IMG/VR virus record: IMGVR_UViG_3300040801_001224
Location: 62,001-126,000 of that record
Length of the DNA: 64,000 nt
Strand: one strand, 5' to 3'
Part shown: positions 1-64,000 of the stretch, piece by piece
How positions within the stretch are numbered: the first letter of the stretch is position 1
Layout of the letters: each line of letters begins with the position of its first letter
The notes under the pieces: generated by a model
The model's database searches: none
Told to the model about the DNA's origin: nothing
Seen by the model: only the letters and a program-made list of their open reading frames with translations
Made by a program: the position numbers and the translations under genes

Positions 1-420
1 TGATTTGCCTGCATTTGTGTGTGCTGTTCCAGATGCATTACCCGGTATCATTACATCACTAAATGCTTGTGGATAAGATCCTAACCAAAAACAATTGGTA
101 ATATCACCATTAATAAAGCCGACAATAACTTTTGTGCCGATATCTGGCGGTACCATCCACATGCCATATGAGGTTTGTGTTGCTTCAAATGTTTCTTTTT
201 TGTCTAGACCGTATATACTTGTAGCTCCCATAAATGGTGAGCAATATTGCGCCATAACCCAATTACGTGGATTCTTTCTTTCTGCCACTGAGCCACCTGA
301 AATGTCAGCAATGAAAACTTGTAGACGTCCTGCTCCTTGGCCATCAACGATGTCCATGATTTCTGCTACATACAGTCCATAATATTTCTTTGATGGATCT
401 TTAGTACGACCGTAACTCAT
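1..420 (-). CDS. Baseplate hub/spike protein, gp5-like N-terminal OB-fold region (partial, runs off the window; not in ORF track)
   Basis: Hand translation from ATG at 420: MSYGRTKDPSKKYYGLYVAEIMDIVDGQGAGRLQVFI...YGMWMVPPDIGTKVIVGFINGDITNCFWLG, a pattern typical of gp5/VgrG OB domains. The ATG overlaps the TAA of the upstream gene. Confidence 0.7.
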   Translation of the reverse strand, partial: MSYGRTKDPSKKYYGLYVAEIMDIVDGQGAGRLQVFIADISGGSVAERKNPRNWVMAQYCSPFMGATSIYGLDKKETFEATQTSYGMWMVPPDIGTKVIVGFINGDITNCFWLGSYPQAFSDVMIPGNASGTAHTNAGKS

Positions 421-2429
421 TAACTACTCCCCAAGTTTTCTTCAATTTGATCAGGAAATACTCTGACTTCCTTAACACAATTTAATAGCTGTACAAATTT
501 GCCACCTTGGAATTTACTTGTAAGGGACAATACGTAGTAAAGTCCATTTATAACATTACCTTTAGCATTTTCATTTACATTATAAAGACCCGTGTTTTCG
601 TCATAAAGACCAGGTGGCAGTAGTCTGAACGCAACCATTGGCGGACTGTCAACAAATTGTATTTCCCTTCCACTTGTATCGTCAGCAGTTGGGCCATTGT
701 CAGCAAGTCCTTGGAAAGCAAATGGGTTTGATAGTCTTTCTTTTGATTGCCCAGCAAGCTCTAGTCTATTGAAATCAACAGTGTCAGTTGAGAATCCCTT
801 GCCCAACCAATCTGGATCACCTTTAATGTCCAATTCAATTTTAATTAGGTCACCGCTTTGCATTGATTGTGACAGCAACGAGTTAAAGAATGATCTATCC
901 CCAGTTGATGTTGATTCTAAGTTATGCATCATACCATCTGGATTTTTTCCTGTTGATGCGAGTATTTCTGTTTCAGTCCCGCCATTTTCTAAACAACTAG
1001 CGATGAGTTTTTCTGTTCTCTTCTTATCCCTTTCCTGTTCGTCAGCAATGTTGATGTTTTCTGCCCCTTGTGCATTTTGGGCATCTTTATTCCTAAGTGT
1101 AGATGTAAATGGAATTAGGAATGCTGTATTAAAGTTTAAATCAAAGTCATTCACTTGATCGTTTCGTCCAGTGAAAATGTAATCATATCTTTTTCTGACT
1201 AGATCTTGTATTTCATCCATCCTTTCTTTTGATGTTTGCTTCGTCACAATGTTCTGGTTGTCGATATATAATTTTGGTGTATCGTGTTTCATAATATAAT
1301 ACACGATTAATTTGCTGTAGTCTCCCGATTCAGTATTTATGTCAACTGGGTCAGATAATTCTCCACTCTCAAGTATTTCAGGTTTTAGTACATTTAAATT
1401 TGATTGCGGTGGAAATCCATTTTCCGGATTTATAGGGACCACTTTAGTGAGTACCTTAAACATTGGCACCTTAGTGACCTTATCACATCCCTTTTTGTCG
1501 TTTATGCGAACTATTTCCCTAACTTCTTCAAATAATCCCGTAACTGACATGACATTGTTTATCACATCAATGACTGGTGTCCCTAATGCCCAAGATAAAG
1601 TCTTCTTACCACCGGCAGAACCGTCACTAAACCTATCGGTATTAGTGGGTGTGTTTGGTTCAATTTTTTTAGTATTGAAGTCTAAATTTTTTAAATTTGG
1701 ATCCACATGTATGTAGTATTTGTTTTTGTAAATCCTCTTGTTAGCGTTTGACTTATTTGTGTTTACGTTAGGATCAGCACCCACGTTCATCAACTTCTCT
1801 AACTCGTTGAACACAGCACCGGCACTGTCAATATCTCCTTCAGGTTGGAAGTCCTGCGGTAGTGTGCCGTGTGAATCCGAGTATCCAAGGTCGTCATAAA
1901 TCAATGCTTCAAAGTCATATGATGCACCACTTGAATTAACATTCAGTGAAACATTTTTAACAATGATTGGATAGATCCATCTGCGATCAAGCCTTGTTGG
2001 CAACGACTCGGGTTGTGATCTACCCAAGAAAGATAGGTCCATCAAATATGAACATTTAACAAAGGAATCATTCCCAAGTACCTGTGCCGCCAATTTCATT
2101 TCATCAAAAAAGGTAGCAGAGCTTGGTTCAATGATTGTGAAATTCAAAACTGTTGCCGTTCCGGTTTTTGTTTCTTCGGAATGTGAAGGATAATATTGTA
2201 ACTCAACATTGTCAATAGCAACTCGACTTGCTCCTGTTTCAGCAAGTAGGATTGGATCTGTTACTGAGTTAGGTTTTGAGTTAGGATCGATAGTTGAAAT
2301 ATCTGTATATCCACCATTAAACCCTGGAACTTGGACTCTACCCTTTTCACGAAACATAAAGAATCGGAAATGGTAAGTTGGACTATCCACTGAGTCAAGA
2401 ATATTATCGGTAATTTTGTCAAATGCCAT
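420..2429 (-). CDS. Large baseplate hub / tail-associated protein (gp27-like position)
   Basis: Long ORF between gp53-like and gp5-like genes; C-terminal IKIELDIKGDPDWLG and GLYYVLSLTSKFQGGKFVQ resemble hub proteins. Likely start MAFDKI at 2429, since the ORF-track start overlaps the upstream gene. Confidence 0.5.
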   Translation of the reverse strand: MAFDKITDNILDSVDSPTYHFRFFMFREKGRVQVPGFNGGYTDISTIDPNSKPNSVTDPILLAETGASRVAIDNVELQYYPSHSEETKTGTATVLNFTIIEPSSATFFDEMKLAAQVLGNDSFVKCSYLMDLSFLGRSQPESLPTRLDRRWIYPIIVKNVSLNVNSSGASYDFEALIYDDLGYSDSHGTLPQDFQPEGDIDSAGAVFNELEKLMNVGADPNVNTNKSNANKRIYKNKYYIHVDPNLKNLDFNTKKIEPNTPTNTDRFSDGSAGGKKTLSWALGTPVIDVINNVMSVTGLFEEVREIVRINDKKGCDKVTKVPMFKVLTKVVPINPENGFPPQSNLNVLKPEILESGELSDPVDINTESGDYSKLIVYYIMKHDTPKLYIDNQNIVTKQTSKERMDEIQDLVRKRYDYIFTGRNDQVNDFDLNFNTAFLIPFTSTLRNKDAQNAQGAENINIADEQERDKKRTEKLIASCLENGGTETEILASTGKNPDGMMHNLESTSTGDRSFFNSLLSQSMQSGDLIKIELDIKGDPDWLGKGFSTDTVDFNRLELAGQSKERLSNPFAFQGLADNGPTADDTSGREIQFVDSPPMVAFRLLPPGLYDENTGLYNVNENAKGNVINGLYYVLSLTSKFQGGKFVQLLNCVKEVRVFPDQIEENLGSS

Positions 2430-2433
2430 TGTG

Positions 2434-2730
2434 TTATGTTCTGTTTCCGCCTCTTGCAGGAACCCATATTTGTGTGCCAGCAAGGAAATCGTTTATTGGA
2501 TCAATTAATATATCTTTGTTACGCATAGCAAGTCTCCACCAAAGTGTGGAGTCACCAAAATGATCATACGCAAACAAGTCAGGACGTCTGTCATACTTTG
2601 ACTCAATAGTAACTTGCTCGTCATCATCAGTAGGCTCAATCTCTAAATTGTCAGCATTCCAAATATCTAAATAGAAGTCTGTAATTTCGGTATCTTTATA
2701 TCGACTGTTAGTTCCGTAAATATTTGCCAT
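2434..2730 (-). CDS. Baseplate wedge protein, gp53/LysM-like
   Basis: KYDRRPDLFAYDHFGDSTLWWRLAMRNKDILIDPINDFLAGTQIWVP matches the gp53/LysM-like pattern. Confidence 0.65.
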   Translation of the reverse strand: MANIYGTNSRYKDTEITDFYLDIWNADNLEIEPTDDDEQVTIESKYDRRPDLFAYDHFGDSTLWWRLAMRNKDILIDPINDFLAGTQIWVPARGGNRT

Positions 2731-3371
2731 TAGATAAATCCTCCTGAATTTTTATTCTTAAGAAAATCACCTTTTCTAAATCCGGATAGGGTAAAGTTAT
2801 CCCTAAGTGTCTTAACATTAAATTGCGGTTTTAATGTCACCGTTATTGACATATGGATTGGCACCCAAGTTTGATTTTCACCAAAGTTTACTGGAACGTA
2901 ATCAACATCCTTTGGGTATGAAAATGCCGCAGTAGTAAAAACGACAGGAACATTTCTAAATTGGTACGCACCTAGGTAGTTAAAGTTATAGACACCAGGC
3001 GGAACACCACGTTGCTCGTCTTTTATACCAAATCCACCTTTCATTGAACCACGTAAAAAATGGGTTACTGCCAACATATATTGTGCTTCTTCATGTGTGT
3101 TCGCAGTGAAGTCACCAGTGATTGTAATGTCACCCGGATCACTATATTGCCAACTATTGAACGCATAGTTTGAGTGTGCGAAGTTCTGCGGATCATATGC
3201 GGCATTCGGTATTATTTGGACATCTGGCGTGTAAGGAAATACCAATCCTTGCGACTTTTGTCGCAATGGATATAATACTGGGTTCTCTTCAGGGTTATCT
3301 GGACCCAATAGATCATCCCAGCCGCCTGGCTTGGGTCTAATCGATGCTCTTCTATCTGTTTGGTCTACCAT
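2730..3371 (-). CDS. Tail tube initiator / baseplate protein (gp48/gp54-like)
   Basis: LVFPYTP..., ITITGDFTA, PPGVYNFNYLG...VPVVFTTAAFSYPKDVDY; baseplate context; likely start MVDQTD at 3371. Confidence 0.5.
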   Translation of the reverse strand: MVDQTDRRASIRPKPGGWDDLLGPDNPEENPVLYPLRQKSQGLVFPYTPDVQIIPNAAYDPQNFAHSNYAFNSWQYSDPGDITITGDFTANTHEEAQYMLAVTHFLRGSMKGGFGIKDEQRGVPPGVYNFNYLGAYQFRNVPVVFTTAAFSYPKDVDYVPVNFGENQTWVPIHMSITVTLKPQFNVKTLRDNFTLSGFRKGDFLKNKNSGGFI

Positions 3372-3425
3372 AAAAGTATTTCCTTTTTTTATATTTATCA
3401 TAACAATTAACACACGTTATAAAGG

Positions 3426-3454
3426 TTGACAAACATAGTGAAAGATAGTATAAT
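3426..3454 (+). promoter_or_regulatory. sigma70-type early promoter for gp55
   Basis: TTGACA (3426-3431), 17 bp, TATAAT (3449-3454). Confidence 0.85.
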
Positions 3455-3475
3455 ATTGCTTATAACTGCATAACT

Positions 3476-4384
3476 ATGGATGGTATTATGGCAAGAGCAA
3501 AAAAGACAAATTATCTTAATAACAAGGATATGTTATTAGAGATACACAAGAGTAAAACGTCATTCTCAGAGTATGATGGCCCTGAGTATGAAACACCCAG
3601 CTACATACTTGAAAATAGAGAAATGGACGTAAAAAAAATTCGTTCAGGTATCTACGAAGTACGTAACCCACAGGAATTATATGACTTTATTACTTCAGAA
3701 GAAGTCATAACAGAAGCAAAAGCTAATCTAGCAAAACGTCTACAACAAGAAGCTTATCAAGCGGCATTAAAATCAAAGCCTGATGAGAAAATCAAGGCAA
3801 ATGAATTTGTTGTAGATCCAGACACGCTAACTAATGATGATCTTGTTTTCCGCGTATTGACATTCGCTCATATACCAGAAGATCTAGAACGTAAAAAGAC
3901 ACATAAAACTGTCGCCGACCGTCACGTTCAATTAAACTTTAATCCCTACAAACATTATGTTATTGATGGCGATAAGTTACGTGAAGTTGGACGTAGTCAT
4001 TATAAGAATGGTGAGTTCGATCCTGAATGCGGCCAGATCACAAATACGTTGGCAAAGATGTTTATGTTACTAGTTGAACGATATGCTGAGCGTTCTAACT
4101 GGCGTGGGTACACTTACATTGATGAAATGAAAGGCCAGGCACTCTTACAATTAAGTCATCGTGGCTTACAATTTGAAGAGATGAAGTCGAATAATCCGTT
4201 CGCATACTTTACCGCGGTTTTGACTAACAGCTTCACCAGGGTGCTAAATATAGAGAAGAATAATCAAAACTTGCGTGACAATCTGCTAGAATCATTTGGG
4301 CAGATGCCAAGCTTTTCACGTCAATTAAAGTATGAAGAAGACGCACGTAAACACCGCGAAGAAATAGACAAAGACAACTTTTAA
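3476..4384 (+). CDS. gp55: Late-transcription sigma factor, T4 gp55-like, with internal insertion
   Basis: NYLNNKDML; KMFMLLVERYAERSNWRGYTYIDEMKGQAL; KSNNPFAYFT; lies immediately upstream of gp47/gp46 as in T4-like phages. Confidence 0.85.
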   Translation: MDGIMARAKKTNYLNNKDMLLEIHKSKTSFSEYDGPEYETPSYILENREMDVKKIRSGIYEVRNPQELYDFITSEEVITEAKANLAKRLQQEAYQAALKSKPDEKIKANEFVVDPDTLTNDDLVFRVLTFAHIPEDLERKKTHKTVADRHVQLNFNPYKHYVIDGDKLREVGRSHYKNGEFDPECGQITNTLAKMFMLLVERYAERSNWRGYTYIDEMKGQALLQLSHRGLQFEEMKSNNPFAYFTAVLTNSFTRVLNIEKNNQNLRDNLLESFGQMPSFSRQLKYEEDARKHREEIDKDNF

Positions 4385-4420
4385 GGAAGACACATTGAGC
4401 AAATTGTTCAAGATTCATTA

Positions 4421-4473
4421 TATTATTGAAGCCGTAATGATAAATAATCATATACACTAAGGATTTAATAATG
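4421..4473 (+). promoter_or_regulatory. Late promoter motif inside an RBS/ATG-sequestering hairpin
   Basis: ATTATTGAA (4422-4430) pairs with TTTAATAAT (4464-4472); GATAAATA (4439-4446) lies in the loop. Confidence 0.55.
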
Positions 4474-5235
4474 TTTATATATCGAATCACGGCCGATGGG
4501 TTAAATTATATTGGAATGGACACTAATCCGTCGCATAAAGAAAAGAGATGGAGAGAGCATTGTCGTCTTGTTGAAAAAGGCGATACACGGTATCTCATAC
4601 ATAAAACTATGGCCGCCGTGGGTATTGAAAAGTGTGAGTTCTCAATAGTTGAAGACGGATTTAAAGACGTGCTGTCATTAGCATTGGCTGAAATATATTA
4701 TATTAAAAAATACGATTCAAAAAATAATGGACTAAATTCAACATATGGTGGGGACGGTTTAGGCTATCATCTTCACACTATGTCAGAAGAAGAAATTGAT
4801 AAGATTAAAAAAGCACTATCAAAATCAATGACAGAGTATAACTGCTCCACCAAATGGGCCAACACTACTGAAGAAGATAGAAAAAAGCTTACCAGGCATC
4901 TTCACAACGAAGAAGTATACACCAAAAAAAGCGAAACATTGAAAAAGTTTTATGACCTTAACCCCGACATTAAACAAGAAAAATATACAGCCATTAAAAA
5001 ATGGCGTGAGGAAAATCCAGAACAGTTAAAGGAACAGAATCGGAAAGCAGGCTTACTCGGAGCGGCAAAGGTTTCGAAAAAAGTCAAAGTAATTAATCCT
5101 GAAGGTGAGGAAAAGATATATCCAAGCAAATCTTCGTTTGTTCGAGAACATGGTCATATTATCAATTATATATTAATGAAAACTAAGGAAGGAAAATGTC
5201 ACAAAGGATGGAAAGGATGGGAGATAAATGAGTAG
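4471..5235 (+). CDS. Free-standing GIY-YIG homing endonuclease-like protein
   Basis: MFIYRITADGLNYIG, RWREH, EIYYIKKYDSKNNGLN; basic C-terminal DNA-binding region; inserted between gp55 and gp47. Confidence 0.75.
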   Translation: MFIYRITADGLNYIGMDTNPSHKEKRWREHCRLVEKGDTRYLIHKTMAAVGIEKCEFSIVEDGFKDVLSLALAEIYYIKKYDSKNNGLNSTYGGDGLGYHLHTMSEEEIDKIKKALSKSMTEYNCSTKWANTTEEDRKKLTRHLHNEEVYTKKSETLKKFYDLNPDIKQEKYTAIKKWREENPEQLKEQNRKAGLLGAAKVSKKVKVINPEGEEKIYPSKSSFVREHGHIINYILMKTKEGKCHKGWKGWEINE

Positions 5236-6250
5236 CAAAACTTTTTTCAAGAAAGCCGCTTGTTTTACTGATCTGCATTATGGCCTTAAAAATAACTCGA
5301 GGCAACACAATAACGATTGTGAAGAGTTTATCAAGTGGTTTATAGAGAAAGCGAAAGAAGAAGGATGCGAAACATGTATCTTCCTTGGTGATTTTCACCA
5401 CCATCGCGCTTCTGTGAACGTGTCTACACTCAACTATATGGTGAGTGGCCTTAAGATGCTCAGTGAAGGATTTGAAAATGTATATTTCATTACTGGTAAT
5501 CACGATTTGTTTTACAGAGAGAAACGTGAGATACACTCGGTTCCAATGGGTGAGCTCTTTGACAATATCCATATGATTGATGAAGTAATGGTTGAAGGCG
5601 ATGTTGCCATTGTCCCTTGGTTAGTTGGTGATGAGCATAAAGAAATTGTAAAGCTTAAAACCAAATACATGTTTGGACACTTTGAGATTCCTGGCTTTAA
5701 ACTTAACGCAATGATTGAGATGCCAGACCATGGTGGCTTAAAGCGCAATATGTTTAAGCACCAGGATTATGTTTTCTCAGGCCATTTCCATAAAAGACAG
5801 TGGGGTGACAATGTTCATTATATCGGCAACCCCTTTGGCCATAATTATTCTGATGTATGGGACTTCGATAGAGGTTGTATGATATTGGAATGGGGTAGTG
5901 AGCCACAATACATTAACTGGGAAGATGGTCCCAAGTATGTAAATGTTTTATTGTCAGACCTTGCAGAACATCCTGATGATTATTTACTTGAAAATGCCAA
6001 CGTTAAAGTTGTCATTGATTTACAATTATCATATGAAGAAGTAAATTATATGAAGGAACTTTTCTCTAGTCAGTATAATATACGTGAACTAAAAATGGTT
6101 CCACAAAAGAATGAAGACTTAACAAATGCCTCAGAGACAGATATTGCCTTTGAGACTGTTGATCAAATTGTTGTAGATCAGATCACTGCTATGGAATCTG
6201 AAAAGTACAGCACACAAACACTTTTAACAATTTATAGAAACTTGGACTAA
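5228..6250 (+). CDS. gp47: Recombination endonuclease subunit (Mre11/SbcD-like)
   Basis: Metallophosphoesterase motifs DLHYG, LGDFHH, ITGNHD, GHFE, SGHFH. Confidence 0.95.
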   Translation: MSSKTFFKKAACFTDLHYGLKNNSRQHNNDCEEFIKWFIEKAKEEGCETCIFLGDFHHHRASVNVSTLNYMVSGLKMLSEGFENVYFITGNHDLFYREKREIHSVPMGELFDNIHMIDEVMVEGDVAIVPWLVGDEHKEIVKLKTKYMFGHFEIPGFKLNAMIEMPDHGGLKRNMFKHQDYVFSGHFHKRQWGDNVHYIGNPFGHNYSDVWDFDRGCMILEWGSEPQYINWEDGPKYVNVLLSDLAEHPDDYLLENANVKVVIDLQLSYEEVNYMKELFSSQYNIRELKMVPQKNEDLTNASETDIAFETVDQIVVDQITAMESEKYSTQTLLTIYRNLD

Positions 6251-8007
6251 TGCTTAAATTTAAAACGTTAACTATTAAGAACTTTATGTCTGTTGGTAAT
6301 ATTACCCAGACTATACAGCTTGACACTGGCGAATTAAACCTTGTACTAGGTGAGAACTTAGACTTAGGTGGTGACGATAACCGGAACGGTGTTGGTAAGT
6401 CGAGTATCCTAAATGCTATTTCATATGTATTATATGATGGCGCATTAACAAAGATACGAAAAGACAACCTCGTCAATAAAACTAATTCTAAAGACATGTA
6501 TGTTACGCTTGACTTTGAAAAAGATGGCACGGAGTATCGATTAGAGCGTGGACGTAAGCCAAACACCTTAAAGTTTTTTATTGATGGAAATGAATTACAA
6601 GAAGATAAGAATGAGGCGCAGGGTGACATGCGTGTCACGCAGACTGTGGTTGAAGAGGTTATCGGAATCAGTCACACAATGTTTAAAAATATTGTTGGTC
6701 TTAATACTAACAGTGAACCGTTCTTGGGTATGCGAGCTAATGACCAGCGTGACGTTATTGAGCAGTTACTTGGCATTACAAAGTTGTCCGAGAAAGCTGA
6801 AAGCCTTAAAATACTATTAAAGAACACAAAGGATTTAATTAAAGACGAAGAGTATCACATTAAAGCTATTAGTGACGCCAACGAAACTATTGAAAAAAAC
6901 ATTAAATCGCTAGATATGAAGTCTAATGTGTGGGTTAAAAATAACGCTGATGACATTGAAAGCACAGAACTTGCTATTGATGAATTAAAGAAAGTAGACA
7001 TTGATGCTGAAATTGAAGCCCATAAACAAGCAGGTTTAGCACAAGAATACCAACGTAAACATAAAGGGTATGATAAAGAAATTAATAGTTTTAAGCGTGA
7101 AATAACCCTATTAGAAAAGGCTATATCACGTTCCGAAGGGCAATTACACACAACTAATGACAAGAAATGCCACACATGTGGACATGCTCTTGATGACGAC
7201 AAACATCAGGAATTACACGAAAAGATAGAAACAGAACATAAGAAAGACAAGGGCAAACTAACTGATGTTAGAGTCCATTTAAACGAAGTTATCAGTAAAC
7301 AGGATGCCCTGGAAGAAGTAGAAATGCCCGAAACTTTCTACGAAACAGTAGACGAAGCGTACTCACATAGAAGCAAAATAGAGTCTTTAACGGCTCATTT
7401 AACAGGCCTTAAGAACGCACAAAACCCTTATGTTGAGCAAATAGAATCACTAAAAGAAGACGGTCTTAAGACTATTGACTACAGTAGTTTAAATGATTTA
7501 GTCATGCTCAGGGACCACCAGGAGTTCTTATTAAGGCTATTGACAAATAAAGATAGCTTTGTGCGTAAGCGTATTATTGATCAAAATCTTAATTATTTAA
7601 ACGCCAGACTTGAACATTACCTAATAAAAGTAGGTTTGCCGCACGAAGTTACGTTTGTTAGTGATTTAAGTGTGGAAATATCAGAGCATGGTCGTAACCT
7701 AGACTTTGATAATTTATCACGCGGTGAAAAGACACGACTTATCCTTAGTTTAAGTTGGGCATTCCGTGATGTATTTGAAAGCTTAAATGGACGTATCAAT
7801 ATACTGTTTATTGACGAGTTAATGGACAACGGTTTAGATACAAGCGGTGTAGAAAATGCCCTACGTGTCCTAAAACATATTACACGTGATCTAAATAAGA
7901 GCATATTCCTAATCTCACATCGTGAAGAACTTATTGGTCGAGTTGATAACATTGTAAAAGTTATTAAGACTGGTGGCTTTACTACTATTGAAGATTATGA
8001 TGAATGA
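6250..8007 (+). CDS. gp46: Recombination ATPase subunit (Rad50/SbcC-like)
   Basis: KNFMS, Walker A NGVGKS, CHTC zinc hook, signature LSRGE, Walker B LFIDE, ISH. Confidence 0.95.
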   Translation: MLKFKTLTIKNFMSVGNITQTIQLDTGELNLVLGENLDLGGDDNRNGVGKSSILNAISYVLYDGALTKIRKDNLVNKTNSKDMYVTLDFEKDGTEYRLERGRKPNTLKFFIDGNELQEDKNEAQGDMRVTQTVVEEVIGISHTMFKNIVGLNTNSEPFLGMRANDQRDVIEQLLGITKLSEKAESLKILLKNTKDLIKDEEYHIKAISDANETIEKNIKSLDMKSNVWVKNNADDIESTELAIDELKKVDIDAEIEAHKQAGLAQEYQRKHKGYDKEINSFKREITLLEKAISRSEGQLHTTNDKKCHTCGHALDDDKHQELHEKIETEHKKDKGKLTDVRVHLNEVISKQDALEEVEMPETFYETVDEAYSHRSKIESLTAHLTGLKNAQNPYVEQIESLKEDGLKTIDYSSLNDLVMLRDHQEFLLRLLTNKDSFVRKRIIDQNLNYLNARLEHYLIKVGLPHEVTFVSDLSVEISEHGRNLDFDNLSRGEKTRLILSLSWAFRDVFESLNGRINILFIDELMDNGLDTSGVENALRVLKHITRDLNKSIFLISHREELIGRVDNIVKVIKTGGFTTIEDYDE

Positions 8008-8044
8008 TATAAATATAGTAGAGGACAATAAGGAAACCGATCTA

Positions 8045-8251
8045 ATGAGCATTAGACCAAATAACTGTGATAGCTGTGGTCGTGTGCCAAGCTTCGTTCA
8101 AGACAGAAATGGGCATTTTGTTATTTGTATTTGCGGAGAACGATCACAGCACATGAAGACAAGAAAAGAATCCATTCTAATGTGGAATCATGACCACACT
8201 GGCTTTAAACAGCCAGAATGGACTAAGGATGCCAATGACCATAACTGGTGA
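8045..8251 (+). CDS. Small Zn-ribbon protein, Lar (restriction alleviation)-like
   Basis: CDSCG...CICG...ESILMWN; likely start MSIRPN after AAGGA. Confidence 0.45.
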   Translation: MSIRPNNCDSCGRVPSFVQDRNGHFVICICGERSQHMKTRKESILMWNHDHTGFKQPEWTKDANDHNW

Positions 8252-8767
8252 TTAGAATTTATACTTAGATTCCCAACCTTCAGTAAGGGCTCTCTTGTTA
8301 GGGAGCCTTTTCTTTTGGATACGTGATATGCTGTACTTCTTTTCTAGTTCCGTTTCCGGCTTTAATTTGAACTTCATGTTAGCGATCATACCATTATAAT
8401 AAGCTGGTGTGCCATCCGGGAGAGTAGCTCTGAGTACGTCTTCAACAATCTGTAATTCTACTTCCCTATAATGTAGTGAAGCTTTGGATTCGTGAAGTGA
8501 TTCAATTAGGAATGTGAATTGTTCTTTTCCCCTCTTTTCAATCTCCTCCTTCAACCATTTGGACGAGCTACAATAAGACTTCCAATCAGATTCCTTGATT
8601 ACACGTTTGCGGTTCTTGCGACCTTTCACTATTTTACGGCGAGTACTGAAGAAGAATTTTTTTCCAATATACTGCATGCCAGTTTCATTATCAATTATTC
8701 GATAGATGAAACCAACCCAATCTTCTATATTAAATTCTCTGGGATATTCCCAATGACCCATATCCAT
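8252..8767 (-). CDS. GIY-YIG nuclease, T4 endonuclease II (DenA)-like
   Basis: GFIYRIIDNETGMQYIGKKFF, ESDWKSYCSSS, REVELQ..DVL, YYNGMI. Confidence 0.75.
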   Translation of the reverse strand: MDMGHWEYPREFNIEDWVGFIYRIIDNETGMQYIGKKFFFSTRRKIVKGRKNRKRVIKESDWKSYCSSSKWLKEEIEKRGKEQFTFLIESLHESKASLHYREVELQIVEDVLRATLPDGTPAYYNGMIANMKFKLKPETELEKKYSISRIQKKRLPNKRALTEGWESKYKF

Positions 8768-8861
8768 ATATTGTATTTATGTGACCAAGAAATAGTGGTG
8801 CTCTGTTCCTGGCACAGATATATACCGGTATAATTACTACAAAAATATTACTAAATAATAC

Positions 8862-8890
8862 TTGACAAAACACATTTTATACCGTATAAT
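8862..8890 (+). promoter_or_regulatory. sigma70-type promoter with no ORF downstream
   Basis: TTGACA (8862-8867), 17 bp, TATAAT (8885-8890). Confidence 0.85.
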
Positions 8891-8896
8891 AGATAT

Positions 8897-9775
8897 ATCA
8901 TAAAAGGAATTCCTGGTTTTATTGTTTCCAGGCCAAAAAAAATTACTCAACGCCCATTCAAAATATATAGACAATTTAAAACGCACTAACAAGTGGCATC
9001 GTGGCAGGAAGGTAAAAGTCCTGCACCTTACGAGGCCGGTACAGGGATGTATGCGGTCGGATGTGTTTGGTAGCCACCTACGTCAGGAACTACGTAGTAA
9101 ATATAAGGACCGACCAACACTACACAAGTAAACCGGCTGAGGAGCCGACAAGAATTGCCACACAGACACAGACAACTGATAACTTGTGTGAGTACTTGAG
9201 TAGATCGAGGTCAGAAAGATTATGCTCTGGCAGAAAAAGAGTTAGGTCCGGCCTAACGCCAACATAGGGCTATATAGCTTTTAGAACTCCAACACAGGGT
9301 TATATAGTTTGCGGCATTTTCCGTCACAACGGAATCGGAGTCACTAATGGGATGATGGTGCCCGCCCAGCGTAGTATTAGCGTTTGTACTGTAGTCGTGG
9401 TGTTATGGAGTGGCACACTGCATTGAAATGTGCTTTTTTTAAACTTCGCCGGCAACGGCGAAGCTATGGCTTCTACAATGAAATGAATAGGTCATTAGGT
9501 CATATGATAAAAATCTTCTTTCCCCTTTAAGTATAATCGAATCTTTAGAACAAAGCCGATAGGCGAAGTGATAAAGATGAAGATTAAGGCCTTTAGGCCT
9601 TTTCACTATTACCCATAATAATGTTAATGACTCTGAACTACTTCGTGTGTTATAGCGCACGATGATGTTCTGATTAAAAATATCAAGACCTTTCAGAGAT
9701 CTTTCCGACAAAAAAAATTGAGTTAAATGGGAATCGTCACCCGGCGATTAAGCCGGGATCAGATTGGCTGAGGAG
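8897..9775 (+). ncRNA. Candidate large structured non-coding RNA (alternatively a replication-origin region)
   Basis: About 0.88 kb with no credible CDS in an otherwise gene-dense genome; many nested inverted repeats, e.g. CTTCGCCG-GCAA-CGGCGAAG at 9444-9463; follows a consensus promoter. Confidence 0.45.
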
Positions 9776-10291
9776 CTATTTCCACTCACGACGTGAGTAT
9801 AATCTTTTGATGTTCTTAGCGAGGTCTTCGTCAGTAATTGCTTCTGCAAAGTCTTTGTTGATATGCATGTTTACAGCGACCACGTCATCACCGACGCTAT
9901 CGAATGAAACGATACCGCTGAATTTCTTGTAAACTGTGGTAATGAAAGCACCTATGCGTAGTTCTAAGCTACCACGGATTTCTTCTTCAAAGTCAAAGGT
10001 GTCTCTTGGCGCATGGGCGATCCATTTGATTTCGCCTTTATTGATTGCCACATATGTGGTTAGTTCATCACCCTTTAGTTGCTTAGTATATATCTTACCA
10101 GTATAGCCTTCAATGTTATAGGCATCATGCTTGACGTTAAATTTATCGTCTGCAAATGGTTGCCATTCAACATGTTGGAAGTCAAACAAGATTGAAGTCT
10201 GTTGTACCTTATTAAACTTTGGGTACTGTGTCCATGCTTCAACACTTGTTTGTGGACTTTTCTCTACTATAATGTCTGTTATGTCTGTCAT
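9776..10291 (-). CDS. Hypothetical protein
   Basis: 171-aa ORF continuing the minus-strand operon; no recognised motif. Confidence 0.6.
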   Translation of the reverse strand: MTDITDIIVEKSPQTSVEAWTQYPKFNKVQQTSILFDFQHVEWQPFADDKFNVKHDAYNIEGYTGKIYTKQLKGDELTTYVAINKGEIKWIAHAPRDTFDFEEEIRGSLELRIGAFITTVYKKFSGIVSFDSVGDDVVAVNMHINKDFAEAITDEDLAKNIKRLYSRREWK

Positions 10292-10294
10292 ATG

Positions 10295-10528
10295 TTAATC
10301 ACCCAATAGTTCAGGTGCTCCACTTTCTATTCGTCTGTATTTACTAACTCTTTTTGCAATTCTCTGCCGTTGCCTAAAACTCATCCCCCATGCATCCGAC
10401 CAACTAATCCTTGCAAAGTAGACTAAATCAATTATCTCATCTTCTAGAGCTAATTGCTCGTCTTTAAAACCATTAATAAACTTAACGATCTTTTCGGGGT
10501 CAGAGTTTACAAGGACTCTGTAAAAAAA
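10295..10528 (-). CDS. -1 frame extension of the gp26-like gene (gp51/GT-chaperone-like C-terminal module)
   Basis: Open frame FFYRVLVNSDPEKIVKF...ISWSDAWGMSFRQRQRIAKRV...LLGD* with no start codon in its first ~50 codons; begins at a T TTT TTT slippery heptamer (10522-10528). Confidence 0.6.
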   Translation of the reverse strand, partial: FFYRVLVNSDPEKIVKFINGFKDEQLALEDEIIDLVYFARISWSDAWGMSFRQRQRIAKRVSKYRRIESGAPELLGD

Positions 10529-11364
10529 GTTGCTGGATTAAAATCAATTGGAACACTCCAGCTATGTTCACAGTTACTACATGTGGCTTCGTAATCTTTC
10601 TTTATGCCAATGTTATTTATTCTATCTAGAACGTCTTGTATTTTTTTAATATCATTACGTCCAATGTTATTTATAAATTCTGCAATTTGTTTATGATTGG
10701 TAACGTCAATCGTCTCTTCTTCAGTAGCACCTTCTTTATAAACTCTCATTACACAATGTGAAACAAGTTCAAAGTTTAGTTTTGATAATGAACTAATTGA
10801 ATCGCCAATAATTTTGATCTTTTGCTCTTCACTAAAGCTAGGATTCTCAATATTACGTATAACATTGTTCTGTTCAAATGCTTTCTTAATAGCAACTAAA
10901 CTGTCGTCAAAGTTATAAGGGCGAATGAACGCTGTCAATCCATTATCCAAATTAACAGGATATTCTGCATCTAGTTTCTCTGCCGATGTTAATGTCATAT
11001 CCATAGATAATGCAAATGAATTATCTTCTCCACACTCTGGACATTTAGCGTTAATATCTAACTCATCACCATAACTAGCGTGGCGTATACCAACTACAAT
11101 TGCGTCAATGTCGTTTGTTAATAAATTGTCAACATTCTTAATTGCTGGCACACAAGATGCGATAACATCTTTAATTGCCTTGCCATTTAATAATGCGTCT
11201 GGATTACGGAATAAAACTTCGTCAGCGGCTGTCATTGGTAAGATACCAACTTCGTCATTACCTGTTAATTCTACAACGCTATCGTCATAAAACTTACCGC
11301 CTGAAGGCAATGAAACGTATAATTGCTCTTTTCTGTAAAACTGTTGTAATGGGTTGTTGCTCAT
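10507..11364 (-). CDS. Baseplate hub assembly protein, gp26-like
   Basis: LPSGGKFY, ILPMTAADE, DIDAIVVGIRHASYG, CPECG and CSNC; likely start MSNNPL at 11364. Confidence 0.75.
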   Translation of the reverse strand: MSNNPLQQFYRKEQLYVSLPSGGKFYDDSVVELTGNDEVGILPMTAADEVLFRNPDALLNGKAIKDVIASCVPAIKNVDNLLTNDIDAIVVGIRHASYGDELDINAKCPECGEDNSFALSMDMTLTSAEKLDAEYPVNLDNGLTAFIRPYNFDDSLVAIKKAFEQNNVIRNIENPSFSEEQKIKIIGDSISSLSKLNFELVSHCVMRVYKEGATEEETIDVTNHKQIAEFINNIGRNDIKKIQDVLDRINNIGIKKDYEATCSNCEHSWSVPIDFNPATFFTESL

Positions 11365-11388
11365 ATTAAATACCCTTTTAATCTGTGT

Positions 11389-11431
11389 GATAAATACAAT
11401 AAGCACTCATGCTAATGTATGAGTATTTATC
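11389..11431. promoter_or_regulatory. Face-to-face pair of late-promoter motifs serving the tape-measure (+) and gp26-like (-) genes
   Basis: GATAAATA at 11389-11396 (+) and TATTTATC at 11424-11431 (GATAAATA on -). Confidence 0.6.
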
Positions 11432-11458
11432 ACAGCATTTAACAGGTATCTGAAGATT

Positions 11459-13909
11459 ATGGCCGAACAATTTGACCAACGTACAGCAGAAGAGCTAGGC
11501 GATTTAAATAAAAACTTAAAAGAGTTAATAGACAAACTTGGATCTTCTTCTGGTGGAGCCACTAAATCCACGTCTTCTAGTGGTATGTCTGCCCTAGCTA
11601 AAGCCGCAGAAGAAGCGGCCAAGCATACTAATGAAGCTACTGAAGAAAAGAAGAAAGAAACAGAGCAAATCAAAGAGATTCATAGAGAAACAGCCAAGCG
11701 CATTGAAGTTACACGTGACTTAACTGATGAAACCAAGAAGTACTTGGAAGAGCATGGTACGATGACTCAGAAGCTTGCTATGATGAATAATAGTTTTGAT
11801 GAGCAAGCATTGGCTTCAGTCAATAAATCTTTTGCTTCAAACTTGGGTCCATTGGGAAAGGGGTTCGAAGATTTTGCTAAAAATAACGCAGTATTAGGCA
11901 CGTCCATAGCAGTTGCAGGCATTGCTGTTGGTGCTTTCGCTGGCAAGGTAATGAATGTCTTAGAATCATTTGATTCATTAGCCAAGAGTGGTGTAACAGT
12001 GGGTGGCGGTTTTGCAGGACTTATGACTGCGTCGGCAGGCCTAAACATGTCAATGGATCAGTTTGCTAGTTTAGCAACAGAACATGCTAGAACAATTAAT
12101 AAATTTGGCATACAAGAATTCCAAGCAGGAGCATTAGGTATACGTGATAGCATGATGGGGTTAGGTTTAACTACATCTGAAACAAGTGAATACTTAGCTG
12201 ATTACTTGGAAACTCAACGCTTAACAGGTGCGATGGCACAGATGTCTGGAAATCAACAAGCACAGGCGGCACAAAGATTAATGAGTCAGACAGATTCATT
12301 AGCAGTAGCATTCGGTGCGTCTAGGGAGGCGGTACTTGACGGTGTTGTGAAAGCGTATGACGATCCAATGATACAGGCAACACTAAGGGGGCTTCCACAA
12401 GGAGCCAAAGAAGCGTTTGACAAGTCGATGGCATTCTTCAGCGCATCTGTGCCGGCAATGGCTGATAGTATCCAGGAACTAATGGGTTCAGCTATTCCTC
12501 AAATGACCGACGCCTACCAGAACGCAATGCAGGCTGGCGTGCCTGGCGTAGCAACTGCTATGATGGAATTCACTAATAATATTAAAGCTGGCATGGATTC
12601 AGAAGAAGCAAGAAATAAATTGCTCAGCAAAATGGCAACGCAGGATACACATCGTTTAAGAATACTTGCTTCTGCAGGTGACGAAAATGCTAAGTCGATG
12701 TTAGCACAGGTGGAACAAGCAAAGCAGGCAATGGAAGCACGTAAACTTGAGACTGAGGCAGAAAAGAAAGCAAGACTTGAGAATCAGAAATCAGCATCCG
12801 GTGTAAGGCAGGCATTTGAACAATTGGGCACATTTGGTGATAAGGTAATGGCTGGATTGCTTGGGTCTTTAGGTGGATCAGGCGGTGTTGAAGCAGGCGT
12901 TAAGAAATTAAGTGGAGTAGTGTCTGATTTTGCCAACTGGCTAGGTGATACAGCAATCCCTTCAGCAATTAAGTTTGGAGAAGCCATGGGGCCTGTTGTA
13001 TCAGGGTTAGGATTAGTAGGTTCAGCGATTGGATCTGTTTTTGGCGTTTTCCGTGATATTGGTGTTGGTCTTGGTGAAGTTGCTGGCCATATTGTTATGA
13101 ATTTTGACGATATAGGGGAAAACTTTAAACACCTTATTAAGGGAATGGGTCTTGCCTTACTTGATATCTTGCCAACCGGTATGTCAGATGGAATTCTTAG
13201 TTTTTTCAATGGCGTTACTGAGATGTTTTCTGGTGTGTCTAGAGCAATTGATAATCTTATGGATGGCGGTAGTATCATAGGCTTCCTAGGTGAAATGTTT
13301 GATGGGTTGTTGCAGATGGTAACCTACCCAATAACAGCTCTAATTGATTATATTGGTGGCACTGATATTTCAGGTATGTTGTCTGAGTTTGGGTTCACTG
13401 GGATGATAATGGAAGGTATTGGTAATCTGTTTGACAAAATAGTTGACACTATTACTAGTATTGAGTTGCCGTCAGTATCAGACCTCATAGGTGGTGAATG
13501 GCTTGGGTTTGGTGGTAATGAAGAAGCAGACGATAATGCTCGATTAAGAATGTTAGCAAGTGCTGGTGACCTTGACGCAAGGGCACAATTAGAACAGCAA
13601 GATTCACCAGGACTGCTCAATAGAATAGGCAACTTCTTTGGCTCAGACGATCAAGCAGAAGTGTTAAGCCCTGCGGCATCGACAGAATTAGCCACAACAA
13701 GCGAAAAAATAAGCCAAATAACACAAGTGTCGGAAAAACAGGACACTGTTGTGACGGAGCAGATAAATACAAACAGAGAAGTAGTTCAATCATCTGGTGA
13801 ACAAATTGCTGTATTAAGAGAAGTAGCGGCTGGGATTAAATCCCTGGCTGACGGCAATAAGAAGATTACAACTGCTATTAAGGAGAACGGCACAACGTTC
13901 TTACGTTAA
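11459..13909 (+). CDS. Probable tape measure protein
   Basis: 816 aa, Ala/Gly-rich, helical with amphipathic repeats; divergent from the gp26-like chaperone gene and upstream of portal. Confidence 0.65.
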   Translation: MAEQFDQRTAEELGDLNKNLKELIDKLGSSSGGATKSTSSSGMSALAKAAEEAAKHTNEATEEKKKETEQIKEIHRETAKRIEVTRDLTDETKKYLEEHGTMTQKLAMMNNSFDEQALASVNKSFASNLGPLGKGFEDFAKNNAVLGTSIAVAGIAVGAFAGKVMNVLESFDSLAKSGVTVGGGFAGLMTASAGLNMSMDQFASLATEHARTINKFGIQEFQAGALGIRDSMMGLGLTTSETSEYLADYLETQRLTGAMAQMSGNQQAQAAQRLMSQTDSLAVAFGASREAVLDGVVKAYDDPMIQATLRGLPQGAKEAFDKSMAFFSASVPAMADSIQELMGSAIPQMTDAYQNAMQAGVPGVATAMMEFTNNIKAGMDSEEARNKLLSKMATQDTHRLRILASAGDENAKSMLAQVEQAKQAMEARKLETEAEKKARLENQKSASGVRQAFEQLGTFGDKVMAGLLGSLGGSGGVEAGVKKLSGVVSDFANWLGDTAIPSAIKFGEAMGPVVSGLGLVGSAIGSVFGVFRDIGVGLGEVAGHIVMNFDDIGENFKHLIKGMGLALLDILPTGMSDGILSFFNGVTEMFSGVSRAIDNLMDGGSIIGFLGEMFDGLLQMVTYPITALIDYIGGTDISGMLSEFGFTGMIMEGIGNLFDKIVDTITSIELPSVSDLIGGEWLGFGGNEEADDNARLRMLASAGDLDARAQLEQQDSPGLLNRIGNFFGSDDQAEVLSPAASTELATTSEKISQITQVSEKQDTVVTEQINTNREVVQSSGEQIAVLREVAAGIKSLADGNKKITTAIKENGTTFLR

Positions 13910-13920
13910 AGGATACTTAA

Positions 13921-15642
13921 ATGAGCTGGAAAAAATATTTCAAGCCTGTTGCAGGCGTACAATACAAAGCGAACTCTTCAACTGGAGGTAACGCTTCTGT
14001 AAGTAAGTTCAGTAACTGGCTACCAGAAGTATACCAAGGACCACCTAACAGACTACAGCGTTATGTTCAGTATGAGCAAATGGATTTAGACCATGAAGTT
14101 AATGCGTCACTGGACACCCTAGCTGAGTTCTCAACACAGATGGACGAGCGCACAGGCATTCCATTCCAAGTACGCTGGAAAGACGAACCAAGTCAATCAG
14201 AGATTAAAATCCTGGAAGAAGTCCTAAAGAAATGGTGTTACTTAAATGAGTTCCCTCAGCGTATATTTCGTATATTCCGTTCAACATTAATTTATGGTGA
14301 TCAGTTCTTTATACGTGATCCAGAAACATTCAAATTAGTTTGGATGGATCCTAACTCAGTTGAGTCTGTAATTGTAAACGAATCAAAAGCAAAAGACATT
14401 GAAATTTATTTCATGAACGATGTGTCACTTAATCTACAGACGTTGACTGGCACAGACATGTCCAAAAAGAATAGAGGCGGTTATGGTTCAGCTGATTCTG
14501 TATTCCCTAATGCTACACTGGGCGCACAAGCCAACTATAACACGGCTAACGCTACTCCAGCATTAAACAATGGTGGCACTTATTCAACAGGTGGCGAATC
14601 ATTCCCAGTTGATGCGAGTCACGTTGTACAAATTAGTTTAACAGAAGGTATGGATAGCGCATGGCCTTTTGGTATTAGTGTACTTGAACCAATATTTAAA
14701 GTATATAAGCAAAAAGAATTATTGGAAGACTCTGTGCTAATTTACAGAATACATAGAGCACCAGAACGTCGAGTATTTAAAATCGACGTAGGTACTATGC
14801 CTCCTCAGAAGGCACAGCAGTACCTAGAAAAAATTAAGTATGAAGTACAGCAGAAGCGTATTCCATCTAGAACAGGTGGTGGTGCGTCAATTATTGACAG
14901 CTCATACAACCCAATGAGTATGTTAGAAGATTATTACTTTGCCCAAACATCAGACGGTCGTGGTTCAGATGTAACTACGTTACCAGGCGGTGAGAACATG
15001 GGTGAGATTGATGACCTAAGATACTTTAATAACAAGATGATGCGAGCCCTAGGCGTACCTAGCTCGTACTTAGCTACTGGTCCAGAAGATGGAACAGATG
15101 GTTACAATGATGGTCGAGTAGGCACAGCATTCATCCAGGAATTCCGTTTCAGTAAAACGTGTCAGAGACACCAGGAAAAGATTATTGAACCACTTGATCA
15201 AGAGTTCAAGCTATACCTTAAGAAGAAAGGTTATGACGGCATTGACACATCAATGTTTGAACTTAAGTTTACTGAACCTCAGAACTTTAGTAAGTACCGC
15301 CAGATAGAACTAGACAGTTCAATGCTAGGTAATTTTGGTAATGTTATTGATATACCATTTATCAGTAAACAATTTGCTTTTAAGAAATACCTAGGATGGT
15401 CTAAAGAAGAGATTGCTGAAAATGAAAAGCTTTGGGAAAAAGAAAATCCTAAAGAAAACTTTGATAACATGTCAGATGCTGACTTAGGTGTTGGCGCAGG
15501 CATGGGTGAAGTAGGCCTTGGCATGGGTGGCGGTGATTTTGATATGGGTGAAGAAGGTGAATTCGATACAGATGACGCCGAAGCTGATATCGATATGGAA
15601 GGATCAGGTGATATTGAGCCGGGTCCAGACTTTGGAGAATAA
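13921..15642 (+). CDS. gp20: Portal protein
   Basis: LEDSVLIYRIHRAPERRVFKIDVG, LEDYYFAQ...GRGSDVTTLPGGENMGEIDDLRYF, RFSK. Confidence 0.95.
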   Translation: MSWKKYFKPVAGVQYKANSSTGGNASVSKFSNWLPEVYQGPPNRLQRYVQYEQMDLDHEVNASLDTLAEFSTQMDERTGIPFQVRWKDEPSQSEIKILEEVLKKWCYLNEFPQRIFRIFRSTLIYGDQFFIRDPETFKLVWMDPNSVESVIVNESKAKDIEIYFMNDVSLNLQTLTGTDMSKKNRGGYGSADSVFPNATLGAQANYNTANATPALNNGGTYSTGGESFPVDASHVVQISLTEGMDSAWPFGISVLEPIFKVYKQKELLEDSVLIYRIHRAPERRVFKIDVGTMPPQKAQQYLEKIKYEVQQKRIPSRTGGGASIIDSSYNPMSMLEDYYFAQTSDGRGSDVTTLPGGENMGEIDDLRYFNNKMMRALGVPSSYLATGPEDGTDGYNDGRVGTAFIQEFRFSKTCQRHQEKIIEPLDQEFKLYLKKKGYDGIDTSMFELKFTEPQNFSKYRQIELDSSMLGNFGNVIDIPFISKQFAFKKYLGWSKEEIAENEKLWEKENPKENFDNMSDADLGVGAGMGEVGLGMGGGDFDMGEEGEFDTDDAEADIDMEGSGDIEPGPDFGE

Positions 15643-15647
15643 TAAAA

Positions 15648-15893
15648 ATGAAAGCAAAAGACCTCTTAGTCGAGTTTTATGATGAGTCAGCTACTGACGA
15701 ATTCGGTTATATATCAAGTGCTGATGAGGACGAACTGGAGCCACTTAAGAAAGGTGATACTAGAAAGCGTCCTAAACTAACACTTAAGCACTTAAATAAG
15801 CTACGTAAGTTAAAGCAAGTTAAGCGTAAAGAGAAGATTAAACACTTAGATTTAGTTCAGAGAATGTACGGCAATAAGCCTGACATGGAATAA
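15648..15893 (+). CDS. Small head-morphogenesis-region protein
   Basis: Acidic N-half and basic C-half (RKRPKLTLKHLNKLRK); lies between portal and prohead genes. Confidence 0.6.
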   Translation: MKAKDLLVEFYDESATDEFGYISSADEDELEPLKKGDTRKRPKLTLKHLNKLRKLKQVKRKEKIKHLDLVQRMYGNKPDME

Positions 15894-15944
15894 ACTAGCA
15901 TAAAATTTCTGGGTCACCTCCGCTAAATACTATACAAACTTCCG

Positions 15945-15969
15945 AAAAGGCGCCTTTTGGGTGCTTTTT
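15945..15969 (+). terminator. Possible intrinsic terminator
   Basis: AAAAGGCGCC-TTTTG-GGTGCTTTTT. Confidence 0.45.
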
Positions 15970-16045
15970 CCCCCTTCATATTACAATTCCGTTAAATACG
16001 TATAGAATAAATATATTCTGACGAATTCAAGGAGATTTTACCATT

Positions 16046-16834
16046 ATGTCAAAGAAACTAGAGCAGGTATTAGAATGCCTGATTAACGAAGAATCTGATC
16101 GTGCTAGTGAGTTACTTCATGACGTTATCGTTGAGAAGGCTCGTGGTCTATACCAAGAACTAGTGAACGAAGAAGATGATATGGAGTTAGAAGAAGAAGT
16201 CGTAGAGGAAGAAGAAGCAGTTGAAGAAGGTGAAGACTGTGATTCAGACGACGAAGAAGAGCTAAAAGAGTTTGCTGGAGACGAAGAAGACTTCGGTGGC
16301 GATATGGCTGACGACTTCGATAGCGAAATTGAAGCAGACATGACTGACGACGAAGGCGAATTCGACGCTGAAGAAAGCGACGAAGAAGAAGTTGAAGATC
16401 GTGTTGAGGACTTAGAAGCGGCATTAGCTGACTTACGTGCTGAGTTCGACGCTTTAATGGACGAAGAATTAGAAGAACCACACCACGACGCAGAAGACTT
16501 TGAAGTTGATGCTGACGACATGGACATGGAAGATGACATGGACGAAAGCATGATGGAAGCTACTAAGTTACAGGACAAAGTTGCTGAACCAAGCAATGTT
16601 GAAGGTGCTGATAACAAAGAAGCTCCATACACTAAAGCTCCAAGCAAGCGTTTAGACGGTGCGGATCCAGTTGATTTTGCTGGCGACGCAGAAGAGCAAG
16701 GTATGAAAGCTGAAAAAGGTTCAGACCACACTCCATCAGATAACATTGATGAAGAGCCAAGTGCTACACCAGCGGCTAAGCAAAGCGACAAAGCAGACGA
16801 AAAACACTCTTTATTCACTAAGGAGCCTAAGTAA
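16046..16834 (+). CDS. Highly acidic prohead core / internal head protein
   Basis: Very D/E-rich; directly upstream of the prohead protease (gp67/68 position). Confidence 0.6.
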   Translation: MSKKLEQVLECLINEESDRASELLHDVIVEKARGLYQELVNEEDDMELEEEVVEEEEAVEEGEDCDSDDEEELKEFAGDEEDFGGDMADDFDSEIEADMTDDEGEFDAEESDEEEVEDRVEDLEAALADLRAEFDALMDEELEEPHHDAEDFEVDADDMDMEDDMDESMMEATKLQDKVAEPSNVEGADNKEAPYTKAPSKRLDGADPVDFAGDAEEQGMKAEKGSDHTPSDNIDEEPSATPAAKQSDKADEKHSLFTKEPK

Positions 16835-16836
16835 TA

Positions 16837-17466
16837 ATGCGTCAGCTTTACGAGTACATGTCGTTTGATAAGGCACACGCCTTAGTTGAATCTGTTGAAG
16901 AGAATGGTGAAAAGCATACTTATATGAACGGTATCTTTATCCAAGCTGAGCAAAAGAATCAAAACGAACGTGTTTACCCGTTAAATGAAATTAGAACGGC
17001 CGTTACTTCTATTAACGAGAAGATTAAAAACGGCTTTTCAGTATTAGGTGAGTTAGATCACCCAGAAGAATTAACAATTAACCTAGACAGAGCATCACAC
17101 ATCATCACAGAAATGTGGATGGATGGCAACGACGGTTACGGAAAGCTAAAACTACTTGAAACACCAATGGGTAAGATAGCTGAAAGTATGCTTAAGTCAG
17201 GTGTTAAGTTAGGTGTTAGTTCGAGAGGTTCTGGAAACGTAGATGAGTCAGGTCACGTTAGCGATTTTGATATCGTTACTGTTGATATTGTAGCACAACC
17301 AAGTGCGCCAAATGCGTATCCTAGAGCCATTTATGAAAGTTTGTTTAATATGCGTGGCGGATCTGTCATTCACGAAACTGCGAAAGCGGCTAGTGAAGGA
17401 GATGTCATAGCATCTAAGCATTTACCAAACGAGATCGTTAAGTTCATTAACGATCTGAAACTTTAG
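16837..17466 (+). CDS. gp21: Prohead protease
   Basis: GIFIQAEQKNQNERVYP, GELDHP, GVSSRGSG, DIVAQPSAPNAY. Confidence 0.95.
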   Translation: MRQLYEYMSFDKAHALVESVEENGEKHTYMNGIFIQAEQKNQNERVYPLNEIRTAVTSINEKIKNGFSVLGELDHPEELTINLDRASHIITEMWMDGNDGYGKLKLLETPMGKIAESMLKSGVKLGVSSRGSGNVDESGHVSDFDIVTVDIVAQPSAPNAYPRAIYESLFNMRGGSVIHETAKAASEGDVIASKHLPNEIVKFINDLKL

Positions 17467-17477
17467 GAGAACTTGCA

Positions 17478-18590
17478 ATGACTAAAAAGTTTGAACAAAT
17501 CTTGAGTGAGAGTGGCTTTGATAAAGAAGCTAAAGCTCAGATTCAAGAAGCTTGGGATAGCAAATTAGCAGAAGCAAAAGAAGTTCAAGCTTCAGAGCTA
17601 CGTGAAGAATTTGCACAACGCTTTGAGCATGACAAATCAGTTCTTGTTGAATCTATTGATAGCTTTCTATCAAACAAGATTAAAGAAGAAATGAAAGAAT
17701 TTGCCGCTGACCGTGAAAAGTTAATTGCTGAACGTATCCAATACAAGAACAACGTTAAGAAACATGCAGAAATGCTAAATAAATTCGTTACAGAAACTGT
17801 TGCCAAAGAAGTTAAAGAACTTCACGGTGATAAGGTTGCAATGAAGGAAAATGTTACTAAGCTGGAAAACTTTGTATTACAACAACTAGCTGAAGAAATC
17901 AAAGACTTCCATTCTGATAAGAAGGAATTGGTTGAACAGCGTGTTAAGTTAGTACGTGAAGGCAAAGCCCAACTTCAAGAAGCAAAGAAAGCGTTTATTG
18001 AACGTGCCTCTAAATTAGTAGAGACTACAATTAATAACACTTTACGCTCAGAAATTACACAGTTAAAAGAAGACATTACAGCCGCTCGTGAAAATGAGTT
18101 CGGTCGTAAGTTATTCGAAACATTCCGCAAAGAGTTCCTATCATCACACTTAAACGAAGGTACGGAAGTATCTAAGTTCAAGAAACAACTTGATGAGCAG
18201 AAAGCTCTTAACGAATCTCTAAAGTCTAAGTTAGCTGAAGGTAGAAAGCTACTTGAGTCTGCCCAGATTCAAGCTAAAGCCTCAAAAGACTTAGCCAATA
18301 GAAAAGAAATTATGTCTGAAATGTTACGTCCGCTAAACGCAAGTCAGCGCACTATCATGAAGGACTTATTAGAGTCAACTCAAACATCAAAACTTGAAGC
18401 GACTTTCAACAAGTATTTGCCAACTGTTCTAAACGAAACAGCTGAAACCAAAGCACAAGCTTCGAAAGAAACTTTAACTGAAGGTCAGCGTACTGTTAAG
18501 ACAGGCGACAAAGTAGAAAAGGGCACAGCCCATGACAACTCAGATGTTGTCGAACTTGACCAGATCCGTAAATTGGCTGGTTTAAATTAA
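17478..18590 (+). CDS. gp22: Prohead scaffolding protein
   Basis: Coiled-coil, charged 370-aa protein between protease and major capsid genes. Confidence 0.85.
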   Translation: MTKKFEQILSESGFDKEAKAQIQEAWDSKLAEAKEVQASELREEFAQRFEHDKSVLVESIDSFLSNKIKEEMKEFAADREKLIAERIQYKNNVKKHAEMLNKFVTETVAKEVKELHGDKVAMKENVTKLENFVLQQLAEEIKDFHSDKKELVEQRVKLVREGKAQLQEAKKAFIERASKLVETTINNTLRSEITQLKEDITAARENEFGRKLFETFRKEFLSSHLNEGTEVSKFKKQLDEQKALNESLKSKLAEGRKLLESAQIQAKASKDLANRKEIMSEMLRPLNASQRTIMKDLLESTQTSKLEATFNKYLPTVLNETAETKAQASKETLTEGQRTVKTGDKVEKGTAHDNSDVVELDQIRKLAGLN

Positions 18591-18605
18591 TAAATTAAGG
18601 AGTTC

Positions 18606-19784
18606 ATGAAAATGACTAAATTATTTGAATCTAACTGGGCAAAAACTAAAGAAGCACTTTTAGAAGGCGTTTCTGGTGCCCGTCGTCAATCTCTTGACGT
18701 TGTGTTTGAAAACACTAAATCACAAATGTTACGTGAATCTGCAAGTGCTGGTGCTACAGCGGCAGGTAACATTGCTACAATTAACAAGGTTATGCTACCA
18801 CTTATTCGTCGTGTAATGCCAACGGTTATTGCTAACGAAATCATGGGTGTACAGCCAATGACTGGTCCAGTAGGCCAGATCCACACATTACGTACTCGTT
18901 ACGCTGACACAGCTGACGGTGTTACTGCTGGTACTGAAGCACTATCTCCATTCGATATTGCTCGTGCTTACTCTGGTAACAACGTTGACGCTGATCCAGC
19001 GGCGGCAGGTACAGCGGCTCTAGAAGGTCGTCCAGGTAAGCGTATGTCTATCCAGATTCTAAAGGAAACTGTAGAAGCTAAGACACGTAAGCTATCTGCA
19101 CGTTGGACTTTCGAAGCGGCACAAGATGCTAATGCTGTTCACGGTATTGACATCGAAGCAGAAATTATGCAAGCTCTAGCTCAAGAAATTACTGTTGAAA
19201 TCGACCAAGAAATGTTAAACAACCTACGTTCACTTTCTGGTGCGGCTCCAGTAACTTATGACCAGGCGGCAGTTTCTGGTACAGCAACTTACGTTGGTGA
19301 CGAACACGCGGCACTAGCTATCATGATTAACGAGCAGGCTAACTTAGTAGCGGCACGTACACGTCGTGGTGCGGCTAACTGGGCTGTTGTTTCTCCAACT
19401 GCTTTAACTATCCTACAGTCAGCGACTACTTCTAGCTTCGCACGTACTACTGAAGGTCAGTTCGAAGCTCCAACTAACACTAAGTTAGCTGGTACATTAA
19501 ACAGCACTATGAAGATCTTCGTAGACCAGTACGCGGCTTCAGACGAAGCAGTACTATTAGGTTACAAAGGTACTACAGAAACAGACGCGGCGGCATTCTA
19601 CTGCCCATACATTCCATTAATGAGCACAGGCCCAGTAATGGATCCACAGACATTCGAGCCAGTTGTTAGCTTCATGACACGTTATGGATACGTAGAGCTT
19701 ACAAACAGCGCGAACTCTCTTGGTAACGCGGCTGATTACTTAAGCAAAGTCGGCATCGACGGCACAACTCTTACATTCTTCTAA
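18606..19784 (+). CDS. gp23: Major capsid protein
   Basis: IMGVQPMTGPVGQI, TVEAKTRKLSARWTFEAAQD, EIDQE, AFYCPYIPL, FMTRYG. Confidence 0.97.
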   Translation: MKMTKLFESNWAKTKEALLEGVSGARRQSLDVVFENTKSQMLRESASAGATAAGNIATINKVMLPLIRRVMPTVIANEIMGVQPMTGPVGQIHTLRTRYADTADGVTAGTEALSPFDIARAYSGNNVDADPAAAGTAALEGRPGKRMSIQILKETVEAKTRKLSARWTFEAAQDANAVHGIDIEAEIMQALAQEITVEIDQEMLNNLRSLSGAAPVTYDQAAVSGTATYVGDEHAALAIMINEQANLVAARTRRGAANWAVVSPTALTILQSATTSSFARTTEGQFEAPTNTKLAGTLNSTMKIFVDQYAASDEAVLLGYKGTTETDAAAFYCPYIPLMSTGPVMDPQTFEPVVSFMTRYGYVELTNSANSLGNAADYLSKVGIDGTTLTFF

Positions 19785-19808
19785 GAACTGTTTAAGTTTA
19801 TTGCTATT

Positions 19809-19839
19809 AAAAAGACTCGCTTTATGCGGGTCTTTTTTT
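19809..19839 (+). terminator. Intrinsic terminator after gp23
   Basis: AAAAAGACTCGC-TTTAT-GCGGGTC followed by T7. Confidence 0.85.
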
Positions 19840-19880
19840 GTGTCTATGATAAATACGTATAACACAGGTGCGAAGGTAAT

Positions 19881-21548
19881 ATGAACGAACGAGAACAAAT
19901 TATAGAACTTATCAAACAAAAACCAAAACATGTAACACAAATTATTAAAAGAGATGATCGGTTATCGATGTATGTATCGGATAATAAAAGAGTTAGTTCG
20001 GCTATATACGCAGAAGAAGTGTATTCGGCTATATACCCAGAAACAACGAACATATGTCCTAATAATAACTTAAAAAAGTTTAAATCGATTAAAGCCGGTT
20101 ATGCTTTTTGTGGCAGGGCAAACTCGTGCGAATGCGCTCGAAAGTCTGTGTCAGATAGTGTGTCGGCGAGTAAATCGAAATTTACAGATAACGATATATT
20201 AAATATTAACCGCAAACGAGAAGCAACCAATATAAAAAAATACGGAGTAAGCAATGTTGGACAGACAGCAAAAGCCAAAGCCAATCACCAAGCATATTAC
20301 GCAGACGACAATAATGTGTCTAAAACTGTTAAACAAATCGAACAAACAAAATTAGATAATTGGGGCAATAAGCATTATAATAATAGTCAGCAAATATCCT
20401 CTACCTGGCGGCAAAAGTCAGATAACGAAAAACAAAGAATAACCAAACAACGATTAAAAACGTATGCTGATAAGTATGGAGATAAGTCACTTCACCTTCT
20501 TCAGTCTTGGTATGATAAATTATGTGATTTTTTCGAAACTCACTACGATGTCAGTATGCTAACAAGCAAAGAAGAATACGTGGGTGTAAGTAACCAACAA
20601 TATTACGAGTTTAAGTGTAATAAATGCGAAGCAGAATTTACTACATACATAGATAATGGCCATCCGCCAATTTGTAAAAAATGTAATCCATCTCCTAAGT
20701 CTCAACCAGAACAAGATATACATGATTGGCTTGTAATGCATGGCATAGATCACGAGATGAACAACAAAACTATTTTAGATGGCAAAGAACTTGACATATA
20801 CATACCGGAAAAAAATATAGCAATTGAATATTGCGGTCTATATTGGCATTCGGATTTTCATAGTAGGATTGACAAATGGTATCACTACGACAAATGGAAA
20901 CAATGCCGAGACAAGAACATCCATCTTATAACTATATTCTCAGACCAATGGGTTCATAAGCGTGATATTGTACTTAAACGTCTTGAAACTAAATTAAAGA
21001 TAAATGTTAAATCTATCGGGGCTCGGAAAACACGTATACGCGAACTAACGAACACAGAAGAAAAAGAATTCTTCTTATTTAATCACATACAAGGCTACAA
21101 TCCAAGTAGAGTGGCTTATGGTTTAATAGAAAATGGCGAAATTGTAGCGGCCATGAGTTTTAAAAAGGTAAGATACCATAGCAAAGATTTATCAAAGGAC
21201 GACTGGGAATTACTAAGGTTTGCTTCATGTAAAAATGTGCAAGGCGGTGCAAGTAAACTTTTTAGGCATTTTATTAAAACAGTCGCCCCTTCGAAAATAG
21301 TTAGTTATAGTGATAATGACTGGAATACAGGGGGATTATATGAACAACTAGGGTTTACGTTGTCGAGGATTAGTGGACCATCATACTGGTACGCCAATGT
21401 CAACGATGATATTAGGTATCATCGGTTTAATTTTAGGAAGAAGGACACCGACCCTGACATGCCAGAAAATCAACGTGTATTTGAATCGCATAAATATCTA
21501 AGGTTTTGGGATACAGGCAATACTCGTTGGATATGGCAAGCCAGTTAA
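19881..21548 (+). CDS. Hef-like homing endonuclease (PD-(D/E)xK/Vsr-like nuclease plus GNAT/Mom-like C-terminal domain)
   Basis: CNKC...CKKC Zn ribbon; ELDIYIPEKNIAIEYCGLYWHS; NHIQG, WELLRFAS, GGASKLF, SYSD...GGLYEQLGF; own GATAAATA at 19848-19855. Confidence 0.75.
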   Translation: MNEREQIIELIKQKPKHVTQIIKRDDRLSMYVSDNKRVSSAIYAEEVYSAIYPETTNICPNNNLKKFKSIKAGYAFCGRANSCECARKSVSDSVSASKSKFTDNDILNINRKREATNIKKYGVSNVGQTAKAKANHQAYYADDNNVSKTVKQIEQTKLDNWGNKHYNNSQQISSTWRQKSDNEKQRITKQRLKTYADKYGDKSLHLLQSWYDKLCDFFETHYDVSMLTSKEEYVGVSNQQYYEFKCNKCEAEFTTYIDNGHPPICKKCNPSPKSQPEQDIHDWLVMHGIDHEMNNKTILDGKELDIYIPEKNIAIEYCGLYWHSDFHSRIDKWYHYDKWKQCRDKNIHLITIFSDQWVHKRDIVLKRLETKLKINVKSIGARKTRIRELTNTEEKEFFLFNHIQGYNPSRVAYGLIENGEIVAAMSFKKVRYHSKDLSKDDWELLRFASCKNVQGGASKLFRHFIKTVAPSKIVSYSDNDWNTGGLYEQLGFTLSRISGPSYWYANVNDDIRYHRFNFRKKDTDPDMPENQRVFESHKYLRFWDTGNTRWIWQAS

Positions 21549-21564
21549 ATCTAACAAATTGTGA

Positions 21565-21765
21565 TTAGTGTTTTCGAAACACTTCAGAGCTTAAGAAGTA
21601 AAATAATATGAAGCAGATCATGTATGAAAGGTATGGTGTGTGGAAGGCAGGCGCACATTCAACGCTTATTATCACATAAACGAAAGCGAGTAAGCCGCCT
21701 GATACTATGTTATCAGTGGAGCTTGCGATTAGGCCAGCTAACAGTATTAAAAGTATAATTTCCAT
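21565..21765 (-). CDS. Small membrane protein
   Basis: 66 aa, mostly hydrophobic; TATAAATA on the - strand at 21771-21778. Confidence 0.5.
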   Translation of the reverse strand: MEIILLILLAGLIASSTDNIVSGGLLAFVYVIISVECAPAFHTPYLSYMICFILFYFLSSEVFRKH

Positions 21766-21873
21766 ACTATTATTTATATAAAAGTGGTCCTTCTAAAATG
21801 TCGACTAGTTCACAAATTTAAAAAATGTTATTGAATTGATAAATACGATATAATACGTTTAGGATTTCATTCT

Positions 21874-23826
21874 ATGTCAAAAATAATAAAATTACAAGGC
21901 GCAACACCAACATATGAGATTAAATCATCTACTCCGGGTGGTGTTGTGGGATTCCAAGTTGGTGGCGACGCAGTCATTGACGGAAATCTAACAGTTCAAG
22001 GAACAACTACAACTATTGAATCAGAAACACTTTCTGTTGCTGACAATAGCATTCTTCTTAATAGCAACTTTTTAAGTGGCGCACCAACAGAAGATTCAGG
22101 TATTGAGGTTTCACGTGGTGATGAACCGAATGTTTTCTTACAGTGGAACGAGACTACTGATGCCTGGCAACTAACTGATAACACGGGTACATTCTATGAT
22201 ATTATACATCAGGGAGTCACTGGATCAGGCTCAGGATTAGATGCTGATACACTTGATGGTGTAGATAGTACTGAATTTGCGATTAAAGACATTAATGAAA
22301 TAGTTTCTGGACGATGGACGTTTGATGCGTCACAAGGCTCAACACCATTGAATAGTACTTACATAGAACTAAATGGTATTGATAACTCAAATATTAACTT
22401 TGAAAATGCCGGGACATTGCGTATGCAGGCCAGCGCATCGGCAACTAATTTTGCGTTAAGAAGACATGATGTTACGGGAACATTTATAGAGTCAAATCTT
22501 GTTGTAAATCTTGACTCAGGTGTAATGACATTGGCGTCTGATGATACAATTATATTGGACACGCCAAGATTATTAGGAATAGCAGACCAAGATTTAACTA
22601 TTATAGCAGGGTCTAACACTGTATTAAATGGCGACGGCTATGATCTAGTACTGAGACCAGGCGTAGCAAACGGAACAGGTAATGAAGGTAAAGTAGTTGT
22701 AGGTGGCTCAACACCTGAATTAACATCACTATCTAGCCTTGCGCTAACGGCTACAGGTGATTTAAGTATACAGGGTTTAGTGTACCCAAGCGCAGATGGA
22801 ACATCGGGCCAAGCAATACTTACTGATGGTGCTGGCAACTTAACGTTTGGTTCTATTGATCTAGATGGTGTGTTAGCATCAGATCTACAAGGCCCTAACG
22901 AAATTATTAGAATGAATGCCGCTGGAACGGCATGGGAATATGTTGTAGATTTCCAGGAACTATCTCAAGATACAACACCACAACTAGGTGGCAACTTAGA
23001 TGTTAACGGCAATAGTATTGTGGGTGATATTGTTCTTGACCCAACGACTAACATTGTTGTTGATGGTGGAATTAAAGCTACTGACGATACAGCACTCACA
23101 ATTGGTGCGGGTAATTCGACAGGGACAGGTGCCGATTTAATCCTAGAGCCGGGTACAGGCACAACGGCTGACGGAAACGTAGTCATTGGCACACCATCTT
23201 CAGATACAGTAATTGAGGCGCCTTCAGGCAACTTAATATTTGATATACAGGACGGCTCAAGTGTTATTATTGGTGATAGCTCATCAGCTAGTCCACAACT
23301 AAGTCCAGACACAGGCGTTGATCTAACTGTTTCAGGTGGAGATAGCATAGCGCCTGATACTGCCGATGGCGGTGATTTAATACTTCGTGGTGGCATTTCA
23401 GACTTAGGCACACCAGGTAGAGTTGTTATTGACAGCGACGTAGTGTTTAATGGAAACGCACCCACTGGCACACCATACCCAATTAACTTTTTTATACATG
23501 ACTTGTTCACAACTGGCGCCAACGCAAATGCGGTTATGTCAGGACACGGTGTTACTGATGATGCGACATTGTCAGCAACAGGCCATGTAGGCCAAGCGTT
23601 TATTGCTTCGGCCACAACATTTAGCTATATTATTAGACGTTTACGTGGGGCGACCTCAACTGACATAGGTACTATTGAATTCTCGGCTGGTAACGGAATA
23701 GCTACAAACTTTACTATCACGGATAGTACATTATTAGCAGGTGATGTGTTGTTGATTGTCAATCCACCAACCCCGGATTCTAACATAGATCACATCACTA
23801 TCACGCTTAAATCTACTACATCGTGA
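21874..23826 (+). CDS. Virion structural / fibre-like protein
   Basis: GNLTVQGTTTTIESETLSVADN, GSGSGLDADTLDG and DTTPQLGGNLDVNG motifs typical of T4-like fibres; GATAAATA at 21838. Confidence 0.7.
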   Translation: MSKIIKLQGATPTYEIKSSTPGGVVGFQVGGDAVIDGNLTVQGTTTTIESETLSVADNSILLNSNFLSGAPTEDSGIEVSRGDEPNVFLQWNETTDAWQLTDNTGTFYDIIHQGVTGSGSGLDADTLDGVDSTEFAIKDINEIVSGRWTFDASQGSTPLNSTYIELNGIDNSNINFENAGTLRMQASASATNFALRRHDVTGTFIESNLVVNLDSGVMTLASDDTIILDTPRLLGIADQDLTIIAGSNTVLNGDGYDLVLRPGVANGTGNEGKVVVGGSTPELTSLSSLALTATGDLSIQGLVYPSADGTSGQAILTDGAGNLTFGSIDLDGVLASDLQGPNEIIRMNAAGTAWEYVVDFQELSQDTTPQLGGNLDVNGNSIVGDIVLDPTTNIVVDGGIKATDDTALTIGAGNSTGTGADLILEPGTGTTADGNVVIGTPSSDTVIEAPSGNLIFDIQDGSSVIIGDSSSASPQLSPDTGVDLTVSGGDSIAPDTADGGDLILRGGISDLGTPGRVVIDSDVVFNGNAPTGTPYPINFFIHDLFTTGANANAVMSGHGVTDDATLSATGHVGQAFIASATTFSYIIRRLRGATSTDIGTIEFSAGNGIATNFTITDSTLLAGDVLLIVNPPTPDSNIDHITITLKSTTS

Positions 23827-23877
23827 TAAATACATAGAACATTATATTTAATTAATTTTTTATAGGAGAATATTAAA

Positions 23878-24285
23878 ATGGCATTAGTAGTACCAAATTC
23901 AGCAGAAGGCTTTATCTTAGGCTACATTGTTGGAACTGATACACCAGAAGCATTAACTATTCGTTTATTTGGAAACGATTACACACCAACTGAAATTGAC
24001 ACAGTAGCGGCTTACACTGAAGTTACTGGCGGTGGTTATGCGGGAATTAGCTTAAGTTCACTTAACTGGACTATTACTGACGGCGATCCTTCACTAGCAG
24101 AGCATACTCAGGTTTCATGGACATTTGACGCAACTGCGGCATCTGTAGGTAACGTTTACGGTTACTATGTAACTCGTGATACTTCTAGTGATTTAGTATG
24201 GGCTGAGCGTTTCACAAACGGTCCTTACAACATCCAGACTGAAAACGATCAAATCAGAATTACACCACGTCTAACTGCTAACTAA
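23878..24285 (+). CDS. Small virion structural protein
   Basis: YTEVTGGGYAGISL...VYGYYV...LVWAERF pattern; RBS AGGAG; GATAAATA at 23825. Confidence 0.6.
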   Translation: MALVVPNSAEGFILGYIVGTDTPEALTIRLFGNDYTPTEIDTVAAYTEVTGGGYAGISLSSLNWTITDGDPSLAEHTQVSWTFDATAASVGNVYGYYVTRDTSSDLVWAERFTNGPYNIQTENDQIRITPRLTAN

Positions 24286-24295
24286 GGAGTAGATT

Positions 24296-24802
24296 ATGTC
24301 TAAGGACTTTAAATCTACCGTAGATCAGACCGTGGCACGTAAGGTTGCAGAAAAATCTGCAATCGTAGAAGCTGAAAAGAAAGCTGTTCGAGAACAAGAG
24401 CAAATGGCTCAAATTACCGAACAGTTTTCTAACACCTTCATGGTCGAGAAAGTTGTTCACAAGATTAAAGAGCAAATGGCAGAAGATTTTCGTCAAGAGC
24501 TTGAAGAGGGACTTGCTGTTCAGATTGCAGAGTCAGTTCGTGAAGAAGTGACTGAGCAAGTTCGAGGTGAACTAAAGCAACAGTTAGACGAAAGAGTTCT
24601 TGAGTCTAACTTATTACTCATTAAAGCTATAAAAGCATTATCGGATAAAATTGAGAGTGTTAACGAAAGCTTAAATGTCGAAGTACCAACGCCAGTGGTT
24701 CATATGAACATGCCAACGATTACACGTAAAGTTAATCGTGGTGACAACGGTTTAGTTGAAAGTATTACGGAAGAATTTGACAATAACAATAGCGAGGAGT
24801 AA
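24296..24802 (+). CDS. Coiled-coil virion-associated protein
   Basis: E/Q-rich helical body with a VEVPTPVVHMNMP C-terminal segment. Confidence 0.55.
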   Translation: MSKDFKSTVDQTVARKVAEKSAIVEAEKKAVREQEQMAQITEQFSNTFMVEKVVHKIKEQMAEDFRQELEEGLAVQIAESVREEVTEQVRGELKQQLDERVLESNLLLIKAIKALSDKIESVNESLNVEVPTPVVHMNMPTITRKVNRGDNGLVESITEEFDNNNSEE

Positions 24803-24805
24803 TAA

Positions 24806-25759
24806 ATGGCTGACAATACTCAGTTAAATGAAAACTCAACGCCAGGGGATATTATCGCTACCGATGACATCGGTGGGGTTAAACACCAGCGTGTAAAAGT
24901 ACAGTATGGTCCAGACGGCAGTGCGACTGACGTTACAGAGACTACTCCCCTTCCAGTTACAGTAACTAACCAAGATGACGGTCCAATCGAAATTACAATT
25001 GTTGAGACACCAAACCCAACAACTGTACCAGTTGATGTATACGGTGAGATCATTGGAAATGCGTATACAACTGCGAATGTCGACGGTTTTGACGTTTGGC
25101 GTGGTGGTGAATTAACACCTGCACCGTCTATTGCTAATATTCAAAGAATTCCATTGCCAGCAAGTGCTGGTGAGCAGATGGAAATTGTTTCTGAAAGCGG
25201 ATCAAACTCAGCGGCCGGCACAGGCATAAGAACACTGCGTATCGTATACCTGGATCCAGCGGGAAATGAGTTATTTGAAGATATTACTTTAAACGGAACT
25301 ACACCAGTAACATCTACGGCCACTGATATCGCTTTTGTTCAGAACTTATTCGCATTAACAGTTGGCACGAACGGGTCAGCAACCGGCCATATTAAAGTGC
25401 GTAGAGTTGGCACAACCAACTTAGTATTTAATATGATTGCCGCAGGTGATAACAGCTCAGGCATTTCACAATATAAAGTTCCAGCGGGCAAGACACTTGT
25501 CCTAAAAAGCTGGAATGCGTCGGAAGCATTTAGTCGACGAGTAACTTATCGTGTACGTTCAACTGATGAGAGCGGAATATTAGTTCCAGATGTATTCATT
25601 TCAAAAGGATCTGTAGCATTGGACAATATTACATCAGGGTCACTTGTACTTAACGCAAGAATCCCACCACTGTCTGTTGTTAAAGTTACCGGATTTGGTG
25701 ACCAGATTGACTGGGGTGGCTCAGTTTCGTGGTATGGCGAACTCATAGATAACCCATAG
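24806..25759 (+). CDS. Virion structural protein (beta-rich)
   Basis: IATDDIGGVKHQRVKVQYG N-terminus; QYKVPAGKT; late operon context. Confidence 0.6.
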   Translation: MADNTQLNENSTPGDIIATDDIGGVKHQRVKVQYGPDGSATDVTETTPLPVTVTNQDDGPIEITIVETPNPTTVPVDVYGEIIGNAYTTANVDGFDVWRGGELTPAPSIANIQRIPLPASAGEQMEIVSESGSNSAAGTGIRTLRIVYLDPAGNELFEDITLNGTTPVTSTATDIAFVQNLFALTVGTNGSATGHIKVRRVGTTNLVFNMIAAGDNSSGISQYKVPAGKTLVLKSWNASEAFSRRVTYRVRSTDESGILVPDVFISKGSVALDNITSGSLVLNARIPPLSVVKVTGFGDQIDWGGSVSWYGELIDNP

Positions 25760-25770
25760 TGAGGTAAGAC

Positions 25771-28700
25771 ATGCCATTGCTCTTACCCTTACGCCTTAAC
25801 ATTGATGGAGAAGCGCCGGATATTGTATTTGGCGGACATTCTAACGACTATCAAATATTTGCAGGCGAAGAAATAGTATTTGGCGGTGAAGCTGAAACGG
25901 GCTTCTCTCAAGGCTACATTCCAAATCCAAACGGCACAGACGAAGACATAGTCTTCGGAGTGTGTATAGAACCATCAGTTGCTTTTGAGAACATAGCAAC
26001 AGCGACTGGTATATCTGTTACGGCAAATATAGGCACTCCAAAGACTAAAAGATTAGTCGTAATCGCTCTTAGCGATGAAGGGGCATATCCTGAAGAGTTC
26101 CAAGGCGATGTATTTGTGGACGGCAAACTTGCTACGCGAATCGCGGTAGCACAAAACACTGCCGGTTTACAAAACCACCAAGAAATGTTTGCTATTCACG
26201 AGGATCAACTTGGCACATCATCAGGGACAGTTAATGTAACATATACGGGTGGCAATGCAGGCTGGGGCATAAGAGCAATGCTATACACTGGTATTAAGAG
26301 TGTTATTCCTTTTGATGTTGGGATTGATAATACAAACATAGGACCGGATTTAGTAACAACAACACTTGATACTCCACCCGGCGGTTTATTAGTTTACGGT
26401 GTTAGTAATGGTTGGGAATTTGAAACTATTGAGTATCCTGCGCCAATAAATAAGAGAAATATTGGCCTTAACGATCCACCAGATTCAGTAAAATTTACGA
26501 TAGGTGACGTAATTGGAACACCTGACGAAACAGACGCAGTGTATACGGCCGATCCAGGACCTCAATTACGCAGTACAGGCATTGCCGCGTCTTGGGAAAG
26601 AGCTAATTGTGATGCTACGGGCTCACCCTCGTTTACAGTCAATATTAATACTCCACCATCAGCCGCAGATCTTTTTGTACGCTTTACTAGAACAGATAAC
26701 TCAACAACAGGAACGGCTGACCGTGTACCTAACAACGGTGGCGTTCACATATTAAAGCTAGACCCATCTGACAATTACGGTCGATATACAGCCTCAGCGC
26801 AAGGTCTTATCACAGCAACCGAATCAGACATGGTTCTTGACACAACTATTGAGCAAGATCCTGGTATTACACGAGTAGGAAATTCAGTAACATTAGCCAA
26901 CACAGGACGTTACTTAGTTCATTATGAAATGGACTTACAGCATTCTTCAGCAAATGATAGAACAGATGCCACAGCGTTTATTGAAGCAAACGGTACAAGA
27001 ATAGATGGCACTAGATCTTATGCGTATATGCGTGGCCTTGATGGCACTAATGACGGCGCATTAACATGGACAGGCATAATTGATATAAATGCTGGAGATT
27101 CAATTACAGTACGACATCAAAAAACTGATGGGCAAGATTCAACAATTAACCCATCTACCACATTCTTGCAGATTTGGGAAATACCTGCCAACGGTGACGA
27201 AGTAATAATGGAAGCCACTACCGGCGATTTCAATGCTAATGGCATATTTACATACGACACGTTACCGCATATAGACACTGACTCATTTACAGCTACCGCC
27301 GGTGGCAATAGCATTACAGTTGATCAGCAAGATCACGTACTATCGTTCGCTACAATGGGTAGATCTACTCAAACAGCACCACGAGCATATCCAGAAGTAC
27401 GTTTTGTTCTTGATGGAACAACACTTGACTACATGTCGGCCGGTGTATACGAACGTGATTCTGGCGGCCAAGCTCTTGCTAATAATGTTGCCGGTATTAT
27501 TCCTTCAGTTGACGCTAATGGTGTTATACAGGTAGAAACTACACAAGCATCAGGACAAGGTGGTACAGTAACTAATACTGAAGGACAGTTTGCGTTACTA
27601 TCGTTAGAGTCTGTATTTGGACCTTATACATATCCACCAACAGCAACATCAAATAGTAGTATTGGTGACTTTTTAATACTTAGTAATAATGGGTTGTCAG
27701 ACGCACTAGGTACTGCCGGAACACTAGATCCGAATTGGGATACAGTGGTAGCACAACAAGGTTCGGTAGGATCATACAACAACGGAAAATTTTCTCTAAG
27801 ACCAGGCAAATATTTAATAATGTATTCAGAGAAGTTTGCGACTCTAAATACGACAAACAATGAACGTTTTGAAATACAAGGTGAGATAGTTCAAGACGGT
27901 GTTGGTGTCATAGGTGGACGTGGATCAGACTATATACGCAAATCTTCTGGACAACAATCATGTATAGTGTCTGGTGCGATGATTGTGGATATTCCTGGTG
28001 AAGATCTACCTGACGACATAATATTTAATGGCGAAGCGGAAACTTCTAATGCTGAAATATTTGATTACGACCCAGTGACAGACAGCATAATATTTAACGG
28101 CGATTCCGGTAACGATACAGAGATTTCTATAGGCTATGATCCAGTAACTGATCCAAATGATAATTTAATTTTCAACGGCTCGGCAGAAACAGGGTTCGAC
28201 CAGATCTATGTACCAAATCCAAATGGCACTGACATAGATATTGTATTTAATGGCACAGCAGTCGTTACATTTGTTGATACATTTGAATATGAACCACATC
28301 CAGGTGATGTAAACATTGTGTTTGGTGGCGATGCTGATGACACAGGCGTGTCATTCGACTTTAATCCTAATCCAAATGGTACTGATGTTGACATTGTGTT
28401 TGATGGAAACGCAGGTGATGATGTAGAAGTAACGTTTATTTACAATACAAATCCAGATGGAACAGATGAAGACTTAATATTTAACGGCAGTGCTGGTGAT
28501 GATGTGGAAGTAACATTCACATATAACCCAAATCCAGATGGAACAGATGAAGACTTAATATTTAACGGCAATGCTGGTGATGATGTTAGCGTATCATTTG
28601 GATATTTGCCTAATCCGAGTGATAATGTTGTAGATATAGTATTTGATGGCAACGCAGGTGATGACGTTGGTATTACTGTTAATATTAATCCAGAAACAGA

Positions 28701-31700
28701 TGCTGGCGGCGATTTAATATTTAATGGCAATGCTGGTGATGATGTAGAAGTAACCTTTACCTATAATCCAAACGAAGATGGAACAGATGAAGATGTTGTG
28801 TTTAACGGCAACTCAGGTGATGATGTTGGTCGTGACTTTGCTTACATTCCAAACCCACAAGGCTTTGACACTGACATTGTATTTGATGGCGGTAGTTCAG
28901 AAACAGGATTCACACAAAATTATAACCCAGAATTCATACTTGGTAGAGATGATGACATTGAATTTGGTGGTGAAGCAGTAGTAGTTGTCGCAGAAGCATT
29001 TGAATGGATACCAAACCCAGTAGACAATAATATTATATTTGATGGTAACTCTGGTGATGATGTTGGCATTGAGTTAGGATTTGATTCTAATCCAGATGGG
29101 ACAATTGTTGATCTAGTATTTAATGGAACAGCGATAACAGAATTTACAGTTAATGTTGATGTTAACCCAGACGGTACAGATGAAGACCTAATATTCAACG
29201 GTAACTCAGGTGATGATGTTGGAGTAACATTCACTGTACTGCCTAATGATGGCGATACAAACGTTACTGACATCGTATTCAATAGCGACACTGACGATAC
29301 AGGTATAACATTTAACTATATTCCAAATCCATTTGATGCAGATATTGATATATTATTTGCAGGTGCTGGCATCCAAGTAGTTACACGAGTCTATGATACG
29401 AATCCAAATGGCACAGACGAAAACATCGTTTTTGATGGCAACTCCGGTGACGACGTTAATATTGAATTAGGGTACATTCCAAATCCAGATTCTACAGATG
29501 AAGACATTGTATTCAATAGTAATACTGACGATACAGGAATTACGTTTAACTATATTCCAAACCCAACTGACAATGATGTTAATATCGTGTTTGCAGGTAA
29601 TGCGAGTCTCGATACAGAAGTAAGTTTGGGATATACACCAAACCCAACTGGAAGCGATCTTGATATAGTATTCAACGGAGAGGCGATAGTCTCGAATTCA
29701 GAAGTTAATGAATGGATACCACATCCGGGTGACATAAACATCGTGTTTAATGATCACGCCATAACAGGATTTGACCAGAACTATATTCCAAATCCAAATG
29801 GCACAGATGAAGATTTAATATTCAATGGTAATGCAGGTGATGATGTTGAAGTAACATTCACATATAATCCAAACGAAGATGGCACAGATGTTGACATCAT
29901 ATTTGATGGAAATGCCGGCGATGACACTGGAATTACAATAAATATTGACCCAGAAACAGGTGCTGGCGGTGACCTAATATTTAACGGTAATGCATCTGAT
30001 GACGTAGAGATAAGCTTAGGATACTTGCCAAACAATGGCAATACTAACGTTGTTGATCTATTATTTAACGATCACGCCGTAACAGGATTTGACCAGAACT
30101 ATATTCCAAATCCAGACGGCACAGATGAAGATCTAATATTTAACGGCAATACTGACGATACAAACGTTATAATTAATATTGATCCTGAAAACGACAACAA
30201 CGGTGACTTAGTATTTAACGGCAACGCAGGTGATGATGTAGGCGTAGAGCTCGGATACATCCCTAATCCAGATGGTACAGATGTAGATGTTGTCTTTAAC
30301 AGTAATACTGACGATACAGGAATTACGTTTAACTATATTCCGAATGCTGATGGTACCGATGAAGACCTAGTATTCAACGGTGAAGCAATTGTCACATTTG
30401 TTAATGTGTACATTTACGAATCACATCCAGGCGTTAACAGTATTCTGTTTAACGGCAATGCTGGAGATGATGTTGGTATTGAATTAGGGTATAACCCTAA
30501 TCCAAATGGTACAGATGAAGACCTAATCTTTAACGGACATGCTGATACACCATTTGTTGTTAACGTTGATCCGGATACTGACGCTAACGGTGATTTGATA
30601 TTTAATGGCAACGCTAGTGATGACGTCGAAGTAACATACAATGTATTGCCTAATGATGGTGACACAAATATCACTGACCTTGTCTTTAATAGTAACACTG
30701 ACGATACAGGAATTACGTTTAATTATGTTCCAAATGCAGATGGCACAACTACTGACATCTTATTTGATGGCAGTACATCGGACATTAGTTTCGATTTCGG
30801 ATGGACACCAGACCCATTTGATGAAAACATAATATTCGACGGTGACCCTACGTTTGGGTTTACACAAAATTATATTCCAAACCCATCGCTTGGACAGACT
30901 GACATTAGGTTCCTTGGCACTGCTATTGTGGAAGTTGACATCGCTGAGAATAACATATTCGAGTACATCCCTAATCCTACTGGAAATGATGTTGATATAA
31001 TATTTAACGGTGAAGCGCAAGTATACACTAACTACTTGCCTAACCCTGACTTAGATATTATTGACATTGAATTTGATGGTGATGCAGAAGTCACAGTATG
31101 CTGGACGGTGGAACCAGAAAACGACAACAACGGTGATTTAGTATTTAACGGTAACGCTGATACTGATTTCGATGACACATTTGAATATATTCCAAATCCA
31201 GATGGCACTACTGTTGACATAGTATTTGATGGTGATGGAACTGCCTCATTCTGCATTAATGTCGATCCTAACCCAGATGGAACAGATGTAGATATAATAT
31301 TTAACGGCCATGCGGATGTGGTTGCTGATATCACATATGTTCCGAATCCAGACGGTACGGATGAAGACATAATATTTAACGGTCATGCTGACACTTCATT
31401 TGGCGATGAGAAAGGCGGACGTGGTGTTAACAAGACAGGTGCAACTAAGTCACCAGCACGTAGAGCAAGAACTCAAAGAATACTTGTACAGCACGAACCA
31501 TCATTAATGAGAGCAGACGCAAAGGTTGGTTTTGCTGGACACGCCGATGCCCAGTTCTACTCAGCGACATGGTCACCATTAGCTCACCCAGATATGGTGG
31601 AGAGCAAATTCTCACTGATCAATACATTAGACGCTCCAAAGAAATCTCTACAGCTTACGGAATCAACTGAAGAGAAGAAGAAACCAAAAGTTGAACTACT

Positions 31701-31887
31701 GCCGGCAGTATATGATTATGAAGGCAACGCAAAAATTGAAATAGATTTAGATGGTGAGTCAGACGTAGAACACTATGACCACCATAAATATTTGGAAAAT
31801 GAAGATGAAAAGATTATTGAATCACTGTTGAATGAACAAACAAGGATGTTTAGCTATATAATATTCAATAAACCAGAAGTCAAATAA
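25771..31887 (+). CDS. Giant acidic repeat protein (probable virion fibre/appendage) with C1q/BclA-like inserted domains
   Basis: 2038 aa; ~44 repeats of YxPNPDGTDEDLIFNGxAGDD; GRYLVHYE...ANGTRIDG...IDINAGDSITV jelly-roll-like segments. Confidence 0.7.
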   Translation: MPLLLPLRLNIDGEAPDIVFGGHSNDYQIFAGEEIVFGGEAETGFSQGYIPNPNGTDEDIVFGVCIEPSVAFENIATATGISVTANIGTPKTKRLVVIALSDEGAYPEEFQGDVFVDGKLATRIAVAQNTAGLQNHQEMFAIHEDQLGTSSGTVNVTYTGGNAGWGIRAMLYTGIKSVIPFDVGIDNTNIGPDLVTTTLDTPPGGLLVYGVSNGWEFETIEYPAPINKRNIGLNDPPDSVKFTIGDVIGTPDETDAVYTADPGPQLRSTGIAASWERANCDATGSPSFTVNINTPPSAADLFVRFTRTDNSTTGTADRVPNNGGVHILKLDPSDNYGRYTASAQGLITATESDMVLDTTIEQDPGITRVGNSVTLANTGRYLVHYEMDLQHSSANDRTDATAFIEANGTRIDGTRSYAYMRGLDGTNDGALTWTGIIDINAGDSITVRHQKTDGQDSTINPSTTFLQIWEIPANGDEVIMEATTGDFNANGIFTYDTLPHIDTDSFTATAGGNSITVDQQDHVLSFATMGRSTQTAPRAYPEVRFVLDGTTLDYMSAGVYERDSGGQALANNVAGIIPSVDANGVIQVETTQASGQGGTVTNTEGQFALLSLESVFGPYTYPPTATSNSSIGDFLILSNNGLSDALGTAGTLDPNWDTVVAQQGSVGSYNNGKFSLRPGKYLIMYSEKFATLNTTNNERFEIQGEIVQDGVGVIGGRGSDYIRKSSGQQSCIVSGAMIVDIPGEDLPDDIIFNGEAETSNAEIFDYDPVTDSIIFNGDSGNDTEISIGYDPVTDPNDNLIFNGSAETGFDQIYVPNPNGTDIDIVFNGTAVVTFVDTFEYEPHPGDVNIVFGGDADDTGVSFDFNPNPNGTDVDIVFDGNAGDDVEVTFIYNTNPDGTDEDLIFNGSAGDDVEVTFTYNPNPDGTDEDLIFNGNAGDDVSVSFGYLPNPSDNVVDIVFDGNAGDDVGITVNINPETDAGGDLIFNGNAGDDVEVTFTYNPNEDGTDEDVVFNGNSGDDVGRDFAYIPNPQGFDTDIVFDGGSSETGFTQNYNPEFILGRDDDIEFGGEAVVVVAEAFEWIPNPVDNNIIFDGNSGDDVGIELGFDSNPDGTIVDLVFNGTAITEFTVNVDVNPDGTDEDLIFNGNSGDDVGVTFTVLPNDGDTNVTDIVFNSDTDDTGITFNYIPNPFDADIDILFAGAGIQVVTRVYDTNPNGTDENIVFDGNSGDDVNIELGYIPNPDSTDEDIVFNSNTDDTGITFNYIPNPTDNDVNIVFAGNASLDTEVSLGYTPNPTGSDLDIVFNGEAIVSNSEVNEWIPHPGDINIVFNDHAITGFDQNYIPNPNGTDEDLIFNGNAGDDVEVTFTYNPNEDGTDVDIIFDGNAGDDTGITINIDPETGAGGDLIFNGNASDDVEISLGYLPNNGNTNVVDLLFNDHAVTGFDQNYIPNPDGTDEDLIFNGNTDDTNVIINIDPENDNNGDLVFNGNAGDDVGVELGYIPNPDGTDVDVVFNSNTDDTGITFNYIPNADGTDEDLVFNGEAIVTFVNVYIYESHPGVNSILFNGNAGDDVGIELGYNPNPNGTDEDLIFNGHADTPFVVNVDPDTDANGDLIFNGNASDDVEVTYNVLPNDGDTNITDLVFNSNTDDTGITFNYVPNADGTTTDILFDGSTSDISFDFGWTPDPFDENIIFDGDPTFGFTQNYIPNPSLGQTDIRFLGTAIVEVDIAENNIFEYIPNPTGNDVDIIFNGEAQVYTNYLPNPDLDIIDIEFDGDAEVTVCWTVEPENDNNGDLVFNGNADTDFDDTFEYIPNPDGTTVDIVFDGDGTASFCINVDPNPDGTDVDIIFNGHADVVADITYVPNPDGTDEDIIFNGHADTSFGDEKGGRGVNKTGATKSPARRARTQRILVQHEPSLMRADAKVGFAGHADAQFYSATWSPLAHPDMVESKFSLINTLDAPKKSLQLTESTEEKKKPKVELLPAVYDYEGNAKIEIDLDGESDVEHYDHHKYLENEDEKIIESLLNEQTRMFSYIIFNKPEVK
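28012..31401 (+). repeat. Coding tandem repeat array, ~26-aa (75-84 nt) unit, ~44 copies
   Basis: Counted 44 (I/L/V)(I/V/L)F(N/D/G/A) cores by eye; near-identical DNA copies, e.g. 28451 and 28532 (81-nt period). Confidence 0.9.
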
Positions 31888-31933
31888 CAGTGCTAATAAG
31901 ACTGATAAATAGATAAAACAATAAGGACGAAAC

Positions 31934-32170
31934 ATGGCAACCCAACAAGGAACGGTATTATTTAAAAACAAAAGTATTGAAATGCTTGAATGTAAAATTC
32001 AGGCTGTCAACACTGCGACTGCCGTCCTATCTTGGGATGGAGTTGGGTCAAACAACGATGGCGATGGGTTTTATAGCGCAACCTGTGTATTAGTTGACAG
32101 CACAACGATCCAGGTTTTTCGTAGAGCAGATTCCGAGCAAGTGTTAGTACATTGGGAGATAACTGACTAA
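31934..32170 (+). CDS. Small fibre-accessory protein (paralog of 43222-43506)
   Basis: KSIE..VNTA..ATCVLVDSTTI..VHWEITD aligns by eye with KSVQ..VNTA..CTAELTSSTNV..IFVVEFN. Confidence 0.55.
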   Translation: MATQQGTVLFKNKSIEMLECKIQAVNTATAVLSWDGVGSNNDGDGFYSATCVLVDSTTIQVFRRADSEQVLVHWEITD

Positions 32171-33000
32171 TGAGCAATTTTTATGTAAAAGTGAACTCTA
32201 ACAGAATTGTTGTCGCAGTGATGGACCTGGGTGCTGAGTACACGAAAAATAATTATTACCCGATTGATGAGTACAACACAGACTTGTTAGGAACTCAACT
32301 TGCACCAGGAATCTTACCTGGAACTCCAGTGACTATAGGTGATTTTGAAGAAAACCCCGATATTGCTGATGTCGATAATGATGGCATTTCTGTACTTAGT
32401 TCAGGCACAAGCTCATGCTGTTTATGGTTTCCTGAAACAATAGTTAAAACATACAACGTCAATCTTAAGGGCAACAGGATGACGGTCTATAATACTGACA
32501 GTAGCTCATTTTGGTCTTATTTTGCTTATGGCGGAACATATGAATATTGGGACGCTACTACGAGGTATTTCACAAATAATACCTCAAATCAAACTATCGT
32601 TGATATTGAAGGTCAAGGAGTTTTGACAAACGTTATTTGTCCAGTGCCCAATTCATGGAACAGTACCGTTACGGTGATTGTAACTGTTGATGGGGTAGAG
32701 AACGTATTTGTGTCTAGATCTAACGATACAGTAAGTAGATACTGTTTGGGATTCTTAGCACCAGAGTATGACAGTAGTGACGATGATGACGATCACATAC
32801 AATATCCGTCAGCAAACTGGAGAGAAGAAGACAGGGAAATGTTTGTGTTAATACCACCGACTGCTTTGTCACGAGGGCGTTCAGGAATTAAATTCAATTC
32901 AAGCTTAAAAGTTGACGTAAAAAGTAGCAGTGGTTGGCAATATGGTAATGATAGCATCGGCGGTGTATCATACCTAACATACATTCCGTTTGGATTATAG
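32170..33000 (+). CDS. Fibre-associated protein, paralog family A
   Basis: FPETIV..NLKGN, QTIVDIEGQGVLTNVICP, C-terminal SYLTYIPFG shared with 33010 and 43506. Confidence 0.65.
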   Translation: MSNFYVKVNSNRIVVAVMDLGAEYTKNNYYPIDEYNTDLLGTQLAPGILPGTPVTIGDFEENPDIADVDNDGISVLSSGTSSCCLWFPETIVKTYNVNLKGNRMTVYNTDSSSFWSYFAYGGTYEYWDATTRYFTNNTSNQTIVDIEGQGVLTNVICPVPNSWNSTVTVIVTVDGVENVFVSRSNDTVSRYCLGFLAPEYDSSDDDDDHIQYPSANWREEDREMFVLIPPTALSRGRSGIKFNSSLKVDVKSSSGWQYGNDSIGGVSYLTYIPFGL

Positions 33001-33009
33001 GATTAAAAT

Positions 33010-33849
33010 ATGACATTTTATGTACAACTAGACGCAGATGATACAGTTAATGCGGTTTTGGACTTAGACGGCACTGTCAGTGATCCTAGTCTTTATCCAA
33101 TTGCTTCTTTTAATTTGAGTTACTTAGGATTAAAATACACTGGCAGTGGAGATAACACTCAACAAGTAAATTTAGATGATTTTGAAAGTGCGCCCGGCAC
33201 CCCGTTTGATCCCACTGATCCAGACAATCCAAATTCACCAGTTTCCACTGGAAAATGCTTGAAATTTCCTGAAACAATCGTTAATAACGAAAATTTGAAT
33301 CTTAAAGGCAATAAGATGGCTAGTTATAATACTGACGATAATAGCTTCTGGTCTTATTTTGGTGCAGGCGGGACTTACGAATACTGGGATTCCACAGTGT
33401 ATTATGCGTATGATAACTACGAAGATCAGACGATTGTGGAACTCGAAGGCTCTGGTATTTTAACTAATGTGATCTGCCCATCGCCGAAGTCAAACAATAG
33501 CACGGTGACAGTAACGATAACGCTTGATGGGGTGGAGTATATGTTTACGTCACGAGAAAATGATGCTAATCGTAGATATTGTCTGGGATACTTAGCGCCA
33601 GATTACGATGGTAACGAAAACAACGATGATGATGATACGAGGATAGAATACCCGGCTTCGAATTGGAAAGAAGTTGATAGGGAAATGTTTGTATTGATTC
33701 CGCCAACAGCATTACAGCGTGGCCAATCAGGATTAAAATTTAAAGAGAGTATGAAAGTTCAGATAAGGAGCAGTTCAGGCTGGTCGAGATCGGGACGTGA
33801 TGAATTTTCCGGCGCATCCTATCTAACATACATACCATTTGGAGTATAA
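33010..33849 (+). CDS. Fibre-associated protein, paralog family A (tandem duplicate)
   Basis: Closely similar to 32170-33000 along the whole C-terminal two-thirds. Confidence 0.65.
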   Translation: MTFYVQLDADDTVNAVLDLDGTVSDPSLYPIASFNLSYLGLKYTGSGDNTQQVNLDDFESAPGTPFDPTDPDNPNSPVSTGKCLKFPETIVNNENLNLKGNKMASYNTDDNSFWSYFGAGGTYEYWDSTVYYAYDNYEDQTIVELEGSGILTNVICPSPKSNNSTVTVTITLDGVEYMFTSRENDANRRYCLGYLAPDYDGNENNDDDDTRIEYPASNWKEVDREMFVLIPPTALQRGQSGLKFKESMKVQIRSSSGWSRSGRDEFSGASYLTYIPFGV

Positions 33850-33852
33850 ATT

Positions 33853-34293
33853 ATGACAATAATAGTATTAAACCCAGCAACGAAGGAACCATTGGACCCT
33901 CAACGTACGCCAGTGAATGGTGATCTAGTTGAAGAAATCATGCCTGGCGGTATGAAAAAACGATATACATTTTTAGATTTAGTAGAGCCAGAGCCGATTC
34001 CAATTAGAATTATTTCAGTGAGATCTTTTCTAAATAGATTTACTTTACCAGAAAGAATTGCCTTACGAACAGCGGTGGGTGTAGATCCAATTGTAGAAGA
34101 CTTAATGGAAAGTTTAAAACTTGCGGCATTCATTGATTTGGATGATCCAATTATCCCGCCAGGCTTAGGCTACATTGCTGGTATGTCACAAGCACCAGAT
34201 CCAGTAATCGCCCAACCCATAATTTCGCCAACACGCATACCAGAATTATTAGTGGACGGTGAAGAATACGAAGAATATACAGGCTTCCGTTAA
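33853..34293 (+). CDS. Tail-fibre assembly/chaperone-like protein, paralog family B
   Basis: IRIISVRSFLNRFTLPERIALR...AAFIDLDDP domain shared with 39218, 44323 and 44821. Confidence 0.6.
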   Translation: MTIIVLNPATKEPLDPQRTPVNGDLVEEIMPGGMKKRYTFLDLVEPEPIPIRIISVRSFLNRFTLPERIALRTAVGVDPIVEDLMESLKLAAFIDLDDPIIPPGLGYIAGMSQAPDPVIAQPIISPTRIPELLVDGEEYEEYTGFR

Positions 34294-34296
34294 AAT

Positions 34297-34899
34297 TTAT
34301 TTTAAGTAACGGTCTGTTGTTTCAGTCATTAATAAGAAAACCTCTTTGTAGTGAAGTAGGTTTTCTTTTACGTTATTGAGTACTGATAGTTCTCTTTCGA
34401 TGTGTTTATTTGAAACTTGGTGAAGGTGCCTTTGTTGGAAACGACTGATTGAAGCGTAGTCATAATCAATGGCTTTGATTAAGGCATTAAACCAATCTGA
34501 ATCTTTGAATAATTTCAGTATCCAGCGGTGGGTAGCATTGCTTTTGTTGAAGTAAAATAATGTTTTCTGTAATTCGTTATATAATGCTGTGACTGGATTG
34601 ATCCCTTTTCTATATTTTGACATGACTGTTGGGAACATAAATAATGATGATTGTGTTTGGAACCCTGATGTTAGGAGTTCTAAGTCTTGATTAAAGTCAT
34701 TGATGAGATTTGTCTTTCTATTTTTCTTTTCTTCTCTAAGACCATTTAGTGTTGCCTGATAACCAACATATTTTTTTGAATAGGAAGGGAGATTGCCCTC
34801 AATGACTAACGGCAAATTCTTGTGTATGTGGCCGTGCGTCTCTGTATAACGCAAATAAGCCGCAATACGTGCTTTGTTGAAATTTATTATCTTGCTCAT
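34297..34899 (-). CDS. Hypothetical protein
   Basis: 200-aa ORF overlapping the NUDIX stop codon by 4 nt. Confidence 0.6.
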   Translation of the reverse strand: MSKIINFNKARIAAYLRYTETHGHIHKNLPLVIEGNLPSYSKKYVGYQATLNGLREEKKNRKTNLINDFNQDLELLTSGFQTQSSLFMFPTVMSKYRKGINPVTALYNELQKTLFYFNKSNATHRWILKLFKDSDWFNALIKAIDYDYASISRFQQRHLHQVSNKHIERELSVLNNVKENLLHYKEVFLLMTETTDRYLK

Positions 34900-35327
34900 T
34901 TATGTTGTTCAATTATTAATTGTAGTTTTTCATAAGCTTTGGCAGTACAAAAACTTTTCCTCGCACCAACGTGCATCGGCTTAGGCCACAACCCTAATTT
35001 AATCCATGCGTATCCTATATTTTCAGAATTTAAAATTGGTGTAAATTCTTCGTCGACAATACATATAAAGGTATAATACTTAAACATTTTGTCTCGACTT
35101 TCATAGATATCGAATGGATAAAACCTTTCTATATCTGGCACATTGCCCATCTCTTCAGACATTTCACGTAGCAGACAATCCTTGGGATTCTCGCCATTTT
35201 CGTGCATCCCGCCCCATATGCTCCAGTGCATACTGTGTGTTTTGTGTGGGGCTCTTAGAGAAAGCATTACCCTTTCTGTCTTAGGACATAAGATCAATGC
35301 CCCCGAGCCAGTCTTTTGTGCCTTCAT
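34896..35327 (-). CDS. NUDIX hydrolase
   Basis: Nudix box WGGMHENGENPKDCLLREMSEEMG. Confidence 0.85.
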   Translation of the reverse strand: MKAQKTGSGALILCPKTERVMLSLRAPHKTHSMHWSIWGGMHENGENPKDCLLREMSEEMGNVPDIERFYPFDIYESRDKMFKYYTFICIVDEEFTPILNSENIGYAWIKLGLWPKPMHVGARKSFCTAKAYEKLQLIIEQHK

Positions 35328-35381
35328 AATAATATTTACCGGAGGTTAAAGTGGTTTGTTAGGTAATGCGAAGAAAAGCGT

Positions 35382-36761
35382 TTATTTTGAACTGTATAGA
35401 CGCCAATAACCCGGATTAAATTCACCTAAATAAGTGAATATCCATTCACCGTTCACATATTTATAGTGTTGCATGTTGAATGAATTAACTGTATAAGCGA
35501 TGTCATTCTGGGTAGCGGCTTCAAATACAACTTGCCATTGGGCACCGTTATATTGGATGATATCATTAGGATAAGCTCGCAACGCACCCCAAGCGCCTGA
35601 TGTGACATCAATAGCAGGTTCTTCACCGTTACTTGTATCTGATGTTATTAAATAACGCTGACCAGTAATCGCCCCTGGAAGTTCATTACCTGGTGAGCGT
35701 TTAACTGGATTGACAATTCTGTTGATAGGACTAATGCCAGCAGTAGTGCCAGGCACAGTGTCTTGGTCAATGGCAACTTTAACAACATCTGGTTCATTAG
35801 TTAGATCAATTTGACCAATAATGTCTCCATCTTCAGATTCAATATCATTATCAGTTTTAATATATAAATCGGTAAACTCGATGTCTAGGCCATATGTTTC
35901 AGTTAATAGTGAATTCCAATCAGGAGTTTCATCAGGATCATTACTTATAAGTTTAGCAACAACATCCTGCCCTTCATATCCAACTTCTAACTTATAATCG
36001 CCTGGCGTAACAATTAATCGATCTAATTCGTTGAAACAGCCCAGTGGATCTTCTAATGTTAAATCAATCTCACGATCACTTAAATCATTAATTTCAACTA
36101 TGTTGGTTACAACTTGTTCAATCCATTGCTTACTCTTTAACTTGGCCGGTGGATTTAGCCATATAGGTGCTTCGAATGTTAGTGATGTAATTTCACGATC
36201 AGTAACAGAGCCTTGCGGAATACTTCTAGAAGACCACTGTGTGTTTGTTAGTTGTAACTCAAATATATTTGTCCAATCATAAGCGTTATCATTTTGTTGT
36301 AACGTTAGTGCATCATTGAACCAGACTAAAATTTGTTCCAATAATTGTAGCTTAGTCGTTGTTGACGTAGTCCAAATGTCTAATTGGAATGTTAACTTAT
36401 ATGGCACTGGCATGTAACGCTGTAGGGTATACATGTTGCCTGCTTCAGTTCCGTAACCAGTGTCTTTATCGTAGTTTCTTTCAACAATATTTTTTGTATC
36501 GTTAAACATTGGGTCACGTCTGCGACCAGGATCCATTTCAATATCTCTAATCCATGCGCTCATCATAGGCGATGGCATAACAACGTTTTCACTATTTTCA
36601 CGTAAAATACTTGCTACCATACGGTTTGGATCACCGTACATAATTGGCACACGTTCAGTAACAAGAGCACCGCCACGAGTTTCCTGGTAGCTTAGGTCAG
36701 CAAATACACGAATGAACTGTAGTAAGTAACGTCTAATCTGTTGGTCGTAGAAAAAATCCAT
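35382..36761 (-). CDS. gp15: Tail sheath stabiliser / tail terminator
   Basis: FFYDQQIRRYLLQF, VPIMYG, MPVPYKLTFQLDIWT, LLEQILVWF; likely start MDFFYD at 36761. Confidence 0.8.
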   Translation of the reverse strand: MDFFYDQQIRRYLLQFIRVFADLSYQETRGGALVTERVPIMYGDPNRMVASILRENSENVVMPSPMMSAWIRDIEMDPGRRRDPMFNDTKNIVERNYDKDTGYGTEAGNMYTLQRYMPVPYKLTFQLDIWTTSTTTKLQLLEQILVWFNDALTLQQNDNAYDWTNIFELQLTNTQWSSRSIPQGSVTDREITSLTFEAPIWLNPPAKLKSKQWIEQVVTNIVEINDLSDREIDLTLEDPLGCFNELDRLIVTPGDYKLEVGYEGQDVVAKLISNDPDETPDWNSLLTETYGLDIEFTDLYIKTDNDIESEDGDIIGQIDLTNEPDVVKVAIDQDTVPGTTAGISPINRIVNPVKRSPGNELPGAITGQRYLITSDTSNGEEPAIDVTSGAWGALRAYPNDIIQYNGAQWQVVFEAATQNDIAYTVNSFNMQHYKYVNGEWIFTYLGEFNPGYWRLYSSK

Positions 36762-36814
36762 GATATCCTTTTTCGATAAATATAACAATACTATTTATCA
36801 CAAAGAGAGACTAT

Positions 36815-37252
36815 ATGGATCAAGACCACGAATACTGGCAGAATTTGGAATACCCAAAGAAGCCAAATCCTACTGAAGTGGAATTATTTACGGAATATTC
36901 TTTTGGTAGTGTGTTATTACTTGGGGAAACCAAGGCCCTTCAACCCCATTGTACTGAAGCTGTGGATATGTTTCCATCAGGTTTTGCTTATCAGGGTGAT
37001 TGGTTTAGATTAGACAAACACTACAACACAATCATAGGCGACGGTGTCATTAATATTACCGGGATGGATCTAGTAGATGCTCTAAAATCAAAATGTGATA
37101 GACTAATCGTTAGAGTGTTTGGCCCAGAGCTTGAGCACAAGTATCCCTGGAAATATGCCAAATATTTTCCTGATACTTTTCCAGGAGCGTTAGATGTGTT
37201 CGAAACGCAACTGGGCTGTAGATTCGTTATCTGGGATTTTACTCGTCCTTAG
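36815..37252 (+). CDS. Possible SAM-dependent methyltransferase-like protein
   Basis: VLLLGET, AVD, GDWF, IIGDGVIN resemble class I MTase motifs; opposite strand to both neighbours. Confidence 0.35.
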   Translation: MDQDHEYWQNLEYPKKPNPTEVELFTEYSFGSVLLLGETKALQPHCTEAVDMFPSGFAYQGDWFRLDKHYNTIIGDGVINITGMDLVDALKSKCDRLIVRVFGPELEHKYPWKYAKYFPDTFPGALDVFETQLGCRFVIWDFTRP

Positions 37253-38270
37253 GACGTACAACTTTACTTAGTGCGACTTTTTCATCAGTTAACGTGCCAT
37301 CAGTATTCTTGGTGATGTTGTCGTTATTGATGAATGTATCAATTGATTTGTTAGTGCCAGTCCATTCCACACGTCTGTCTTTTTCAACATTACGGAAACA
37401 AGATCCTTCCTTACGGAATAAACGGTAAGGGTCAAAGTCAGTGCGTAGGAAATACTCGCCATCCTGTAAATCTTCAGGGAACGCATCACCTTCACCAGCT
37501 AATGGGCAACCATTGTCTGGTATAACATCATCACCCTTCCAGAATACACCAGGAGACCCATCTTCCATTACACCGATGTAGTAATGTTCTGCTTGGAAAT
37601 ACACAGGATCATAAGGAACATTCTCAGCGGCTTCTTCAATAATACCATCTGTGATTTCCTGTTGCTTACACCACGTGCTTAGTTCGTTACGAATGTCGCC
37701 TTCTTCACTGCCATCACCAATAATGTCACGGAACTCTGTGCTATCTGAAATAAGTTTTAAACGAACACGCCAGAAATGCGACCACCAACGTGGACCATAT
37801 CCCTGTCCATAGTTAGCGGCATCTTCAACGACATAGTAACGATTTACAGCACCGCGTTCTTCGTCTAGAGGGTAAAGCTCACGTAAGTGTGGCAGTTCAA
37901 TAACATCGCCTGACATAATCTTACGTCCTAAGCGATCAACCATATTGGATAGATGGAAAACAAGTTGAAGTGTATCATCAGAAAACATCAAGCCAAATTG
38001 CGTAAGATCAAAATCTCTATCACTTGGATCATAGTGGCCACGTAGCTCGTAAATTTCATCATCATAGTTACGTTCACGATTTTCTAAAAACAGTACGTCT
38101 TGTATTGTCGTTTCAGTAACATCACGTGTATCACCATCTTCTAACTTTGGTCCTACATATTTATGGACATAGCATCCAGTAGCACCGAGGTCAGTAACCT
38201 CACCTGCGATTTGGTCTATGAATTTATAATCGTTAGTCTTGTATGGTGACCATAAACTGATCTTTGGCAT
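37239..38270 (-). CDS. gp14: Neck / head-completion protein
   Basis: IQDVLFLENRERNYD, DLTQFGL, RLGRKIMSGDVIELPHL. Confidence 0.75.
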   Translation of the reverse strand: MPKISLWSPYKTNDYKFIDQIAGEVTDLGATGCYVHKYVGPKLEDGDTRDVTETTIQDVLFLENRERNYDDEIYELRGHYDPSDRDFDLTQFGLMFSDDTLQLVFHLSNMVDRLGRKIMSGDVIELPHLRELYPLDEERGAVNRYYVVEDAANYGQGYGPRWWSHFWRVRLKLISDSTEFRDIIGDGSEEGDIRNELSTWCKQQEITDGIIEEAAENVPYDPVYFQAEHYYIGVMEDGSPGVFWKGDDVIPDNGCPLAGEGDAFPEDLQDGEYFLRTDFDPYRLFRKEGSCFRNVEKDRRVEWTGTNKSIDTFINNDNITKNTDGTLTDEKVALSKVVRPKDE

Positions 38271-38427
38271 AGCGTTTTCCTTTAAAATATAACAGTATTT
38301 ATCACGGCCATAAACTTTCCTATAATACAGTTATCCTGATAAATAAGAATAAAGTACGTAACCATAGACTAGTAGCGTTCGTTGCTAGACGGGTCTCAAA
38401 GGCTCGAACGTTGGAGAAAAAAATTAA

Positions 38428-39216
38428 ATGGCTGTAACATTAAACGCAAAGGCAACTTCGTTTCCTAGTTTCACGATAGGTAAGAAGGGCGTCACTTTAT
38501 TTCAGGGAGATTCTACTCCTGCTTCACCAAACGCTGGTGACTTTTGGTTCCAACCGACCGCAGGAAGAATTCAAACATACACTGGAACTGAATGGGCAAG
38601 TCTAGCAAGCGAATCGTTTACACTAATCACATCAGCACATACAGCCACATCAGGTGAGCGATTAGCAGTTGACACTTCTGGTGGCGCATTTACTATTACT
38701 CTCCCAGCATCACCAAGTGCTGGTGACATTGTTGAGTTCGTTGACAACGGCAATTTTGCTTCCAACAATCTTACTATAGATCGCAATGGCAGTAACATCG
38801 ATGGCACGGCAGATGACCTCGTGGTGTCAGACAACAATACCCATTTTTGGTTACAGTATAAAGACGGCACGACAGGATGGGAAGTATTTGGTGTAGTAGG
38901 CGTAGTAACGTCTGGCGGCGATTCGTCAACAACGTCCACTACGTCATACTCAGGTGGTGGAACGTTGGCATTAGGCCCAGTGATATTGTTGACCGATAGC
39001 TTAACATACACTCTACCATCAGCTGATAGTGTGTCAAATGGAGAATCAATGTTAATTGAACTGCCTTCAACATATAGTAGTTCAACACCTACGGTACAAC
39101 GTGCGGGAACAGATTTAATACGATATAGCGGTGGTACAGATACATCATACCAGTATACAAATGGCGCCCAATCAGTAAGATTTATATCGAATGGAACAGA
39201 TGAGTGGATGATATAA
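38428..39216 (+). CDS. Virion fibre/baseplate-associated protein
   Basis: VDTSGGAFTITLPASPSAGD...NNLTIDRNGSNIDG...GW domain typical of T4-like fibres; GATAAATA at 38338. Confidence 0.65.
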   Translation: MAVTLNAKATSFPSFTIGKKGVTLFQGDSTPASPNAGDFWFQPTAGRIQTYTGTEWASLASESFTLITSAHTATSGERLAVDTSGGAFTITLPASPSAGDIVEFVDNGNFASNNLTIDRNGSNIDGTADDLVVSDNNTHFWLQYKDGTTGWEVFGVVGVVTSGGDSSTTSTTSYSGGGTLALGPVILLTDSLTYTLPSADSVSNGESMLIELPSTYSSSTPTVQRAGTDLIRYSGGTDTSYQYTNGAQSVRFISNGTDEWMI

Positions 39217-39217
39217 G

Positions 39218-39706
39218 ATGAAAAGTTTAAGGGATACATTAAATATTACAGTAGGCGGTGGAACAGCACAATTCAATATGCTTAGAACAATGGCGTTAAT
39301 TGAAGATGGTGTTGTGACCAATAAAATTAAAGCTGACCCCATTCAACTTCCAGATTGGGTTGACGTAACAGACATTGAGTGTGGTATAGGATGGATAGCT
39401 AATGAAGATGGAAGCTTTACCAAGCCTCCAATCAGAGTACTAGCAGTACAATCATTCTTACAGAGATTTACTCAAGCAGAACGTATCGCTATTCGTAACT
39501 CTACAGATGATATAGTTGTTGATTTATATGAATTAATTAAAGTGTCTACATACATTAATTTGGATGATCCGAATATTGGACCGGGTCTTTTATATATTTC
39601 AGGACAAACAGATCCTGCGATAACATCGCCAATAATTGATCCATTAAGAATACCAGATTTAATGGCAGATGGAACTGACGAGGAAGCTCACAACGGTATA
39701 CTGTAA
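39218..39706 (+). CDS. Tail-fibre assembly-like protein, family B
   Basis: ALIEDGVVTN N-terminal motif plus family B C-terminal domain. Confidence 0.6.
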   Translation: MKSLRDTLNITVGGGTAQFNMLRTMALIEDGVVTNKIKADPIQLPDWVDVTDIECGIGWIANEDGSFTKPPIRVLAVQSFLQRFTQAERIAIRNSTDDIVVDLYELIKVSTYINLDDPNIGPGLLYISGQTDPAITSPIIDPLRIPDLMADGTDEEAHNGIL

Positions 39707-39742
39707 TGCTAAATATAACTATAAAAATGGAGAATACTTTTA

Positions 39743-42700
39743 ATGCCAATTAATTCTTTTGACGCATTTCCAATTAATGCTTCTCAGTTAACCGGTACTG
39801 ACAAATGGCAAGACGGTGATAACTGGGATATCATTCCACTGGTCGATTCTTCAGGCACAGCGCACATTGGATTAAGACTAGACTTCCATAACGAAGATTC
39901 AAAAACCATTGCTACTGATGCTTATGACTGGAGAATTACTGCTGGCATTGATAATGCTCCCCTAAAATTCATTAATGACGCTGGCACTGAAGTATTTGAA
40001 TTTGGTAACGACGGCAATCTAACGATGTCAGGCGACACCATTTCTATTAATGGTGGCACAACTGATATACAACTTACTGCCAATAAAACTATTGATTGGA
40101 CACTAGCAAGCCAGGGCACTATTGATGCTACTAACCTACCGGCCATCGCTATAAGTGAAGTGTTTACTGTGGCCAGTGAAGCGGCACAAATAGCACTAAC
40201 AGCCCAATCAGGTGATGTAGCAATACGTACTGATTTAAATAAATCTTATGTTCACAATGGCGGCTCTGCTGGCACAATTGCTGACTGGTCAGAACTATTA
40301 ACTCCGACTGATGCCGTATTAAGTGTTGATGGACAAACAGGCGCAGTTAGTCTGTCAGGCACATATGCGCCACTAAGCCACACTCACGTTATTGGTGACA
40401 TAACAAATTTACAAACAACATTAGATAGCAAATATGACTCAAGTAACTTTGTGGCAGGTACAGATTACCAGACGCCACTAAGTAATGTTGCTTTCACTAA
40501 CGTAGCAAATACATTTGTGTCCGATCAGTTAATACAAGGCACAATAAGAACACCACTGACGTTAGAAAGAACAAGTTCACAAGAAAATATTAATATTGAA
40601 TATAAAGGCCCAACTAATTCTTATTACGCAGGTTTCACAACAGGTGGTGTATTTAAAGTTGGCGATACAGACTTGTTGGCTACTGGTGGCGACACAGTAT
40701 TAACTGATGCGAACTTTGTTGCCGGTACTGATTATCAAGCACCATTAAGTAATGTGGCTTTTACGAATGTAGATAATAACTTTACTACTACACAAACTTT
40801 ACCACAAACACCAACAACTTCTGGATTAAATGTAGGCTCGTTTAATGTCCAAAGTGTAGGAAACACTAACGGTTTTGTTGGTAATAATGGTTATTGGGAT
40901 GGCACTGACTGGATTCTTAAAGAAAATGGTTCGAGCGCATTGCTCCAATTTATTAATGACAGAATATCATTAAGGTCTACTCCATCTGGTACATCAGGTG
41001 GTTCTGTATCTATTACTACATTGATGGATTTAAGTATTACTGACGGAGTTAAAGTTTATGATAATTTTACTCCAGATACAGATTCTTCGTATGACATAGG
41101 TACGTCTACTCTTAAATTTAAAGATTTATATGTAGATAATATTGATAATCCAATATTAAGTGCGTATCGAGTAGCACAGACAGCTGACCCAGATGAAGGG
41201 TCAGTTCTTAAATACCCAGCCGCAACAACTGTAAGCACAGGAAGTTCTTCAAACGACATTGTTATTGATTTGCCAGTATCAGGAAATAATGTTTTTATTA
41301 GTTTAGTTCTGGTTATACAAGATAGTTATGGCCCAAGAACTAAAGTTGAATTGGGGGGCTATTATAGAGGTGCAACCTCAGACTGGATTAATACTTTCAT
41401 TACTTCATATGAATCAAGTGTTAACAATATAATTTCTTCTGTTACTTTTGGGTTATCTGCAACAAATACAAGTCACATCATTCTTACTTCAAAATCGGGA
41501 ACGTGGCAAAGTTATCCTCGAATATACATTGAAGAAGTTAGTATGGGGTGGACTGGGGCAGATGATGTTGTATGGAATACACCTTCAAATTATTCGATTT
41601 CATTGCCAACTACTAATCCGACACTTTCTGTATTTAGTATCACCCGTCCTGAAAGCGCAATAGTGAAATCAATATATCAAAACACTGGTGCGGCAGTTCT
41701 TGGTGTAGAAGACAGCGTAGCAGGGACTTTAACAGTTCATGGTGGTAATGCTGGAGTAGGAGCCAAGGTAAGACTCCATAATGGTGCTAATGATGATACA
41801 GATATAGACTTTTTCGATATCGAAGCAGATGCTGGTTATCTTGATATACGAAAAGATGCCATAAACCTTCTTAGACTTGGCGGCACACTAACAACAGATG
41901 CTCAGATATTAGCAGGATCGCAGGGTGCAAACAGAGCATTATTTTACTTGTATGGTGGTGCTACTACCAATGGCTCACAATTGCGTTTATATGCTGGTAA
42001 CACAGTTCCCGTAGGTGCTAACTATTATTATCGTAATTTCATAAGTACTTCAGGCGATTGGATATTTGATGTTCAGGGTGGAACATCAGGGCATACAGGT
42101 AATTTGATTACTGTTGATGCTAGTGCATCAGGGCTTATTAATGTCAATCCTCCTATTAATCTTAATTCGTCTGTCACTATCCCTAACGGAAGTCTGACTG
42201 TTGGTACAGCAGATACAACATTTGGTGCTTTGCGTCTTGAATCTAGTAGTACGTCTCAGGGCGGTTTAATTAGTTTAGTAAACGGTCCAAACCAAGATAC
42301 AGACGTTGATGTCTGGCGTCTTGAAGCAGATGCCGCAGGACGTTTTAGGGTCTTTGTTGATGGCGGTACACACTCAGGCGCTAGTCCGTTTATCATTAAT
42401 GATGACATGACTCAGATATTCATGCCAGGTACATCGACGGCGGCAACGACTGGGGTTGCGTTATCACTGGGTACTGACCAAGAACGCTACGGACAGATAA
42501 ACATGTATGGTAACAACGGCAACCAAGGCCCAGTGCTTAACATGTTCAATGCGGCCAACGAAGACACTGACATTGACTATTTCCAGATACAACCAAACGG
42601 TGCTTCTCTGCTATTTAGAGCAGTAGGCCAAGAGTCAGGCAACGACACCCTAGTATCAATGAATTGGATAGGCGACAGCGGCTCTCCAGAAGATATTTTA

Positions 42701-43225
42701 CGTGTTCAAACTAACATAGGCGTTAACGGATTTTATCCGGGTTACTTGTATCTGGAAGGTAATGATGATACTACATCGGGACGATTGTACATAAGGAACG
42801 GTGCTAACTCTGATACAGAAACTGACGCTTGGTTAATCTATTCAAATACGGCTGGTGATTTTAAAATTAATGGACAATCAGGCACAGCAAATCTCGGTGA
42901 TGTGTTGACAATCAATAGGTCAACAGGACATATAATAGTTGAAGGTGGCATCACAGACAGGAATGTGTCTACATCAGCCACTTCTAAGACAGCAACACCT
43001 GGAGAAACGGTATATATTAGTGCTAGTGGTCAGACAGTGACACTGCCGGCGAACCCGATATCAGGCACGATGGTAAGAGTACACGTAGGAAACTTTACGA
43101 ATACAGTGGTAGCAAGAAACGGACAAAGAATTATGAGTTTATTAGAAAATATGACAATTGATATTCCAGATGTAACGGTAACATTTGAATTTATTGATTC
43201 AACAAGAGGATGGGCGGCATCATGA
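39743..43225 (+). CDS. Long tail fibre protein
   Basis: 1160 aa, G/T/N-rich; duplicated NFVAGTDYQxPLSNVAFTNV; four repeats ending NG(A/P)NxDTD; C-terminal VTLPANP domain. Confidence 0.75.
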   Translation: MPINSFDAFPINASQLTGTDKWQDGDNWDIIPLVDSSGTAHIGLRLDFHNEDSKTIATDAYDWRITAGIDNAPLKFINDAGTEVFEFGNDGNLTMSGDTISINGGTTDIQLTANKTIDWTLASQGTIDATNLPAIAISEVFTVASEAAQIALTAQSGDVAIRTDLNKSYVHNGGSAGTIADWSELLTPTDAVLSVDGQTGAVSLSGTYAPLSHTHVIGDITNLQTTLDSKYDSSNFVAGTDYQTPLSNVAFTNVANTFVSDQLIQGTIRTPLTLERTSSQENINIEYKGPTNSYYAGFTTGGVFKVGDTDLLATGGDTVLTDANFVAGTDYQAPLSNVAFTNVDNNFTTTQTLPQTPTTSGLNVGSFNVQSVGNTNGFVGNNGYWDGTDWILKENGSSALLQFINDRISLRSTPSGTSGGSVSITTLMDLSITDGVKVYDNFTPDTDSSYDIGTSTLKFKDLYVDNIDNPILSAYRVAQTADPDEGSVLKYPAATTVSTGSSSNDIVIDLPVSGNNVFISLVLVIQDSYGPRTKVELGGYYRGATSDWINTFITSYESSVNNIISSVTFGLSATNTSHIILTSKSGTWQSYPRIYIEEVSMGWTGADDVVWNTPSNYSISLPTTNPTLSVFSITRPESAIVKSIYQNTGAAVLGVEDSVAGTLTVHGGNAGVGAKVRLHNGANDDTDIDFFDIEADAGYLDIRKDAINLLRLGGTLTTDAQILAGSQGANRALFYLYGGATTNGSQLRLYAGNTVPVGANYYYRNFISTSGDWIFDVQGGTSGHTGNLITVDASASGLINVNPPINLNSSVTIPNGSLTVGTADTTFGALRLESSSTSQGGLISLVNGPNQDTDVDVWRLEADAAGRFRVFVDGGTHSGASPFIINDDMTQIFMPGTSTAATTGVALSLGTDQERYGQINMYGNNGNQGPVLNMFNAANEDTDIDYFQIQPNGASLLFRAVGQESGNDTLVSMNWIGDSGSPEDILRVQTNIGVNGFYPGYLYLEGNDDTTSGRLYIRNGANSDTETDAWLIYSNTAGDFKINGQSGTANLGDVLTINRSTGHIIVEGGITDRNVSTSATSKTATPGETVYISASGQTVTLPANPISGTMVRVHVGNFTNTVVARNGQRIMSLLENMTIDIPDVTVTFEFIDSTRGWAAS

Positions 43226-43506
43226 GTTTATTGACAGATTTTTACGGTGGTGGTTCTAGTGGCGGTGGCGGCATCAAGTCGGTACAGACAGTTAATGGTT
43301 TTTTAAATAATGTAAATACTGCGGATGTTACTATTACTGCGGTTGACTTAACAAAAACATTTATAACAATGAGTGATCGGCCAAGCGGTACTAGCTTAAG
43401 AGACCTGTGTACTGCTGAATTGACATCCTCAACTAATGTTAGGATACAAAAAAGCCAGACGTCAGGTGTAGCTACGTATAGAATTTTTGTCGTGGAGTTC
43501 AACTAA
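43222..43506 (+). CDS. Small fibre-accessory protein
   Basis: ATGA overlap with the fibre stop codon; paralog of 31934. Confidence 0.6.
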   Translation: MSLLTDFYGGGSSGGGGIKSVQTVNGFLNNVNTADVTITAVDLTKTFITMSDRPSGTSLRDLCTAELTSSTNVRIQKSQTSGVATYRIFVVEFN

Positions 43507-44321
43507 TGATTAAAGTAATTGGGATAGATGAGAACAACATAGTTATTAGCATTAAAGAGGTTAAGGATGGATACGTTTTCCAGCCTAACGAACATGATGT
43601 GACAGGATTAACAGAGTATTTTGAGTTACTTGGTGAATATGACCCAGCAGGCCCAACATATACGCCACCCGAAAGTGTTGATCCATTGGTGTTATCTAGT
43701 TCAGGAATGGTCGATGAACCAGACATGTATTCACAAGGAAAACTAACATTTCCTGAATCAGTTATTGGTGACACTGAACTAAACATTGAAGGCAGTAATG
43801 CTAATGTTTATGACAGTGATGAGAGTAATTTCTGGACGACAGTGGAAGCAAAAACAAGTGAACGTTGGACTGGTGCGTATATTACGTCAATGGCCAATAG
43901 TAACGAGCAGACGATCATCAATGTACAGGGTCAGGGAATCTTAACGAATGTGGTCGGCGCATGTCCAAAAAATAATAATTCTACCGTAACTATTAGGATC
44001 ATTATTGATGGTTATGAAAAAGTATTCACTGCTGAAGATGTAGATAAAAATAATCGTTATGTGTTGGGATATTTGAGTAATAATCGCCAAACAGAGTCTA
44101 ACCGCTGGGGCTGGACAAGCAAGTGGTTTGGCAACGGCTGGGCATTGAACAACAACAAACTGTTAACGACACCAGAAGATTCTGTGTATGATCACAGGGC
44201 TGGTTTAAAATTTGAAGAATCACTTAAAGTTACGATACAATGTGACGGAGATATGACGAGCTCCAACTTTGAAAATAGAGCTGGCGTGACATATTTAACA
44301 TATATTCCAAAGGGCTATTAA
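43506..44321 (+). CDS. Fibre-associated protein, family A
   Basis: EQTIINVQGQGILTNV, GLKFEESLKV, TYLTYIPKGY. Confidence 0.65.
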   Translation: MIKVIGIDENNIVISIKEVKDGYVFQPNEHDVTGLTEYFELLGEYDPAGPTYTPPESVDPLVLSSSGMVDEPDMYSQGKLTFPESVIGDTELNIEGSNANVYDSDESNFWTTVEAKTSERWTGAYITSMANSNEQTIINVQGQGILTNVVGACPKNNNSTVTIRIIIDGYEKVFTAEDVDKNNRYVLGYLSNNRQTESNRWGWTSKWFGNGWALNNNKLLTTPEDSVYDHRAGLKFEESLKVTIQCDGDMTSSNFENRAGVTYLTYIPKGY

Positions 44322-44322
44322 T

Positions 44323-44745
44323 ATGACAATTGAAATATTAAATAAAGAGACAGGGGAATTAATTGATCCGCAAAGAGCACCAGTTGAAGGCGACTGGGTA
44401 CGTGAAACCGTTGGTGGTGTAGTAACTGAATATGAATACCATGAGCCAGTAGTCACTACAGAACCTGCCATTCGAATCATTACTGTGAGACAGTTCTTAA
44501 AACGTTTTACACAGGCAGAACGTATTGCTATGCGTAATTCAACTGACGATATTGTTATTGACTTATACACGGATTTAACACTAGCATCATATGTGGATTT
44601 AGATGATCCAGAGCTAATTCCAGGTTTGATGTATATTTCAGGACAAACTGATCCTGCTATATCATCGCCAATTATATTACCAAGTCGTATCGCTGACTTA
44701 ACAGTAGACGGTACGCAACAGGAAGCATACAACGGTATCCTATAA
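44323..44745 (+). CDS. Tail-fibre assembly-like protein, family B
   Basis: N-terminus matches 33853 (DPQRxPVxGD); C-terminus nearly identical to 39218. Confidence 0.65.
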   Translation: MTIEILNKETGELIDPQRAPVEGDWVRETVGGVVTEYEYHEPVVTTEPAIRIITVRQFLKRFTQAERIAMRNSTDDIVIDLYTDLTLASYVDLDDPELIPGLMYISGQTDPAISSPIILPSRIADLTVDGTQQEAYNGIL

Positions 44746-44820
44746 GATGCCGTTTTAACATAGAGTATTTATATTTACTTTTAAATATAAATGCTCCTTT
44801 ACAAACAAAGGAGATTTATC

Positions 44821-45600
44821 ATGGCTAATGAGCTATACCCACTAGAAGATCTTGAGTTCAAAAAATATGGACCTCAAGTTACAATCGGCGGCAATCCATA
44901 CGTTGTGTGGTTTTGGATGACTGATGATTTTGGCACAGGCGCAGGCTATACACCAGCCCCAAAGACGGCCTCAGGATGGTCTTACGATGACGACGATACT
45001 GAAGCAGACGCATATCAGATGGGACTATCACCAATTAAACTAGGCAGTACTGGTTACACTAATGGCACATTTGTTAAGTCAAAAGACAAGACATACGCAG
45101 TAGCAAGTGCTAACCCACTTACATTAAAAAGAAACGGCAAAGAGCCAAGCTTCGTAATGGAGCAGTTCATTGAACGAGTTCAGAAATATATTGATGATCA
45201 TCGTTTAGATGGTGAATTAACATCTTTTGAATTCAGTGAAGAAGGCGTGAAATTACCACTTAACCCTACATTAACAGAAACACTGTTAGCATATATGAAT
45301 CAAGGATTGAAGCCAGTTGAGCCACCGAAGCCAATCCGTAAGATTACAGTAAGACATTTTATGCGTAGATTCCCACAGGAAGTACGTATAGTAATTAGAT
45401 CTTCAGATAATCCTTACGTTATTGATATGTACGAGGACTTAAAGTTAGCGACATTTGTTGATTTAGATGATCCTGAACTACTCAAAGGTTTAGAAGAACT
45501 GAAGAAGCACGTTGATATTTCTGATGAAGTCATGGAGCTATTGTTAGCTGACGGCACTGAAGAAGAAGAGATGGCAGAGAAAAAGGGCGTTTTCCTCTAA
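44821..45600 (+). CDS. Two-domain protein: family C N-terminus plus family B C-terminus
   Basis: GGNPYVVWFWMTDD domain (shared with 45652) and IRKITVRHFMRRF...ATFVDLDDP; RBS AAGGAG before ATG 44821. Confidence 0.65.
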   Translation: MANELYPLEDLEFKKYGPQVTIGGNPYVVWFWMTDDFGTGAGYTPAPKTASGWSYDDDDTEADAYQMGLSPIKLGSTGYTNGTFVKSKDKTYAVASANPLTLKRNGKEPSFVMEQFIERVQKYIDDHRLDGELTSFEFSEEGVKLPLNPTLTETLLAYMNQGLKPVEPPKPIRKITVRHFMRRFPQEVRIVIRSSDNPYVIDMYEDLKLATFVDLDDPELLKGLEELKKHVDISDEVMELLLADGTEEEEMAEKKGVFL

Positions 45601-45651
45601 TTAAGAGGCTAACAAAAAACACAAATCCATTAATACCATAAGGAGGATATA

Positions 45652-46110
45652 ATGGCAAATGAAATACATTTTATGAGAGACTCTGAGGACAAGAAGTTTG
45701 GAGTTCAATTTAGAGTTGGCGGTCAACCATATGTAATATGGATGTGGATGACTGATGACACCGCAGACGATGCAGATAGAGATGCGGACGCATACCAAGT
45801 ACAGGTTTCACCAATCGTATTGAAAGGTAATGTGTACACAAACGGTAGTGCGGTTAAAACTGAAGACGGAACATTGGTCTTACAAGCAATTAATAAATGG
45901 CGAGTCGATAATCAGTTCGACGGCAGTGTAATTAAACTATACGAATCTTTCTTAGAGAAAGTTAACAAATTTATTAAAGAAAACACAAAGGAGGATGACG
46001 TGCCAGCAGACGTAGCCGGGTTTCCCGTGGATGGTACGATTACTGAACAACTTATTTGGTTGGTTCAGAAAGGTACTAAGATAGAGAACGGCGAAGTTAA
46101 GCGCAAGTAA
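45652..46110 (+). CDS. Family C protein (paralog of the 44821 N-terminal domain)
   Basis: GGQPYVIWMWMTDD...DADAYQ..SPI..YTNG; RBS AGGAGG. Confidence 0.65.
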   Translation: MANEIHFMRDSEDKKFGVQFRVGGQPYVIWMWMTDDTADDADRDADAYQVQVSPIVLKGNVYTNGSAVKTEDGTLVLQAINKWRVDNQFDGSVIKLYESFLEKVNKFIKENTKEDDVPADVAGFPVDGTITEQLIWLVQKGTKIENGEVKRK

Positions 46111-46140
46111 GCCGTAATCTCTAACTCTCTAATGAAAATT

Positions 46141-46168
46141 AGGCGACTATCTATGAGTCGCCTTTTTT
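46141..46168 (+). terminator. Intrinsic terminator
   Basis: AGGCGACT-ATCTATG-AGTCGCCT followed by a T-run. Confidence 0.8.
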
Positions 46169-46216
46169 ATGTCAGAAATGTGATAAATAAAGTAAATATT
46201 GGAGATACTAAAAACA

Positions 46217-49087
46217 ATGGCTGTACAGTATATTAATGTAGAAGGCATAAGCAACGCTACAAATACATTCCAGATTGGTGAGAATGGTGTTAAAATATTC
46301 CAGGGTAACGCTACGCCAACAGGCATGAATGCCAATGACGTTTGGATTAACACTAACGATGGTTCGATTAAATCATACAGTGGTTCATCATGGGATAACT
46401 TATCATTCGACAACCTTCGTATATCTGGAAATACTATTTCATCAGTGTCAGGCAGTATAGAAATAACGCCTGCTCTGGGTCAAGACGTTACAGTCAATGG
46501 GACACCAGTTTTAACGTCAGGCGCATCAAGCACAGACGACCTAACCGAAGGATCTAATTTATTCTTTACAGATGCCAGAGCAAGAAACGCAATCAGTTTA
46601 ACCACAAGTAATACAGGTGGTCTAAGCTCATTATCATTATCATATAACCCAACAACTGGACAATTTGATTTCGTAGGCCCAACGACAATTAACTTAGGTA
46701 CTGAAACAACTGGTGATTACCTATCATTTGTGACACAAGGTGATGGAATCACTGTTACTGGTACTCCTGGCGAAGGCGCATCACCAACTGTGGCAGTTAA
46801 TAATACAGTAGTCAGAACAACTGGTGCTCAGAGCATCGCAGGCACAAAAACATTTACTGATACAATTGATGGTGATATTACAGGTAACGCAGTCACGTCG
46901 GATGCGTGGTCAACAGCAAGAACGATAACCCTAACAGGCGCCGTGTCAGGTAGCACGTCAATAGATGGTTCAGGCAACGCGACAATCGCTACTACAGCGG
47001 GCGCATCAACAACACCTGCGATACTTTCAAATGGAACAGCACCGTCACTGAATGCTGGAATCACTGACGTAGAGATTCGCACTTTAATAGACGCACAACA
47101 GGCTGGCACGTACAACACAGTGATTGGTACTGATGTTGATTTAGATTTCACCGGCGCCAACATACTAGGGTCGATTGAACTGACTGACGGTGTGGTAACA
47201 GCATACTCAACCCGCACGTTATCTCCAGCAGATATTGGCGCACAGCCGGCAGGAACGTATAATACTATAATCGGTACTGATGTTGATTTAGATTTCACAG
47301 GTGCTAATGTGTTAGGATCGATTGATTTAACTGATGGCGTCGTAACAGCATATTCGAATCGCACATTAACGCCAAGCGATATTGGCGCACCACAGACTGA
47401 TGGTACAGGAGCAACAGGCACGTGGCCAATCAGCATAACGGGTAATGCGGCAACTGCTTCGGCTACGGCGCAAGCAACAGTGGCAGATCGTTGGACAACT
47501 GCCAGAACAATTACACTAACAGGTGATGTATTAGGTTCTGTGTCAATTGATGGTTCAGGAAACGTATCGTTAGCAACGACATTTTCAGGCGGTGGCAACT
47601 ATATCCACCCAACGTTTGATGGCGATGACATTAATATTGATACTACGCCGTTAACTGGCGCTACAGTCATTAGTGATTTAGACATTAATATTACAACAAA
47701 TAATGAAGGCCACGTAACCGACGCCAATGGCACTGTCTCAACACGTAACCTAACACCGGCAGATATTGGCGCACCAAGCACGACGGGTACTGGCGCAACA
47801 GGCACATGGCCTATTAGCATAACAGGTAATGCGGCAACAGCAACTACCGCATCGTCTGCGACAACTGCCACAAGCGCAACCACCGCAAATACAGCAACTA
47901 CCGCCAACAGATGGACTACAAGCAGAACATTAACTCTTGCTGGTGACATAACTGGTAGTGTGTCATTTGATGGGTCAAGCAATGTTACACTTAACACCAA
48001 CTTAGCAACTGTTGGTTATACCCACCCAACATTCACTGGCGATGATATTGACATCGACACTGGTGTCTTAGCTGGCGCCACTGTTATTAGTGATTTAGAC
48101 TTCAACATTACAACAAACACTGAAGGCCATGTTGTTGACGCAAACGGAACAGTATCTACGAGAAACTTAGTGCCATCAGACATAGGCGCACCGAGTACAA
48201 CAGGTGTTGGCGCTACAGGCACGTGGGGTATTAATGTCACAGGTACTGCGGCTTCAGCTACTACTGCGAGTCAACTAAGTAACGCAAGGACAATTAGTTT
48301 AACTGGTGATGTAACTGGTTCAACATCATTTAACGGTACTGCTAATGTTAGTATTGCGGCAACGGTAGCAAATGATAGTCACACTCATACATTTGATAAC
48401 TTAACTAGTAAAACTTTAGGAACAGGAAACTATTCTACAAATGGCTATTTCCAGGCCGGCAGAGGCTCTGGCAGTGTAGCAATGACGGTTAATGATGGTT
48501 CTGGCAATGCCAATGTTACCTTCAATCATATAGCTGGCACACCAGATGCCACTGGTAGCGCAGGCAGAATAGTATGTAACGTAGATTCACCAACTGCCGG
48601 AATGTTATTCCAGTTGGCCAACAATGCTACATCGGGCGTTGGTGTTGCTACACCTAACTCGTTTGGAATGACAACTTCCACCGTTACGTCGTATGTTGAC
48701 TTTGCCGTACAGGGAAGTGCTACAGTCACAGGCACAATGACGGCCAGTTCATATAATACTAGCTCGGATATGACCAAGAAAGAAAACGTGGAAGAATTCA
48801 TGTCATCAGATAATGAAATACAAGCATACACGTATAATTTCATAGATGATAAAGAAAAGCGAATTCATGTTGGTTATATTGCTCAGGATGTACAGAATAG
48901 TAGTTTAGACTTCACCGTGTCCACTGACACTGAAGGGAAGTTAGCATTAGACTACACTAGTATTCACACTGCTAAAATAGCAAAATTAGAGCAAGAAGTA
49001 GAAGACTTAAAACAAATTTCTAAAAACCAAGCAGAACAAATAGAAAGACTGTTTGATATAATCGATAGGTACATGGATGGCCTATAA
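46217..49087 (+). CDS. Tail fibre with C-terminal intramolecular chaperone (peptidase S74-like)
   Basis: Four ARTITLTGDVxGSxSxDGSxN repeats; C-terminal SSDMTKKENV...GYIAQDV...LDY...LEQEVEDLK; likely start MAVQY at 46217. Confidence 0.85.
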   Translation: MAVQYINVEGISNATNTFQIGENGVKIFQGNATPTGMNANDVWINTNDGSIKSYSGSSWDNLSFDNLRISGNTISSVSGSIEITPALGQDVTVNGTPVLTSGASSTDDLTEGSNLFFTDARARNAISLTTSNTGGLSSLSLSYNPTTGQFDFVGPTTINLGTETTGDYLSFVTQGDGITVTGTPGEGASPTVAVNNTVVRTTGAQSIAGTKTFTDTIDGDITGNAVTSDAWSTARTITLTGAVSGSTSIDGSGNATIATTAGASTTPAILSNGTAPSLNAGITDVEIRTLIDAQQAGTYNTVIGTDVDLDFTGANILGSIELTDGVVTAYSTRTLSPADIGAQPAGTYNTIIGTDVDLDFTGANVLGSIDLTDGVVTAYSNRTLTPSDIGAPQTDGTGATGTWPISITGNAATASATAQATVADRWTTARTITLTGDVLGSVSIDGSGNVSLATTFSGGGNYIHPTFDGDDINIDTTPLTGATVISDLDINITTNNEGHVTDANGTVSTRNLTPADIGAPSTTGTGATGTWPISITGNAATATTASSATTATSATTANTATTANRWTTSRTLTLAGDITGSVSFDGSSNVTLNTNLATVGYTHPTFTGDDIDIDTGVLAGATVISDLDFNITTNTEGHVVDANGTVSTRNLVPSDIGAPSTTGVGATGTWGINVTGTAASATTASQLSNARTISLTGDVTGSTSFNGTANVSIAATVANDSHTHTFDNLTSKTLGTGNYSTNGYFQAGRGSGSVAMTVNDGSGNANVTFNHIAGTPDATGSAGRIVCNVDSPTAGMLFQLANNATSGVGVATPNSFGMTTSTVTSYVDFAVQGSATVTGTMTASSYNTSSDMTKKENVEEFMSSDNEIQAYTYNFIDDKEKRIHVGYIAQDVQNSSLDFTVSTDTEGKLALDYTSIHTAKIAKLEQEVEDLKQISKNQAEQIERLFDIIDRYMDGL
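47105..48430 (+). repeat. Internal coding duplications in the tail fibre: 147-nt unit x2 and ~417-nt unit x2
   Basis: GTYNT(V/I)IGTDVDLDFTGAN at 47105 and 47252; Y(I/T)HPTFxGDD...STRNLxPxDIGAP at 47600 and 48017. Confidence 0.85.
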
Positions 49088-49824
49088 TGTCAGATTTTAA
49101 AAACAATGGTGTTGATTTAGATAGCCTATTTGAGTTGGGAGACACAGGAGCTCCTGCGACAGGATACTTGAATAATGGCCAAAACCTAGCGGATCGTTAC
49201 CAGGCCCTCGCTCGCGATCAGCAAATCCCAGATATTGATTATGAAAATAACGGCACAAATTTGTCACAAATTTTCATGGGCAATGCTGGGCAATACACGC
49301 TAACAAATAATAGACTTAATATTACAAGAACTATACCGTGGAACGGAAATATTGATGCGAGATTTACGGTGACGTTTTCTAATGTCACCGCCCGAACTAA
49401 CTTTTTTACGTTTGGTGGTAGAATTAAGATAAGTGGTTCACGAACAGGTGGCTCAAGCACACCTAAAAATACAGATTGGTCAAATATTTTGGCCGCAATG
49501 GGTACAATAGAATTAGGAAAAACGGCAACATACACTGGAACAAGTCAGACCAGCACTGTCGGATCTGATGACCTAACGGGTACTGATCAGGTGATCTATA
49601 ATGGATCAAATACTGGATCAGGTGTGTACGCTGAGAATGATCTAATAGTGTATGCCAGATCAACAAGTTCAAACGTAGTTGATTTCCGCATATTGTTGAG
49701 AGACCAAGACATAGGCGATCCAACAGTTGATGAAAATGTTGACGGAACATTAACGTTTGATGTAGACGAAAGACGCCATCCCACACAGAGCGCACCGACA
49801 TACACACTGACGAACGCATTATAA
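49087..49824 (+). CDS. Virion structural protein (fibre-associated)
   Basis: Overlaps the fibre stop (TAATG); T/G/N-rich beta composition. Confidence 0.6.
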   Translation: MSDFKNNGVDLDSLFELGDTGAPATGYLNNGQNLADRYQALARDQQIPDIDYENNGTNLSQIFMGNAGQYTLTNNRLNITRTIPWNGNIDARFTVTFSNVTARTNFFTFGGRIKISGSRTGGSSTPKNTDWSNILAAMGTIELGKTATYTGTSQTSTVGSDDLTGTDQVIYNGSNTGSGVYAENDLIVYARSTSSNVVDFRILLRDQDIGDPTVDENVDGTLTFDVDERRHPTQSAPTYTLTNAL

Positions 49825-49831
49825 ATAAAGG

Positions 49832-49860
49832 TTGACAATGCCACTATTATATAGTATACT
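49832..49860 (+). promoter_or_regulatory. sigma70-type promoter for the GGDEF-EAL operon
   Basis: TTGACA (49832-49837), 17 bp, TATACT (49855-49860); a TATAAATA lies just upstream at 49820-49827. Confidence 0.8.
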
Positions 49861-49920
49861 GAGTAGGATTGTGTGGTTCTAAGCCAGATAGTCCTATGCT
49901 TGTCTTAAGGAGGACAGTTG

Positions 49921-50055
49921 ATGTTGTATAAGAGTGATTATGTTTCTGAAGAAGAACGTAAAGATATTGAAAAAGCGTACAGTAGCAAAAAACAGAAACG
50001 TAAGTTACAAAATACAATACCTGTAAAAGGAAATGACAGAAGAAGTCAGAATTAA
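49921..50055 (+). CDS. 44-aa basic upstream ORF overlapping the GGDEF-EAL start (not in ORF track)
   Basis: AAGGAGG (49907-49913), 7 nt, ATG; MLYKSDYVSEEERKDIEKAYSSKKQKRKLQNTIPVKGNDRRSQN*. Confidence 0.55.
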   Translation: MLYKSDYVSEEERKDIEKAYSSKKQKRKLQNTIPVKGNDRRSQN

Positions 50056-52009
50056 TTTTTATAAGATTGCTCTTGTATACTGGGTAGTGTTTGCTCTATT
50101 TGAGCTTCTGATGCACAGCATTTATATGAGTGGAGCAGGCGCTTATAGCAAAGTTGCCATCGTCGAAGCGATTTTATTTATATCTGGCATTGTGCTAACA
50201 ATACTTGCCAAAAATTCTCTCAAAGACGAAAGCAAAAAGATATATGATGAGCAGTATGAGAGAAAGATCAGGGATCTAGCATCACGTTCACCAACAATGG
50301 GAAGTGACGAATATTTCTCAGTCCTAACAAAAAACATTATTGATGCTGTTGGCTGTGATTATGTTGTTATTGGACAAATAAATTATACTGATAATACTAG
50401 TAAACCATACATAACAACTAAGTCAGCTCGTGGTAGAAATAGAGAGTATCTCCAAACTGAAGTATTATTAAAGACGAGCAACTGTCAAGTAACTGTTCAG
50501 GACATTGAAGATGCTGACCTATCTAGAATATTTAAGGGCAAAAAAGGCAGACACATAAACATGCCACTAGTGTCTAGTGATAACGATATCCATGGTATCC
50601 TGTCTTGTATTTGGATCGGCCCTGATCATCCGCCCAAAACTGCCAAAAACGTACTCAAAATATTTTCGACACAGTGTCAGTCAGAACTTGAGCGATTACT
50701 TACTGAAGAAAAACTTAAATATCAGGCAACTCACGATGAGTTAACTGGCCTACCAAATCGAAACTTTGTAATGGAAAAGTTAAAAGGTATAGTTACTAAA
50801 TACAATTCGGGTGTCATAACTAATAAAACATATAACGTTTATTTTATTGACCTGGATGATTTTAAAGAAGTTAATGACGAATTTGGGCATGACGCTGGCG
50901 ACCAGTTATTAGTGGAGATATCAAGAAGATTGGAGTCATGTGTGAGGGAAGAAGACACGGTGGCAAGACTAGGAGGCGATGAGTTTGTTATTGTTGAAGC
51001 AGGATCAACGAATGTTTCTTCAATTTCGCTATCAGATAGAATTATCAATAAATTACAGCAAGCCGTAAATCTTCATGACAACGTTTCTGTTACCGTGACT
51101 GCTTCAGTCGGGCATTTATGTATTCCTGAAGATTCACAAGATGTGACTGAAATATTCAAGTATGCTGACTTTGCCATGTATTACGCTAAATCACTGGGTA
51201 AGAATGTTGGTGTTAAATTTACTCAAGAACTATTCCGTGATTGTCAGCAAGAAAAAGTTATTGAAGGAAAGCTCATTAGTGCCATTGAGAATAAAGAAAT
51301 TGACATGGCCATCCAGCCAATTGTTGATCATAATCAAAAGATAGTGAAAGGTGAGGTACTGGCAAGATGGTTCTCAGATGACATTAGTCTAACAATTGAA
51401 GATGTGATTAACATTGCTGAGAGACGTGGCCTTATCGTTGCGTTCAGTAAACACATATTTGAAAAGTCAGCTGAATACTGCTCAGAACTTAAATTCGAAC
51501 ATGGCATTTATGCTAGACTCGCTGTTAACTGCTCGCCACTACTGTTTAAGGATCCAGAGTTTGTGCCATATATTTCCAGTGTGTTTGATAAGTATAACAT
51601 AAGTCCTAAACAAATTACTCTTGAAATTACAGAGTCAGTAGCAAGTAAGCACAAGGAAATATTGCCTACTATTGTCGACTTAAAGAGTAGGGGATTTGAA
51701 CTGGCACTTGACGATTTCGGCAAGGGATATTCATCATTGAGTTTTCTAGAAACCTTGCCAATTGATGTAGTGAAACTTGATAGGGCATTGGTTACAGACG
51801 CAATTGGCAACAAGAAGAAGTCTACATTATTGAAAGCCGTAGCTGAGATTTGTAAGGTGTATGAATACAAGTTGGTTGCCGAGGGAATTGAAACTAAAAA
51901 AGACTTTGAGTTTTTGAAAAAATTGGGGTATGACTGGCTACAAGGATATTACTTTTCTAGACCGGTACCATCAGAAGAATACACAAAGTTATTGACACAG
52001 GAGAAATAA
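50033..52009 (+). CDS. Membrane-anchored GAF-GGDEF-EAL diguanylate cyclase / phosphodiesterase
   Basis: Two N-terminal hydrophobic helices; HDELTGLPNR, FIDLDDFKEVNDEFGHDAGD, REED I-site, RLGGDEF; EVLARW, VNCS, LEITES, DDFGKGYSS, VKLDR, AEGIE, LQGYYFSRP. Confidence 0.95.
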   Translation: MTEEVRINFYKIALVYWVVFALFELLMHSIYMSGAGAYSKVAIVEAILFISGIVLTILAKNSLKDESKKIYDEQYERKIRDLASRSPTMGSDEYFSVLTKNIIDAVGCDYVVIGQINYTDNTSKPYITTKSARGRNREYLQTEVLLKTSNCQVTVQDIEDADLSRIFKGKKGRHINMPLVSSDNDIHGILSCIWIGPDHPPKTAKNVLKIFSTQCQSELERLLTEEKLKYQATHDELTGLPNRNFVMEKLKGIVTKYNSGVITNKTYNVYFIDLDDFKEVNDEFGHDAGDQLLVEISRRLESCVREEDTVARLGGDEFVIVEAGSTNVSSISLSDRIINKLQQAVNLHDNVSVTVTASVGHLCIPEDSQDVTEIFKYADFAMYYAKSLGKNVGVKFTQELFRDCQQEKVIEGKLISAIENKEIDMAIQPIVDHNQKIVKGEVLARWFSDDISLTIEDVINIAERRGLIVAFSKHIFEKSAEYCSELKFEHGIYARLAVNCSPLLFKDPEFVPYISSVFDKYNISPKQITLEITESVASKHKEILPTIVDLKSRGFELALDDFGKGYSSLSFLETLPIDVVKLDRALVTDAIGNKKKSTLLKAVAEICKVYEYKLVAEGIETKKDFEFLKKLGYDWLQGYYFSRPVPSEEYTKLLTQEK

Positions 52010-52012
52010 AAA

Positions 52013-52378
52013 ATGGAATTTGAAAAGCCGAGTTATACTTATAACGCAACACTTTTGAAAGTTATTGATGGTGATACGATTGATGTAATGATTGATTTGG
52101 GTTGCTACACAAGCGTAAGAAAGCGTCTACGCTTCTTAGAGATTGACACTGAAGAATTGCGTGATCGTGATATTGAACGTAGAGAAGATGCGGCAGAAGC
52201 TAAAGAAAGAGTTACTAACTTATTGGAAAATGCTGATAAAATATATGTTCAAACCGTTATGGATTCAACAGGAAAATATGGGCGTCTATTAGCTTATGTT
52301 TGGTATGAAGATGAGTACGGTGTACAGAATTTAAATACTCAATTGTTGAGGGAAGGCTTCCAGAAGAAACCTAGATAA
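52013..52378 (+). CDS. Staphylococcal-nuclease (SNase/thermonuclease)-like protein
   Basis: VIDGDTI, RLRFLEIDTEE, GKYGRLLAYVW. Confidence 0.85.
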   Translation: MEFEKPSYTYNATLLKVIDGDTIDVMIDLGCYTSVRKRLRFLEIDTEELRDRDIERREDAAEAKERVTNLLENADKIYVQTVMDSTGKYGRLLAYVWYEDEYGVQNLNTQLLREGFQKKPR

Positions 52379-52404
52379 AAAAAGCGGCTAAAGCCGCTTT
52401 TTTC
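52377..52404. terminator. Bidirectional intrinsic terminator between convergent genes
   Basis: A8-GCGGC-TAAA-GCCGC-T6. Confidence 0.85.
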
Positions 52405-52427
52405 ATGTTTCAAAGTTTGATCACTTA

Positions 52428-52817
52428 TTAAGCGTCAACGTCAGTGTCATCACCTAAATCTGCATCTACTGAATCAGTAGCTGAATCAGCTTCTTTTGTA
52501 ATGTCACTCCATACGTAAAAACCACCAGCGAAACCGTATACACGGTGTGCCGTAATTTTACGTGCGTAGTCTGCTCCACCGTTAATTGCAATGCTCATTT
52601 CGCCTGGTGCCGCCGGAGCGCCATCAACTAATTTGCATACCAATGTAGTTAAGCCGGTAGCCGCATCAGCCACCTCAAACTTGCGGTTCGAACGTTGACG
52701 AACAATGTAACATGCTTCAGCCGCAATCCCGCCTTCAAACCATGCGGAACCAGTGATCTGAAATCCATCGCCACCTGCGTCAGGTCCGAAATACTTAGAA
52801 TCAATCGGTCTACCCAT
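52428..52817 (-). CDS. Conserved-looking late (probably virion) protein
   Basis: MGRPIDSKYFG start; RBS AGGAG; GATAAATA on the - strand at 52851-52858. Confidence 0.6.
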   Translation of the reverse strand: MGRPIDSKYFGPDAGGDGFQITGSAWFEGGIAAEACYIVRQRSNRKFEVADAATGLTTLVCKLVDGAPAAPGEMSIAINGGADYARKITAHRVYGFAGGFYVWSDITKEADSATDSVDADLGDDTDVDA

Positions 52818-52893
52818 TTTTAAATTCTCCTATATAAATGGTTGTACCGATATTTATCACAATCATACAGAAAAAATAGATAAATATAGGACT

Positions 52894-53190
52894 ATGGAAA
52901 AAATAAATTATACACCGGATATTAACGCAATTGTGTCTATCCCTGAGATAGCAGAAGCTTTAGGTACCGCAGTATCAGTATTAGATGTTTGGTTCCCTCA
53001 CGTATCAAAGAATATAGTCTTACGATGGGGCAAGCCAGAATTCGCTGAATACTATGGCACCCTTGTTCAGACAACACGCCCTCACAGGCAAGGATTCCCT
53101 TTTGATGCCCTAAATGAAATAAGCATCATAGCAGACGTCCATAATGAACTATTCCCACAATACAAATCAGACCTAAGAATATTCATGTAG
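52894..53190 (+). CDS. Hypothetical protein
   Basis: 98-aa ORF after GATAAATA (52879-52886) and AGGA. Confidence 0.55.
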   Translation: MEKINYTPDINAIVSIPEIAEALGTAVSVLDVWFPHVSKNIVLRWGKPEFAEYYGTLVQTTRPHRQGFPFDALNEISIIADVHNELFPQYKSDLRIFM

Positions 53191-53294
53191 GTGTTATAGT
53201 CAGGTATAACACCCTGTTACATTTTCTTCACTTTTCGTTACACTCTATTAATATTTTAATCTATAAATATTAGTATAGAACAAGGAGAAGTGTG

Positions 53295-53438
53295 ATGTCT
53301 ATTCTATTAATTATATTTGTTTCAATGCTGTTAGCTTGGAACTATTTTGAGCAACCAGAATGGTGTAGATCGTTTTGGGAGTGGATTTCTAACGTCTGGA
53401 ATAGTCCGGAAAAAGAAAAAGAAGTGGAGGAAAAATAA
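53295..53438 (+). CDS. 47-aa single-pass membrane protein (not in ORF track)
   Basis: AAGGAG RBS; MSILLIIFVSMLLAWNYF...EKEKEVEEK*. Confidence 0.55.
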   Translation: MSILLIIFVSMLLAWNYFEQPEWCRSFWEWISNVWNSPEKEKEVEEK

Positions 53439-53602
53439 TGGGTATTGTAATAGCAACAGGTCTAAGCATAGCGGCAATTATTGCGGCACGTAGACATAAA
53501 AATAGTGATCCGGGCACCGGTAAAGTGGTAGCAGGATTTGGTATATTTTTACTATTAGTTGCCATAGGCAACGCAGGCCATCAAACATGGCACATTTGTT
53601 AA
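53438..53602 (+). CDS. 54-aa two-helix membrane protein (not in ORF track)
   Basis: TAATG overlap with the preceding ORF, GGAGG upstream; two hydrophobic segments. Confidence 0.55.
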   Translation: MGIVIATGLSIAAIIAARRHKNSDPGTGKVVAGFGIFLLLVAIGNAGHQTWHIC

Positions 53603-53631
53603 CTAAATAGTTCTGTTAACCCATATACTGG

Positions 53632-53660
53632 TTGACAGGACCACTTTCTTCCTGTATAAT
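53632..53660 (+). promoter_or_regulatory. sigma70-type promoter for rIIA
   Basis: TTGACA, 17 bp, TATAAT. Confidence 0.85.
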
Positions 53661-53696
53661 GATGTTATTAAGTTAACAAATGCAGGAAGGAAGTTT

Positions 53697-55823
53697 ATGA
53701 AAAAGATACAAGAAAATGGCTTAGACATTGGTTTAGAGTCACATCAATTTCAAATGAAAGCGTCAGCTAAGGCGTTCTCAATTCTTTCAAGTGGTTTGTA
53801 TTCAAATAAAGTACAAGCTGTAATCCGTGAATTATCATGTAATGCGTATGATGCTCAAGTTGAAGCTGGTAACGCAGACCTCCCGTTCGACGTAAAACTT
53901 CCAGACAATAACTATGGCAAGGACACTTTTTATGTTCGTGACTATGGCACTGGTTTAACTGAAGAGCAGATCTACAATGTGTACACAACTTACTTTGAGT
54001 CTACTAAAACAGAATCAAACGATTATGTCGGTGCGTTAGGCTTAGGTTCCAAATCACCATTCTGTTTAACAGATTCTTTTACTGTTGAATCATTTGTTGA
54101 CGGCAAACTATTAACATTCCTGGCTTTCATTGGTAAAGAAGGTATGCCGGAAATATCTAAAGTTGGTGAAGCAGAGACTACTGAATCAAATGGTTTGAAG
54201 GTGTCTTTTGAAACTGACGCGGGTCCTGGAAAGTTTCGTCGAGAAGCCAGGAACCTTTTCAAATGGTTCCCGGTTGTGCCAAATTTCATAACAAATGAAG
54301 AATTGGCCGTTGAAACTGTTGAGCCATTGCGTACATTGAGTGACACTGTTAAGGTTTACCCGGGTAACGTATTCGGTTACGATGAGCGTATCCTTGTGAA
54401 GCAGGGCACAGTGGTTTATCCGATTCCGGAAAGCATTATGCGACAGCATTTTGCGGAATTTGAATATCTATCATCAATGAGATTGGTCATTGAAGTTGAC
54501 CTCGGTCAAGTGGATATCACTGCCAGCCGTGAGTCATTAAGTTTTGTTGAAATGACAGTCACTAACATGAAAGCTAAGTTTCAGGAAATTGACACTTTAG
54601 TTAGAGGTGCAATTACTGAAGAGCTAGATGTGCAGGAGGGTAATATCTGGAAGCTTACTGAAGCGACGGAAAGACTTGGTCATATCTACCCAAGTAGTTT
54701 AATTTGGGAACATGAAATTGTGCGTAGCCATCCACAGTATGATTCTAATGACTTTAGGTTGCCTGAAACCGAGTACCTTAATAAGAAATCTGAAACTGTT
54801 ACTATTAAAAAGTACAGCACATGGAGTAACCGCATTAAGGGCGGATCCGGCAAGGAGTATCCTTTCCATAGTACGTTTGGTAAAGAGGTGACTGTTAAGG
54901 CCAAAACAAATACTGTGTTTATGGTCAACGACACAACTCGTGGACCATTAAATGTTGCTCGAGAGTACTTGAAAAAGAACACTGTTTCACAGCTTATTGT
55001 AATTGATTACGTTAATCGTAGGAATTATTCTAAGCGTGTTGTTAACCGTATTCTGAAGGAGTTCGAGAATCCAACTAACGTAGTGTTTGTTAGTGATTTG
55101 CCTAAACCGACTCGTATGACGACTAAAATTGATCCTAAAGAGATTCGTATCCGCCAAGCAAATAATATGGACGTTCAGTATTGGGATGCAGATTGGACTA
55201 CACGTAGTTACAATGAAGAACGTGACGGTGATGCTTACTTTGTAAACCTGGAACGTTCTACTATTGTGGATGGCGACTTCGATGGAAAGATTGATGAGAT
55301 GAAGCGCATTGTGGAAAACGTATTCCCTAATTTTTACAATAAGGTTAAGGTGTGTGGTATTCCAAAAGCACAAAAGCACAAGTTGGCTAAGGCTGGCATC
55401 GAGCTTAATTCATTCATTGACTTATTGAAAGAAAAAGTTGCTGAGATTACAGTCAACGACATCCGAATTAAGTCATTCATTGACTTGCCAGATTGGGCTG
55501 ACACAGGTGAGTTTAAGAAGGCTTTTGAAAACGGTGACATCACTGAGCCTAGAGTGGTTGAGATGATGACCCGGTACACCCTTTCTTCAGCAAAGTCTAA
55601 GAATGGTGTTAGCAAGCGATACCTGAAGAACTTAGCATTAAGGTTTGGTATCGAGCTTGCTCCGGAAGTCAAAAACTTCCTGGACAAGGATCCTGAAGCT
55701 ACTGAGGATTACCGAGCCAATGTTACTGCTATTGAAGAGTCATTCCCAATGGTTAAGTTCCACAGGGCAGGTTGGAATACAGACGATGCAACAAAAGCGT
55801 TGGTGGATTACTTAAACGGATAA
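53697..55823 (+). CDS. rIIA: rIIA-like protein (GHKL/Hsp90-type ATPase N-terminus)
   Basis: KAFSILSSGLYSNKVQAVIRELSCNAYDA, VRDYGTGL, YFESTK, GALGLGSKSPF, SRESL. Confidence 0.85.
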   Translation: MKKIQENGLDIGLESHQFQMKASAKAFSILSSGLYSNKVQAVIRELSCNAYDAQVEAGNADLPFDVKLPDNNYGKDTFYVRDYGTGLTEEQIYNVYTTYFESTKTESNDYVGALGLGSKSPFCLTDSFTVESFVDGKLLTFLAFIGKEGMPEISKVGEAETTESNGLKVSFETDAGPGKFRREARNLFKWFPVVPNFITNEELAVETVEPLRTLSDTVKVYPGNVFGYDERILVKQGTVVYPIPESIMRQHFAEFEYLSSMRLVIEVDLGQVDITASRESLSFVEMTVTNMKAKFQEIDTLVRGAITEELDVQEGNIWKLTEATERLGHIYPSSLIWEHEIVRSHPQYDSNDFRLPETEYLNKKSETVTIKKYSTWSNRIKGGSGKEYPFHSTFGKEVTVKAKTNTVFMVNDTTRGPLNVAREYLKKNTVSQLIVIDYVNRRNYSKRVVNRILKEFENPTNVVFVSDLPKPTRMTTKIDPKEIRIRQANNMDVQYWDADWTTRSYNEERDGDAYFVNLERSTIVDGDFDGKIDEMKRIVENVFPNFYNKVKVCGIPKAQKHKLAKAGIELNSFIDLLKEKVAEITVNDIRIKSFIDLPDWADTGEFKKAFENGDITEPRVVEMMTRYTLSSAKSKNGVSKRYLKNLALRFGIELAPEVKNFLDKDPEATEDYRANVTAIEESFPMVKFHRAGWNTDDATKALVDYLNG

Positions 55824-55840
55824 TCATAGCGCAAAAACTT

Positions 55841-55891
55841 AACTCCTATTTGATAAATATTGTATAATAACAATATATACAGATAGGAGTT
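55841..55891 (+). promoter_or_regulatory. RBS-sequestering hairpin with a late promoter in the loop (may also terminate rIIA transcripts)
   Basis: AACTCCTAT (55841-55849) pairs with ATAGGAGTT (55883-55891); GATAAATA at 55852-55859. Confidence 0.7.
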
Positions 55892-55898
55892 TTTTTTC

Positions 55899-56693
55899 AT
55901 GTCCAGTTTTCTTGAAATCCGCAATGTTGTGGCTAAAGAAATCGACTTAAACAATTGTGATAAAAAATATGATCACAAATATTTCTTAGCATCAATGTAC
56001 TTTGCCCAGCTAGTCTATTTTCGATGGGAGTTTGTCATCTGTTCATTGAAGTCTTTACCTGGTTATGTTTCTCATGAAATATATGATATAGATGGCGTCC
56101 AAGCATTCATGGTAGAATTTGAGAAAACAGCGTGGGTGTCATTCCGTGGCACTGAAATGAAGATCAACGACTGGAAAACAATCCTTAAATTTTGGCAAAA
56201 CGACTACAATAATACTGAAGCTCATGATGGCTTTGCCAGTGCGTTGAGTAAGATCAAAGATCCCGTACTTCGAAAAATTACACAAATGCGAGTAGCTGGC
56301 AAGAGAATACATTTCGTTGGCCATTCAATGGGTGGCGCTCTAGCTACCCTGTTGGCAATTACCCATAAGCCGGAATCCTTAATTACTTTTGGTTGCCCTA
56401 GAGTACTTAAAGGTGATTACTATAAAGAATACTTTCTTTCATTCCCATTTTTTAGAATGGAAAAGCAATGGGATCCTATCACACACATTCCGTGGGCAAT
56501 GCCATTCATCACAACATATAGACATGTTGGCAAGGCGATTGAAATGCCGGGTGAATTTGCCTTCATAAAAAATCATTTCATCAAATCATATTTAAGAACA
56601 GCATTGAACGAATACTATGCTGAATCAACTGGTATCCCAACATCTTTCGCCAGAGTATCAGCAAGAGATCTAAAGCGTATAAAATCATCTTGA
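55899..56693 (+). CDS. Class 3 lipase (alpha/beta hydrolase)
   Basis: VSFRGT, HDGF, VGHSMGGALA nucleophile motif, TFGCPRV, DPITHIP. Confidence 0.9.
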   Translation: MSSFLEIRNVVAKEIDLNNCDKKYDHKYFLASMYFAQLVYFRWEFVICSLKSLPGYVSHEIYDIDGVQAFMVEFEKTAWVSFRGTEMKINDWKTILKFWQNDYNNTEAHDGFASALSKIKDPVLRKITQMRVAGKRIHFVGHSMGGALATLLAITHKPESLITFGCPRVLKGDYYKEYFLSFPFFRMEKQWDPITHIPWAMPFITTYRHVGKAIEMPGEFAFIKNHFIKSYLRTALNEYYAESTGIPTSFARVSARDLKRIKSS

Positions 56694-56718
56694 CAAAACC
56701 ACTACACTATGTTATAAT
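56690..56718 (+). promoter_or_regulatory. sigma70-type promoter with extended -10
   Basis: TTGACA (56690-56695), 17 bp, TG-N-TATAAT (56713-56718). Confidence 0.85.
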
Positions 56719-56724
56719 GTTAGT

Positions 56725-56889
56725 GTATAGAGGTAAAACTCGTGTGGACGTTCGCGGTGTAAGGGGCTCGTCGGCTGATCTCAATATGAATAACTCAACA
56801 CACCACATACATAGAAGTGTTGACGTTTCTTATAGTAGGCAAAAAACCGCATAATACATGTAAATGACCCTGAGGGTGGTTCTCTATAC
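56725..56889 (+). ncRNA. Candidate ~165-nt rod-like small RNA or structured leader
   Basis: The predicted +1 region GTATAGAG (56725-56732) pairs with CTCTATAC (56882-56889); internal helices GCGGT/ACCGC and TAAGGGGC/GTTTCTTA. Confidence 0.4.
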
Positions 56890-56939
56890 TTGACATCAGA
56901 AATGATGAGTGATCCGCCCACATATATAAAGGAACTAAT

Positions 56940-57413
56940 ATGAGTAAAGAAATCGAACGAAAGTTTTTAGTAAATCAGAAACAATTGCCAGCATTATTTG
57001 ATCCAGACTATATCATCCAGGGATATTTACATTCTGATGAAAACAAATCAATCCGAGTGCGTGTCAACAGTGATGGATATAATGCTAAAGGCACACTGAC
57101 AGTTAAGAGTCGTCGTGTAGGCTTAACCTGTGACGAATATGAATATGAAATCCACCCAGACGATGCTCAAGAAATGCTTGATAATATGTGTGACAAAACA
57201 ATGTGTAAAGAACGCTATTACATCAAGCACGATGATCATATGTGGGAGATTGACGTGTTCCAGGGTGATAGTGAAGGGCTTGTTATTGCTGAAATAGAAC
57301 TGTCTACTGAAGGTGAGAAGTTTCCATTTCCAGACTGGGTTGATGCCGAGATATCAGATGATCCCAAGTATTTGAATGTCAATTTATTGGAAAATCCTTA
57401 TAAAAATTGGTAA
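56940..57413 (+). CDS. CYTH-domain (triphosphate tunnel) enzyme, CyaB-like
   Basis: EIERKFL (ExExK), IQGYL, IRVR, EYEYEI, KERY, WEIDVF, AEIEL, PDW..EISDDPKY. Confidence 0.92.
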   Translation: MSKEIERKFLVNQKQLPALFDPDYIIQGYLHSDENKSIRVRVNSDGYNAKGTLTVKSRRVGLTCDEYEYEIHPDDAQEMLDNMCDKTMCKERYYIKHDDHMWEIDVFQGDSEGLVIAEIELSTEGEKFPFPDWVDAEISDDPKYLNVNLLENPYKNW

Positions 57414-57423
57414 TTTACATTCT

Positions 57424-57450
57424 GTAACATTCGTAACATTCGTAACACTT
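57424..57450. repeat. Three tandem 9-bp repeats upstream of flagellin
   Basis: GTAACATTC GTAACATTC GTAACACTT. Confidence 0.8.
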
Positions 57451-57498
57451 AACAGGCTCAAAATACCCGTAACCGACCCAAAACCAGGGTACTCAAAG

Positions 57499-57506
57499 CA
57501 TAAATA
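57499..57506 (+). promoter_or_regulatory. Late-promoter-like motif upstream of flagellin
   Basis: CATAAATA, one mismatch to the local GATAAATA consensus, 36 nt before the ATG. Confidence 0.5.
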
Positions 57507-57542
57507 AAAGTGTAGAGCATATATAATCGAGGAGAAAGGAAT

Positions 57543-58358
57543 ATGATTACTATTAATTCAAACACATTGGCTTCATCTATTAGTAATAACTTTAATAGTA
57601 TTAGCAAGCGCATCGATGATGTTTCACGTTCAATTGCGTCAGGCAAGAGAATTAACTCAGCTAAGGATGACCCTGCTGGCTTATTCCAAGCAAACGCATT
57701 ACGCACACAGACGAGCTCATACAACGTAGTTCGCAATAACTTAACATTTGGTACTTCACTATTGGAAACAGCAAGTTCAGCATTAAGCACAGTCGTAAAT
57801 GACTTGGGCAAGATGCGTGACCTAGCTGTCCAGGCGGCAAGTGGCACACTTTCAACAGAAGGTCGTGCGGCACTACAGGCAACATTTGCAGAATACCAGT
57901 CACAGATTGATGATACGGTATCTAACGCATCAGTATTCGGCCAGAACTTAGTTTCGGCGGCCGCGGCAGATGTTGATATCCAGTCAGGCATCAACGCAGG
58001 TCAGACAACTACCGTTACAGCGGCGGCTTCAGATGCTACGACATTGGGTGTTAATGCGTTAGACTTAACTTCAGAAGCAAATGCGTCAGCGGCTATCACA
58101 GCCATTGATACTGCTATTGCTACGGCCGGTACTAACCAGTCTACGTTTGGTGCCCAGTTAAATCGCATTGAATCAATTGACGCAAATGTGGCTAACATTG
58201 TTGAAAATTTAGAATCAGCACGTTCACGTATTGAGGATGCTGATGTAGCACAGCTAACAACAGACCTAGCACAGTTGCAGGTTCAACAGCAGTTAGCGTC
58301 AGCAATGTTAGGAATTGCTAACCAGTTACCACAGAGCTTCTTAACACTATTACGTTAA
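57543..58358 (+). CDS. fliC: Flagellin (minimal, D0/D1 only)
   Basis: SGKRINSAKDDPAG, MRDLAVQAASGT, FGAQLNR, NLESARSRIEDAD, ANQLPQSFLTLLR. Confidence 0.95.
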   Translation: MITINSNTLASSISNNFNSISKRIDDVSRSIASGKRINSAKDDPAGLFQANALRTQTSSYNVVRNNLTFGTSLLETASSALSTVVNDLGKMRDLAVQAASGTLSTEGRAALQATFAEYQSQIDDTVSNASVFGQNLVSAAAADVDIQSGINAGQTTTVTAAASDATTLGVNALDLTSEANASAAITAIDTAIATAGTNQSTFGAQLNRIESIDANVANIVENLESARSRIEDADVAQLTTDLAQLQVQQQLASAMLGIANQLPQSFLTLLR

Positions 58359-58371
58359 AGGGTGAATAACA

Positions 58372-58722
58372 ATGGACGTTGGCCAAGTTAAATCACAGTA
58401 TAGCTTAGTAGCAGGGAATAAAGGAGACATCAAACCTCCCGAGCCTCCTAAAGGAACTGCTACTGAACCGCTCGTTCGTGATTACAGCATTGAAGAGATG
58501 CAGGATTTGGCTCGGGCGGCAAATGCTTCTATGCCCAATAGTAGTATTCGTTTTAAGATTGATGAACAAGGCGAGCCGCCTATCATTGTCATTATTGATC
58601 CAGAAACAGATGAAATAGTAAGACAGATACCTCCAGAAGAGATTCAAAATATCAGAGATATGGTTGAGTCTCTTCAAAATGGAGAAAGTTACATAACTAA
58701 TTTTATAGATAGGTACGCATAA
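58372..58722 (+). CDS. flaG: FlaG-like flagellar protein
   Basis: IRFKIDE...IVIIDPETDEIVRQIPPEE; directly after flagellin. Confidence 0.88.
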   Translation: MDVGQVKSQYSLVAGNKGDIKPPEPPKGTATEPLVRDYSIEEMQDLARAANASMPNSSIRFKIDEQGEPPIIVIIDPETDEIVRQIPPEEIQNIRDMVESLQNGESYITNFIDRYA

Positions 58723-59072
58723 TGAATACAGGCATAGATGCTTATAAAAAAGTTTCAGTAGAAACATCCACTCCGGAAGATCTTTCAATGAAGGTCATTA
58801 ACAGTATCCTTTCATACATTAAGGAAGCACAACTCCTGCCATTGGAGACACCAAAGTACAAAGAGTGTTTACTTAATGCTCAGATGCTTTGTGTGGGCGC
58901 CATATTTAGTCTATCAGGCAATGAGCGCACAAAGGCTAATGTTGTACTGACTAACGTATTTGACAGTGTTCAAAGTGAACTATTGCTTGTTTTAAAAGAT
59001 GGTACCGGTGACCTAAACCAATGTAAGCGTCTACTAAGCCTATTAACTGAAAAGCCAGAATACATAGGATAG
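58722..59072 (+). CDS. fliS: FliS-like flagellin export chaperone (divergent)
   Basis: N-terminal AYKKVSVETSTPEDL motif; helical; position after fliC-flaG; TAATG coupling. Confidence 0.72.
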   Translation: MNTGIDAYKKVSVETSTPEDLSMKVINSILSYIKEAQLLPLETPKYKECLLNAQMLCVGAIFSLSGNERTKANVVLTNVFDSVQSELLLVLKDGTGDLNQCKRLLSLLTEKPEYIG

Positions 59073-59113
59073 TGATAAATAAGTGTACTAATAACCATTT
59101 AATGGAGTACACA

Positions 59114-59755
59114 ATGAAATATATATTACTTGCGATTACACTTGCCTTCACACTTATCACACAAGCAAGTGATGAAAAATCCGTTAATCAAATACCACAA
59201 GCGGCGACTAAGTCACTTGATAGGCTACTTAAATCACAAGACAACAGCGCCGAAGCTCGCTTAAAGAGACAAGTCATCCAGCTACAGAATGAACTTCGCT
59301 CAGCCAATCGAGCTTATTACGCATTGTCTAAAGAAAACGAAGATCTTAGAATTCAACTTGAAGCATCACAGCAATCTGAAGCATATGCCGAACCTGAAGA
59401 AGAATTATATACAGCTGAGCAAGTTGAAGAACTAGTCCAGAACGCACAGAACGAAGTGTGGTCAGACAGCATGATCTACAGAATTGCTGAGCGTGAATAC
59501 TTACTGGCTCAAGACAATATCGTTCATGGAAAATTTATAGTAGAAGATATGTTAGCTTCAGATTATGCTAACCTACGCTCAGTATATGGCGAAGATTTTG
59601 ATTTTAGCTCTTATGTAGGTAAAGCAGTTGAAGAGTACAGAACTTACTTTGAAGCCAGATTCCCGCGTGGTGAAGAGTTACATAAAGCAACCACTGAAAT
59701 ATTATCAGCAATGTGTACAGTGGGTCCACAAGAACCAGAATTAGGAATTGAATAA
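59114..59755 (+). CDS. Secreted/periplasmic coiled-coil protein
   Basis: MKYILLAITLAFTLITQA signal peptide; GGAG RBS; GATAAATA at 59074-59081. Confidence 0.65.
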   Translation: MKYILLAITLAFTLITQASDEKSVNQIPQAATKSLDRLLKSQDNSAEARLKRQVIQLQNELRSANRAYYALSKENEDLRIQLEASQQSEAYAEPEEELYTAEQVEELVQNAQNEVWSDSMIYRIAEREYLLAQDNIVHGKFIVEDMLASDYANLRSVYGEDFDFSSYVGKAVEEYRTYFEARFPRGEELHKATTEILSAMCTVGPQEPELGIE

Positions 59756-59758
59756 AAA

Positions 59759-60214
59759 ATGCCACCAGAAGATAACAGAGAAGGTATTCTATTAGAAATA
59801 TCACCAATACAGTTTGTGAGTGTAGTTGGAACAATAGCATCTGCTATCGTTGGCGTTACTATATATGTTGTTTTAAACTACACACCACTCAACTCGCACA
59901 CGACTCTATCACAGAAACATGATGCTCTATCAGGAAAGACTACTACGATTATCGAAGAGAACGCAAAGGTGCCAGTGGCACTGGACGTTATGTCCAGTAA
60001 AATCGTTGATCTAACCCAAGACATTGACAGCAAAATAGCAGAAGTTGAAGAAAGAAATCTAACCCTACGTAGGAATGTGTTGATACGTATCAAGGACGAC
60101 GTTGGCGGTGTTGCCAACATGAAAAAAGAACATCGTGCTGAACTACGTGACATTGAAGACATTATGCTACAGCAAGGATACTTATCCCCAGCCTCGAGGA
60201 CACAGGGCCTGTAA
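59759..60214 (+). CDS. Single-pass membrane protein with coiled coil
   Basis: IQFVSVVGTIASAIVGVTIYVVL hydrophobic helix, then a heptad-like region. Confidence 0.6.
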   Translation: MPPEDNREGILLEISPIQFVSVVGTIASAIVGVTIYVVLNYTPLNSHTTLSQKHDALSGKTTTIIEENAKVPVALDVMSSKIVDLTQDIDSKIAEVEERNLTLRRNVLIRIKDDVGGVANMKKEHRAELRDIEDIMLQQGYLSPASRTQGL

Positions 60215-60220
60215 AATAGG

Positions 60221-60249
60221 TTGACAGCACCACTTATTTGTAGTATAAT
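60221..60249 (+). promoter_or_regulatory. sigma70-type promoter
   Basis: TTGACA, 17 bp, TATAAT. Confidence 0.85.
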
Positions 60250-60366
60250 ATATACATAAATAAGGAGACTGTGTGAGACAGGTTTTCAAATACCGCCACC
60301 ACAAGATACGTAGTATACAAAAGTGGGGCAAAAATTCACCAACTAGGAAACACAAGGAGCCTAGTA

Positions 60367-60774
60367 ATGATGAAGCACAACTACATAGCAGTACTACAGG
60401 AAAGACTAAGTCGGTTTAACGGTGACATAGAAGTAACAGTTAAAGATGACTGTTTAATACTGGATGGAGTTACTCAAAAAGTACACTCAATGTTACAGCT
60501 TCAGTTTAGAGCACCGCATTATATGGATGATGTAGGAAGAACAGTTGTGCCATTTGAAGATCCTTTGGCACGTATCTTGACGAGCAACGAACACGCTCTT
60601 CTCGACGAGCTTATTGATGGCCTCTCTCTTCCCTTATTGTTAGTAAACTTTGGTATCAGAGAATATGATCCTAAAATGGGTTATATAAAATTTGTATCCG
60701 AGGAAGATATTTTCGCAATGGAGTTCCGCATGATTGAGAACGCCATTGATCATGAAGATACCTTAATGGTTTGA
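60367..60774 (+). CDS. Hypothetical protein
   Basis: 135-aa ORF with an AAGGAG RBS. Confidence 0.6.
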   Translation: MMKHNYIAVLQERLSRFNGDIEVTVKDDCLILDGVTQKVHSMLQLQFRAPHYMDDVGRTVVPFEDPLARILTSNEHALLDELIDGLSLPLLLVNFGIREYDPKMGYIKFVSEEDIFAMEFRMIENAIDHEDTLMV

Positions 60775-60880
60775 TAAATATTCGTATACACCTGCCTTAG
60801 GACCGGTGTGTGCGACACCTGCAAGGAATACTGATTCGCTACCAGGAAAACAGAGTGGTGTGACAGAGGGAGAGACCCAT

Positions 60881-61084
60881 ATGATAGAAAGAATAAATTT
60901 CAAAGAGTTGAACGACTGGTTCGACATCCCCCTCAAAAAAGATATCACTAAAAAAGAATTTGAAGAAATATACAATTGGGTAGAGGAAAACGCAGAATAC
61001 GATTATATTGTTGGTTTCGCGTATGTGAGTTTTCAAGATGAACAAGACGCCTTTACCTTTAGTATGAATTTTGGAGTAGGATAA
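60881..61084 (+). CDS. Small hypothetical protein
   Basis: GGGAG RBS, start MIERIN; SFQDEQDAFTFSMNF C-terminus. Confidence 0.6.
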   Translation: MIERINFKELNDWFDIPLKKDITKKEFEEIYNWVEENAEYDYIVGFAYVSFQDEQDAFTFSMNFGVG

Positions 61085-61482
61085 TGGAACAACTACTTAT
61101 TGATTATCTTTCGTTTTATAAGCCTTTACTAGAAGGATCTGGCGAAGCAGGCCCATTTTTTCTACTCGCCATAGGATTATGGCACGTTGGTCTGTTACAC
61201 ATTCTATTGAAGGTGATAGAAAAAACACCTGGCTTTTACCGCAAGTTTATCAGGAAAGATGAGTTTGCTTTAGGCTGGGATTACGATGTCGCTATACAGC
61301 GTGATCGGGATGATCCATATGATAAAATATATTACAAGGATGGTCAATTATTTAGACGATCCAAAGACATAGTGCGTAGCAAATCATACGCAAGGCAAGC
61401 GAATGCCGCAAAGAAAATAATGCTTAAACAAGGACGTAGAAAATATGGCAAATCTAAATATAGCTTCAAATCCAAACCCTAA
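61084..61482 (+). CDS. Hypothetical membrane protein
   Basis: TAATG coupling; PFFLLAIGLWHVGLLHILL hydrophobic stretch. Confidence 0.55.
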   Translation: MEQLLIDYLSFYKPLLEGSGEAGPFFLLAIGLWHVGLLHILLKVIEKTPGFYRKFIRKDEFALGWDYDVAIQRDRDDPYDKIYYKDGQLFRRSKDIVRSKSYARQANAAKKIMLKQGRRKYGKSKYSFKSKP

Positions 61483-61732
61483 TCCACTGCTTTCGGTCAG
61501 TAGTGTTGGCGGCATGAAATCGGGACAACTTGTTATGGCCAATGGGTCAGGAGGATTTTCCACGACAGATGGCCTTGAAACTACGTATCTTACATTAAAG
61601 CAGGGTGATGAAGAGCTAATACTTTCATTTGATGACTTAAAGAATATTAAGGAACTGTTGGACTTCATTAACAATTCAAGCCTCAAAGAAGAATACGAAG
61701 AGTTTAAATTATTTAAAAGGTTAAAAGAATGA
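61445..61732 (+). CDS. Small protein, SSL-EE family member 1
   Basis: C-terminal DFINNSSLKEEYEEFKLFKRLKE. Confidence 0.6.
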   Translation: MANLNIASNPNPNPLLSVSSVGGMKSGQLVMANGSGGFSTTDGLETTYLTLKQGDEELILSFDDLKNIKELLDFINNSSLKEEYEEFKLFKRLKE

Positions 61733-61905
61733 CACCTGATATAGAATATAATGGCGAAGGACTCTATGTTAATGATGGTAAGGGTAACAAACATAATCTA
61801 GTTGAATTGCTTGAAGACGTAATGTTAATTAAGGAGTTTTTGGAAGAGTCTTCACTCACTGAAGAGTTTAACGAATATAAATCGTTTTGGAAATTAAAGA
61901 AATGA
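61729..61905 (+). CDS. Small protein, SSL-EE family member 2 (not in ORF track)
   Basis: ATGA overlap; MTPDIEYNGEG...EFLEESSLTEEFNEYKSFWKLKK*. Confidence 0.6.
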   Translation: MTPDIEYNGEGLYVNDGKGNKHNLVELLEDVMLIKEFLEESSLTEEFNEYKSFWKLKK

Positions 61906-62078
61906 GTGCAATTGAGCAACCTAAACAATTTGTAAAGATGCAGGATGTTGTCCAGACACTAATCGATTCTGTCAATGAGTTGAACGGTGAACTGGAGGAC
62001 ATGAGAGAATTTATAGAAGAAAGTAGCCTTTCGGAAGAATACCGAAAGCATAAGATGGTAAATACCTTAAAGAAATAA
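61902..62078 (+). CDS. Small protein, SSL-EE family member 3
   Basis: ATGA overlap at 61902; EFIEESSLSEEYRKHK. Confidence 0.6.
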   Translation: MSAIEQPKQFVKMQDVVQTLIDSVNELNGELEDMREFIEESSLSEEYRKHKMVNTLKK

Positions 62079-62453
62079 GGCGTTCGGATAAGGGCTGGTA
62101 TCCCGGAGAACTCACTGGCTGAAGAAGCTATAGACCTCCTTAAGTGCCATTGCGTAAAGCATAAATCAGTTCGCCGTTTTAATTCGATGAAGTAATTTAA
62201 TGATACTGTGGACGCCAGTTCGAATCTGGCCATCTCCACCAAATCTATGGGGATGAATTAGGTTTCGACAGGGTATACTGAGAATTATGGAGAATCAGTC
62301 AATGCTAAAGGCTGTGAGGATTGGGAGTAACACCTTTAATGGTGCTCGGTCGAAGAAGCAAAAAAATAATTGAAAATGATGAAATTTTCGCATTAGCGGC
62401 ATAGACCGTTAACGGGGTTTTACACCGTCTTCCTTGTTATCAAAAGACGGTGT
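62079..62453 (+). ncRNA. ssrA: Circularly permuted (two-piece) tmRNA; outer boundaries approximate
   Basis: T-arm GCCAG-TTCGAAT-CTGGC plus CATCTCC-A-CCA ends at 62241; 7-nt spacer; GGGGATG starts at 62249 (G3.U pair); tag ORF ENDEIFALAA* at 62372-62404. Confidence 0.9.
62422..62453. terminator. Hairpin at the tmRNA 3' end, overlapping the convergent gene stop
   Basis: ACACCGTCTT (62422-62431) / AAGACGGTGT (62444-62453). Confidence 0.6.
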
Positions 62454-63096
62454 CTTTATGTATGCTATAGTGTTGGCGTAACCCGTTCACTGACTTTTCT
62501 TCTCCGCAAATAATACAAGAACATTTTATTCTGCTACTATTATTTTTAGAAATTTTTTCTCTGGTAGTTTTGGATAATTTTCTTCCCTTCCCTTGCCCAG
62601 TGCGATCTATGTTTCTTATCTTCGGGTCATGCATTGGGTTGTTGTTTTTTAATCGTTCCGAAGCTTGCCGGCGTTGTTCGTTAGTCCATTCGTACCCTCC
62701 ACCACCTGGTCTAGATACTCCTTTATTTGACTCAGATATTTTTCTTTTGTGTTCTTCAGAAAAAGATCGTCCAGTATTGGCCTGACTTATTGTTTTTTTG
62801 TGTTCGTCAGATATTACCCTCGGTCCACCATCTGTTCCGTTTTCTATAGCAAGATTTGCCCATTCTTTTGATTCTACGATTTGGTTTAGCTTTGAAAAAA
62901 GTGTAGAAAATCTTTTTAGCTTTTCTAAGCTTTTGAATTCCTTATACCACAAGGTATCGATAAATTTGCCGTGTTTCTTGATGTGACGTAACCAGTATTT
63001 GCCCGATCCGGCATATTTAGTCGGCTCATTTTTTGTCTTGCCGAAATATTTGAGCCCGGTTTTCTGGTGCTGTTTTATATATAGATAAATACTCAT
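62440..63096 (-). CDS. GIY-YIG (Seg-like) homing endonuclease with NUMOD3-like repeats
   Basis: IYLYIKQHQKTGLKYFGKT, YAGSG, WANL..ENG..GG, SDEHKKTIS / SEEHKRKIS; likely start MSIYLY at 63096 after AGGAG. Confidence 0.8.
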   Translation of the reverse strand: MSIYLYIKQHQKTGLKYFGKTKNEPTKYAGSGKYWLRHIKKHGKFIDTLWYKEFKSLEKLKRFSTLFSKLNQIVESKEWANLAIENGTDGGPRVISDEHKKTISQANTGRSFSEEHKRKISESNKGVSRPGGGGYEWTNEQRRQASERLKNNNPMHDPKIRNIDRTGQGKGRKLSKTTREKISKNNSSRIKCSCIICGEEKSVNGLRQHYSIHKDTVF

Positions 63097-63100
63097 GCTG

Positions 63101-63164
63101 ATACTCCTATTCAGTATTAGAGTAGTCGGATACGCCAATATCGCGGACTACATTTTTATTTATC
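63101..63164 (-). promoter_or_regulatory. Late promoter plus structured leader of the homing endonuclease
   Basis: GATAAATA (- strand, 63157-63164); GTAGTC/GACTAC stem with inner GATA/TATC; competing TACTC/GAGTA stem over the RBS. Confidence 0.5.
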
Positions 63165-63171
63165 ATTTTAC

Positions 63172-63200
63172 TTGACATTTAACGATTTCATTGCTATAAT
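63172..63200 (+). promoter_or_regulatory. sigma70-type promoter with extended -10
   Basis: TTGACA, 17 bp, TG-N-TATAAT. Confidence 0.85.
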
Positions 63201-63206
63201 AGATCT

Positions 63207-63470
63207 ATGACTGATAAAATTTTTTATATGACCGAAATAGAGCCCCATGGATGGATAGTTACTTCTACAAAAGATGACCTCTTAGAAATAGACTACGAAA
63301 TGTCTAAAGATGGCAGAGGCTTTAGTAACACCCCAGCAGTTGAAGTTCGTCGTAGACCAGGGCATAGCATACCGGATAAATACAAACGGGCATTCTTTGA
63401 ATTAGATATTCTTTATTCTAGGTTTATTTATATTGCAGAAAACTGTGTTCCGTGGTTGGAAAAAGTTTAA
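63207..63470 (+). CDS. Hypothetical early protein
   Basis: 87-aa ORF starting almost at the predicted +1 (possibly leaderless). Confidence 0.55.
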   Translation: MTDKIFYMTEIEPHGWIVTSTKDDLLEIDYEMSKDGRGFSNTPAVEVRRRPGHSIPDKYKRAFFELDILYSRFIYIAENCVPWLEKV

Positions 63471-63555
63471 CATGCTTTAGCGGGGTTTCAAGGGCACCTG
63501 GCAACAGAAGCCCTTTCTTTTATAAAGGAAGATAAATACTATTAACGTTTATTTT

Positions 63556-63581
63556 AATAGGGCGTTACGCCCTATTTTTTT
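63556..63581 (+). terminator. Hairpin followed by a T-run
   Basis: AATAGGGCG-TTA-CGCCCTATT followed by Ts. Confidence 0.55.
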
Positions 63582-63592
63582 AAGGAAACATT

Positions 63593-64000
63593 ATGAGACT
63601 CAATGAATTAAAGGGCCAAACAATTCACCAAAAAGTAGACAATTTTATAACATCTGTTAGTGAACAGTATGGCACATCATGGTTATTTGACACACACGTA
63701 TCTAATAGAATGTGGACACGTGGTGATGGCAAACGTTATAAAGAATTATCGAGAATTACGTCATTTTTCAATACTGACCAAATAAAGACCAGAGCGCCTA
63801 AAGATTTAAAGGATCTACCAGATGAAATACAAGATACGCCGGGTGTTATAGACTTACTTTGGAAAGAAATCGAATCTAAAGGCAAGCACGTAGGTCAGTT
63901 GTCAGACGAGTTTCCAAGTATCCCACGTGGTGATTGCTATGTATTAGATAAGGTGTTATATGTACGTAGAGGTGGTATAGACATCATACAGTATGGTTCA
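63593..64000 (+). CDS. Hypothetical late protein (partial, runs off the window)
   Basis: AAGGA RBS, MRLNELKGQ..., open to the window end; GATAAATA at 63531-63538. Confidence 0.6.
   Translation, partial: MRLNELKGQTIHQKVDNFITSVSEQYGTSWLFDTHVSNRMWTRGDGKRYKELSRITSFFNTDQIKTRAPKDLKDLPDEIQDTPGVIDLLWKEIESKGKHVGQLSDEFPSIPRGDCYVLDKVLYVRRGGIDIIQYGS

What the first reader, a model, noticed from the sequence alone, without database searches (positions are those of the whole stretch)
50033..52009. Phage-encoded, apparently intact c-di-GMP cyclase/phosphodiesterase with a sensor domain
Seen: two TM-like helices, a GAF-like region, a GGDEF domain with active site and RxxD I-site (REED-5 aa-GGDEF), and an EAL domain retaining EVL, N, E, DDFGxGYSS, K, E and Q catalytic positions. 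It is behind a phage early-type promoter and directly after the tail-fibre block. Known: c-di-GMP governs the motile/sessile switch, flagellar function and surface polysaccharides, and in E. coli is needed for the N4 receptor glycan. Such full-length enzymes are typical of bacteria, not of lytic phages, to my knowledge. Inference: the phage rewires host c-di-GMP early in infection to change motility, dispersal or receptor display.
Basis: partly seen in the sequence, partly recalled or inferred. Interest (0 to 1): 0.85.

Follow-up and report, generated by a model that had tools for sequence, protein, structure and literature searches.

The report
Jumbo-phage sensor-linked c-di-GMP cyclase/phosphodiesterase gene
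An uncultured 328-kb phage, and at least four related phage lineages, carry an intact membrane-anchored sensor enzyme of the kind bacteria use to make and break the signalling molecule c-di-GMP, so these phages probably take over the host's swim-or-stick switch early in infection.

Summary
ORF 50033..52009 (+) is intact (658 aa). It has two TM helices, a GAF-fold domain, a GGDEF domain (Pfam E 2.6e-39; REED-5 aa-GGDEF) and an EAL domain (E 2.1e-56) with every catalytic position kept.

It is not a chimera. Eight homologues form a separate clade (SH-aLRT 100). The four looked up for context, at 66, 42, 32 and 33% identity, lie in the same phage synteny: GGDEF/EAL, then SNase, a minus-strand ~128-aa gene, a ~100-aa gene and rIIA. 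Their divergence tracks that of rIIA. Codon usage matches the window. No close cellular homologue was found; the best bacterial hit is 36-39% identical over GGDEF-EAL only.

A TTGACA-N17-TATACT promoter lies 173 nt upstream and is conserved in the closest relative. Seven such sites occur in the window against 0.03 expected.

Direction of catalysis cannot be read from sequence. My best guess is a GAF-gated, GTP-dependent net phosphodiesterase, like RmcA/PA0575, its closest solved relative. A bifunctional or net-cyclase role remains open.

The enzyme is an ordinary family member. The carrier, a conserved jumbo-phage lineage, is unusual and I found no description of it. A phage flagellin-FlaG pair 5.5 kb downstream supports a motility theme.

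The parts
49832..49860 (+). Sigma-70-type promoter TTGACA-N17-TATACT, 173 nt upstream of the ATG
   Evidence: Seven perfect sites in the window against 0.03 expected, all on the + strand. The -35 and -10 boxes and the 17-nt spacing are conserved in relative L001 while the spacer sequence differs.
49921..50055 (+). Small upstream ORF (about 44 aa) with a strong Shine-Dalgarno AAGGAGG. It overlaps the start of the enzyme gene by 23 nt.
   Evidence: A 43-aa ORF is called at the same place in L001-L003, with a GAGGAGG Shine-Dalgarno. Its function is unknown. It is not found in the more distant relatives.
50033..52009 (+). Intact 658-aa gene: 2TM - GAF - GGDEF - EAL
   Evidence: AlphaFold2 mean pLDDT 78.7. 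Best Foldseek match in the PDB is RmcA/PA0575 GGDEF-EAL, 5m3c_B, TM 0.88 by target.
50057..50212 (+). Membrane hairpin: TM1 aa 9-31 and TM2 aa 39-60, joined by a loop of about 7 residues, so there is no periplasmic sensor domain
   Evidence: Hydropathy and model helices.
50216..50641 (+). Cytoplasmic GAF-fold sensor domain (aa 62-203). Cys192 is invariant in all members with an N-terminus.
50642..50731 (+). Long signalling helix (aa 204-233) linking GAF to GGDEF. E218, R221, E225 and L228 are invariant.
50726..51205 (+). GGDEF domain (aa 232-391). I-site R305-E-E-D308 is at nt 50945-50956 and the A-site G314-G-D-E-F318 at nt 50972-50986.
51278..51964 (+). EAL domain (aa 416-644) with E441xLxR445, N499, E531xxE534, D560-D561-FGKGYSS, K581, E617/E620 and Q637
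52013..52378 (+). SNase-like nuclease (121 aa), the downstream partner in every lineage examined: directly adjacent in four, separated by one 85-aa gene in L004
   Evidence: Pfam SNase E 6.1e-09. 61-74% identical in L001, L004, L010 and L012. Its start overlaps the enzyme's stop in L010 and L012.

Best explanation
This is a genuine, vertically inherited jumbo-phage gene for a membrane-tethered, signal-gated enzyme of c-di-GMP turnover.

Proposed working:
1. Host RNA polymerase transcribes it from a sigma-70-type promoter, probably early, together with a small upstream ORF and the SNase gene.
2. A two-helix hairpin holds the protein at the inner membrane, with all domains in the cytoplasm.
3. 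A GAF domain with an unknown ligand (one invariant cysteine) signals through a long helix to the GGDEF-EAL pair.
4. The EAL domain hydrolyses host c-di-GMP to pGpG. The GGDEF domain binds GTP and either only licenses the phosphodiesterase, as in RmcA and RbdA, or also makes c-di-GMP under the right signal.
5. My best guess is net depletion of c-di-GMP. That would keep the infected cell motile and unattached and cut matrix production.

Shown here: the domains, the motifs, phage residence, conservation and the promoter motif. Inferred: timing of expression, catalytic activity, its direction and the physiological pay-off.
For: Intact domains and residues.

All catalytic residues of both domains are invariant in nine family members that are only 31-66% identical.

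Same synteny in L001-L003, L004, L010/L011 and L012.

Divergence tracks neighbouring phage genes. The enzyme is 66/42/32% identical and rIIA 61/40/31%.

The family is one clade with SH-aLRT 100 and a stem of 1.05 substitutions per site, apart from 70 other homologues that I take to be bacterial.

Only the family itself matches the whole N-terminal module at E<1e-30 among 1.84 billion representatives.

The best match in 185,579 species genomes is 36% identical over aa ~206-658 only.

GC3 is 0.325 against a window mean of 0.324, and codon-usage r is 0.82.

pN is 0.14-0.33 against pS 0.73-0.88 versus L001.

Promoter evidence.

Phosphodiesterase leaning:
- The closest solved relative by sequence (E 1.5e-65) and by fold (TM 0.88) is RmcA/PA0575.
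- RmcA and RbdA have both domains intact plus an I-site, yet predominantly behave as phosphodiesterases, with no c-di-GMP synthesis detected in vitro, and GTP binding increases that activity (PMC10874727).
- EAL is the most conserved domain: 77% identity to P0002, against 69% for GGDEF and 51% for the sensor.
- The I-site is lost in 4 of 9 family members but in only 5 of 111 of the nearest other homologues.
- A flagellin-FlaG pair lies downstream.
Against: No activity, expression or host data exist.

An invariant GGDEF A-site with all GTP/Mg-binding residues, and an I-site kept in five members from both deep branches, would also fit a real cyclase. MorA and MucR, with the same motif set, are bifunctional.

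The GGDEF domain alone scores best against active cyclases such as TpbB/YfiN.

Loop 6 carries a rare Lys (DDFGKGYSS), seen in 2 of 111 homologues.

A consensus promoter directly upstream is seen only in the window and L001, not in L004, L010 or L012.

Confidence: 0.55

Rival explanations
1. Net diguanylate cyclase. The phage raises c-di-GMP early to brake the flagellar motor, hold the infected cell among susceptible neighbours, change surface polysaccharide or receptor display, or exclude superinfection. The EAL domain would serve as a signal-dependent off-switch.
For: GGDEF, D273, K278, N281, D290, R312 and K386 are invariant in nine members. An RxxD product-inhibition site sits exactly five residues upstream in this protein and in four others from both deep branches. 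The GGDEF domain alone is most similar to active cyclases. MucR and MorA, with the same motif set, synthesise c-di-GMP in vitro.
Against: The EAL catalytic set is equally invariant and the domain is more conserved. The closest characterised relatives with this motif set, RmcA and RbdA, predominantly act as phosphodiesterases and made no c-di-GMP in vitro. The I-site is dispensable in 4 of 9 members. A co-resident flagellin-FlaG pair sits oddly with shutting motility down.
Confidence: 0.25
2. Anti-defence enzyme. The EAL domain destroys a cyclic-dinucleotide alarm signal, for example c-di-GMP made by CBASS systems with STING-type effectors, rather than reprogramming behaviour.
For: Phages are known to degrade or sequester defence nucleotides (abstracts listed). 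That c-di-GMP-sensing STING effectors exist in bacteria is from my own knowledge and was not checked here. The gene lies in an early region next to a nuclease.
Against: An intact cyclase domain would itself make the alarm signal. The PADLOC scan gave no match. The canonical TTGACA/TATAAT promoters, the flagellin and the tmRNA point to a proteobacterial, flagellated host, where c-di-GMP is a housekeeping messenger. A membrane anchor and a GAF sensor are not needed for a scavenger.
Confidence: 0.07
3. Catalytically silent c-di-GMP/GTP receptor or scaffold, like LapD or FimX.
For: Tandem GGDEF-EAL proteins are often degenerate receptors. LapD appears among the structural matches. One distant member, P0234, has a degenerate loop 6, DDFGTGTATLS.
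Against: In this protein and seven relatives every catalytic and metal-binding residue of both domains is retained at 31-66% identity. LapD matches are far weaker: E about 1e-21 and 18-21% identity, against 1.8e-36 and 32% for RmcA.
Confidence: 0.05
4. Artefact: bacterial DNA joined to a phage contig by mis-assembly, or a recent accidental capture with no function.
For: The gene type is typical of bacteria. The window comes from a metagenomic assembly.
Against: Independent assemblies from ENA, Logan and JGI samples show the same gene order in several phage lineages. Divergence parallels rIIA. Codon usage and GC3 are those of the phage. No cellular homologue above 39% identity was found.
Confidence: 0.01

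Closest known systems
RmcA / PA0575 of Pseudomonas aeruginosa (PDB 5m3c), a GTP-dependent GGDEF-EAL phosphodiesterase
   Same: Best sequence match among solved structures (E 1.5e-65, aa 234-651) and best fold match (TM 0.88 by target, rmsd 2.9 over 426 columns). It has the same RxxD-5-GGDEF arrangement, ExLxR, DDFGxGYSS, EGxE and QG motifs.
   Different: 32% identity. RmcA has a periplasmic domain and PAS sensors (literature). The phage protein has a bare 2TM hairpin plus one GAF domain. RmcA is chromosomal and bacterial.
MorA (PDB 4rnh/4rnf) and MucR of P. aeruginosa, bifunctional GGDEF-EAL enzymes
   Same: Tandem domains with both motif sets intact (E 2e-63). The inactive DD-to-NN mutant 4rnf aligns to D560-D561.
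   Different: 30% identity, other sensor modules, bacterial. These enzymes show both activities in vitro, which is why direction cannot be assigned here.
RbdA / PA0861 (PDB 5xgb) and DosP (PDB 9cmf)
   Same: Sensor-GGDEF-EAL layout with a helical linker. RbdA's phosphodiesterase is GTP-stimulated and it has an I-site.
   Different: PAS or heme sensors instead of GAF. 23-25% identity in the structural alignment.
YIP peptides of PB1-like Pseudomonas phages (PMC8085984)
   Same: A phage-encoded way of changing host c-di-GMP, motility and biofilm.
   Different: YIPs are small peptides that bind the host cyclase YfiN. Here the phage carries the enzyme itself.
Single-domain GGDEF or EAL genes in phage records (Bacillus phage G gp350, Bacillus phage SP-15, Citrobacter phage Chris1), the Mu-like virus DGC of the Cariaco Basin (PMC7785012), and PHROG 11823
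   Same: c-di-GMP-type domains on viral genomes.
   Different: Those matches cover only 24-37% of the protein, a single domain. None has the 2TM-GAF-GGDEF-EAL layout or the SNase/rIIA synteny. I could not trace the source genomes of PHROG 11823.

Membership tests
GGDEF-domain diguanylate cyclases (PF00990) | Domain match above the curated cut-off | tested here: met
   135 bits against a cut-off of 23.8, aa 232-391, full profile length.
GGDEF-domain diguanylate cyclases (PF00990) | A-site GG(D/E)EF plus Mg/GTP-binding residues. PleD D327, K332, N335, D344, R366 and K442 are equated with D273, K278, N281, D290, R312 and K386; the PleD numbering is from my own knowledge. | tested here: met
   GGDEF at 314-318. 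All listed residues are present and invariant in nine family members.
GGDEF-domain diguanylate cyclases (PF00990) | Allosteric I-site RxxD five residues before GGDEF (present in many cyclases but not all) | tested here: met
   R305-E-E-D308 + TVARL + GGDEF. The site is kept in 5 of 9 family members and in 106 of 111 nearest other homologues.
GGDEF-domain diguanylate cyclases (PF00990) | Synthesis of c-di-GMP from two GTP by a dimer | not testable with these tools
   Needs an enzyme assay. RmcA and RbdA show that an intact motif set does not guarantee synthesis.
EAL-domain c-di-GMP phosphodiesterases (PF00563) | Domain match above the curated cut-off | tested here: met
   191.4 bits against a cut-off of 31.3, aa 416-644.
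EAL-domain c-di-GMP phosphodiesterases (PF00563) | Catalytic and metal-binding set: ExLxR, N, ExxE, DD, K, E, Q | tested here: met
   E441/L443/R445, N499, E531/E534, D560/D561, K581, E617/E620 and Q637. They align to RmcA and MorA and are invariant in nine members.
EAL-domain c-di-GMP phosphodiesterases (PF00563) | Intact loop 6, DFG(T/A)GYSS | tested here: met
   DDFGKGYSS. Only the variable position differs, and Lys occurs there in 2 of 111 homologues. Six of the seven other family members have T there with loop 6 otherwise intact. The distant member P0234 also has T but a degenerate loop 6, DDFGTGTATLS.
EAL-domain c-di-GMP phosphodiesterases (PF00563) | Hydrolysis of c-di-GMP to pGpG | not testable with these tools
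   Needs an enzyme assay.
GAF sensor domains | GAF fold (six-stranded antiparallel sheet backed by helices) | tested here: met
   ESM Atlas TM 0.74-0.83 to GAF models. Foldseek hits in the PDB are almost all GAF domains at probability 1.00, E from 3e-5, for example PtsP GAF at TM 0.61-0.67 by target. Model pLDDT in the domain is only about 60-85.
GAF sensor domains | Match to the Pfam GAF models (PF01590, PF13185, PF13492) | tested here: not met
   No GAF family at E<=0.01. A family profile does reach bacterial GAF domains at E down to 1.5e-28.
GAF sensor domains | Known ligand signature, such as the NKFDE motif of cNMP-binding GAFs (from my own knowledge) | tested here: not met
   No such motif in aa 62-225 on reading the translation. 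The ligand is unknown. Cys192 is invariant.
Hypr-GGDEF (cGAMP-making) enzymes | Ser instead of Asp at the base-recognising position, PleD D344 (from my own knowledge) | tested here: not met
   Asp290 in the HDAGD motif, invariant in the family.
Degenerate GGDEF-EAL receptors (LapD, FimX type) | Loss of catalytic motifs with retained nucleotide binding | tested here: not met
   All motifs are intact. LapD matches are weak.
Phage genes of this jumbo-phage lineage (not host DNA) | Conserved position among phage genes in independent genomes, with divergence parallel to theirs | tested here: met

The most novel reading that the evidence does not exclude
A lineage of uncultured jumbo phages steers the behaviour of the infected cell with its own signalling and motility kit. 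The kit would comprise a sensor-gated c-di-GMP enzyme inherited for a long time with the phage, a phage flagellin and FlaG in this phage, and possibly chemoreceptor (MCP) and CheW genes on phage-like contigs that carry related flagellins. The infected cell would then swim, or stop, on the phage's terms before lysis.
Probability: 0.25. Interest if true: 0.85.

Novelty: new member of a known kind. Interest (0 to 1): 0.6.

Why it matters
c-di-GMP decides whether a bacterium swims or settles, and how much matrix and which surface structures it makes.

Phages are known to depend on these traits, and one phage peptide family (YIP) is known to act on a host cyclase. A complete sensor-coupled enzyme kept by a phage lineage through divergence down to about 31% identity would be a different case. 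It would mean the phage measures something in the infected cell and resets the messenger itself.

Such a gene gives a tractable handle on how virocell behaviour is controlled, since it can be expressed and assayed without the uncultured phage. It also adds second-messenger enzymes to the list of jumbo-phage auxiliary genes. I found nothing on this in the two recent jumbo-phage reviews and one large-scale survey I checked.

Tried and rejected
- Megablast of the gene and of a 20-kb structural block against GenBank phages gave no match. The phage has no close cultured relative. Its major capsid protein is 78.6% identical to that of PA5oct.
- I tried to find the empty site in a cultured relative through rIIA and through the 128-aa neighbour. 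rIIA is at most 32% identical to anything in the collection. The 128-aa protein hits only Sinorhizobium phage Phosso, which has no synteny. The 'empty slot' comparison was therefore not possible.
- L001, L002 and L003 have nucleotide-identical genes, so they give no synonymous-site test. dN/dS against L001 is limited by saturated dS.
They are not exhaustive.
- The IMG/VR scan added only the window's own contig and the L004 contig as full-length relatives.
- PADLOC found nothing for the enzyme.
- Two reviews I wanted for the motif definitions (PMC3591986, PMC6092375) are not held. Residue numbering in PleD and RocR is therefore from my own knowledge.
- Host assignment failed. The named flagellin homologues are at most 42% identical and taxonomically scattered.
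- The upstream small ORF gave no tblastn hit outside the DNA alignment with L001.
Full report
**What is there**

The window is positions 62001-126000 of a 328,096-bp IMG/VR contig, IMGVR_UViG_3300040801_001224. It encodes the following phage genes:
- a T4-type portal protein and major capsid protein;
- a T4 baseplate protein and a gp15-like tail sheath stabiliser;
- tail fibres and rIIA;
- homing endonucleases.

The capsid protein is 78.6% identical to that of Pseudomonas jumbo phage PA5oct and 68-70% identical to those of Sinorhizobium phage Phosso, Pectobacterium phage CBB and a Vibrio jumbo phage. No DNA-level match exists in 50,697 GenBank phage records.

ORF 50033..52009 (+) is a single open frame of 658 aa.

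**Check of the observation**

- **TM segments.** Two hydrophobic segments, aa 9-31 and 39-60, pass a Kyte-Doolittle threshold of 1.6. They are modelled as helices joined by a seven-residue loop. The protein therefore has a membrane anchor but no periplasmic domain.
- **GAF region.** Residues 62-203 do not match Pfam's GAF models, but they have a GAF fold by three routes. ESM Atlas gave feature score 0.93 and TM 0.74-0.83 to GAF models. A profile of the N-terminus hits the GAF domains of large bacterial sensor proteins. Foldseek of a separate N-terminal model returns almost only GAF structures.
- **Linker.** A long helix, aa 204-233, leads into the GGDEF domain.
- **GGDEF.** Pfam E 2.6e-39, with R305-E-E-D308, five residues, then G314-G-D-E-F318.
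- **EAL.** Pfam E 2.1e-56, with E441xLxR445, N499, E531xxE534, D560-D561-F-G-K-G-Y-S-S, K581, E617/E620 and Q637. Each aligns to the same residue of RmcA and MorA. The catalytically dead MorA variant 4rnf differs from 4rnh exactly at the two aspartates that align to D560/D561.
- **One oddity.** Lys follows DDFG, where most relatives have Thr. Lys occurs there in 2 of 111 homologues.

**Phage gene or artefact**

The search of 5.8 billion proteins found six full-length or near-full-length relatives at 42-66% identity. Below them there is a sharp drop to bacterial multi-domain proteins that match only the GGDEF-EAL part at 31-39%.

A profile of the N-terminal 2TM-GAF module, run against 1.84 billion representatives, found only the family itself at E<1e-30. 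It also turned up two more distant members, P0142 and P0234, at 31-33% identity over nearly the whole length.

I looked up the contigs of four of these relatives, and the gene order repeats in all of them:
- GGDEF/EAL;
- SNase (in L004 one 85-aa gene intervenes);
- a minus-strand gene of 124-133 aa;
- a gene of about 100 aa;
- an rIIA-like gene of 710-745 aa (cut off by the contig end in L012);
- usually a class-3 lipase and a CYTH protein.

Upstream lie tail-fibre genes or other phage genes (RtcB, cREC, a GIY-YIG endonuclease).

Identity of the enzyme to its relatives is 66, 42 and 32%. That falls in step with rIIA at 61, 40 and 31%. On a tree with 70 other homologues, the nine family proteins form one clade (SH-aLRT 100) on a stem of 1.05 substitutions per site. 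GC3 (0.325 against a window mean of 0.324) and codon usage (r 0.82) are those of the phage.

The gene was therefore present in the common ancestor of these phages and has stayed.

**Selection**

All catalytic and ligand-binding residues of both domains are invariant across the nine members. Against the closest relative, non-synonymous differences per site are 0.14-0.33 and synonymous differences are saturated at 0.73-0.88. EAL is the most conserved domain and the sensor the least.

The I-site is kept in five members from both deep branches and lost in four. The nearest other homologues keep it in 106 of 111 cases.

**Expression signals**

A TTGACA-17 nt-TATACT site lies 173 nt upstream. Exact TTGACA-N17-TATAMT sites occur seven times in the window, all on the + strand, against 0.03 expected. 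One precedes rIIA, a classic early gene, and that site is identical in the relative L001. Four of the seven share CCACT just after the -35 box.

The site in front of the enzyme gene is conserved in L001 in both boxes and in spacing, although the spacer sequence differs. This supports transcription by unmodified host polymerase and hence early expression, but the timing itself is an inference. The more distant relatives have no such site directly upstream.

Between the promoter and the gene lies a 44-45-aa ORF with a strong Shine-Dalgarno sequence. It overlaps the enzyme's start codon and is also present in L001-L003.

**How it probably works**

The anatomy is that of a cytoplasmic-signal sensor. 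The order is membrane hairpin, GAF, signalling helix, GGDEF, EAL.

The closest solved relative by both sequence and fold is RmcA/PA0575. According to PMC10874727:
- RmcA and RbdA have both domains intact and an I-site, yet predominantly behave as phosphodiesterases with no c-di-GMP synthesis in vitro, and GTP binding to the GGDEF domain increases that activity;
- MorA and MucR, with the same motifs, are bifunctional in vitro.

Sequence alone therefore cannot give the direction. I favour a net phosphodiesterase at about 45% of the total. My reasons are the RmcA relationship, the higher conservation of EAL, the relaxed I-site, and the presence of a phage flagellin-FlaG pair, which fits a strategy of keeping the cell motile. 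A net cyclase or a true two-way switch remains a serious alternative.

A Hypr-type (cGAMP-making) GGDEF is unlikely because the base-selecting residue is Asp290 (the rule is from my own knowledge). A silent receptor is unlikely because no motif is degenerate.

**Comparison with what is known**

The enzyme is an ordinary member of the GGDEF-EAL family, and GAF-GGDEF-EAL proteins exist in bacteria (P0200, P0227). What is unusual is the carrier.
- In GenBank phages the only real matches are single domains: GGDEF in Bacillus jumbo phages G and SP-15, and EAL in Citrobacter phage Chris1. The remaining hits are bacterial or contaminated records and short unannotated faecal contigs.
- PHROG 11823 matches the tandem part. 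I could not trace its source genomes.
- A virome paper reports a cyclase on a Mu-like virus (PMC7785012).
- PB1-like phages change c-di-GMP through YIP peptides that bind the host cyclase YfiN.
- Neither a 2021 comparative study of 224 jumbo phages, nor a 2026 review, nor a 2026 large-scale survey mentions phage c-di-GMP enzymes in the main text.
- Phrase searches for phage-encoded cyclases or EAL enzymes found nothing else.

**Side observations that bear on function**

- Window 57543..58358 encodes a complete flagellin and 58372..58722 a FlaG homologue. The closest relative, L001, lacks both and keeps only a 43-aa remnant of the next gene.
- The flagellin belongs to a series of about 60 unnamed metagenomic proteins of 271-284 aa at 47-84% identity. 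Named bacterial flagellins reach only 42%.
- Two of these that I looked up lie in phage-like runs of small same-strand genes. One sits beside FlaG, the other near a chemoreceptor gene and cheW. I did not verify that those contigs are phages.
- A permuted tmRNA (Rfam RF04321, 95.6 bits) lies at 62181..62404.

**Verdict**

The enzyme is a new member of a known kind. The phage lineage that carries it, and the motility genes beside it, make it worth an experiment.

Noticed in passing
window 57543..58358 (+) and 58372..58722 (+): The phage encodes a complete flagellin (Flagellin_N 1e-25, Flagellin_C 4.8e-18) directly followed by a FlaG homologue (2.9e-12). The closest relative, L001, lacks both. 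There was no tblastn hit in GenBank phages and no paper with the phrase 'phage-encoded flagellin'. About 60 unnamed metagenomic relatives exist at 47-84% identity.
   Followed up: partly
L174:7240-8546 and L175:1547-3698, 9001-9822: Flagellin relatives (66% and 49% identical) lie in phage-like runs of small same-strand ORFs. L174 carries flagellin, FlaG, PAAR, WYL_2 and Peptidase_S8. L175 (a 96.8-kb contig) carries a chemoreceptor gene (4HB_MCP_1 + MCPsignal) and cheW, plus RNA ligase, Thy1 and an RNaseH-like gene. I did not verify that these contigs are viral.
   Followed up: partly
window 62181..62404 (+): Permuted (two-piece type) tmRNA: Rfam RF04321, 95.6 bits, E 2.8e-17. ARAGORN predicts the tag peptide ENDEIFALAA. 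It lies between a 124-aa minus-strand ORF and a NUMOD3 homing-endonuclease ORF and overlaps the end of the former. It may hint at the host, because to my knowledge permuted tmRNAs are typical of Alphaproteobacteria, some Betaproteobacteria and cyanobacteria.
   Followed up: partly
window 52013..52378 (+): A small SNase-like nuclease (121 aa) follows the GGDEF/EAL gene in all five lineages: directly in four, after one 85-aa gene in L004. It is 61-74% identical among them, and its start overlaps the enzyme's stop in L010 and L012. The DGDT, R..DTEE and YGR motifs appear to be kept. Whether it is functionally linked, for example by clearing pGpG or degrading host DNA, is unknown.
   Followed up: partly
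window 3426, 8862, 49832, 53632, 56690, 60221, 63172 (all +): Seven exact TTGACA-N17-TATAMT promoter-like sites against 0.03 expected. Four share CCACT three to four bases after the -35 box. The rIIA site is 29/29 identical in L001, although the proteins are only 61% identical.
   Followed up: partly
window 49921..50055 (+): Small ORF (about 44 aa) with a strong Shine-Dalgarno AAGGAGG between the promoter and the enzyme gene, overlapping the enzyme's start codon. It is also present in L001-L003. It has no family match.
   Followed up: partly
window 55899..56693 (+) and 56940..57413 (+): A class-3 lipase / alpha-beta hydrolase and a CYTH-domain protein (the triphosphate tunnel metalloenzyme family) are conserved downstream of rIIA in L001-L003 and L004 (the CYTH gene lies beyond the end of the L003 contig). 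CYTH is another possible nucleotide-signalling enzyme.
   Followed up: no
window 19881..21548 (+), 8252..8767 (-), 62440..63138 (-): Three homing-endonuclease-type genes: an HNH/homing endonuclease directly after the major capsid gene, a SegE-like GIY-YIG gene, and a NUMOD3-containing ORF.
   Followed up: no
window 50606..50608 (Cys192 of the enzyme): Cys192, in a G-x-x-x-C-x-W strand of the GAF domain, is the only GAF-core residue besides Gly188 that is invariant in all members. Cys108 and Cys215 are conserved in the six closer members. This may point to a redox or covalent-ligand site.
   Followed up: no

Follow-up and report, generated by a model that had tools for sequence, protein, structure and literature searches.

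A jumbo phage without an integrase carries a flagellin, FlaG and FliS-like chaperone cassette that belongs to a phage-only flagellin lineage

A flagellar cassette in a jumbo phage

We found that a 328,096-bp virus (IMG/VR record IMGVR_UViG_3300040801_001224), which has direct terminal repeats and no integrase, carries its own flagellin together with FlaG and a FliS-like putative export chaperone, and that this cassette belongs to a phage-only flagellin lineage seen here in many T4-like phage contigs. Nearby genes for a c-di-GMP enzyme and a CYTH enzyme look like independent cargo and not parts of one system. We analyzed a window of 64,000 nucleotides, positions 62,001 to 126,000 of the record, which also holds portal, tail sheath and long tail fibre genes. 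A first-pass annotation had described positions 50033-59072 of this window as phage genes interleaved with a c-di-GMP turnover enzyme, a CYTH enzyme and a flagellin-FlaG-FliS cassette, with sigma70 early promoters at the signalling genes and a late-type motif at flagellin. All of the named genes are present, and this observation was confirmed. The features of the region, all on the plus strand, are as follows:

49832..49860 (+), sigma70-like promoter (11/12 consensus), 172 nt upstream of the GGDEF-EAL gene
50033..52009 (+), membrane-anchored GGDEF-EAL protein (658 aa), both catalytic motif sets intact
52013..52378 (+), SNase-family nuclease, a conserved backbone neighbour
53632..53660 (+), perfect sigma70 consensus promoter, 36 nt before rIIA
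53697..55823 (+), rIIA homologue (708 aa; phrog_612, 9e-116)
55899..56693 (+), class-3 lipase / alpha-beta hydrolase (Lipase_3), preceded by a GATAAATA late-type motif
56690..56718 (+), perfect sigma70 consensus promoter with TG extension, heading the run CYTH, flagellin, FlaG, FliS, with no terminator-like site in between
56940..57413 (+), CYTH / triphosphate-tunnel enzyme (157 aa)
57424..57447 (+), three tandem GTAACA repeats at a 9-nt period
57499..57506 (+), CATAAATA, a late-promoter-like motif 36 nt before the flagellin ATG
57543..58358 (+), flagellin (271 aa)
58372..58722 (+), FlaG (116 aa)
58722..59072 (+), FliS-like flagellin export chaperone (116 aa), as predicted from its modelled fold
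59072..59755 (+), 227-aa protein, N-terminus resembling (by eye) a signal peptide followed by coiled coil

The GGDEF-EAL protein has two N-terminal TM helices, a GGDEF domain (Pfam 2.6e-39; GGDEF motif and RxxD I-site intact) and an EAL domain (2.1e-56; EVL, EITES, DDFGKGYSS, KLD, EGIE and QG all present). The CYTH protein scored 28.8 bits against a 23.2 cut-off and carries an N-terminal ExExK motif, EIERK. The flagellin matched Flagellin_N (1e-25) and Flagellin_C (4.8e-18), with N- and C-terminal helical domains and a short middle region that we read, by inference, as D0/D1 only. FlaG was identified at 2.9e-12. The last gene of the cassette fell below the Pfam FliS threshold (E 0.085, although the match was full length). 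Its AlphaFold model (pLDDT 85.6) is a four-helix bundle with an N-terminal helix carrying I5/Y8/V11, and has FliS structures as top PDB hits (5maw_E, 6gow_E, 6lea_A). FliS proteins are also the top four Swiss-Prot hits, although Foldseek E-values for such a small helical bundle are weak (6e-3).

Promoter motifs around the cassette

We next examined the promoter motifs. The exact pattern TTGACA-N17-TATAAT occurs 6 times in the window against 0.03 expected, with copies before rIIA and before CYTH, and an 11/12 site lies before GGDEF-EAL. The motif upstream of flagellin, CATAAATA, is a 7/8 match to this phage's dominant upstream motif GATAAATA. Of the 99 genome copies of that motif, 76 lie within 150 nt upstream of ORFs, including in front of structural genes. 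Three relatives (L007, L008 and L111) have TATAAATA at the same position. The late-motif claim is therefore plausible but weaker than the sigma70 claim. The proposed early/late split is also uncertain, since no terminator-like site separates CYTH from flagellin and the perfect sigma70 promoter at 56690 could also drive flagellin. The GTAACA repeats upstream of flagellin are the only such triple in the 328-kb genome; they are conserved in L007 and L008, degenerate in L111, and may be a regulator site for flagellin expression.

The c-di-GMP and CYTH enzymes are distributed independently of flagellin

The first-pass annotation further proposed a two-stage programme in which early enzymes reset c-di-GMP and cAMP and a late phage flagellin is then supplied. 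The genes do lie within 9 kb on one strand, strong sigma70 promoters precede GGDEF-EAL and CYTH, and a late-like motif precedes flagellin. The order rIIA, lipase, CYTH, flagellin, FlaG is kept in L007, and CYTH, flagellin, FlaG, FliS in L008, although such synteny is what close relatives would show anyway. Independent distribution among relatives had been named beforehand as the outcome that would refute this linkage, and we observed it in both directions. GGDEF and CYTH are absent from all 11 other flagellin-bearing viral records; as most relatives are incomplete contigs, this absence is firm only for the two records that are at least 90% complete. Conversely, the syntenic relatives L111 and L112 keep GGDEF-EAL, SNase, rIIA, lipase and CYTH in the same order but have no flagellin cassette at that locus, a loss that is shown only for that locus or contig. 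L111 retains a deletion scar, a 42-aa C-terminal piece of FliS fused to the flagellin leader, and L112 has a different gene in the slot. The 227-aa ORF, which borders the variable slot downstream, is kept in relatives without the cassette and is not part of it.

Residues 234-651 of the GGDEF-EAL protein align with the closest solved tandems, 5m3c and 4rnh, the latter deposited as 'Motility regulator', which speaks for the proposed link, but no PilZ or MCP genes are in the genome, which speaks against it. The best solved relatives of the CYTH protein are 3typ and 2fbl (NE1496 of Nitrosomonas europaea; E about 4e-10), and no class IV cyclase was matched. A specific inorganic triphosphatase of the CYTH superfamily was characterised from that species (PMC3440374). 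This enzyme is reportedly NE1496 itself. CYTH proteins of jumbo phages have likewise been read as triphosphatases (PMC7824862). The cAMP inference for CYTH is thus unsupported, although a cyclase activity is not excluded biochemically.

The interpretation of the first-pass annotation was therefore partly supported: the phage carries a coherent flagellar cassette, and the reading of a phage flagellin supplied to the infected cell is strengthened by comparative data, whereas the linkage of GGDEF-EAL, CYTH and the flagellar genes into one programme is not supported. We consider that model largely refuted by distribution and very unlikely.

Flagellin and a FliS-like chaperone form the core of the module

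To investigate what constitutes the unit, we compared phage flagellin loci. A FliS-family ORF lies directly next to flagellin in every distinct phage locus with enough flank (20 of 20), either 4-172 nt upstream or about 1.2-1.3 kb downstream of the flagellin start, behind FlaG where FlaG is present. There was one hit per roughly 20-kb locus and none in the flagellin-less L112. FlaG follows flagellin in 11 loci, a FlgK-like hook-associated protein in 6 (340 aa, with Flg_bb_rod, FlgK_D1 and Flg_bbr_C domains), and neither in 3.

We then asked where these flagellins come from. The 21 flagellins from phage contexts form one clade with SH-aLRT support of 100 on a 0.62 stem, apart from the 80 nearest bacterial flagellins. 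The contexts include gp32, T4 baseplate, DNA polB, DnaB, RNaseH, RNA ligase, Thy1 and PhoH. With metagenome proteins added, the clade holds 65 further protein clusters and no bacterial genome locus, and the best matches found among species-representative bacterial genomes reach only about 42% identity. Flagellin dN is 0.14-0.18 with dS 1.4-1.8 (dN/dS about 0.1), indicating strong purifying selection, while neighbouring genes have dN 0.26-0.57. Flagellin is 79-81% identical between relatives whose rIIA is 41% and whose CYTH is 38-50% identical, and universal flagellin motifs are invariant across the clade.

These data also bear on whether the genes could be host DNA mis-assembled into the contig or a recent non-functional pickup. 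GenBank 'phage' hits to flagellin are short, dubious records that look like host contamination. However, the genome studied here has direct terminal repeats and is rated 100% complete, the same cassette occurs in more than 20 independent phage contigs from different samples, the clade is monophyletic and under purifying selection, and the upstream region carries phage-type late-like motifs. An artefact or passive capture is refuted by these comparative data.

The chaperone keeps predicted export-gate contacts

In the phage chaperone family, Y8 is invariant in 24 members, with a hydrophobic residue at -3 in 22 of 24 and V/I at +3 in 19 of 24. This corresponds to the FliS Ile7/Tyr10/Val13 triad that contacts FlhA-C (PMC5932034). 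FlaG antagonises FliS-flagellin docking at FlhA (PMC11536152).

Taken together, our data suggest that the 9-kb stretch is not one system but a run of independently inherited accessory genes in a T4-like jumbo myophage, in which one true functional unit, the flagellin, FlaG and FliS-like cassette (57543-59072), occupies a variable cargo slot between CYTH and the 227-aa ORF. No tyrosine integrase was found in 5 large records. What the comparison establishes is that the cassette is one form of a module found across many T4-like phage contigs, with an invariant core of a phage-lineage flagellin plus an adjacent FliS-like chaperone and either FlaG or a FlgK-like protein as an optional third gene; the mechanism, including export, chaperone binding and incorporation into a host filament, is inferred only from homology and conserved contact residues. 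In this view, which we hold with moderate confidence, the phage would make its own flagellin during infection, and the phage chaperone would hold the flagellin C-terminus and dock on the FlhA export gate of a presumably flagellated host through its conserved Ile/Tyr/Val helix. The flagellin would then be exported by the host flagellar type III apparatus and polymerise under the host cap onto existing filaments, or onto hooks in the phages that bring a FlgK-like protein. No FliD cap gene was seen in the annotated flanks, so the model depends on host caps. FlaG would tune export, or bias it against host flagellin, although as an inhibitor of flagellin export it fits a shut-down model as well as a fine-tuning model. 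A search for runs holding the sequence, not restricted to RNA, listed no RNA run, and the model rests on sequence and structure comparison alone. The net effect would be that the infected cell keeps or changes its filament after host gene expression is taken over. Candidate benefits are sustained swimming of the infected cell, or a filament surface that flagellum-binding phages, possibly including the phage's own progeny, can no longer use.

Alternatively, the cassette could act at the host export gate or in host flagellar regulation to stop or redirect host flagellar assembly without building a phage-type filament. FlaG would block FlhA, and the FliS-like protein and flagellin would titrate host partners such as FlhA, FliW/CsrA or FlgM, saving energy or removing a receptor. 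The antagonism of FlaG at FlhA, the retained docking triad, through which the phage FliS could compete with the host chaperone, and the lack of a FliD gene in the annotated flanks of the cassette loci are consistent with this possibility. However, a decoy does not need a flagellin conserved in both its N- and C-terminal helical domains and under strong purifying selection, and the FlgK-like hook-filament junction protein paired with flagellin in six loci makes sense only for assembly. Moreover, FlaG is missing from 9 of 20 loci, whereas flagellin and FliS are never separated. We regard this model as possible but unlikely.

A non-flagellar use, in which the flagellin-like protein is a virion or other extracellular fibre component and the small helical protein its assembly chaperone, appears very unlikely. 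The cassette does lie a few kb downstream of tail-fibre genes with a late-like promoter motif, and the clade is phage-specific. However, flagellin polymerisation needs export and a cap, and the partners are specifically flagellar: FlaG, a FliS fold with the FlhA-docking triad, and a FlgK-like protein. In other phages the cassette sits among replication and nucleotide-metabolism genes, not structural ones.

Comparison with known systems

The GGDEF-EAL catalytic core aligns end to end with tandem proteins such as 4rnh and 5m3c with all motifs kept, but its N-terminal two-TM plus roughly 150-aa domain is shared only with five phage-context relatives. Full-length relatives exist only on relatives' contigs, and the gene is phage-borne with a distribution independent of flagellin. 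The CYTH protein resembles the Nitrosomonas europaea proteins 2fbl (NE1496) and 3typ in size (about 155 aa), CYTH fold and ExExK motif, and is a predicted rather than demonstrated triphosphatase; CYTH triphosphatases are scattered through jumbo phages (PMC7824862).

Flagellar genes have been reported in phages at the level of annotation. Flagellin and FlaG are listed among the 'morons' of Nitrosospira phage roc1 (FlaA, FlaG, FliJ, FliI; 10.64898/2026.05.02.722434), but only as a table entry with no analysis of lineage, chaperone pairing or mechanism. The chaperone family also shows some similarity to Caulobacter FlaF (PF07309), a flagellin regulator/chaperone: six of 24 members give weak FlaF hits, and Caulobacter FlaF is structural hit number 7 in Swiss-Prot. 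FlaF is a small helical protein that acts on short flagellins of about 273 aa. However, the FliS matches are better and full length, no FlbT partner was seen, and the similarity may only reflect a shared FliS-like fold.

In the late flagellar operons of polar flagellates (fliC-flaG-fliD-fliS type), the gene families and order are the same, namely flagellin, FlaG and FliS. There, FliS docks flagellin on FlhA (PMC5932034) and FlaG competes at FlhA to limit filament length (PMC11536152). In contrast, no fliD was seen in the annotated flanks of the phage cassette, no flagellar rod-family gene was found in the genome, the upstream motifs recognised are phage-type late-like and sigma70 ones, and the FliS is too divergent for Pfam's threshold. 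The genes sit in a virus and form their own clade.

Flagellin-remodelling prophages of Enterobacter (FR-phi; TldR-FliC(P); PMC13418256, 10.1101/2023.11.30.569447) also carry a divergent flagellin, which replaces host flagellin in the filament. FR-phi is a temperate siphophage that silences host fliC with an RNA-guided TnpB-derived repressor and uses the host chaperone, whereas no TnpB/TldR domain was found in the 328-kb genome described here, which has direct terminal repeats and no integrase. Here the flagellin always travels with its own FliS-like chaperone, plus FlaG or a FlgK-like protein in 17 of the 20 loci, and is a short 271-aa type lacking large middle domains that belongs to an old phage-only clade rather than being a host-like isoform.

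Gene content of the region

We first examined if the genes named in the first-pass annotation are present. The window is bases 62001-126000 of an IMG/VR virus record that is 328,096 bp long, carries direct terminal repeats and is rated 100% complete, and the window encodes a portal, a tail sheath and long tail fibres. Within the structural gene block, a few kb downstream of the portal gene, lies a 555-aa HNH/homing-endonuclease-like ORF with a late motif (19881-21548). From 50033 on the + strand, we found the following genes in order:

a 658-aa protein with two TM helices, GGDEF and EAL
an SNase nuclease
two small unknown ORFs, one of them on the minus strand
rIIA
a class-3 lipase
a 157-aa CYTH protein
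a 271-aa flagellin
FlaG
a 116-aa ORF

The genes described in the first-pass annotation are therefore present, and that observation is confirmed. The GGDEF-EAL protein retains the GGDEF active-site motif (RLGGDEF) with an RxxD inhibitory site (REED) five residues upstream, as well as the E(A/V)L, N, ExxE, DDFGxGYSS, KxD, EGxE and QG catalytic and metal-binding motifs of EAL domains. It aligns end to end with the solved tandems 5m3c and 4rnh, the latter deposited as 'Motility regulator'; cyclase and phosphodiesterase activities are predicted from sequence alone. A second GGDEF-like gene lies outside the window in the same phage (G000:C1:244152-244808). It has hydrophobic N-terminal segments, read by eye as two TM helices, and a degenerate domain with SDNAF in place of GGDEF, and could encode a non-catalytic nucleotide-binding protein.

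The flagellin matches PF00669 at 90.8 bits (cut-off 26.6) and PF00700 at 65.7 bits (cut-off 23.0), with full domain coverage. The window protein carries the universal signature motifs, RINSAKDD-AG in the N-terminal domain and RIEDAD and a terminal LLR in the C-terminal domain, and the core residues are invariant or nearly so across 25 clade members. FlaG matches PF03646 at 47 bits (cut-off 23.8) and is the only FlaG match in the genome.

The 116-aa ORF was less straightforward to assign. It matches FliS (PF02561) end to end, but at only 13.6 bits against a gathering score of 26.7 (E 0.085), and a PDB sequence-profile search with a four-member alignment of the family did not find FliS. A profile search of 1.8 billion representatives recovered a small family of 24 proteins of about 110 aa, of which four gave weak FliS hits and six gave weak FlaF hits. 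We therefore turned to a fold search. An AlphaFold model built on this alignment (pLDDT 85.6) has the predicted four-helix bundle with an N-terminal cap helix seen in solved FliS structures. Its top PDB matches are 5maw_E, 6gow_E, 6lea_A, 1orj and 3iqc (TM 0.5-0.67), its top four Swiss-Prot matches are FliS, and Caulobacter FlaF is seventh, although E-values are weak (at best 2.5e-3). The BFVD viral structures contained no named FliS-like protein. We accept the ORF as a divergent FliS-like chaperone.

Promoters upstream of the region's genes

We next investigated the promoters of the region. The exact pattern TTGACA-N17-TATAAT occurs six times in the window against 0.03 expected, at the following positions, all on the + strand:

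3426
8862
53632, 36 nt before rIIA
56690, ahead of CYTH
60221
63172

The three copies in 53632-60221 share ACCACT a few bases after the -35 hexamer, and an 11/12 site precedes GGDEF-EAL. The exact T4 late motif TATAAATA is not enriched in the window (9 found against 6.3 expected). The dominant upstream motif of this phage is instead GATAAATA, one base different from the T4 motif, often preceded by T and with TA about 12 nt downstream. Of its 99 genome copies, 76 lie within 150 nt upstream of ORFs, typically 20-35 nt from the start codon. Examples in the window lie upstream of 46199, 35382 (minus strand), 21874, 19881 and 11459. Since it precedes the portal block, sheath and tail-fibre genes, it is the likely late promoter. 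Flagellin has CATAAATA 36 nt upstream, a 7/8 match with poor flanks, while three relatives' contigs (L007, L008 and L111) have TATAAATA at the same place. No terminator-like site separates CYTH from flagellin, and flagellin may therefore be read from both the sigma70 promoter and a late promoter. The clean early/late split proposed in the first-pass annotation is not established.

A phage-only flagellin lineage

To place the flagellin, we searched 5.8 billion proteins and obtained a graded series of 271-275-aa flagellins from 84% down to about 43% identity, all from metagenome contigs, with named bacterial flagellins appearing only near 40%. Every contig that could be inspected is phage-like, and mostly T4-like, carrying gp32, T4 baseplate, DNA polB, DnaB, RNaseH, RNA ligase, Thy1, PhoH, NAMPT and many small co-directional ORFs. 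Other host-like auxiliary genes occur on flagellin-bearing phage contigs (L108:31-327; L009:507-2538 and 15202-16599; L110:7933-8583), namely DsrC, a fatty-acid desaturase with an acyl carrier protein, a radical SAM protein, cytochrome c, NAMPT, ClpP and PhoH. Single-protein scans of IMG/VR with flagellin and rIIA found nothing, whereas a scan with a profile of the clade added 12 viral contigs of up to 318 kb. A scan of one genome per bacterial species returned best matches of no more than 42% identity. GenBank phages contain nothing comparable: near-identity DNA and protein searches with the region and with flagellin found nothing at 1e-5, and at E<=1 there were only weak hits (30-38% identity; one of 46.6% over 27% of the query) in short or dubious records.

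In a maximum-likelihood tree, the 21 phage-context flagellins form one clade (SH-aLRT 100; stem of 0.62) separate from the 80 nearest bacterial flagellins. With the metagenome proteins added, the clade contains 65 further clusters and no bacterial genome locus. Two IMG/VR records from isolate genomes (L024 and L026) carry flagellins that group with Bacillaceae host flagellins rather than with the phage clade, and these are probably host genes inside loosely bounded proviruses. Flagellin is also the best-conserved gene in its neighbourhood. It is 79-81% identical between relatives (dN 0.14-0.18; dS 1.4-1.8), compared to 41% for rIIA, 38-50% for CYTH and 45-56% for FlaG. On the basis of this phylogeny and selection, we rejected host contamination and recent capture as explanations for the flagellar genes. 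A search for sequencing runs listed only DNA metagenomes (microbial mat, marine sediment) and, without being restricted to RNA, no RNA run, and look-ups of the protein clusters gave no organism names from which a host could be inferred.

Flagellin is paired with a FliS-like protein

We then asked what travels with the flagellin. An HMM of the chaperone family found exactly one member next to flagellin in every distinct phage locus with enough flank (20 of 20), lying either 4-172 nt upstream, or about 1.2-1.3 kb downstream of the flagellin start, behind FlaG where FlaG is present. It found none in a flagellin-less relative. The third gene varies: FlaG homologues follow flagellin in 11 loci, a FlgK-like protein of about 340 aa with Flg_bb_rod, FlgK_D1 and Flg_bbr_C domains directly follows it in six loci, and three loci have neither. 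The FlgK-like genes include those on the flagellin-bearing phage contigs listed here:

L010:10858-11916
L012:10864-11886
L023:10860-11882
L109:6840-7859
L110:6841-7865, where it is split into 223-aa and 110-aa ORFs

The core is therefore flagellin plus a dedicated chaperone, with a filament-length factor or a hook-filament junction protein as options. One 97-kb phage-like contig with a clade flagellin (L005:2547-4698) also encodes a methyl-accepting chemotaxis protein and CheW 5-7 kb upstream of it, so chemotaxis genes may also travel in these phages. In the present genome, searches for further motility parts (Flg_bb_rod, MCPsignal and PilZ) were negative, and the genome therefore carries no wider flagellar or chemotaxis set.

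Export through the host flagellar apparatus is the best reading. In the solved FlhA-C/FliS/FliC complex, FliS Ile7, Tyr10 and Val13 on helix 1 insert into the FlhA cleft, and Tyr10 is essential and absolutely conserved (PMC5932034). The window protein has I5/Y8/V11. Across the family, the Tyr is invariant in 24 of 24 members, position -3 is I/V/L/M/A in 23 of 24, and position +3 is V/I in 19 of 24. FlaG has been shown to compete with FliS-flagellin complexes for FlhA and so limit filament length in polar flagellates (PMC11536152). In this view, all three cassette proteins would converge on one host target, the FlhA gate, and a FlgK-like partner in other phages makes sense only if a filament is actually built. 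While the gene pairing and the phage-only lineage come directly from the comparative data, docking at FlhA, export by the flagellar T3SS and polymerisation into a filament are inferred from homology, and nothing here shows secretion or assembly. The benefit to the phage could be sustained swimming, exclusion of flagellotropic phages, or avoidance of progeny loss on debris.

GGDEF-EAL and CYTH appear to be inherited independently of flagellin

The first-pass annotation had proposed that the c-di-GMP enzyme, CYTH and the flagellar genes form one system, and had named their co-distribution among relatives as a test. We found that GGDEF and CYTH are absent from all 11 other flagellin-bearing viral records, although most relatives are fragments and the result rests on two records at least 90% complete, of 96 kb (90%) and 318 kb (91%), and several fragments. 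Conversely, the relative contig L111 is colinear with the window from the tail fibre through GGDEF-EAL (66% identity), SNase, rIIA (61%), lipase and CYTH (52%) to the downstream ORFs, but at the position of the cassette (L111:14530-14850) there is only a 42-aa ORF. This ORF matches the last 43 residues of the FliS-like protein (63% identity) and is fused in frame to the flagellin promoter, ribosome-binding site and ATG region. Flagellin, FlaG and two thirds of fliS are gone, and this is a deletion scar. A second relative, the 63-kb IMG/VR contig L112, has the same backbone and no flagellin anywhere in the record. Its slot is filled by a 267-aa ORF (L112:17796-18599) whose N-terminus looks, by eye only, like an NAD-binding sugar dehydrogenase. 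The slot between CYTH and the 227-aa ORF is therefore a variable cargo site, and GGDEF-EAL and CYTH are backbone accessory genes inherited independently of flagellin.

The suggested cAMP link through CYTH is likewise unsupported. CYTH superfamily membership holds (28.8 bits against a cut-off of 23.2, with ExExK present), but the only solved-structure matches at E<=1 are 3typ and 2fbl (NE1496 of Nitrosomonas europaea), and we did not find closer kinship to characterised class IV (CyaB-type) adenylate cyclases than to triphosphatases. A specific inorganic triphosphatase of the CYTH superfamily was characterised from that species (PMC3440374). This enzyme is reportedly NE1496 itself. CYTH proteins in jumbo phages have also been interpreted as triphosphatases (PMC7824862). 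Taken together, the first-pass interpretation was only partly supported, in that the phage carries a flagellar cassette but the second-messenger plus flagellin system, although attractive, is unsupported. What remains is a compact, testable three-protein set (flagellin, FliS-like, FlaG) and a candidate RNA leader.

Candidate regulatory elements upstream of flagellin

Directly after the CYTH stop, three tandem GTAACA repeats at a 9-nt period (57424-57447) precede the flagellin promoter region. This is the only such triple in the 328-kb genome. It is conserved in L007 and L008, while two of the three repeats are degenerate in L111, which lost the cassette. In a sister subclade, the same hexamer, GTAAYA, is displayed as the loop of a 4-bp hairpin between the chaperone gene and flagellin, in the leaders of these flagellin-bearing phage contigs:

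L009:9928-9941
L012:9937-9950
L017:9946-9959
L018:9941-9954
L020:9945-9958
L022:9907-9920
L014:9962-9975
L023:9960-9973
L005:9967-9980

Five different stem sequences occur and all are perfectly complementary, three of the four pairs show compensatory double changes, and none of 500 shuffles reached the observed score. Since MAFFT misaligned the leaders of L014, L023 and L005, the hairpin was scored on an anchored 22-nt alignment chosen by eye or regex, which is biased towards pairing and inflates these numbers. In the L009, L012, L017, L018, L020 and L022 leaders, a second covarying hairpin follows, and then a GGUUC segment that pairs with the ribosome-binding site in single-sequence folds. 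Rfam has no family matching the leader. This looks like a translational control leader for phage flagellin, and is a candidate riboregulator.

Comparison with known phage flagellins

Phage-encoded flagellin was described only recently, and only for temperate prophages that repress host fliC with an RNA-guided factor. Phrase searches for viral or phage flagellin found no paper, a 224-genome jumbo-phage survey has no word beginning with 'flagell', and a 2026 preprint lists FlaA and FlaG among genes of a Nitrosospira phage without analysis. The phenomenon observed here is different and much broader, comprising at least 65 protein clusters and more than 20 phage contigs with T4-like gene content. 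If the flagellin is assembled into filaments, infected cells in mats and sediments would be motile on viral terms, which bears on virus dispersal, on exclusion of flagellotropic competitors, and on how the export gate discriminates chaperone-substrate complexes. A further and more tentative possibility, which we consider somewhat less likely than not, is that a large, old lineage of integrase-less T4-like and jumbo phages keeps a private flagellin with its own FlhA-docking chaperone, plus FlaG or a hook-junction protein, and in one subclade a structured leader that appears to hide the ribosome-binding site. On this reading, lytic phages would use the module to rebuild or re-surface the flagellar filament of the cell they are killing, and would then control swimming or flagellar receptor identity of infected cells. 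This would be a class of virus-encoded organelle takeover distinct from the prophage TldR system.

The nearest described case is the TldR-FliC(P) prophage system, in which a temperate siphophage represses host fliC and supplies its own isoform, changing motility and immune recognition, and which its authors call the first known prophage-encoded flagellin (PMC13418256). The present module differs from it in several respects. In lifestyle, no tyrosine integrase was found in this genome or in the five large records tested. In regulation, we found no Cas12f1-like/TnpB domain in the 328-kb genome and no TldR-like gene among the cassette's neighbours. In composition, the flagellin comes with its own FliS-like chaperone, plus FlaG or a hook-associated protein, and in evolutionary status it belongs to an old, phage-only clade.

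What the first reader, a model, noticed from the sequence alone, without database searches (positions are those of the whole stretch)
57499..57545. Flagellin appears rewired from sigma28 control to the phage late programme
Seen: no TAAA-N15-GCCGATAA sigma28 promoter and no TTGACA-linked -10 in 57414-57542. Instead there is CATAAATA (the same variant precedes the EndoII-like gene at 8774-8781) and a double RBS (GAGGAG, AAGGA). Known: bacterial flagellin genes are typically sigma28- or sigma54-driven. Inference: the gene is domesticated and strongly expressed together with virion genes, which raises the possibility that it is a virion component or decoy filament rather than only a host-filament subunit.
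Basis: partly seen in the sequence, partly recalled or inferred. Interest (0 to 1): 0.6.

Follow-up and report, generated by a model that had tools for sequence, protein, structure and literature searches.

The report
Phage flagellin operon behind late-type promoter
A 328-kb uncultured jumbo phage related to Pseudomonas phage PA5oct carries its own flagellin, FlaG and FliS-like genes, which lack any host flagellar promoter and sit behind a conserved variant of the phage's T4-style late promoter, so the phage probably feeds subunits into the host's flagellum rather than into its own particle.

Summary
The sequence facts hold. CATAAATA is at 57499-57506, 36 nt before the flagellin ATG (57543). 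No sigma28, sigma54 or -35-linked sigma70 promoter in 57414-57542 scores above chance, whereas bacterial relatives of this flagellin score 10-11/12 for sigma28.

This phage's upstream motif is GATAAATA: 99 copies, 70 placed 4-70 nt before a start codon. CATAAATA alone is not enriched (5/28, P=0.13).

Comparison rescues the site:
- Three syntenic phages carry TATAAATA at the aligned position, and the ATAAATA block is invariant.
- The phage encodes a gp55-family late sigma.
- In PA5oct, GATAAATA precedes six virion genes confirmed by mass spectrometry.

A late-type promoter is therefore likely, but two limits apply. No terminator separates the gene from the strong early promoter at 56690, so early read-through is also expected. 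No transcript data exist.

The "double RBS" is an ordinary AGGAGAA-type Shine-Dalgarno.

The virion or decoy idea is not supported. The gene heads a fliC-flaG-fliS-like operon, which points to export through the host flagellar apparatus.

Homologues at 45-84% identity are common in metagenomes. Every close context examined is phage-like (18 flagellin homologues, several nearly identical); one more distant relative (40% identity) on the same side of the tree is bacterial.

A GTAACA repeat unique in this genome, replaced by a covarying GUAAYA hairpin in distant relatives, hints at extra flagellin-specific control.

The parts
3476..4384 (+). gp55-family late sigma factor gene (302 aa)
   Evidence: phrog_12791 'sigma factor for late transcription' 3.7e-73 and phrog_234 9e-22. 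T4 gp55 matches here at E 3.9e-6. It is 50% identical to the PA5oct late sigma.
56690..56718 (+). Early sigma70-type promoter TTGACA-N17-TATAAT with ACCACT in the spacer
   Evidence: 12/12 match. It belongs to a genome-wide class of about 90 such promoters. An equivalent promoter is present in L009, L010 and L011 before the CYTH gene.
56719..56939 (+). Conserved about 220-nt 5' leader of the CYTH gene
   Evidence: Sequence blocks are conserved in L009, L010 and L011. There is no Rfam match. The structure was not resolved with four sequences.
56940..57413 (+). CYTH-domain gene, directly upstream and co-oriented
   Evidence: Pfam CYTH 1.3e-6; phrog_6660 2.9e-19. It is syntenic in L009 and L010.
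57424..57449 (+). Three tandem GTAACATTC/GTAACACT repeats
   Evidence: This is the only such tandem in the 328-kb genome. It is conserved at the same place in L009, L010 and L011. GTAAYA recurs as a hairpin loop in distant phage flagellin leaders.
57499..57506 (+). CATAAATA, a late-promoter-like element (variant of the family consensus GATAAATA)
   Evidence: It lies 36 nt before the ATG. The ATAAATA core is invariant in the four-phage alignment, and the relatives carry TATAAATA. From the family spacing, the inferred start is G57512. This is an inference; no transcript data exist.
57522..57527 (+). Isolated TATAAT hexamer without a -35 element
   Evidence: Read directly from the sequence. This stretch differs among the relatives. 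A start from it would fall inside the SD, so it is judged fortuitous.
57529..57534 (+). Shine-Dalgarno GAGGAG, 8 nt before the ATG
   Evidence: AGGAGAA is the most enriched upstream 7-mer in this genome. It is invariant in the relatives.
57543..58358 (+). Flagellin (271 aa, D0-D1 only)
   Evidence: Pfam Flagellin_N 90.8 bits and Flagellin_C 65.7 bits. More than 60 homologues at 45-84% identity are all 271-275 aa.
58372..58722 (+). FlaG-family gene
   Evidence: Pfam FlaG 47 bits against a cut-off of 23.8. The same gene follows the flagellin in L004, L005, L009, L010, L011 and L012.
58722..59072 (+). FliS-like four-helix protein (probable flagellin export chaperone)
   Evidence: The only PDB sequence hits are FliS (5maw_E, E 0.015). 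Pfam FliS is full length but below cut-off (13.6 bits). The AF2 model has pLDDT 84 and its top Foldseek hits are FliS chains at TM 0.62-0.67. The complex with the flagellin C-terminus has weak support.
59074..59081 (+). Consensus GATAAATA late-type promoter of the next gene; it marks the end of the flagellin operon
   Evidence: the L010 orthologue also has GATAAATA. A hairpin at 59083-59112 pairs the SD in read-through RNA but not in the predicted late RNA.
59114..59755 (+). Secreted or membrane protein of unknown function (signal-peptide-like N-terminus)
   Evidence: ORF and N-terminus read. No Pfam or PHROG family was found.

Best explanation
The flagellin gene heads a phage-borne fliC-flaG-fliS-like operon in an uncultured jumbo phage of the PA5oct (Arenbergviridae) lineage.

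It has no host-type flagellar promoter. It is most likely transcribed by host RNA polymerase carrying the phage's gp55-family late sigma. The site used would be CATAAATA, a weak-position variant of the family's late promoter GATAAATA, with a start about 5 nt downstream near G57512.

Read-through from the early sigma70 promoter at 56690, across the CYTH gene, probably contributes as well.

The products most likely work on the host's flagellum. The FliS-like protein would hand the phage flagellin to the host flagellar type III export gate, and FlaG would modulate the filament. In this way filament synthesis could continue, or its composition change, once host sigma28-dependent transcription is lost in the infected cell.

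What is shown: the genes, the motifs, their conservation, and the absence of host promoter types. What is inferred: promoter activity, timing, export, and the benefit to the phage.
For: Promoter class.
- GATAAATA has 99 copies, 70 lying 4-70 nt upstream of starts (P about 7e-45). There is no conserved -35 element.
- The pattern T-A follows 4 nt after the motif, and about 12 cases are GATAAATA-N5-ATG. This puts the start 5 nt after the motif, as at T4 late promoters (T4 facts from PMC2988020).
- In the window the motif precedes a tail-fibre gene (46199) and a virion structural gene (37239-38270, minus strand).
- In PA5oct (major capsid protein 78.6% identical), it lies 19-42 nt before six virion genes confirmed by mass spectrometry.
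- A gp55-family sigma is present.

The first base varies.
- In T4, the base at -13 deviates at nine of 50 sites (PMC2988020).
- The orthologous head-scaffold promoter reads TATAAATA in PA5oct and AATAAATA in this genome.

The site itself.
- ATAAATA is a block of seven invariant columns in an otherwise 72%-identical intergenic alignment of four syntenic phages.
- NATAAATA occurs within 220 nt upstream of the flagellin gene in 11 of 17 phage loci. About 1.2 sites would be expected from the loci's own density.

Host promoters are absent, and the phage has no FliA-type sigma.

Operon and export.
- FlaG and FliS-like genes follow directly.
- The FliS-flagellin complex scored 0.41, against 0.00 for the best control. 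The tool rates this as weak support. Its mark was reached by 58 of 80 solved and 2 of 110 mismatched pairs, but at 0.60 or under by only 7 of the 80 solved pairs and by both mismatches. The runs agree in at least 82% of contacts, and the partner pLDDT is at least 61.
- A related flagellin-bearing phage contig also encodes MCP and CheW.
Against: - There are no transcript data: no RNA run holds this locus.
- CATAAATA is not enriched in promoter positions in this genome (5/28, P=0.13). C replaces the most frequent base of the motif.
- The relatives' TATAAATA is preceded by a TAGTATA(C/A)T -10-like element, so conservation there might reflect a sigma70-type or tandem promoter. The window has lost that element.
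- No terminator or SD-masking structure shields the gene from the early promoter.
- No gp45-type clamp was found, and gp33 was not searched. The T4 activation mechanism is therefore not established here. The same gap is reported for phage CBB (PMC5259590).
- The FliS assignment is below Pfam's cut-off, and the complex prediction is only weak.
- The conserved GTAACA repeats lie upstream of the proposed start. This is hard to reconcile with an RNA-level role unless longer read-through transcripts matter.
Confidence: 0.6

Rival explanations
1. Early read-through only. The flagellin operon is simply the distal part of the early transcript from the sigma70 promoter at 56690, and CATAAATA is a non-functional, decayed remnant of the relatives' promoter.
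For: - A perfect early promoter lies 0.8 kb upstream, with no terminator between it and the gene.
- The C variant is not enriched genome-wide.
- The window has lost the adjacent -10-like element present in the relatives and carries a 10-nt insertion.
- The GTAACA repeats would be included in such a transcript.
Against: - The ATAAATA core is invariant across four phages, while the flanks diverge.
- The late-type motif recurs before flagellin genes of distant phages that lack the CYTH gene.
- Position -13 demonstrably varies at conserved late sites in this family.
Confidence: 0.2
2. Dedicated regulator. Expression is governed mainly by a flagellin-specific factor that recognises GTAAYA, as DNA repeats in this lineage and as an RNA hairpin loop in distant ones. 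The generic late programme would then be only a platform.
For: - The triple repeat is unique in the genome and conserved in relatives.
- In eight distant loci GUAAYA is the loop of a 5-bp stem. 90% of cells are paired, 11 cells show changes on both sides, and 0 of 500 shuffles reach the observed score.
- 13 of 17 phage flagellin upstream regions contain GTAAYA.
Against: - No candidate binding protein was identified.
- The element sits on opposite sides of the NATAAATA motif in the two groups.
- The hexamer is short and AT-rich.
- This reading is not exclusive of the late-promoter reading.
Confidence: 0.25
3. The host flagellar regulon still drives the gene, through a divergent sigma28 or sigma54 promoter of the unknown host.
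For: - The host is unknown, so its consensus could differ.
- A phage copy that branches near the base of the tree (L030) has a weak sigma28-like TAAAG ... GGATAA arrangement.
Against: - The best sigma28 and sigma54 scores are at shuffle level.
- Bacterial relatives are clearly recognisable with the same scan at 10-11/12.
- No GG-N10-GC arrangement is present.
Confidence: 0.03
4. The flagellin is a virion component or forms a decoy filament.
For: - The gene has a late-type promoter, like virion genes.
- The gene neighbourhood contains structural genes further upstream.
Against: - The gene is linked to FlaG and a FliS-like chaperone.
- The canonical flagellin termini are conserved.
- The closest cultured relative, PA5oct, has 93 virion proteins identified by mass spectrometry, and its paper never mentions flagella.
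- The locus lies between rIIA, lipase and CYTH genes, not within a structural module.
Confidence: 0.05

Closest known systems
T4-type late promoters (TATAAATA, gp55/gp33/gp45) and the ATAAATA motif of Rak2/CBB-like jumbo phages
   Same: - An 8-bp AT-rich element at the -10 position with no -35 element.
- A start about 5 nt downstream.
- A gp55-family sigma is encoded.
- The motif precedes structural genes.
- The first base is the variable one (PMC2988020). CBB and GAP32 likewise have a gp55-like sigma, the ATAAATA motif, and no detectable gp33 or gp45 (PMC5259590).
   Different: - The family consensus starts with G, and the flagellin site with C.
- The sigma is 302 aa against 185 aa in T4.
- No gp45-type clamp was detected.
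- About 12 sites are arranged as leaderless N5-ATG.
- Activity and timing are untested.
Prophage-encoded flagellin FliC_P with TldR (Enterobacter and others; PMC13418256)
   Same: A phage carries its own divergent flagellin that is assembled by the host apparatus and changes the filament.
   Different: - That system is temperate. It represses the host fliC through an RNA-guided TnpB-derived TldR, and it acts in lysogens.
- Here the phage looks lytic and T4-like (rIIA, gp55-family sigma, PA5oct kin).
- No TnpB-like gene lies nearby.
- The gene is linked to FlaG and FliS-like genes and to a late-type promoter.
Bacterial fliC/flaG/fliD/fliS late flagellar operons under sigma28
   Same: The gene content is similar (flagellin, FlaG, FliS), and the flagellin has the canonical D0-D1 architecture.
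   Different: - There is no sigma28 promoter and no fliD.
- No other flagellar gene was found in the genome.
- The module is embedded between phage genes.
Viral 'motility AMGs' listed in metagenome surveys (for example fliC and motA in PMC13035462)
   Same: Flagellin genes on viral contigs.
   Different: Those are catalogue entries, without analysis of operon, promoter or lineage.

Membership tests
T4-type (gp55-dependent) late promoter | 8-bp TATAAATA-like element at about -13 to -6 with no -35 requirement | tested here: met
   CATAAATA matches 7/8, with the mismatch at the first and most variable base. No -35 element is conserved. The aligned relatives carry TATAAATA.
T4-type (gp55-dependent) late promoter | Phage encodes a gp55-family sigma | tested here: met
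   Window 3476-4384: phrog_12791 3.7e-73 and a T4 gp55 hit at 3.9e-6.
T4-type (gp55-dependent) late promoter | Sliding-clamp (gp45) and gp33 co-activation | tested here: inconclusive
   The T4 gp45 protein and Pfam DNA_PPF find nothing in the genome. gp33 was not searched. Divergent clamps could escape both searches.
T4-type (gp55-dependent) late promoter | Mapped start site and late, replication-coupled timing | not testable with these tools
   No RNA run holds the locus, and the phage is uncultured.
T4-type (gp55-dependent) late promoter | This exact 8-mer is over-represented at promoter positions in the genome | tested here: not met
   CATAAATA is 5/28 against a 9.7% background (P=0.13). 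GATAAATA is 70/99.
Flagellin (FliC/Hag family) | Flagellin_N and Flagellin_C domains above Pfam cut-offs; conserved terminal motifs | tested here: met
   90.8 and 65.7 bits against cut-offs of 26.6 and 23. 17 columns are invariant across 34 homologues, including the N-terminal G..I....D..AG positions and the C-terminal L.L positions; P44 and the final R are nearly invariant.
Flagellin (FliC/Hag family) | Export by the flagellar T3SS and polymerisation into a filament | not testable with these tools
   Inferred from the linked FlaG and FliS-like genes only.
FliS flagellin chaperone | Match to the FliS family model above threshold | tested here: not met
   Pfam FliS scores 13.6 bits against a cut-off of 26.7 (E 0.085), although the alignment is full length. 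PDB phmmer hits only FliS, at E 0.015.
FliS flagellin chaperone | Four-helix-bundle FliS fold | tested here: met
   AF2 model pLDDT 84.1 and pTM 0.79. The Foldseek top four are FliS chains at TM 0.62-0.67. All E-values are above 0.001 and generic helical bundles follow in the list.
FliS flagellin chaperone | Binds the C-terminal segment of its flagellin | tested here: inconclusive
   Complex prediction gave weak support: 0.41 against a best control of 0.00.
Sigma28 (FliA)-dependent flagellin promoter | TAAA-N15-GCCGATAA upstream of the gene | tested here: not met
   The best match is 8/12, which is shuffle level. Bacterial relatives score 10-11/12.
Prophage FliC_P/TldR flagellar remodelling system | Adjacent TnpB-derived TldR gene with guide RNA targeting the host fliC promoter | tested here: not met
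   Ten neighbouring ORFs between 53697 and 61482 give rIIA, lipase, CYTH, FlaG or no family. No TnpB-like domain was found.

The most novel reading that the evidence does not exclude
A widespread lineage of mostly lytic, often jumbo, phages carries its own minimal flagellin with FlaG and a FliS-like chaperone, and in some members also MCP and CheW. It expresses them from phage late-type promoters under an additional flagellin-specific GUAAYA element read by an unknown factor. The phage would thereby take over filament synthesis to keep the infected cell swimming, or to change its filament surface, until lysis. This would be a viral motility programme distinct from the prophage TldR system.
Probability: 0.3. 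Interest if true: 0.75.

Novelty: new variant of a known kind. Interest (0 to 1): 0.55.

Why it matters
- Phage-encoded flagellins have been studied only in prophages that repress the host gene. Here the module sits in a T4-like lytic jumbo phage, with phage-type control signals.
- Homologues at 45-84% identity are numerous in metagenomes, yet absent from the 50,697 deposited phage genomes searched.
- If the late-type promoter works, flagellar filament synthesis would be a function that some phages deliberately maintain or alter during infection. That bears on how infected cells disperse in mats and sediments, and on competition with flagellum-binding phages.
- As a by-product, the analysis suggests that GATAAATA is the late-promoter consensus of the PA5oct family. 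The published PA5oct transcriptome paper lists only sigma70-like promoters.

Tried and rejected
- Megablast of 56600-59200 and tblastn of the flagellin against the deposited phage genomes gave no match.
- The search for related loci with the single protein found nothing. It worked only with an alignment.
- An Rfam scan of 55500-60500 gave nothing relevant.
- A search for sequencing runs found only DNA runs from a microbial mat and a sediment. Read laying was therefore not used, and no transcript evidence could be obtained.
- Folding of the intergenic region and of the predicted 5' UTR gave no significant structure, terminator or SD occlusion.
- RNAalifold on mixed distant leaders misaligned the two subgroups. 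The hairpin was therefore tested on a motif-anchored alignment.
- Covariation in the CYTH leader could not be judged with four sequences.
- The idea that the two GGA motifs are CsrA sites was rejected, because the second GGA is not conserved in relatives.
- Sigma54 was rejected: the only GG...GC arrangement has the wrong spacing.
- CtrA-like TTAA-N7-TTAA was rejected, because the repeat period is 9 nt.
- A search for other flagellar or chemotaxis genes in the genome found no rod or hook proteins, and only a sub-threshold MCPsignal hit in a coiled-coil protein.
- Complex prediction for FliS-like protein with the flagellin C-terminus gave weak support only.
- Clean monophyly of phage flagellins was rejected. 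P0064 lies on the phage side of the tree but comes from a bacterial context with MotY and sigma28-type promoters.

Full report
**What the window is.** The window is bases 62001-126000 of a 328,096-bp IMG/VR virus record with terminal repeats and 40% G+C. Its DNA is held by microbial-mat metagenome runs.

The gene order is late sigma, SbcD, SbcC, portal, protease, major capsid, tail fibres. The major capsid protein is 78.6% identical to that of Pseudomonas phage PA5oct (Arenbergviridae), and the late sigma is 50% identical. These place it as an uncultured relative of that jumbo phage.

**The locus.**
- 53697-55823 is rIIA.
- 55899-56693 is a class-3 lipase.
- 56940-57413 is a CYTH-domain protein.
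- 57543-58358 is a 271-aa flagellin. Both Pfam flagellin domains score well above their cut-offs.
- 58372-58722 is FlaG.
- 58722-59072 is a 116-aa protein.

The 116-aa protein looks like FliS on several weak but concordant lines:
- Its only PDB sequence matches are FliS (E 0.015).
- Its Pfam FliS match is full length but below threshold.
- Its AF2 model (pLDDT 84) finds FliS chains as the top four Foldseek hits, at TM 0.62-0.67.
- A complex prediction with the flagellin C-terminus gave only weak support. The score was 0.41 against a best control of 0.00. The tool's mark was reached by 58 of 80 solved and 2 of 110 mismatched pairs, but scores of 0.60 or under are rated weak. The runs agree in at least 82% of contacts, and the partner pLDDT is at least 61.

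No other flagellar gene was found in the genome.

**Checking the observation.** CATAAATA is at 57499-57506, 36 nt from the ATG.

In 57414-57542 the best sigma28, sigma70 and sigma54 matches are 8/12, 8/12 and 7/11, which is shuffle level. The scan does work: flagellin genes of bacterial relatives (a Halomonas genome and a low-GC contig carrying MotY) score 10-11/12 for TAAA-N15-GCCGATAA. Seventeen phage copies score 7-9. The phage encodes no Sigma70_r2/r4 protein.

The 'double RBS' is the ordinary SD of this genome. AGGAGAA is the most enriched upstream 7-mer and is invariant in relatives. The extra AAGGA is 2 nt from the ATG and is not conserved.

**The phage's own promoter classes.** Using a crude gene call of 489 genes, two upstream signals stand out.

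The first is a class of about 90 strong sigma70-type promoters, (GTGG)TTGACA-nnACCACTTT...TATAAT. One of them is at 56690-56718 and another at 60221.

The second is GATAAATA:
- It has 99 copies, 78 on the plus strand and 70 lying 4-70 nt upstream of a start. Composition-matched permuted 8-mers fall there 10.8% of the time (P about 7e-45).
- There is no -35 signal. A T is preferred just before the motif, and T-A follows 4 nt after it.
- About 12 cases are GATAAATA-N5-ATG, which implies a start 5 nt after the motif and leaderless mRNAs. This geometry equals that of T4 late promoters (PMC2988020).
- In the window the motif precedes a tail-fibre gene and a virion structural gene.
- In 41 kb of PA5oct it lies 19-42 nt before six virion genes confirmed by mass spectrometry.

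The phage has a gp55-family sigma of 302 aa. No gp45-type clamp was detected. The same situation is reported for the jumbo phage CBB, which also has an ATAAATA motif before structural genes (PMC5259590).

I therefore read GATAAATA as the late-promoter consensus of this family. That reading is an inference from position and homology, not from RNA data.

**Is the flagellin's C variant meaningful?** Taken alone, it is not. CATAAATA is promoter-placed in 5 of 28 copies (P=0.13). TATAAATA is placed in 12 of 32 (P=2e-4), and AATAAATA in 2 of 32.

Two comparative results change the picture.

First, three syntenic metagenomic phages share the order CYTH, flagellin, FlaG and (where the contig extends) a further FliS-like gene; L011 also shows a 716-aa ORF and a lipase in the rIIA and lipase positions. 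Their flagellins are 79-84% identical (L009, L010, L011). They carry TATAAATA 24-37 nt before the ATG. In the four-way alignment the ATAAATA core is seven invariant columns. Together with the GTAACA repeats and the SD, it is one of three conserved blocks.

Second, the first base demonstrably varies at conserved late sites. The promoter before the orthologous head-scaffold gene (36% identity, E 3e-30) reads TATAAATA in PA5oct and AATAAATA here. In T4, the base at -13 deviates at nine of 50 sites (PMC2988020).

More widely, NATAAATA lies within 220 nt upstream of the flagellin gene in 11 of 17 non-redundant phage loci. About 1.2 sites would be expected from those loci's own density. Several of these loci are related to one another, so they represent roughly seven independent lineages.

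**What limits the claim.**
- In the relatives, TATAAATA is preceded by TAGTATA(C/A)T-N3, a -10-like element that the window has lost. Part of the conservation could therefore reflect a sigma70-type or tandem promoter.
- The perfect early promoter at 56690 lies upstream on the same strand, and all three relatives have one too.
- No terminator is predicted between it and the flagellin, and no structure masks the SD.
- Read-through expression before the late phase is therefore likely.
- No RNA data exist for this locus.

**Flagellin lineage.**
- The word-index search found more than 60 proteins at 45-84% identity, all 271-275 aa.
- Every close context examined is phage-like. That covers nine flagellin homologues looked up on metagenome contigs and nine IMG/VR loci whose flagellins entered the tree, several of them nearly identical. 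It includes a 318-kb and a 137-kb viral contig.
- In a quick maximum-likelihood tree, a branch with SH-aLRT 99 separates 75 rows that hold all 17 phage-context rows then labelled from 54 rows that hold all eight bacterial-labelled rows.
- The phage side also contains P0064. Its context (MotY, TilS, two flagellins with sigma28 promoters) is bacterial. The lineage is therefore not cleanly monophyletic and may point to the donor group.
- No deposited phage genome has this flagellin.
- The studied precedent for a phage flagellin is the prophage FliC_P/TldR system (PMC13418256). Viral fliC is otherwise only listed in surveys (PMC13035462).

**Function.** Three observations bear on function: the FlaG and FliS-like genes, the conserved flagellin termini, and the position of the module outside the structural gene blocks. 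They argue for export through the host flagellar apparatus into the host filament, and against a virion role. One related phage contig also encodes MCP and CheW.

The most economical reading is that the phage sustains or alters the filament once host sigma28-dependent transcription fails. The benefit to the phage (motility of the infected cell, or a changed filament surface) is speculation.

**An unexplained element.** GTAACATTC occurs three times in tandem at 57424-57449. This is the only such tandem in the genome, and it is conserved in the three relatives.

In eight more distant phage flagellin leaders, GUAAYA is the loop of a 5-bp stem that covaries. 90% of cells are paired, four pairs show compensatory changes, and 0 of 500 shuffles reach the observed score. 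Slid controls reach at most 47.5% paired.

There the hairpin lies between the NATAAATA motif and the SD. In the window group the repeats lie upstream of the motif. I could not identify what reads this element.

**Verdict.**
- The rewiring away from sigma28 is well supported.
- The late-promoter assignment is plausible, at about 0.6, and rests on conservation rather than expression data.
- Early read-through is not excluded.
- The virion or decoy inference is unlikely.

Noticed in passing
whole genome; in the window for example 52879 (+) and 8781-8774 (-): There are about 12 GATAAATA-N5-ATG arrangements and several TATAAT-N5/6-ATG arrangements. Both late-type and early promoters therefore appear to give leaderless mRNAs that start at the A of the ATG.
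   Followed up: partly
window 56719-56939: A leader of about 220 nt lies between the early promoter and the CYTH gene. Its sequence blocks are conserved in three related phages and it has no Rfam match, so it is a candidate cis-regulatory RNA. Four sequences were too few to judge covariation.
   Followed up: partly
window 59074-59116: A consensus GATAAATA is followed by a hairpin (-9.7 kcal/mol, z -2.67) that pairs the SD of ORF 59114. The predicted late start, A59087, lies inside the 5' arm. Only late transcripts would then expose the SD, as at the T4 soc, e and I-TevI genes. The hairpin is not evident in the L010 orthologue.
   Followed up: partly
window 63164 (-) before 62440-63138 (-); also genome 15113 (-), 230439 (-), and near 305752: A repeated element occurs in which GATAAATA is followed by a conserved stem (GTAGTCCGCG ... 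GACTAC) and TCTAATACTG. It lies in front of lone minus-strand genes. The one in the window has a NUMOD3 motif, so these look like homing-endonuclease cassettes with a shared leader.
   Followed up: partly
L007:2547-4698 (96.8-kb metagenome contig): A phage-like contig carrying a flagellin of this lineage also encodes a methyl-accepting chemotaxis protein (4HB_MCP_1 plus MCPsignal) and CheW.
   Followed up: no
L014, L016, L019, L020, L022, L024, L025 and L007, 24-54 nt before the flagellin ATG: A covarying 5-bp hairpin with loop GUAAYA lies in the flagellin 5' leaders. In five of these loci a second hairpin with loop UUAAnU follows it. No known RNA family was matched to it.
   Followed up: partly
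L028 (PA5oct 65844-107034): GATAAATA lies 19-42 nt upstream of six virion genes confirmed by mass spectrometry. The published PA5oct analysis reports only TTGAC/TATAATA promoters, so a late-promoter class may be undescribed for that phage.
   Followed up: partly
L030:5800-6000: One phage copy that branches near the base of the flagellin tree is oriented against its neighbours. It keeps a weak sigma28-like TAAAG ... GGATAA arrangement, possibly a less rewired state.
   Followed up: no
window 11459-13909: An 816-aa protein has no family match except a sub-threshold MCPsignal-like coiled-coil hit. It is preceded by back-to-back GATAAATA sites at 11389 (+) and 11431 (-).
   Followed up: no
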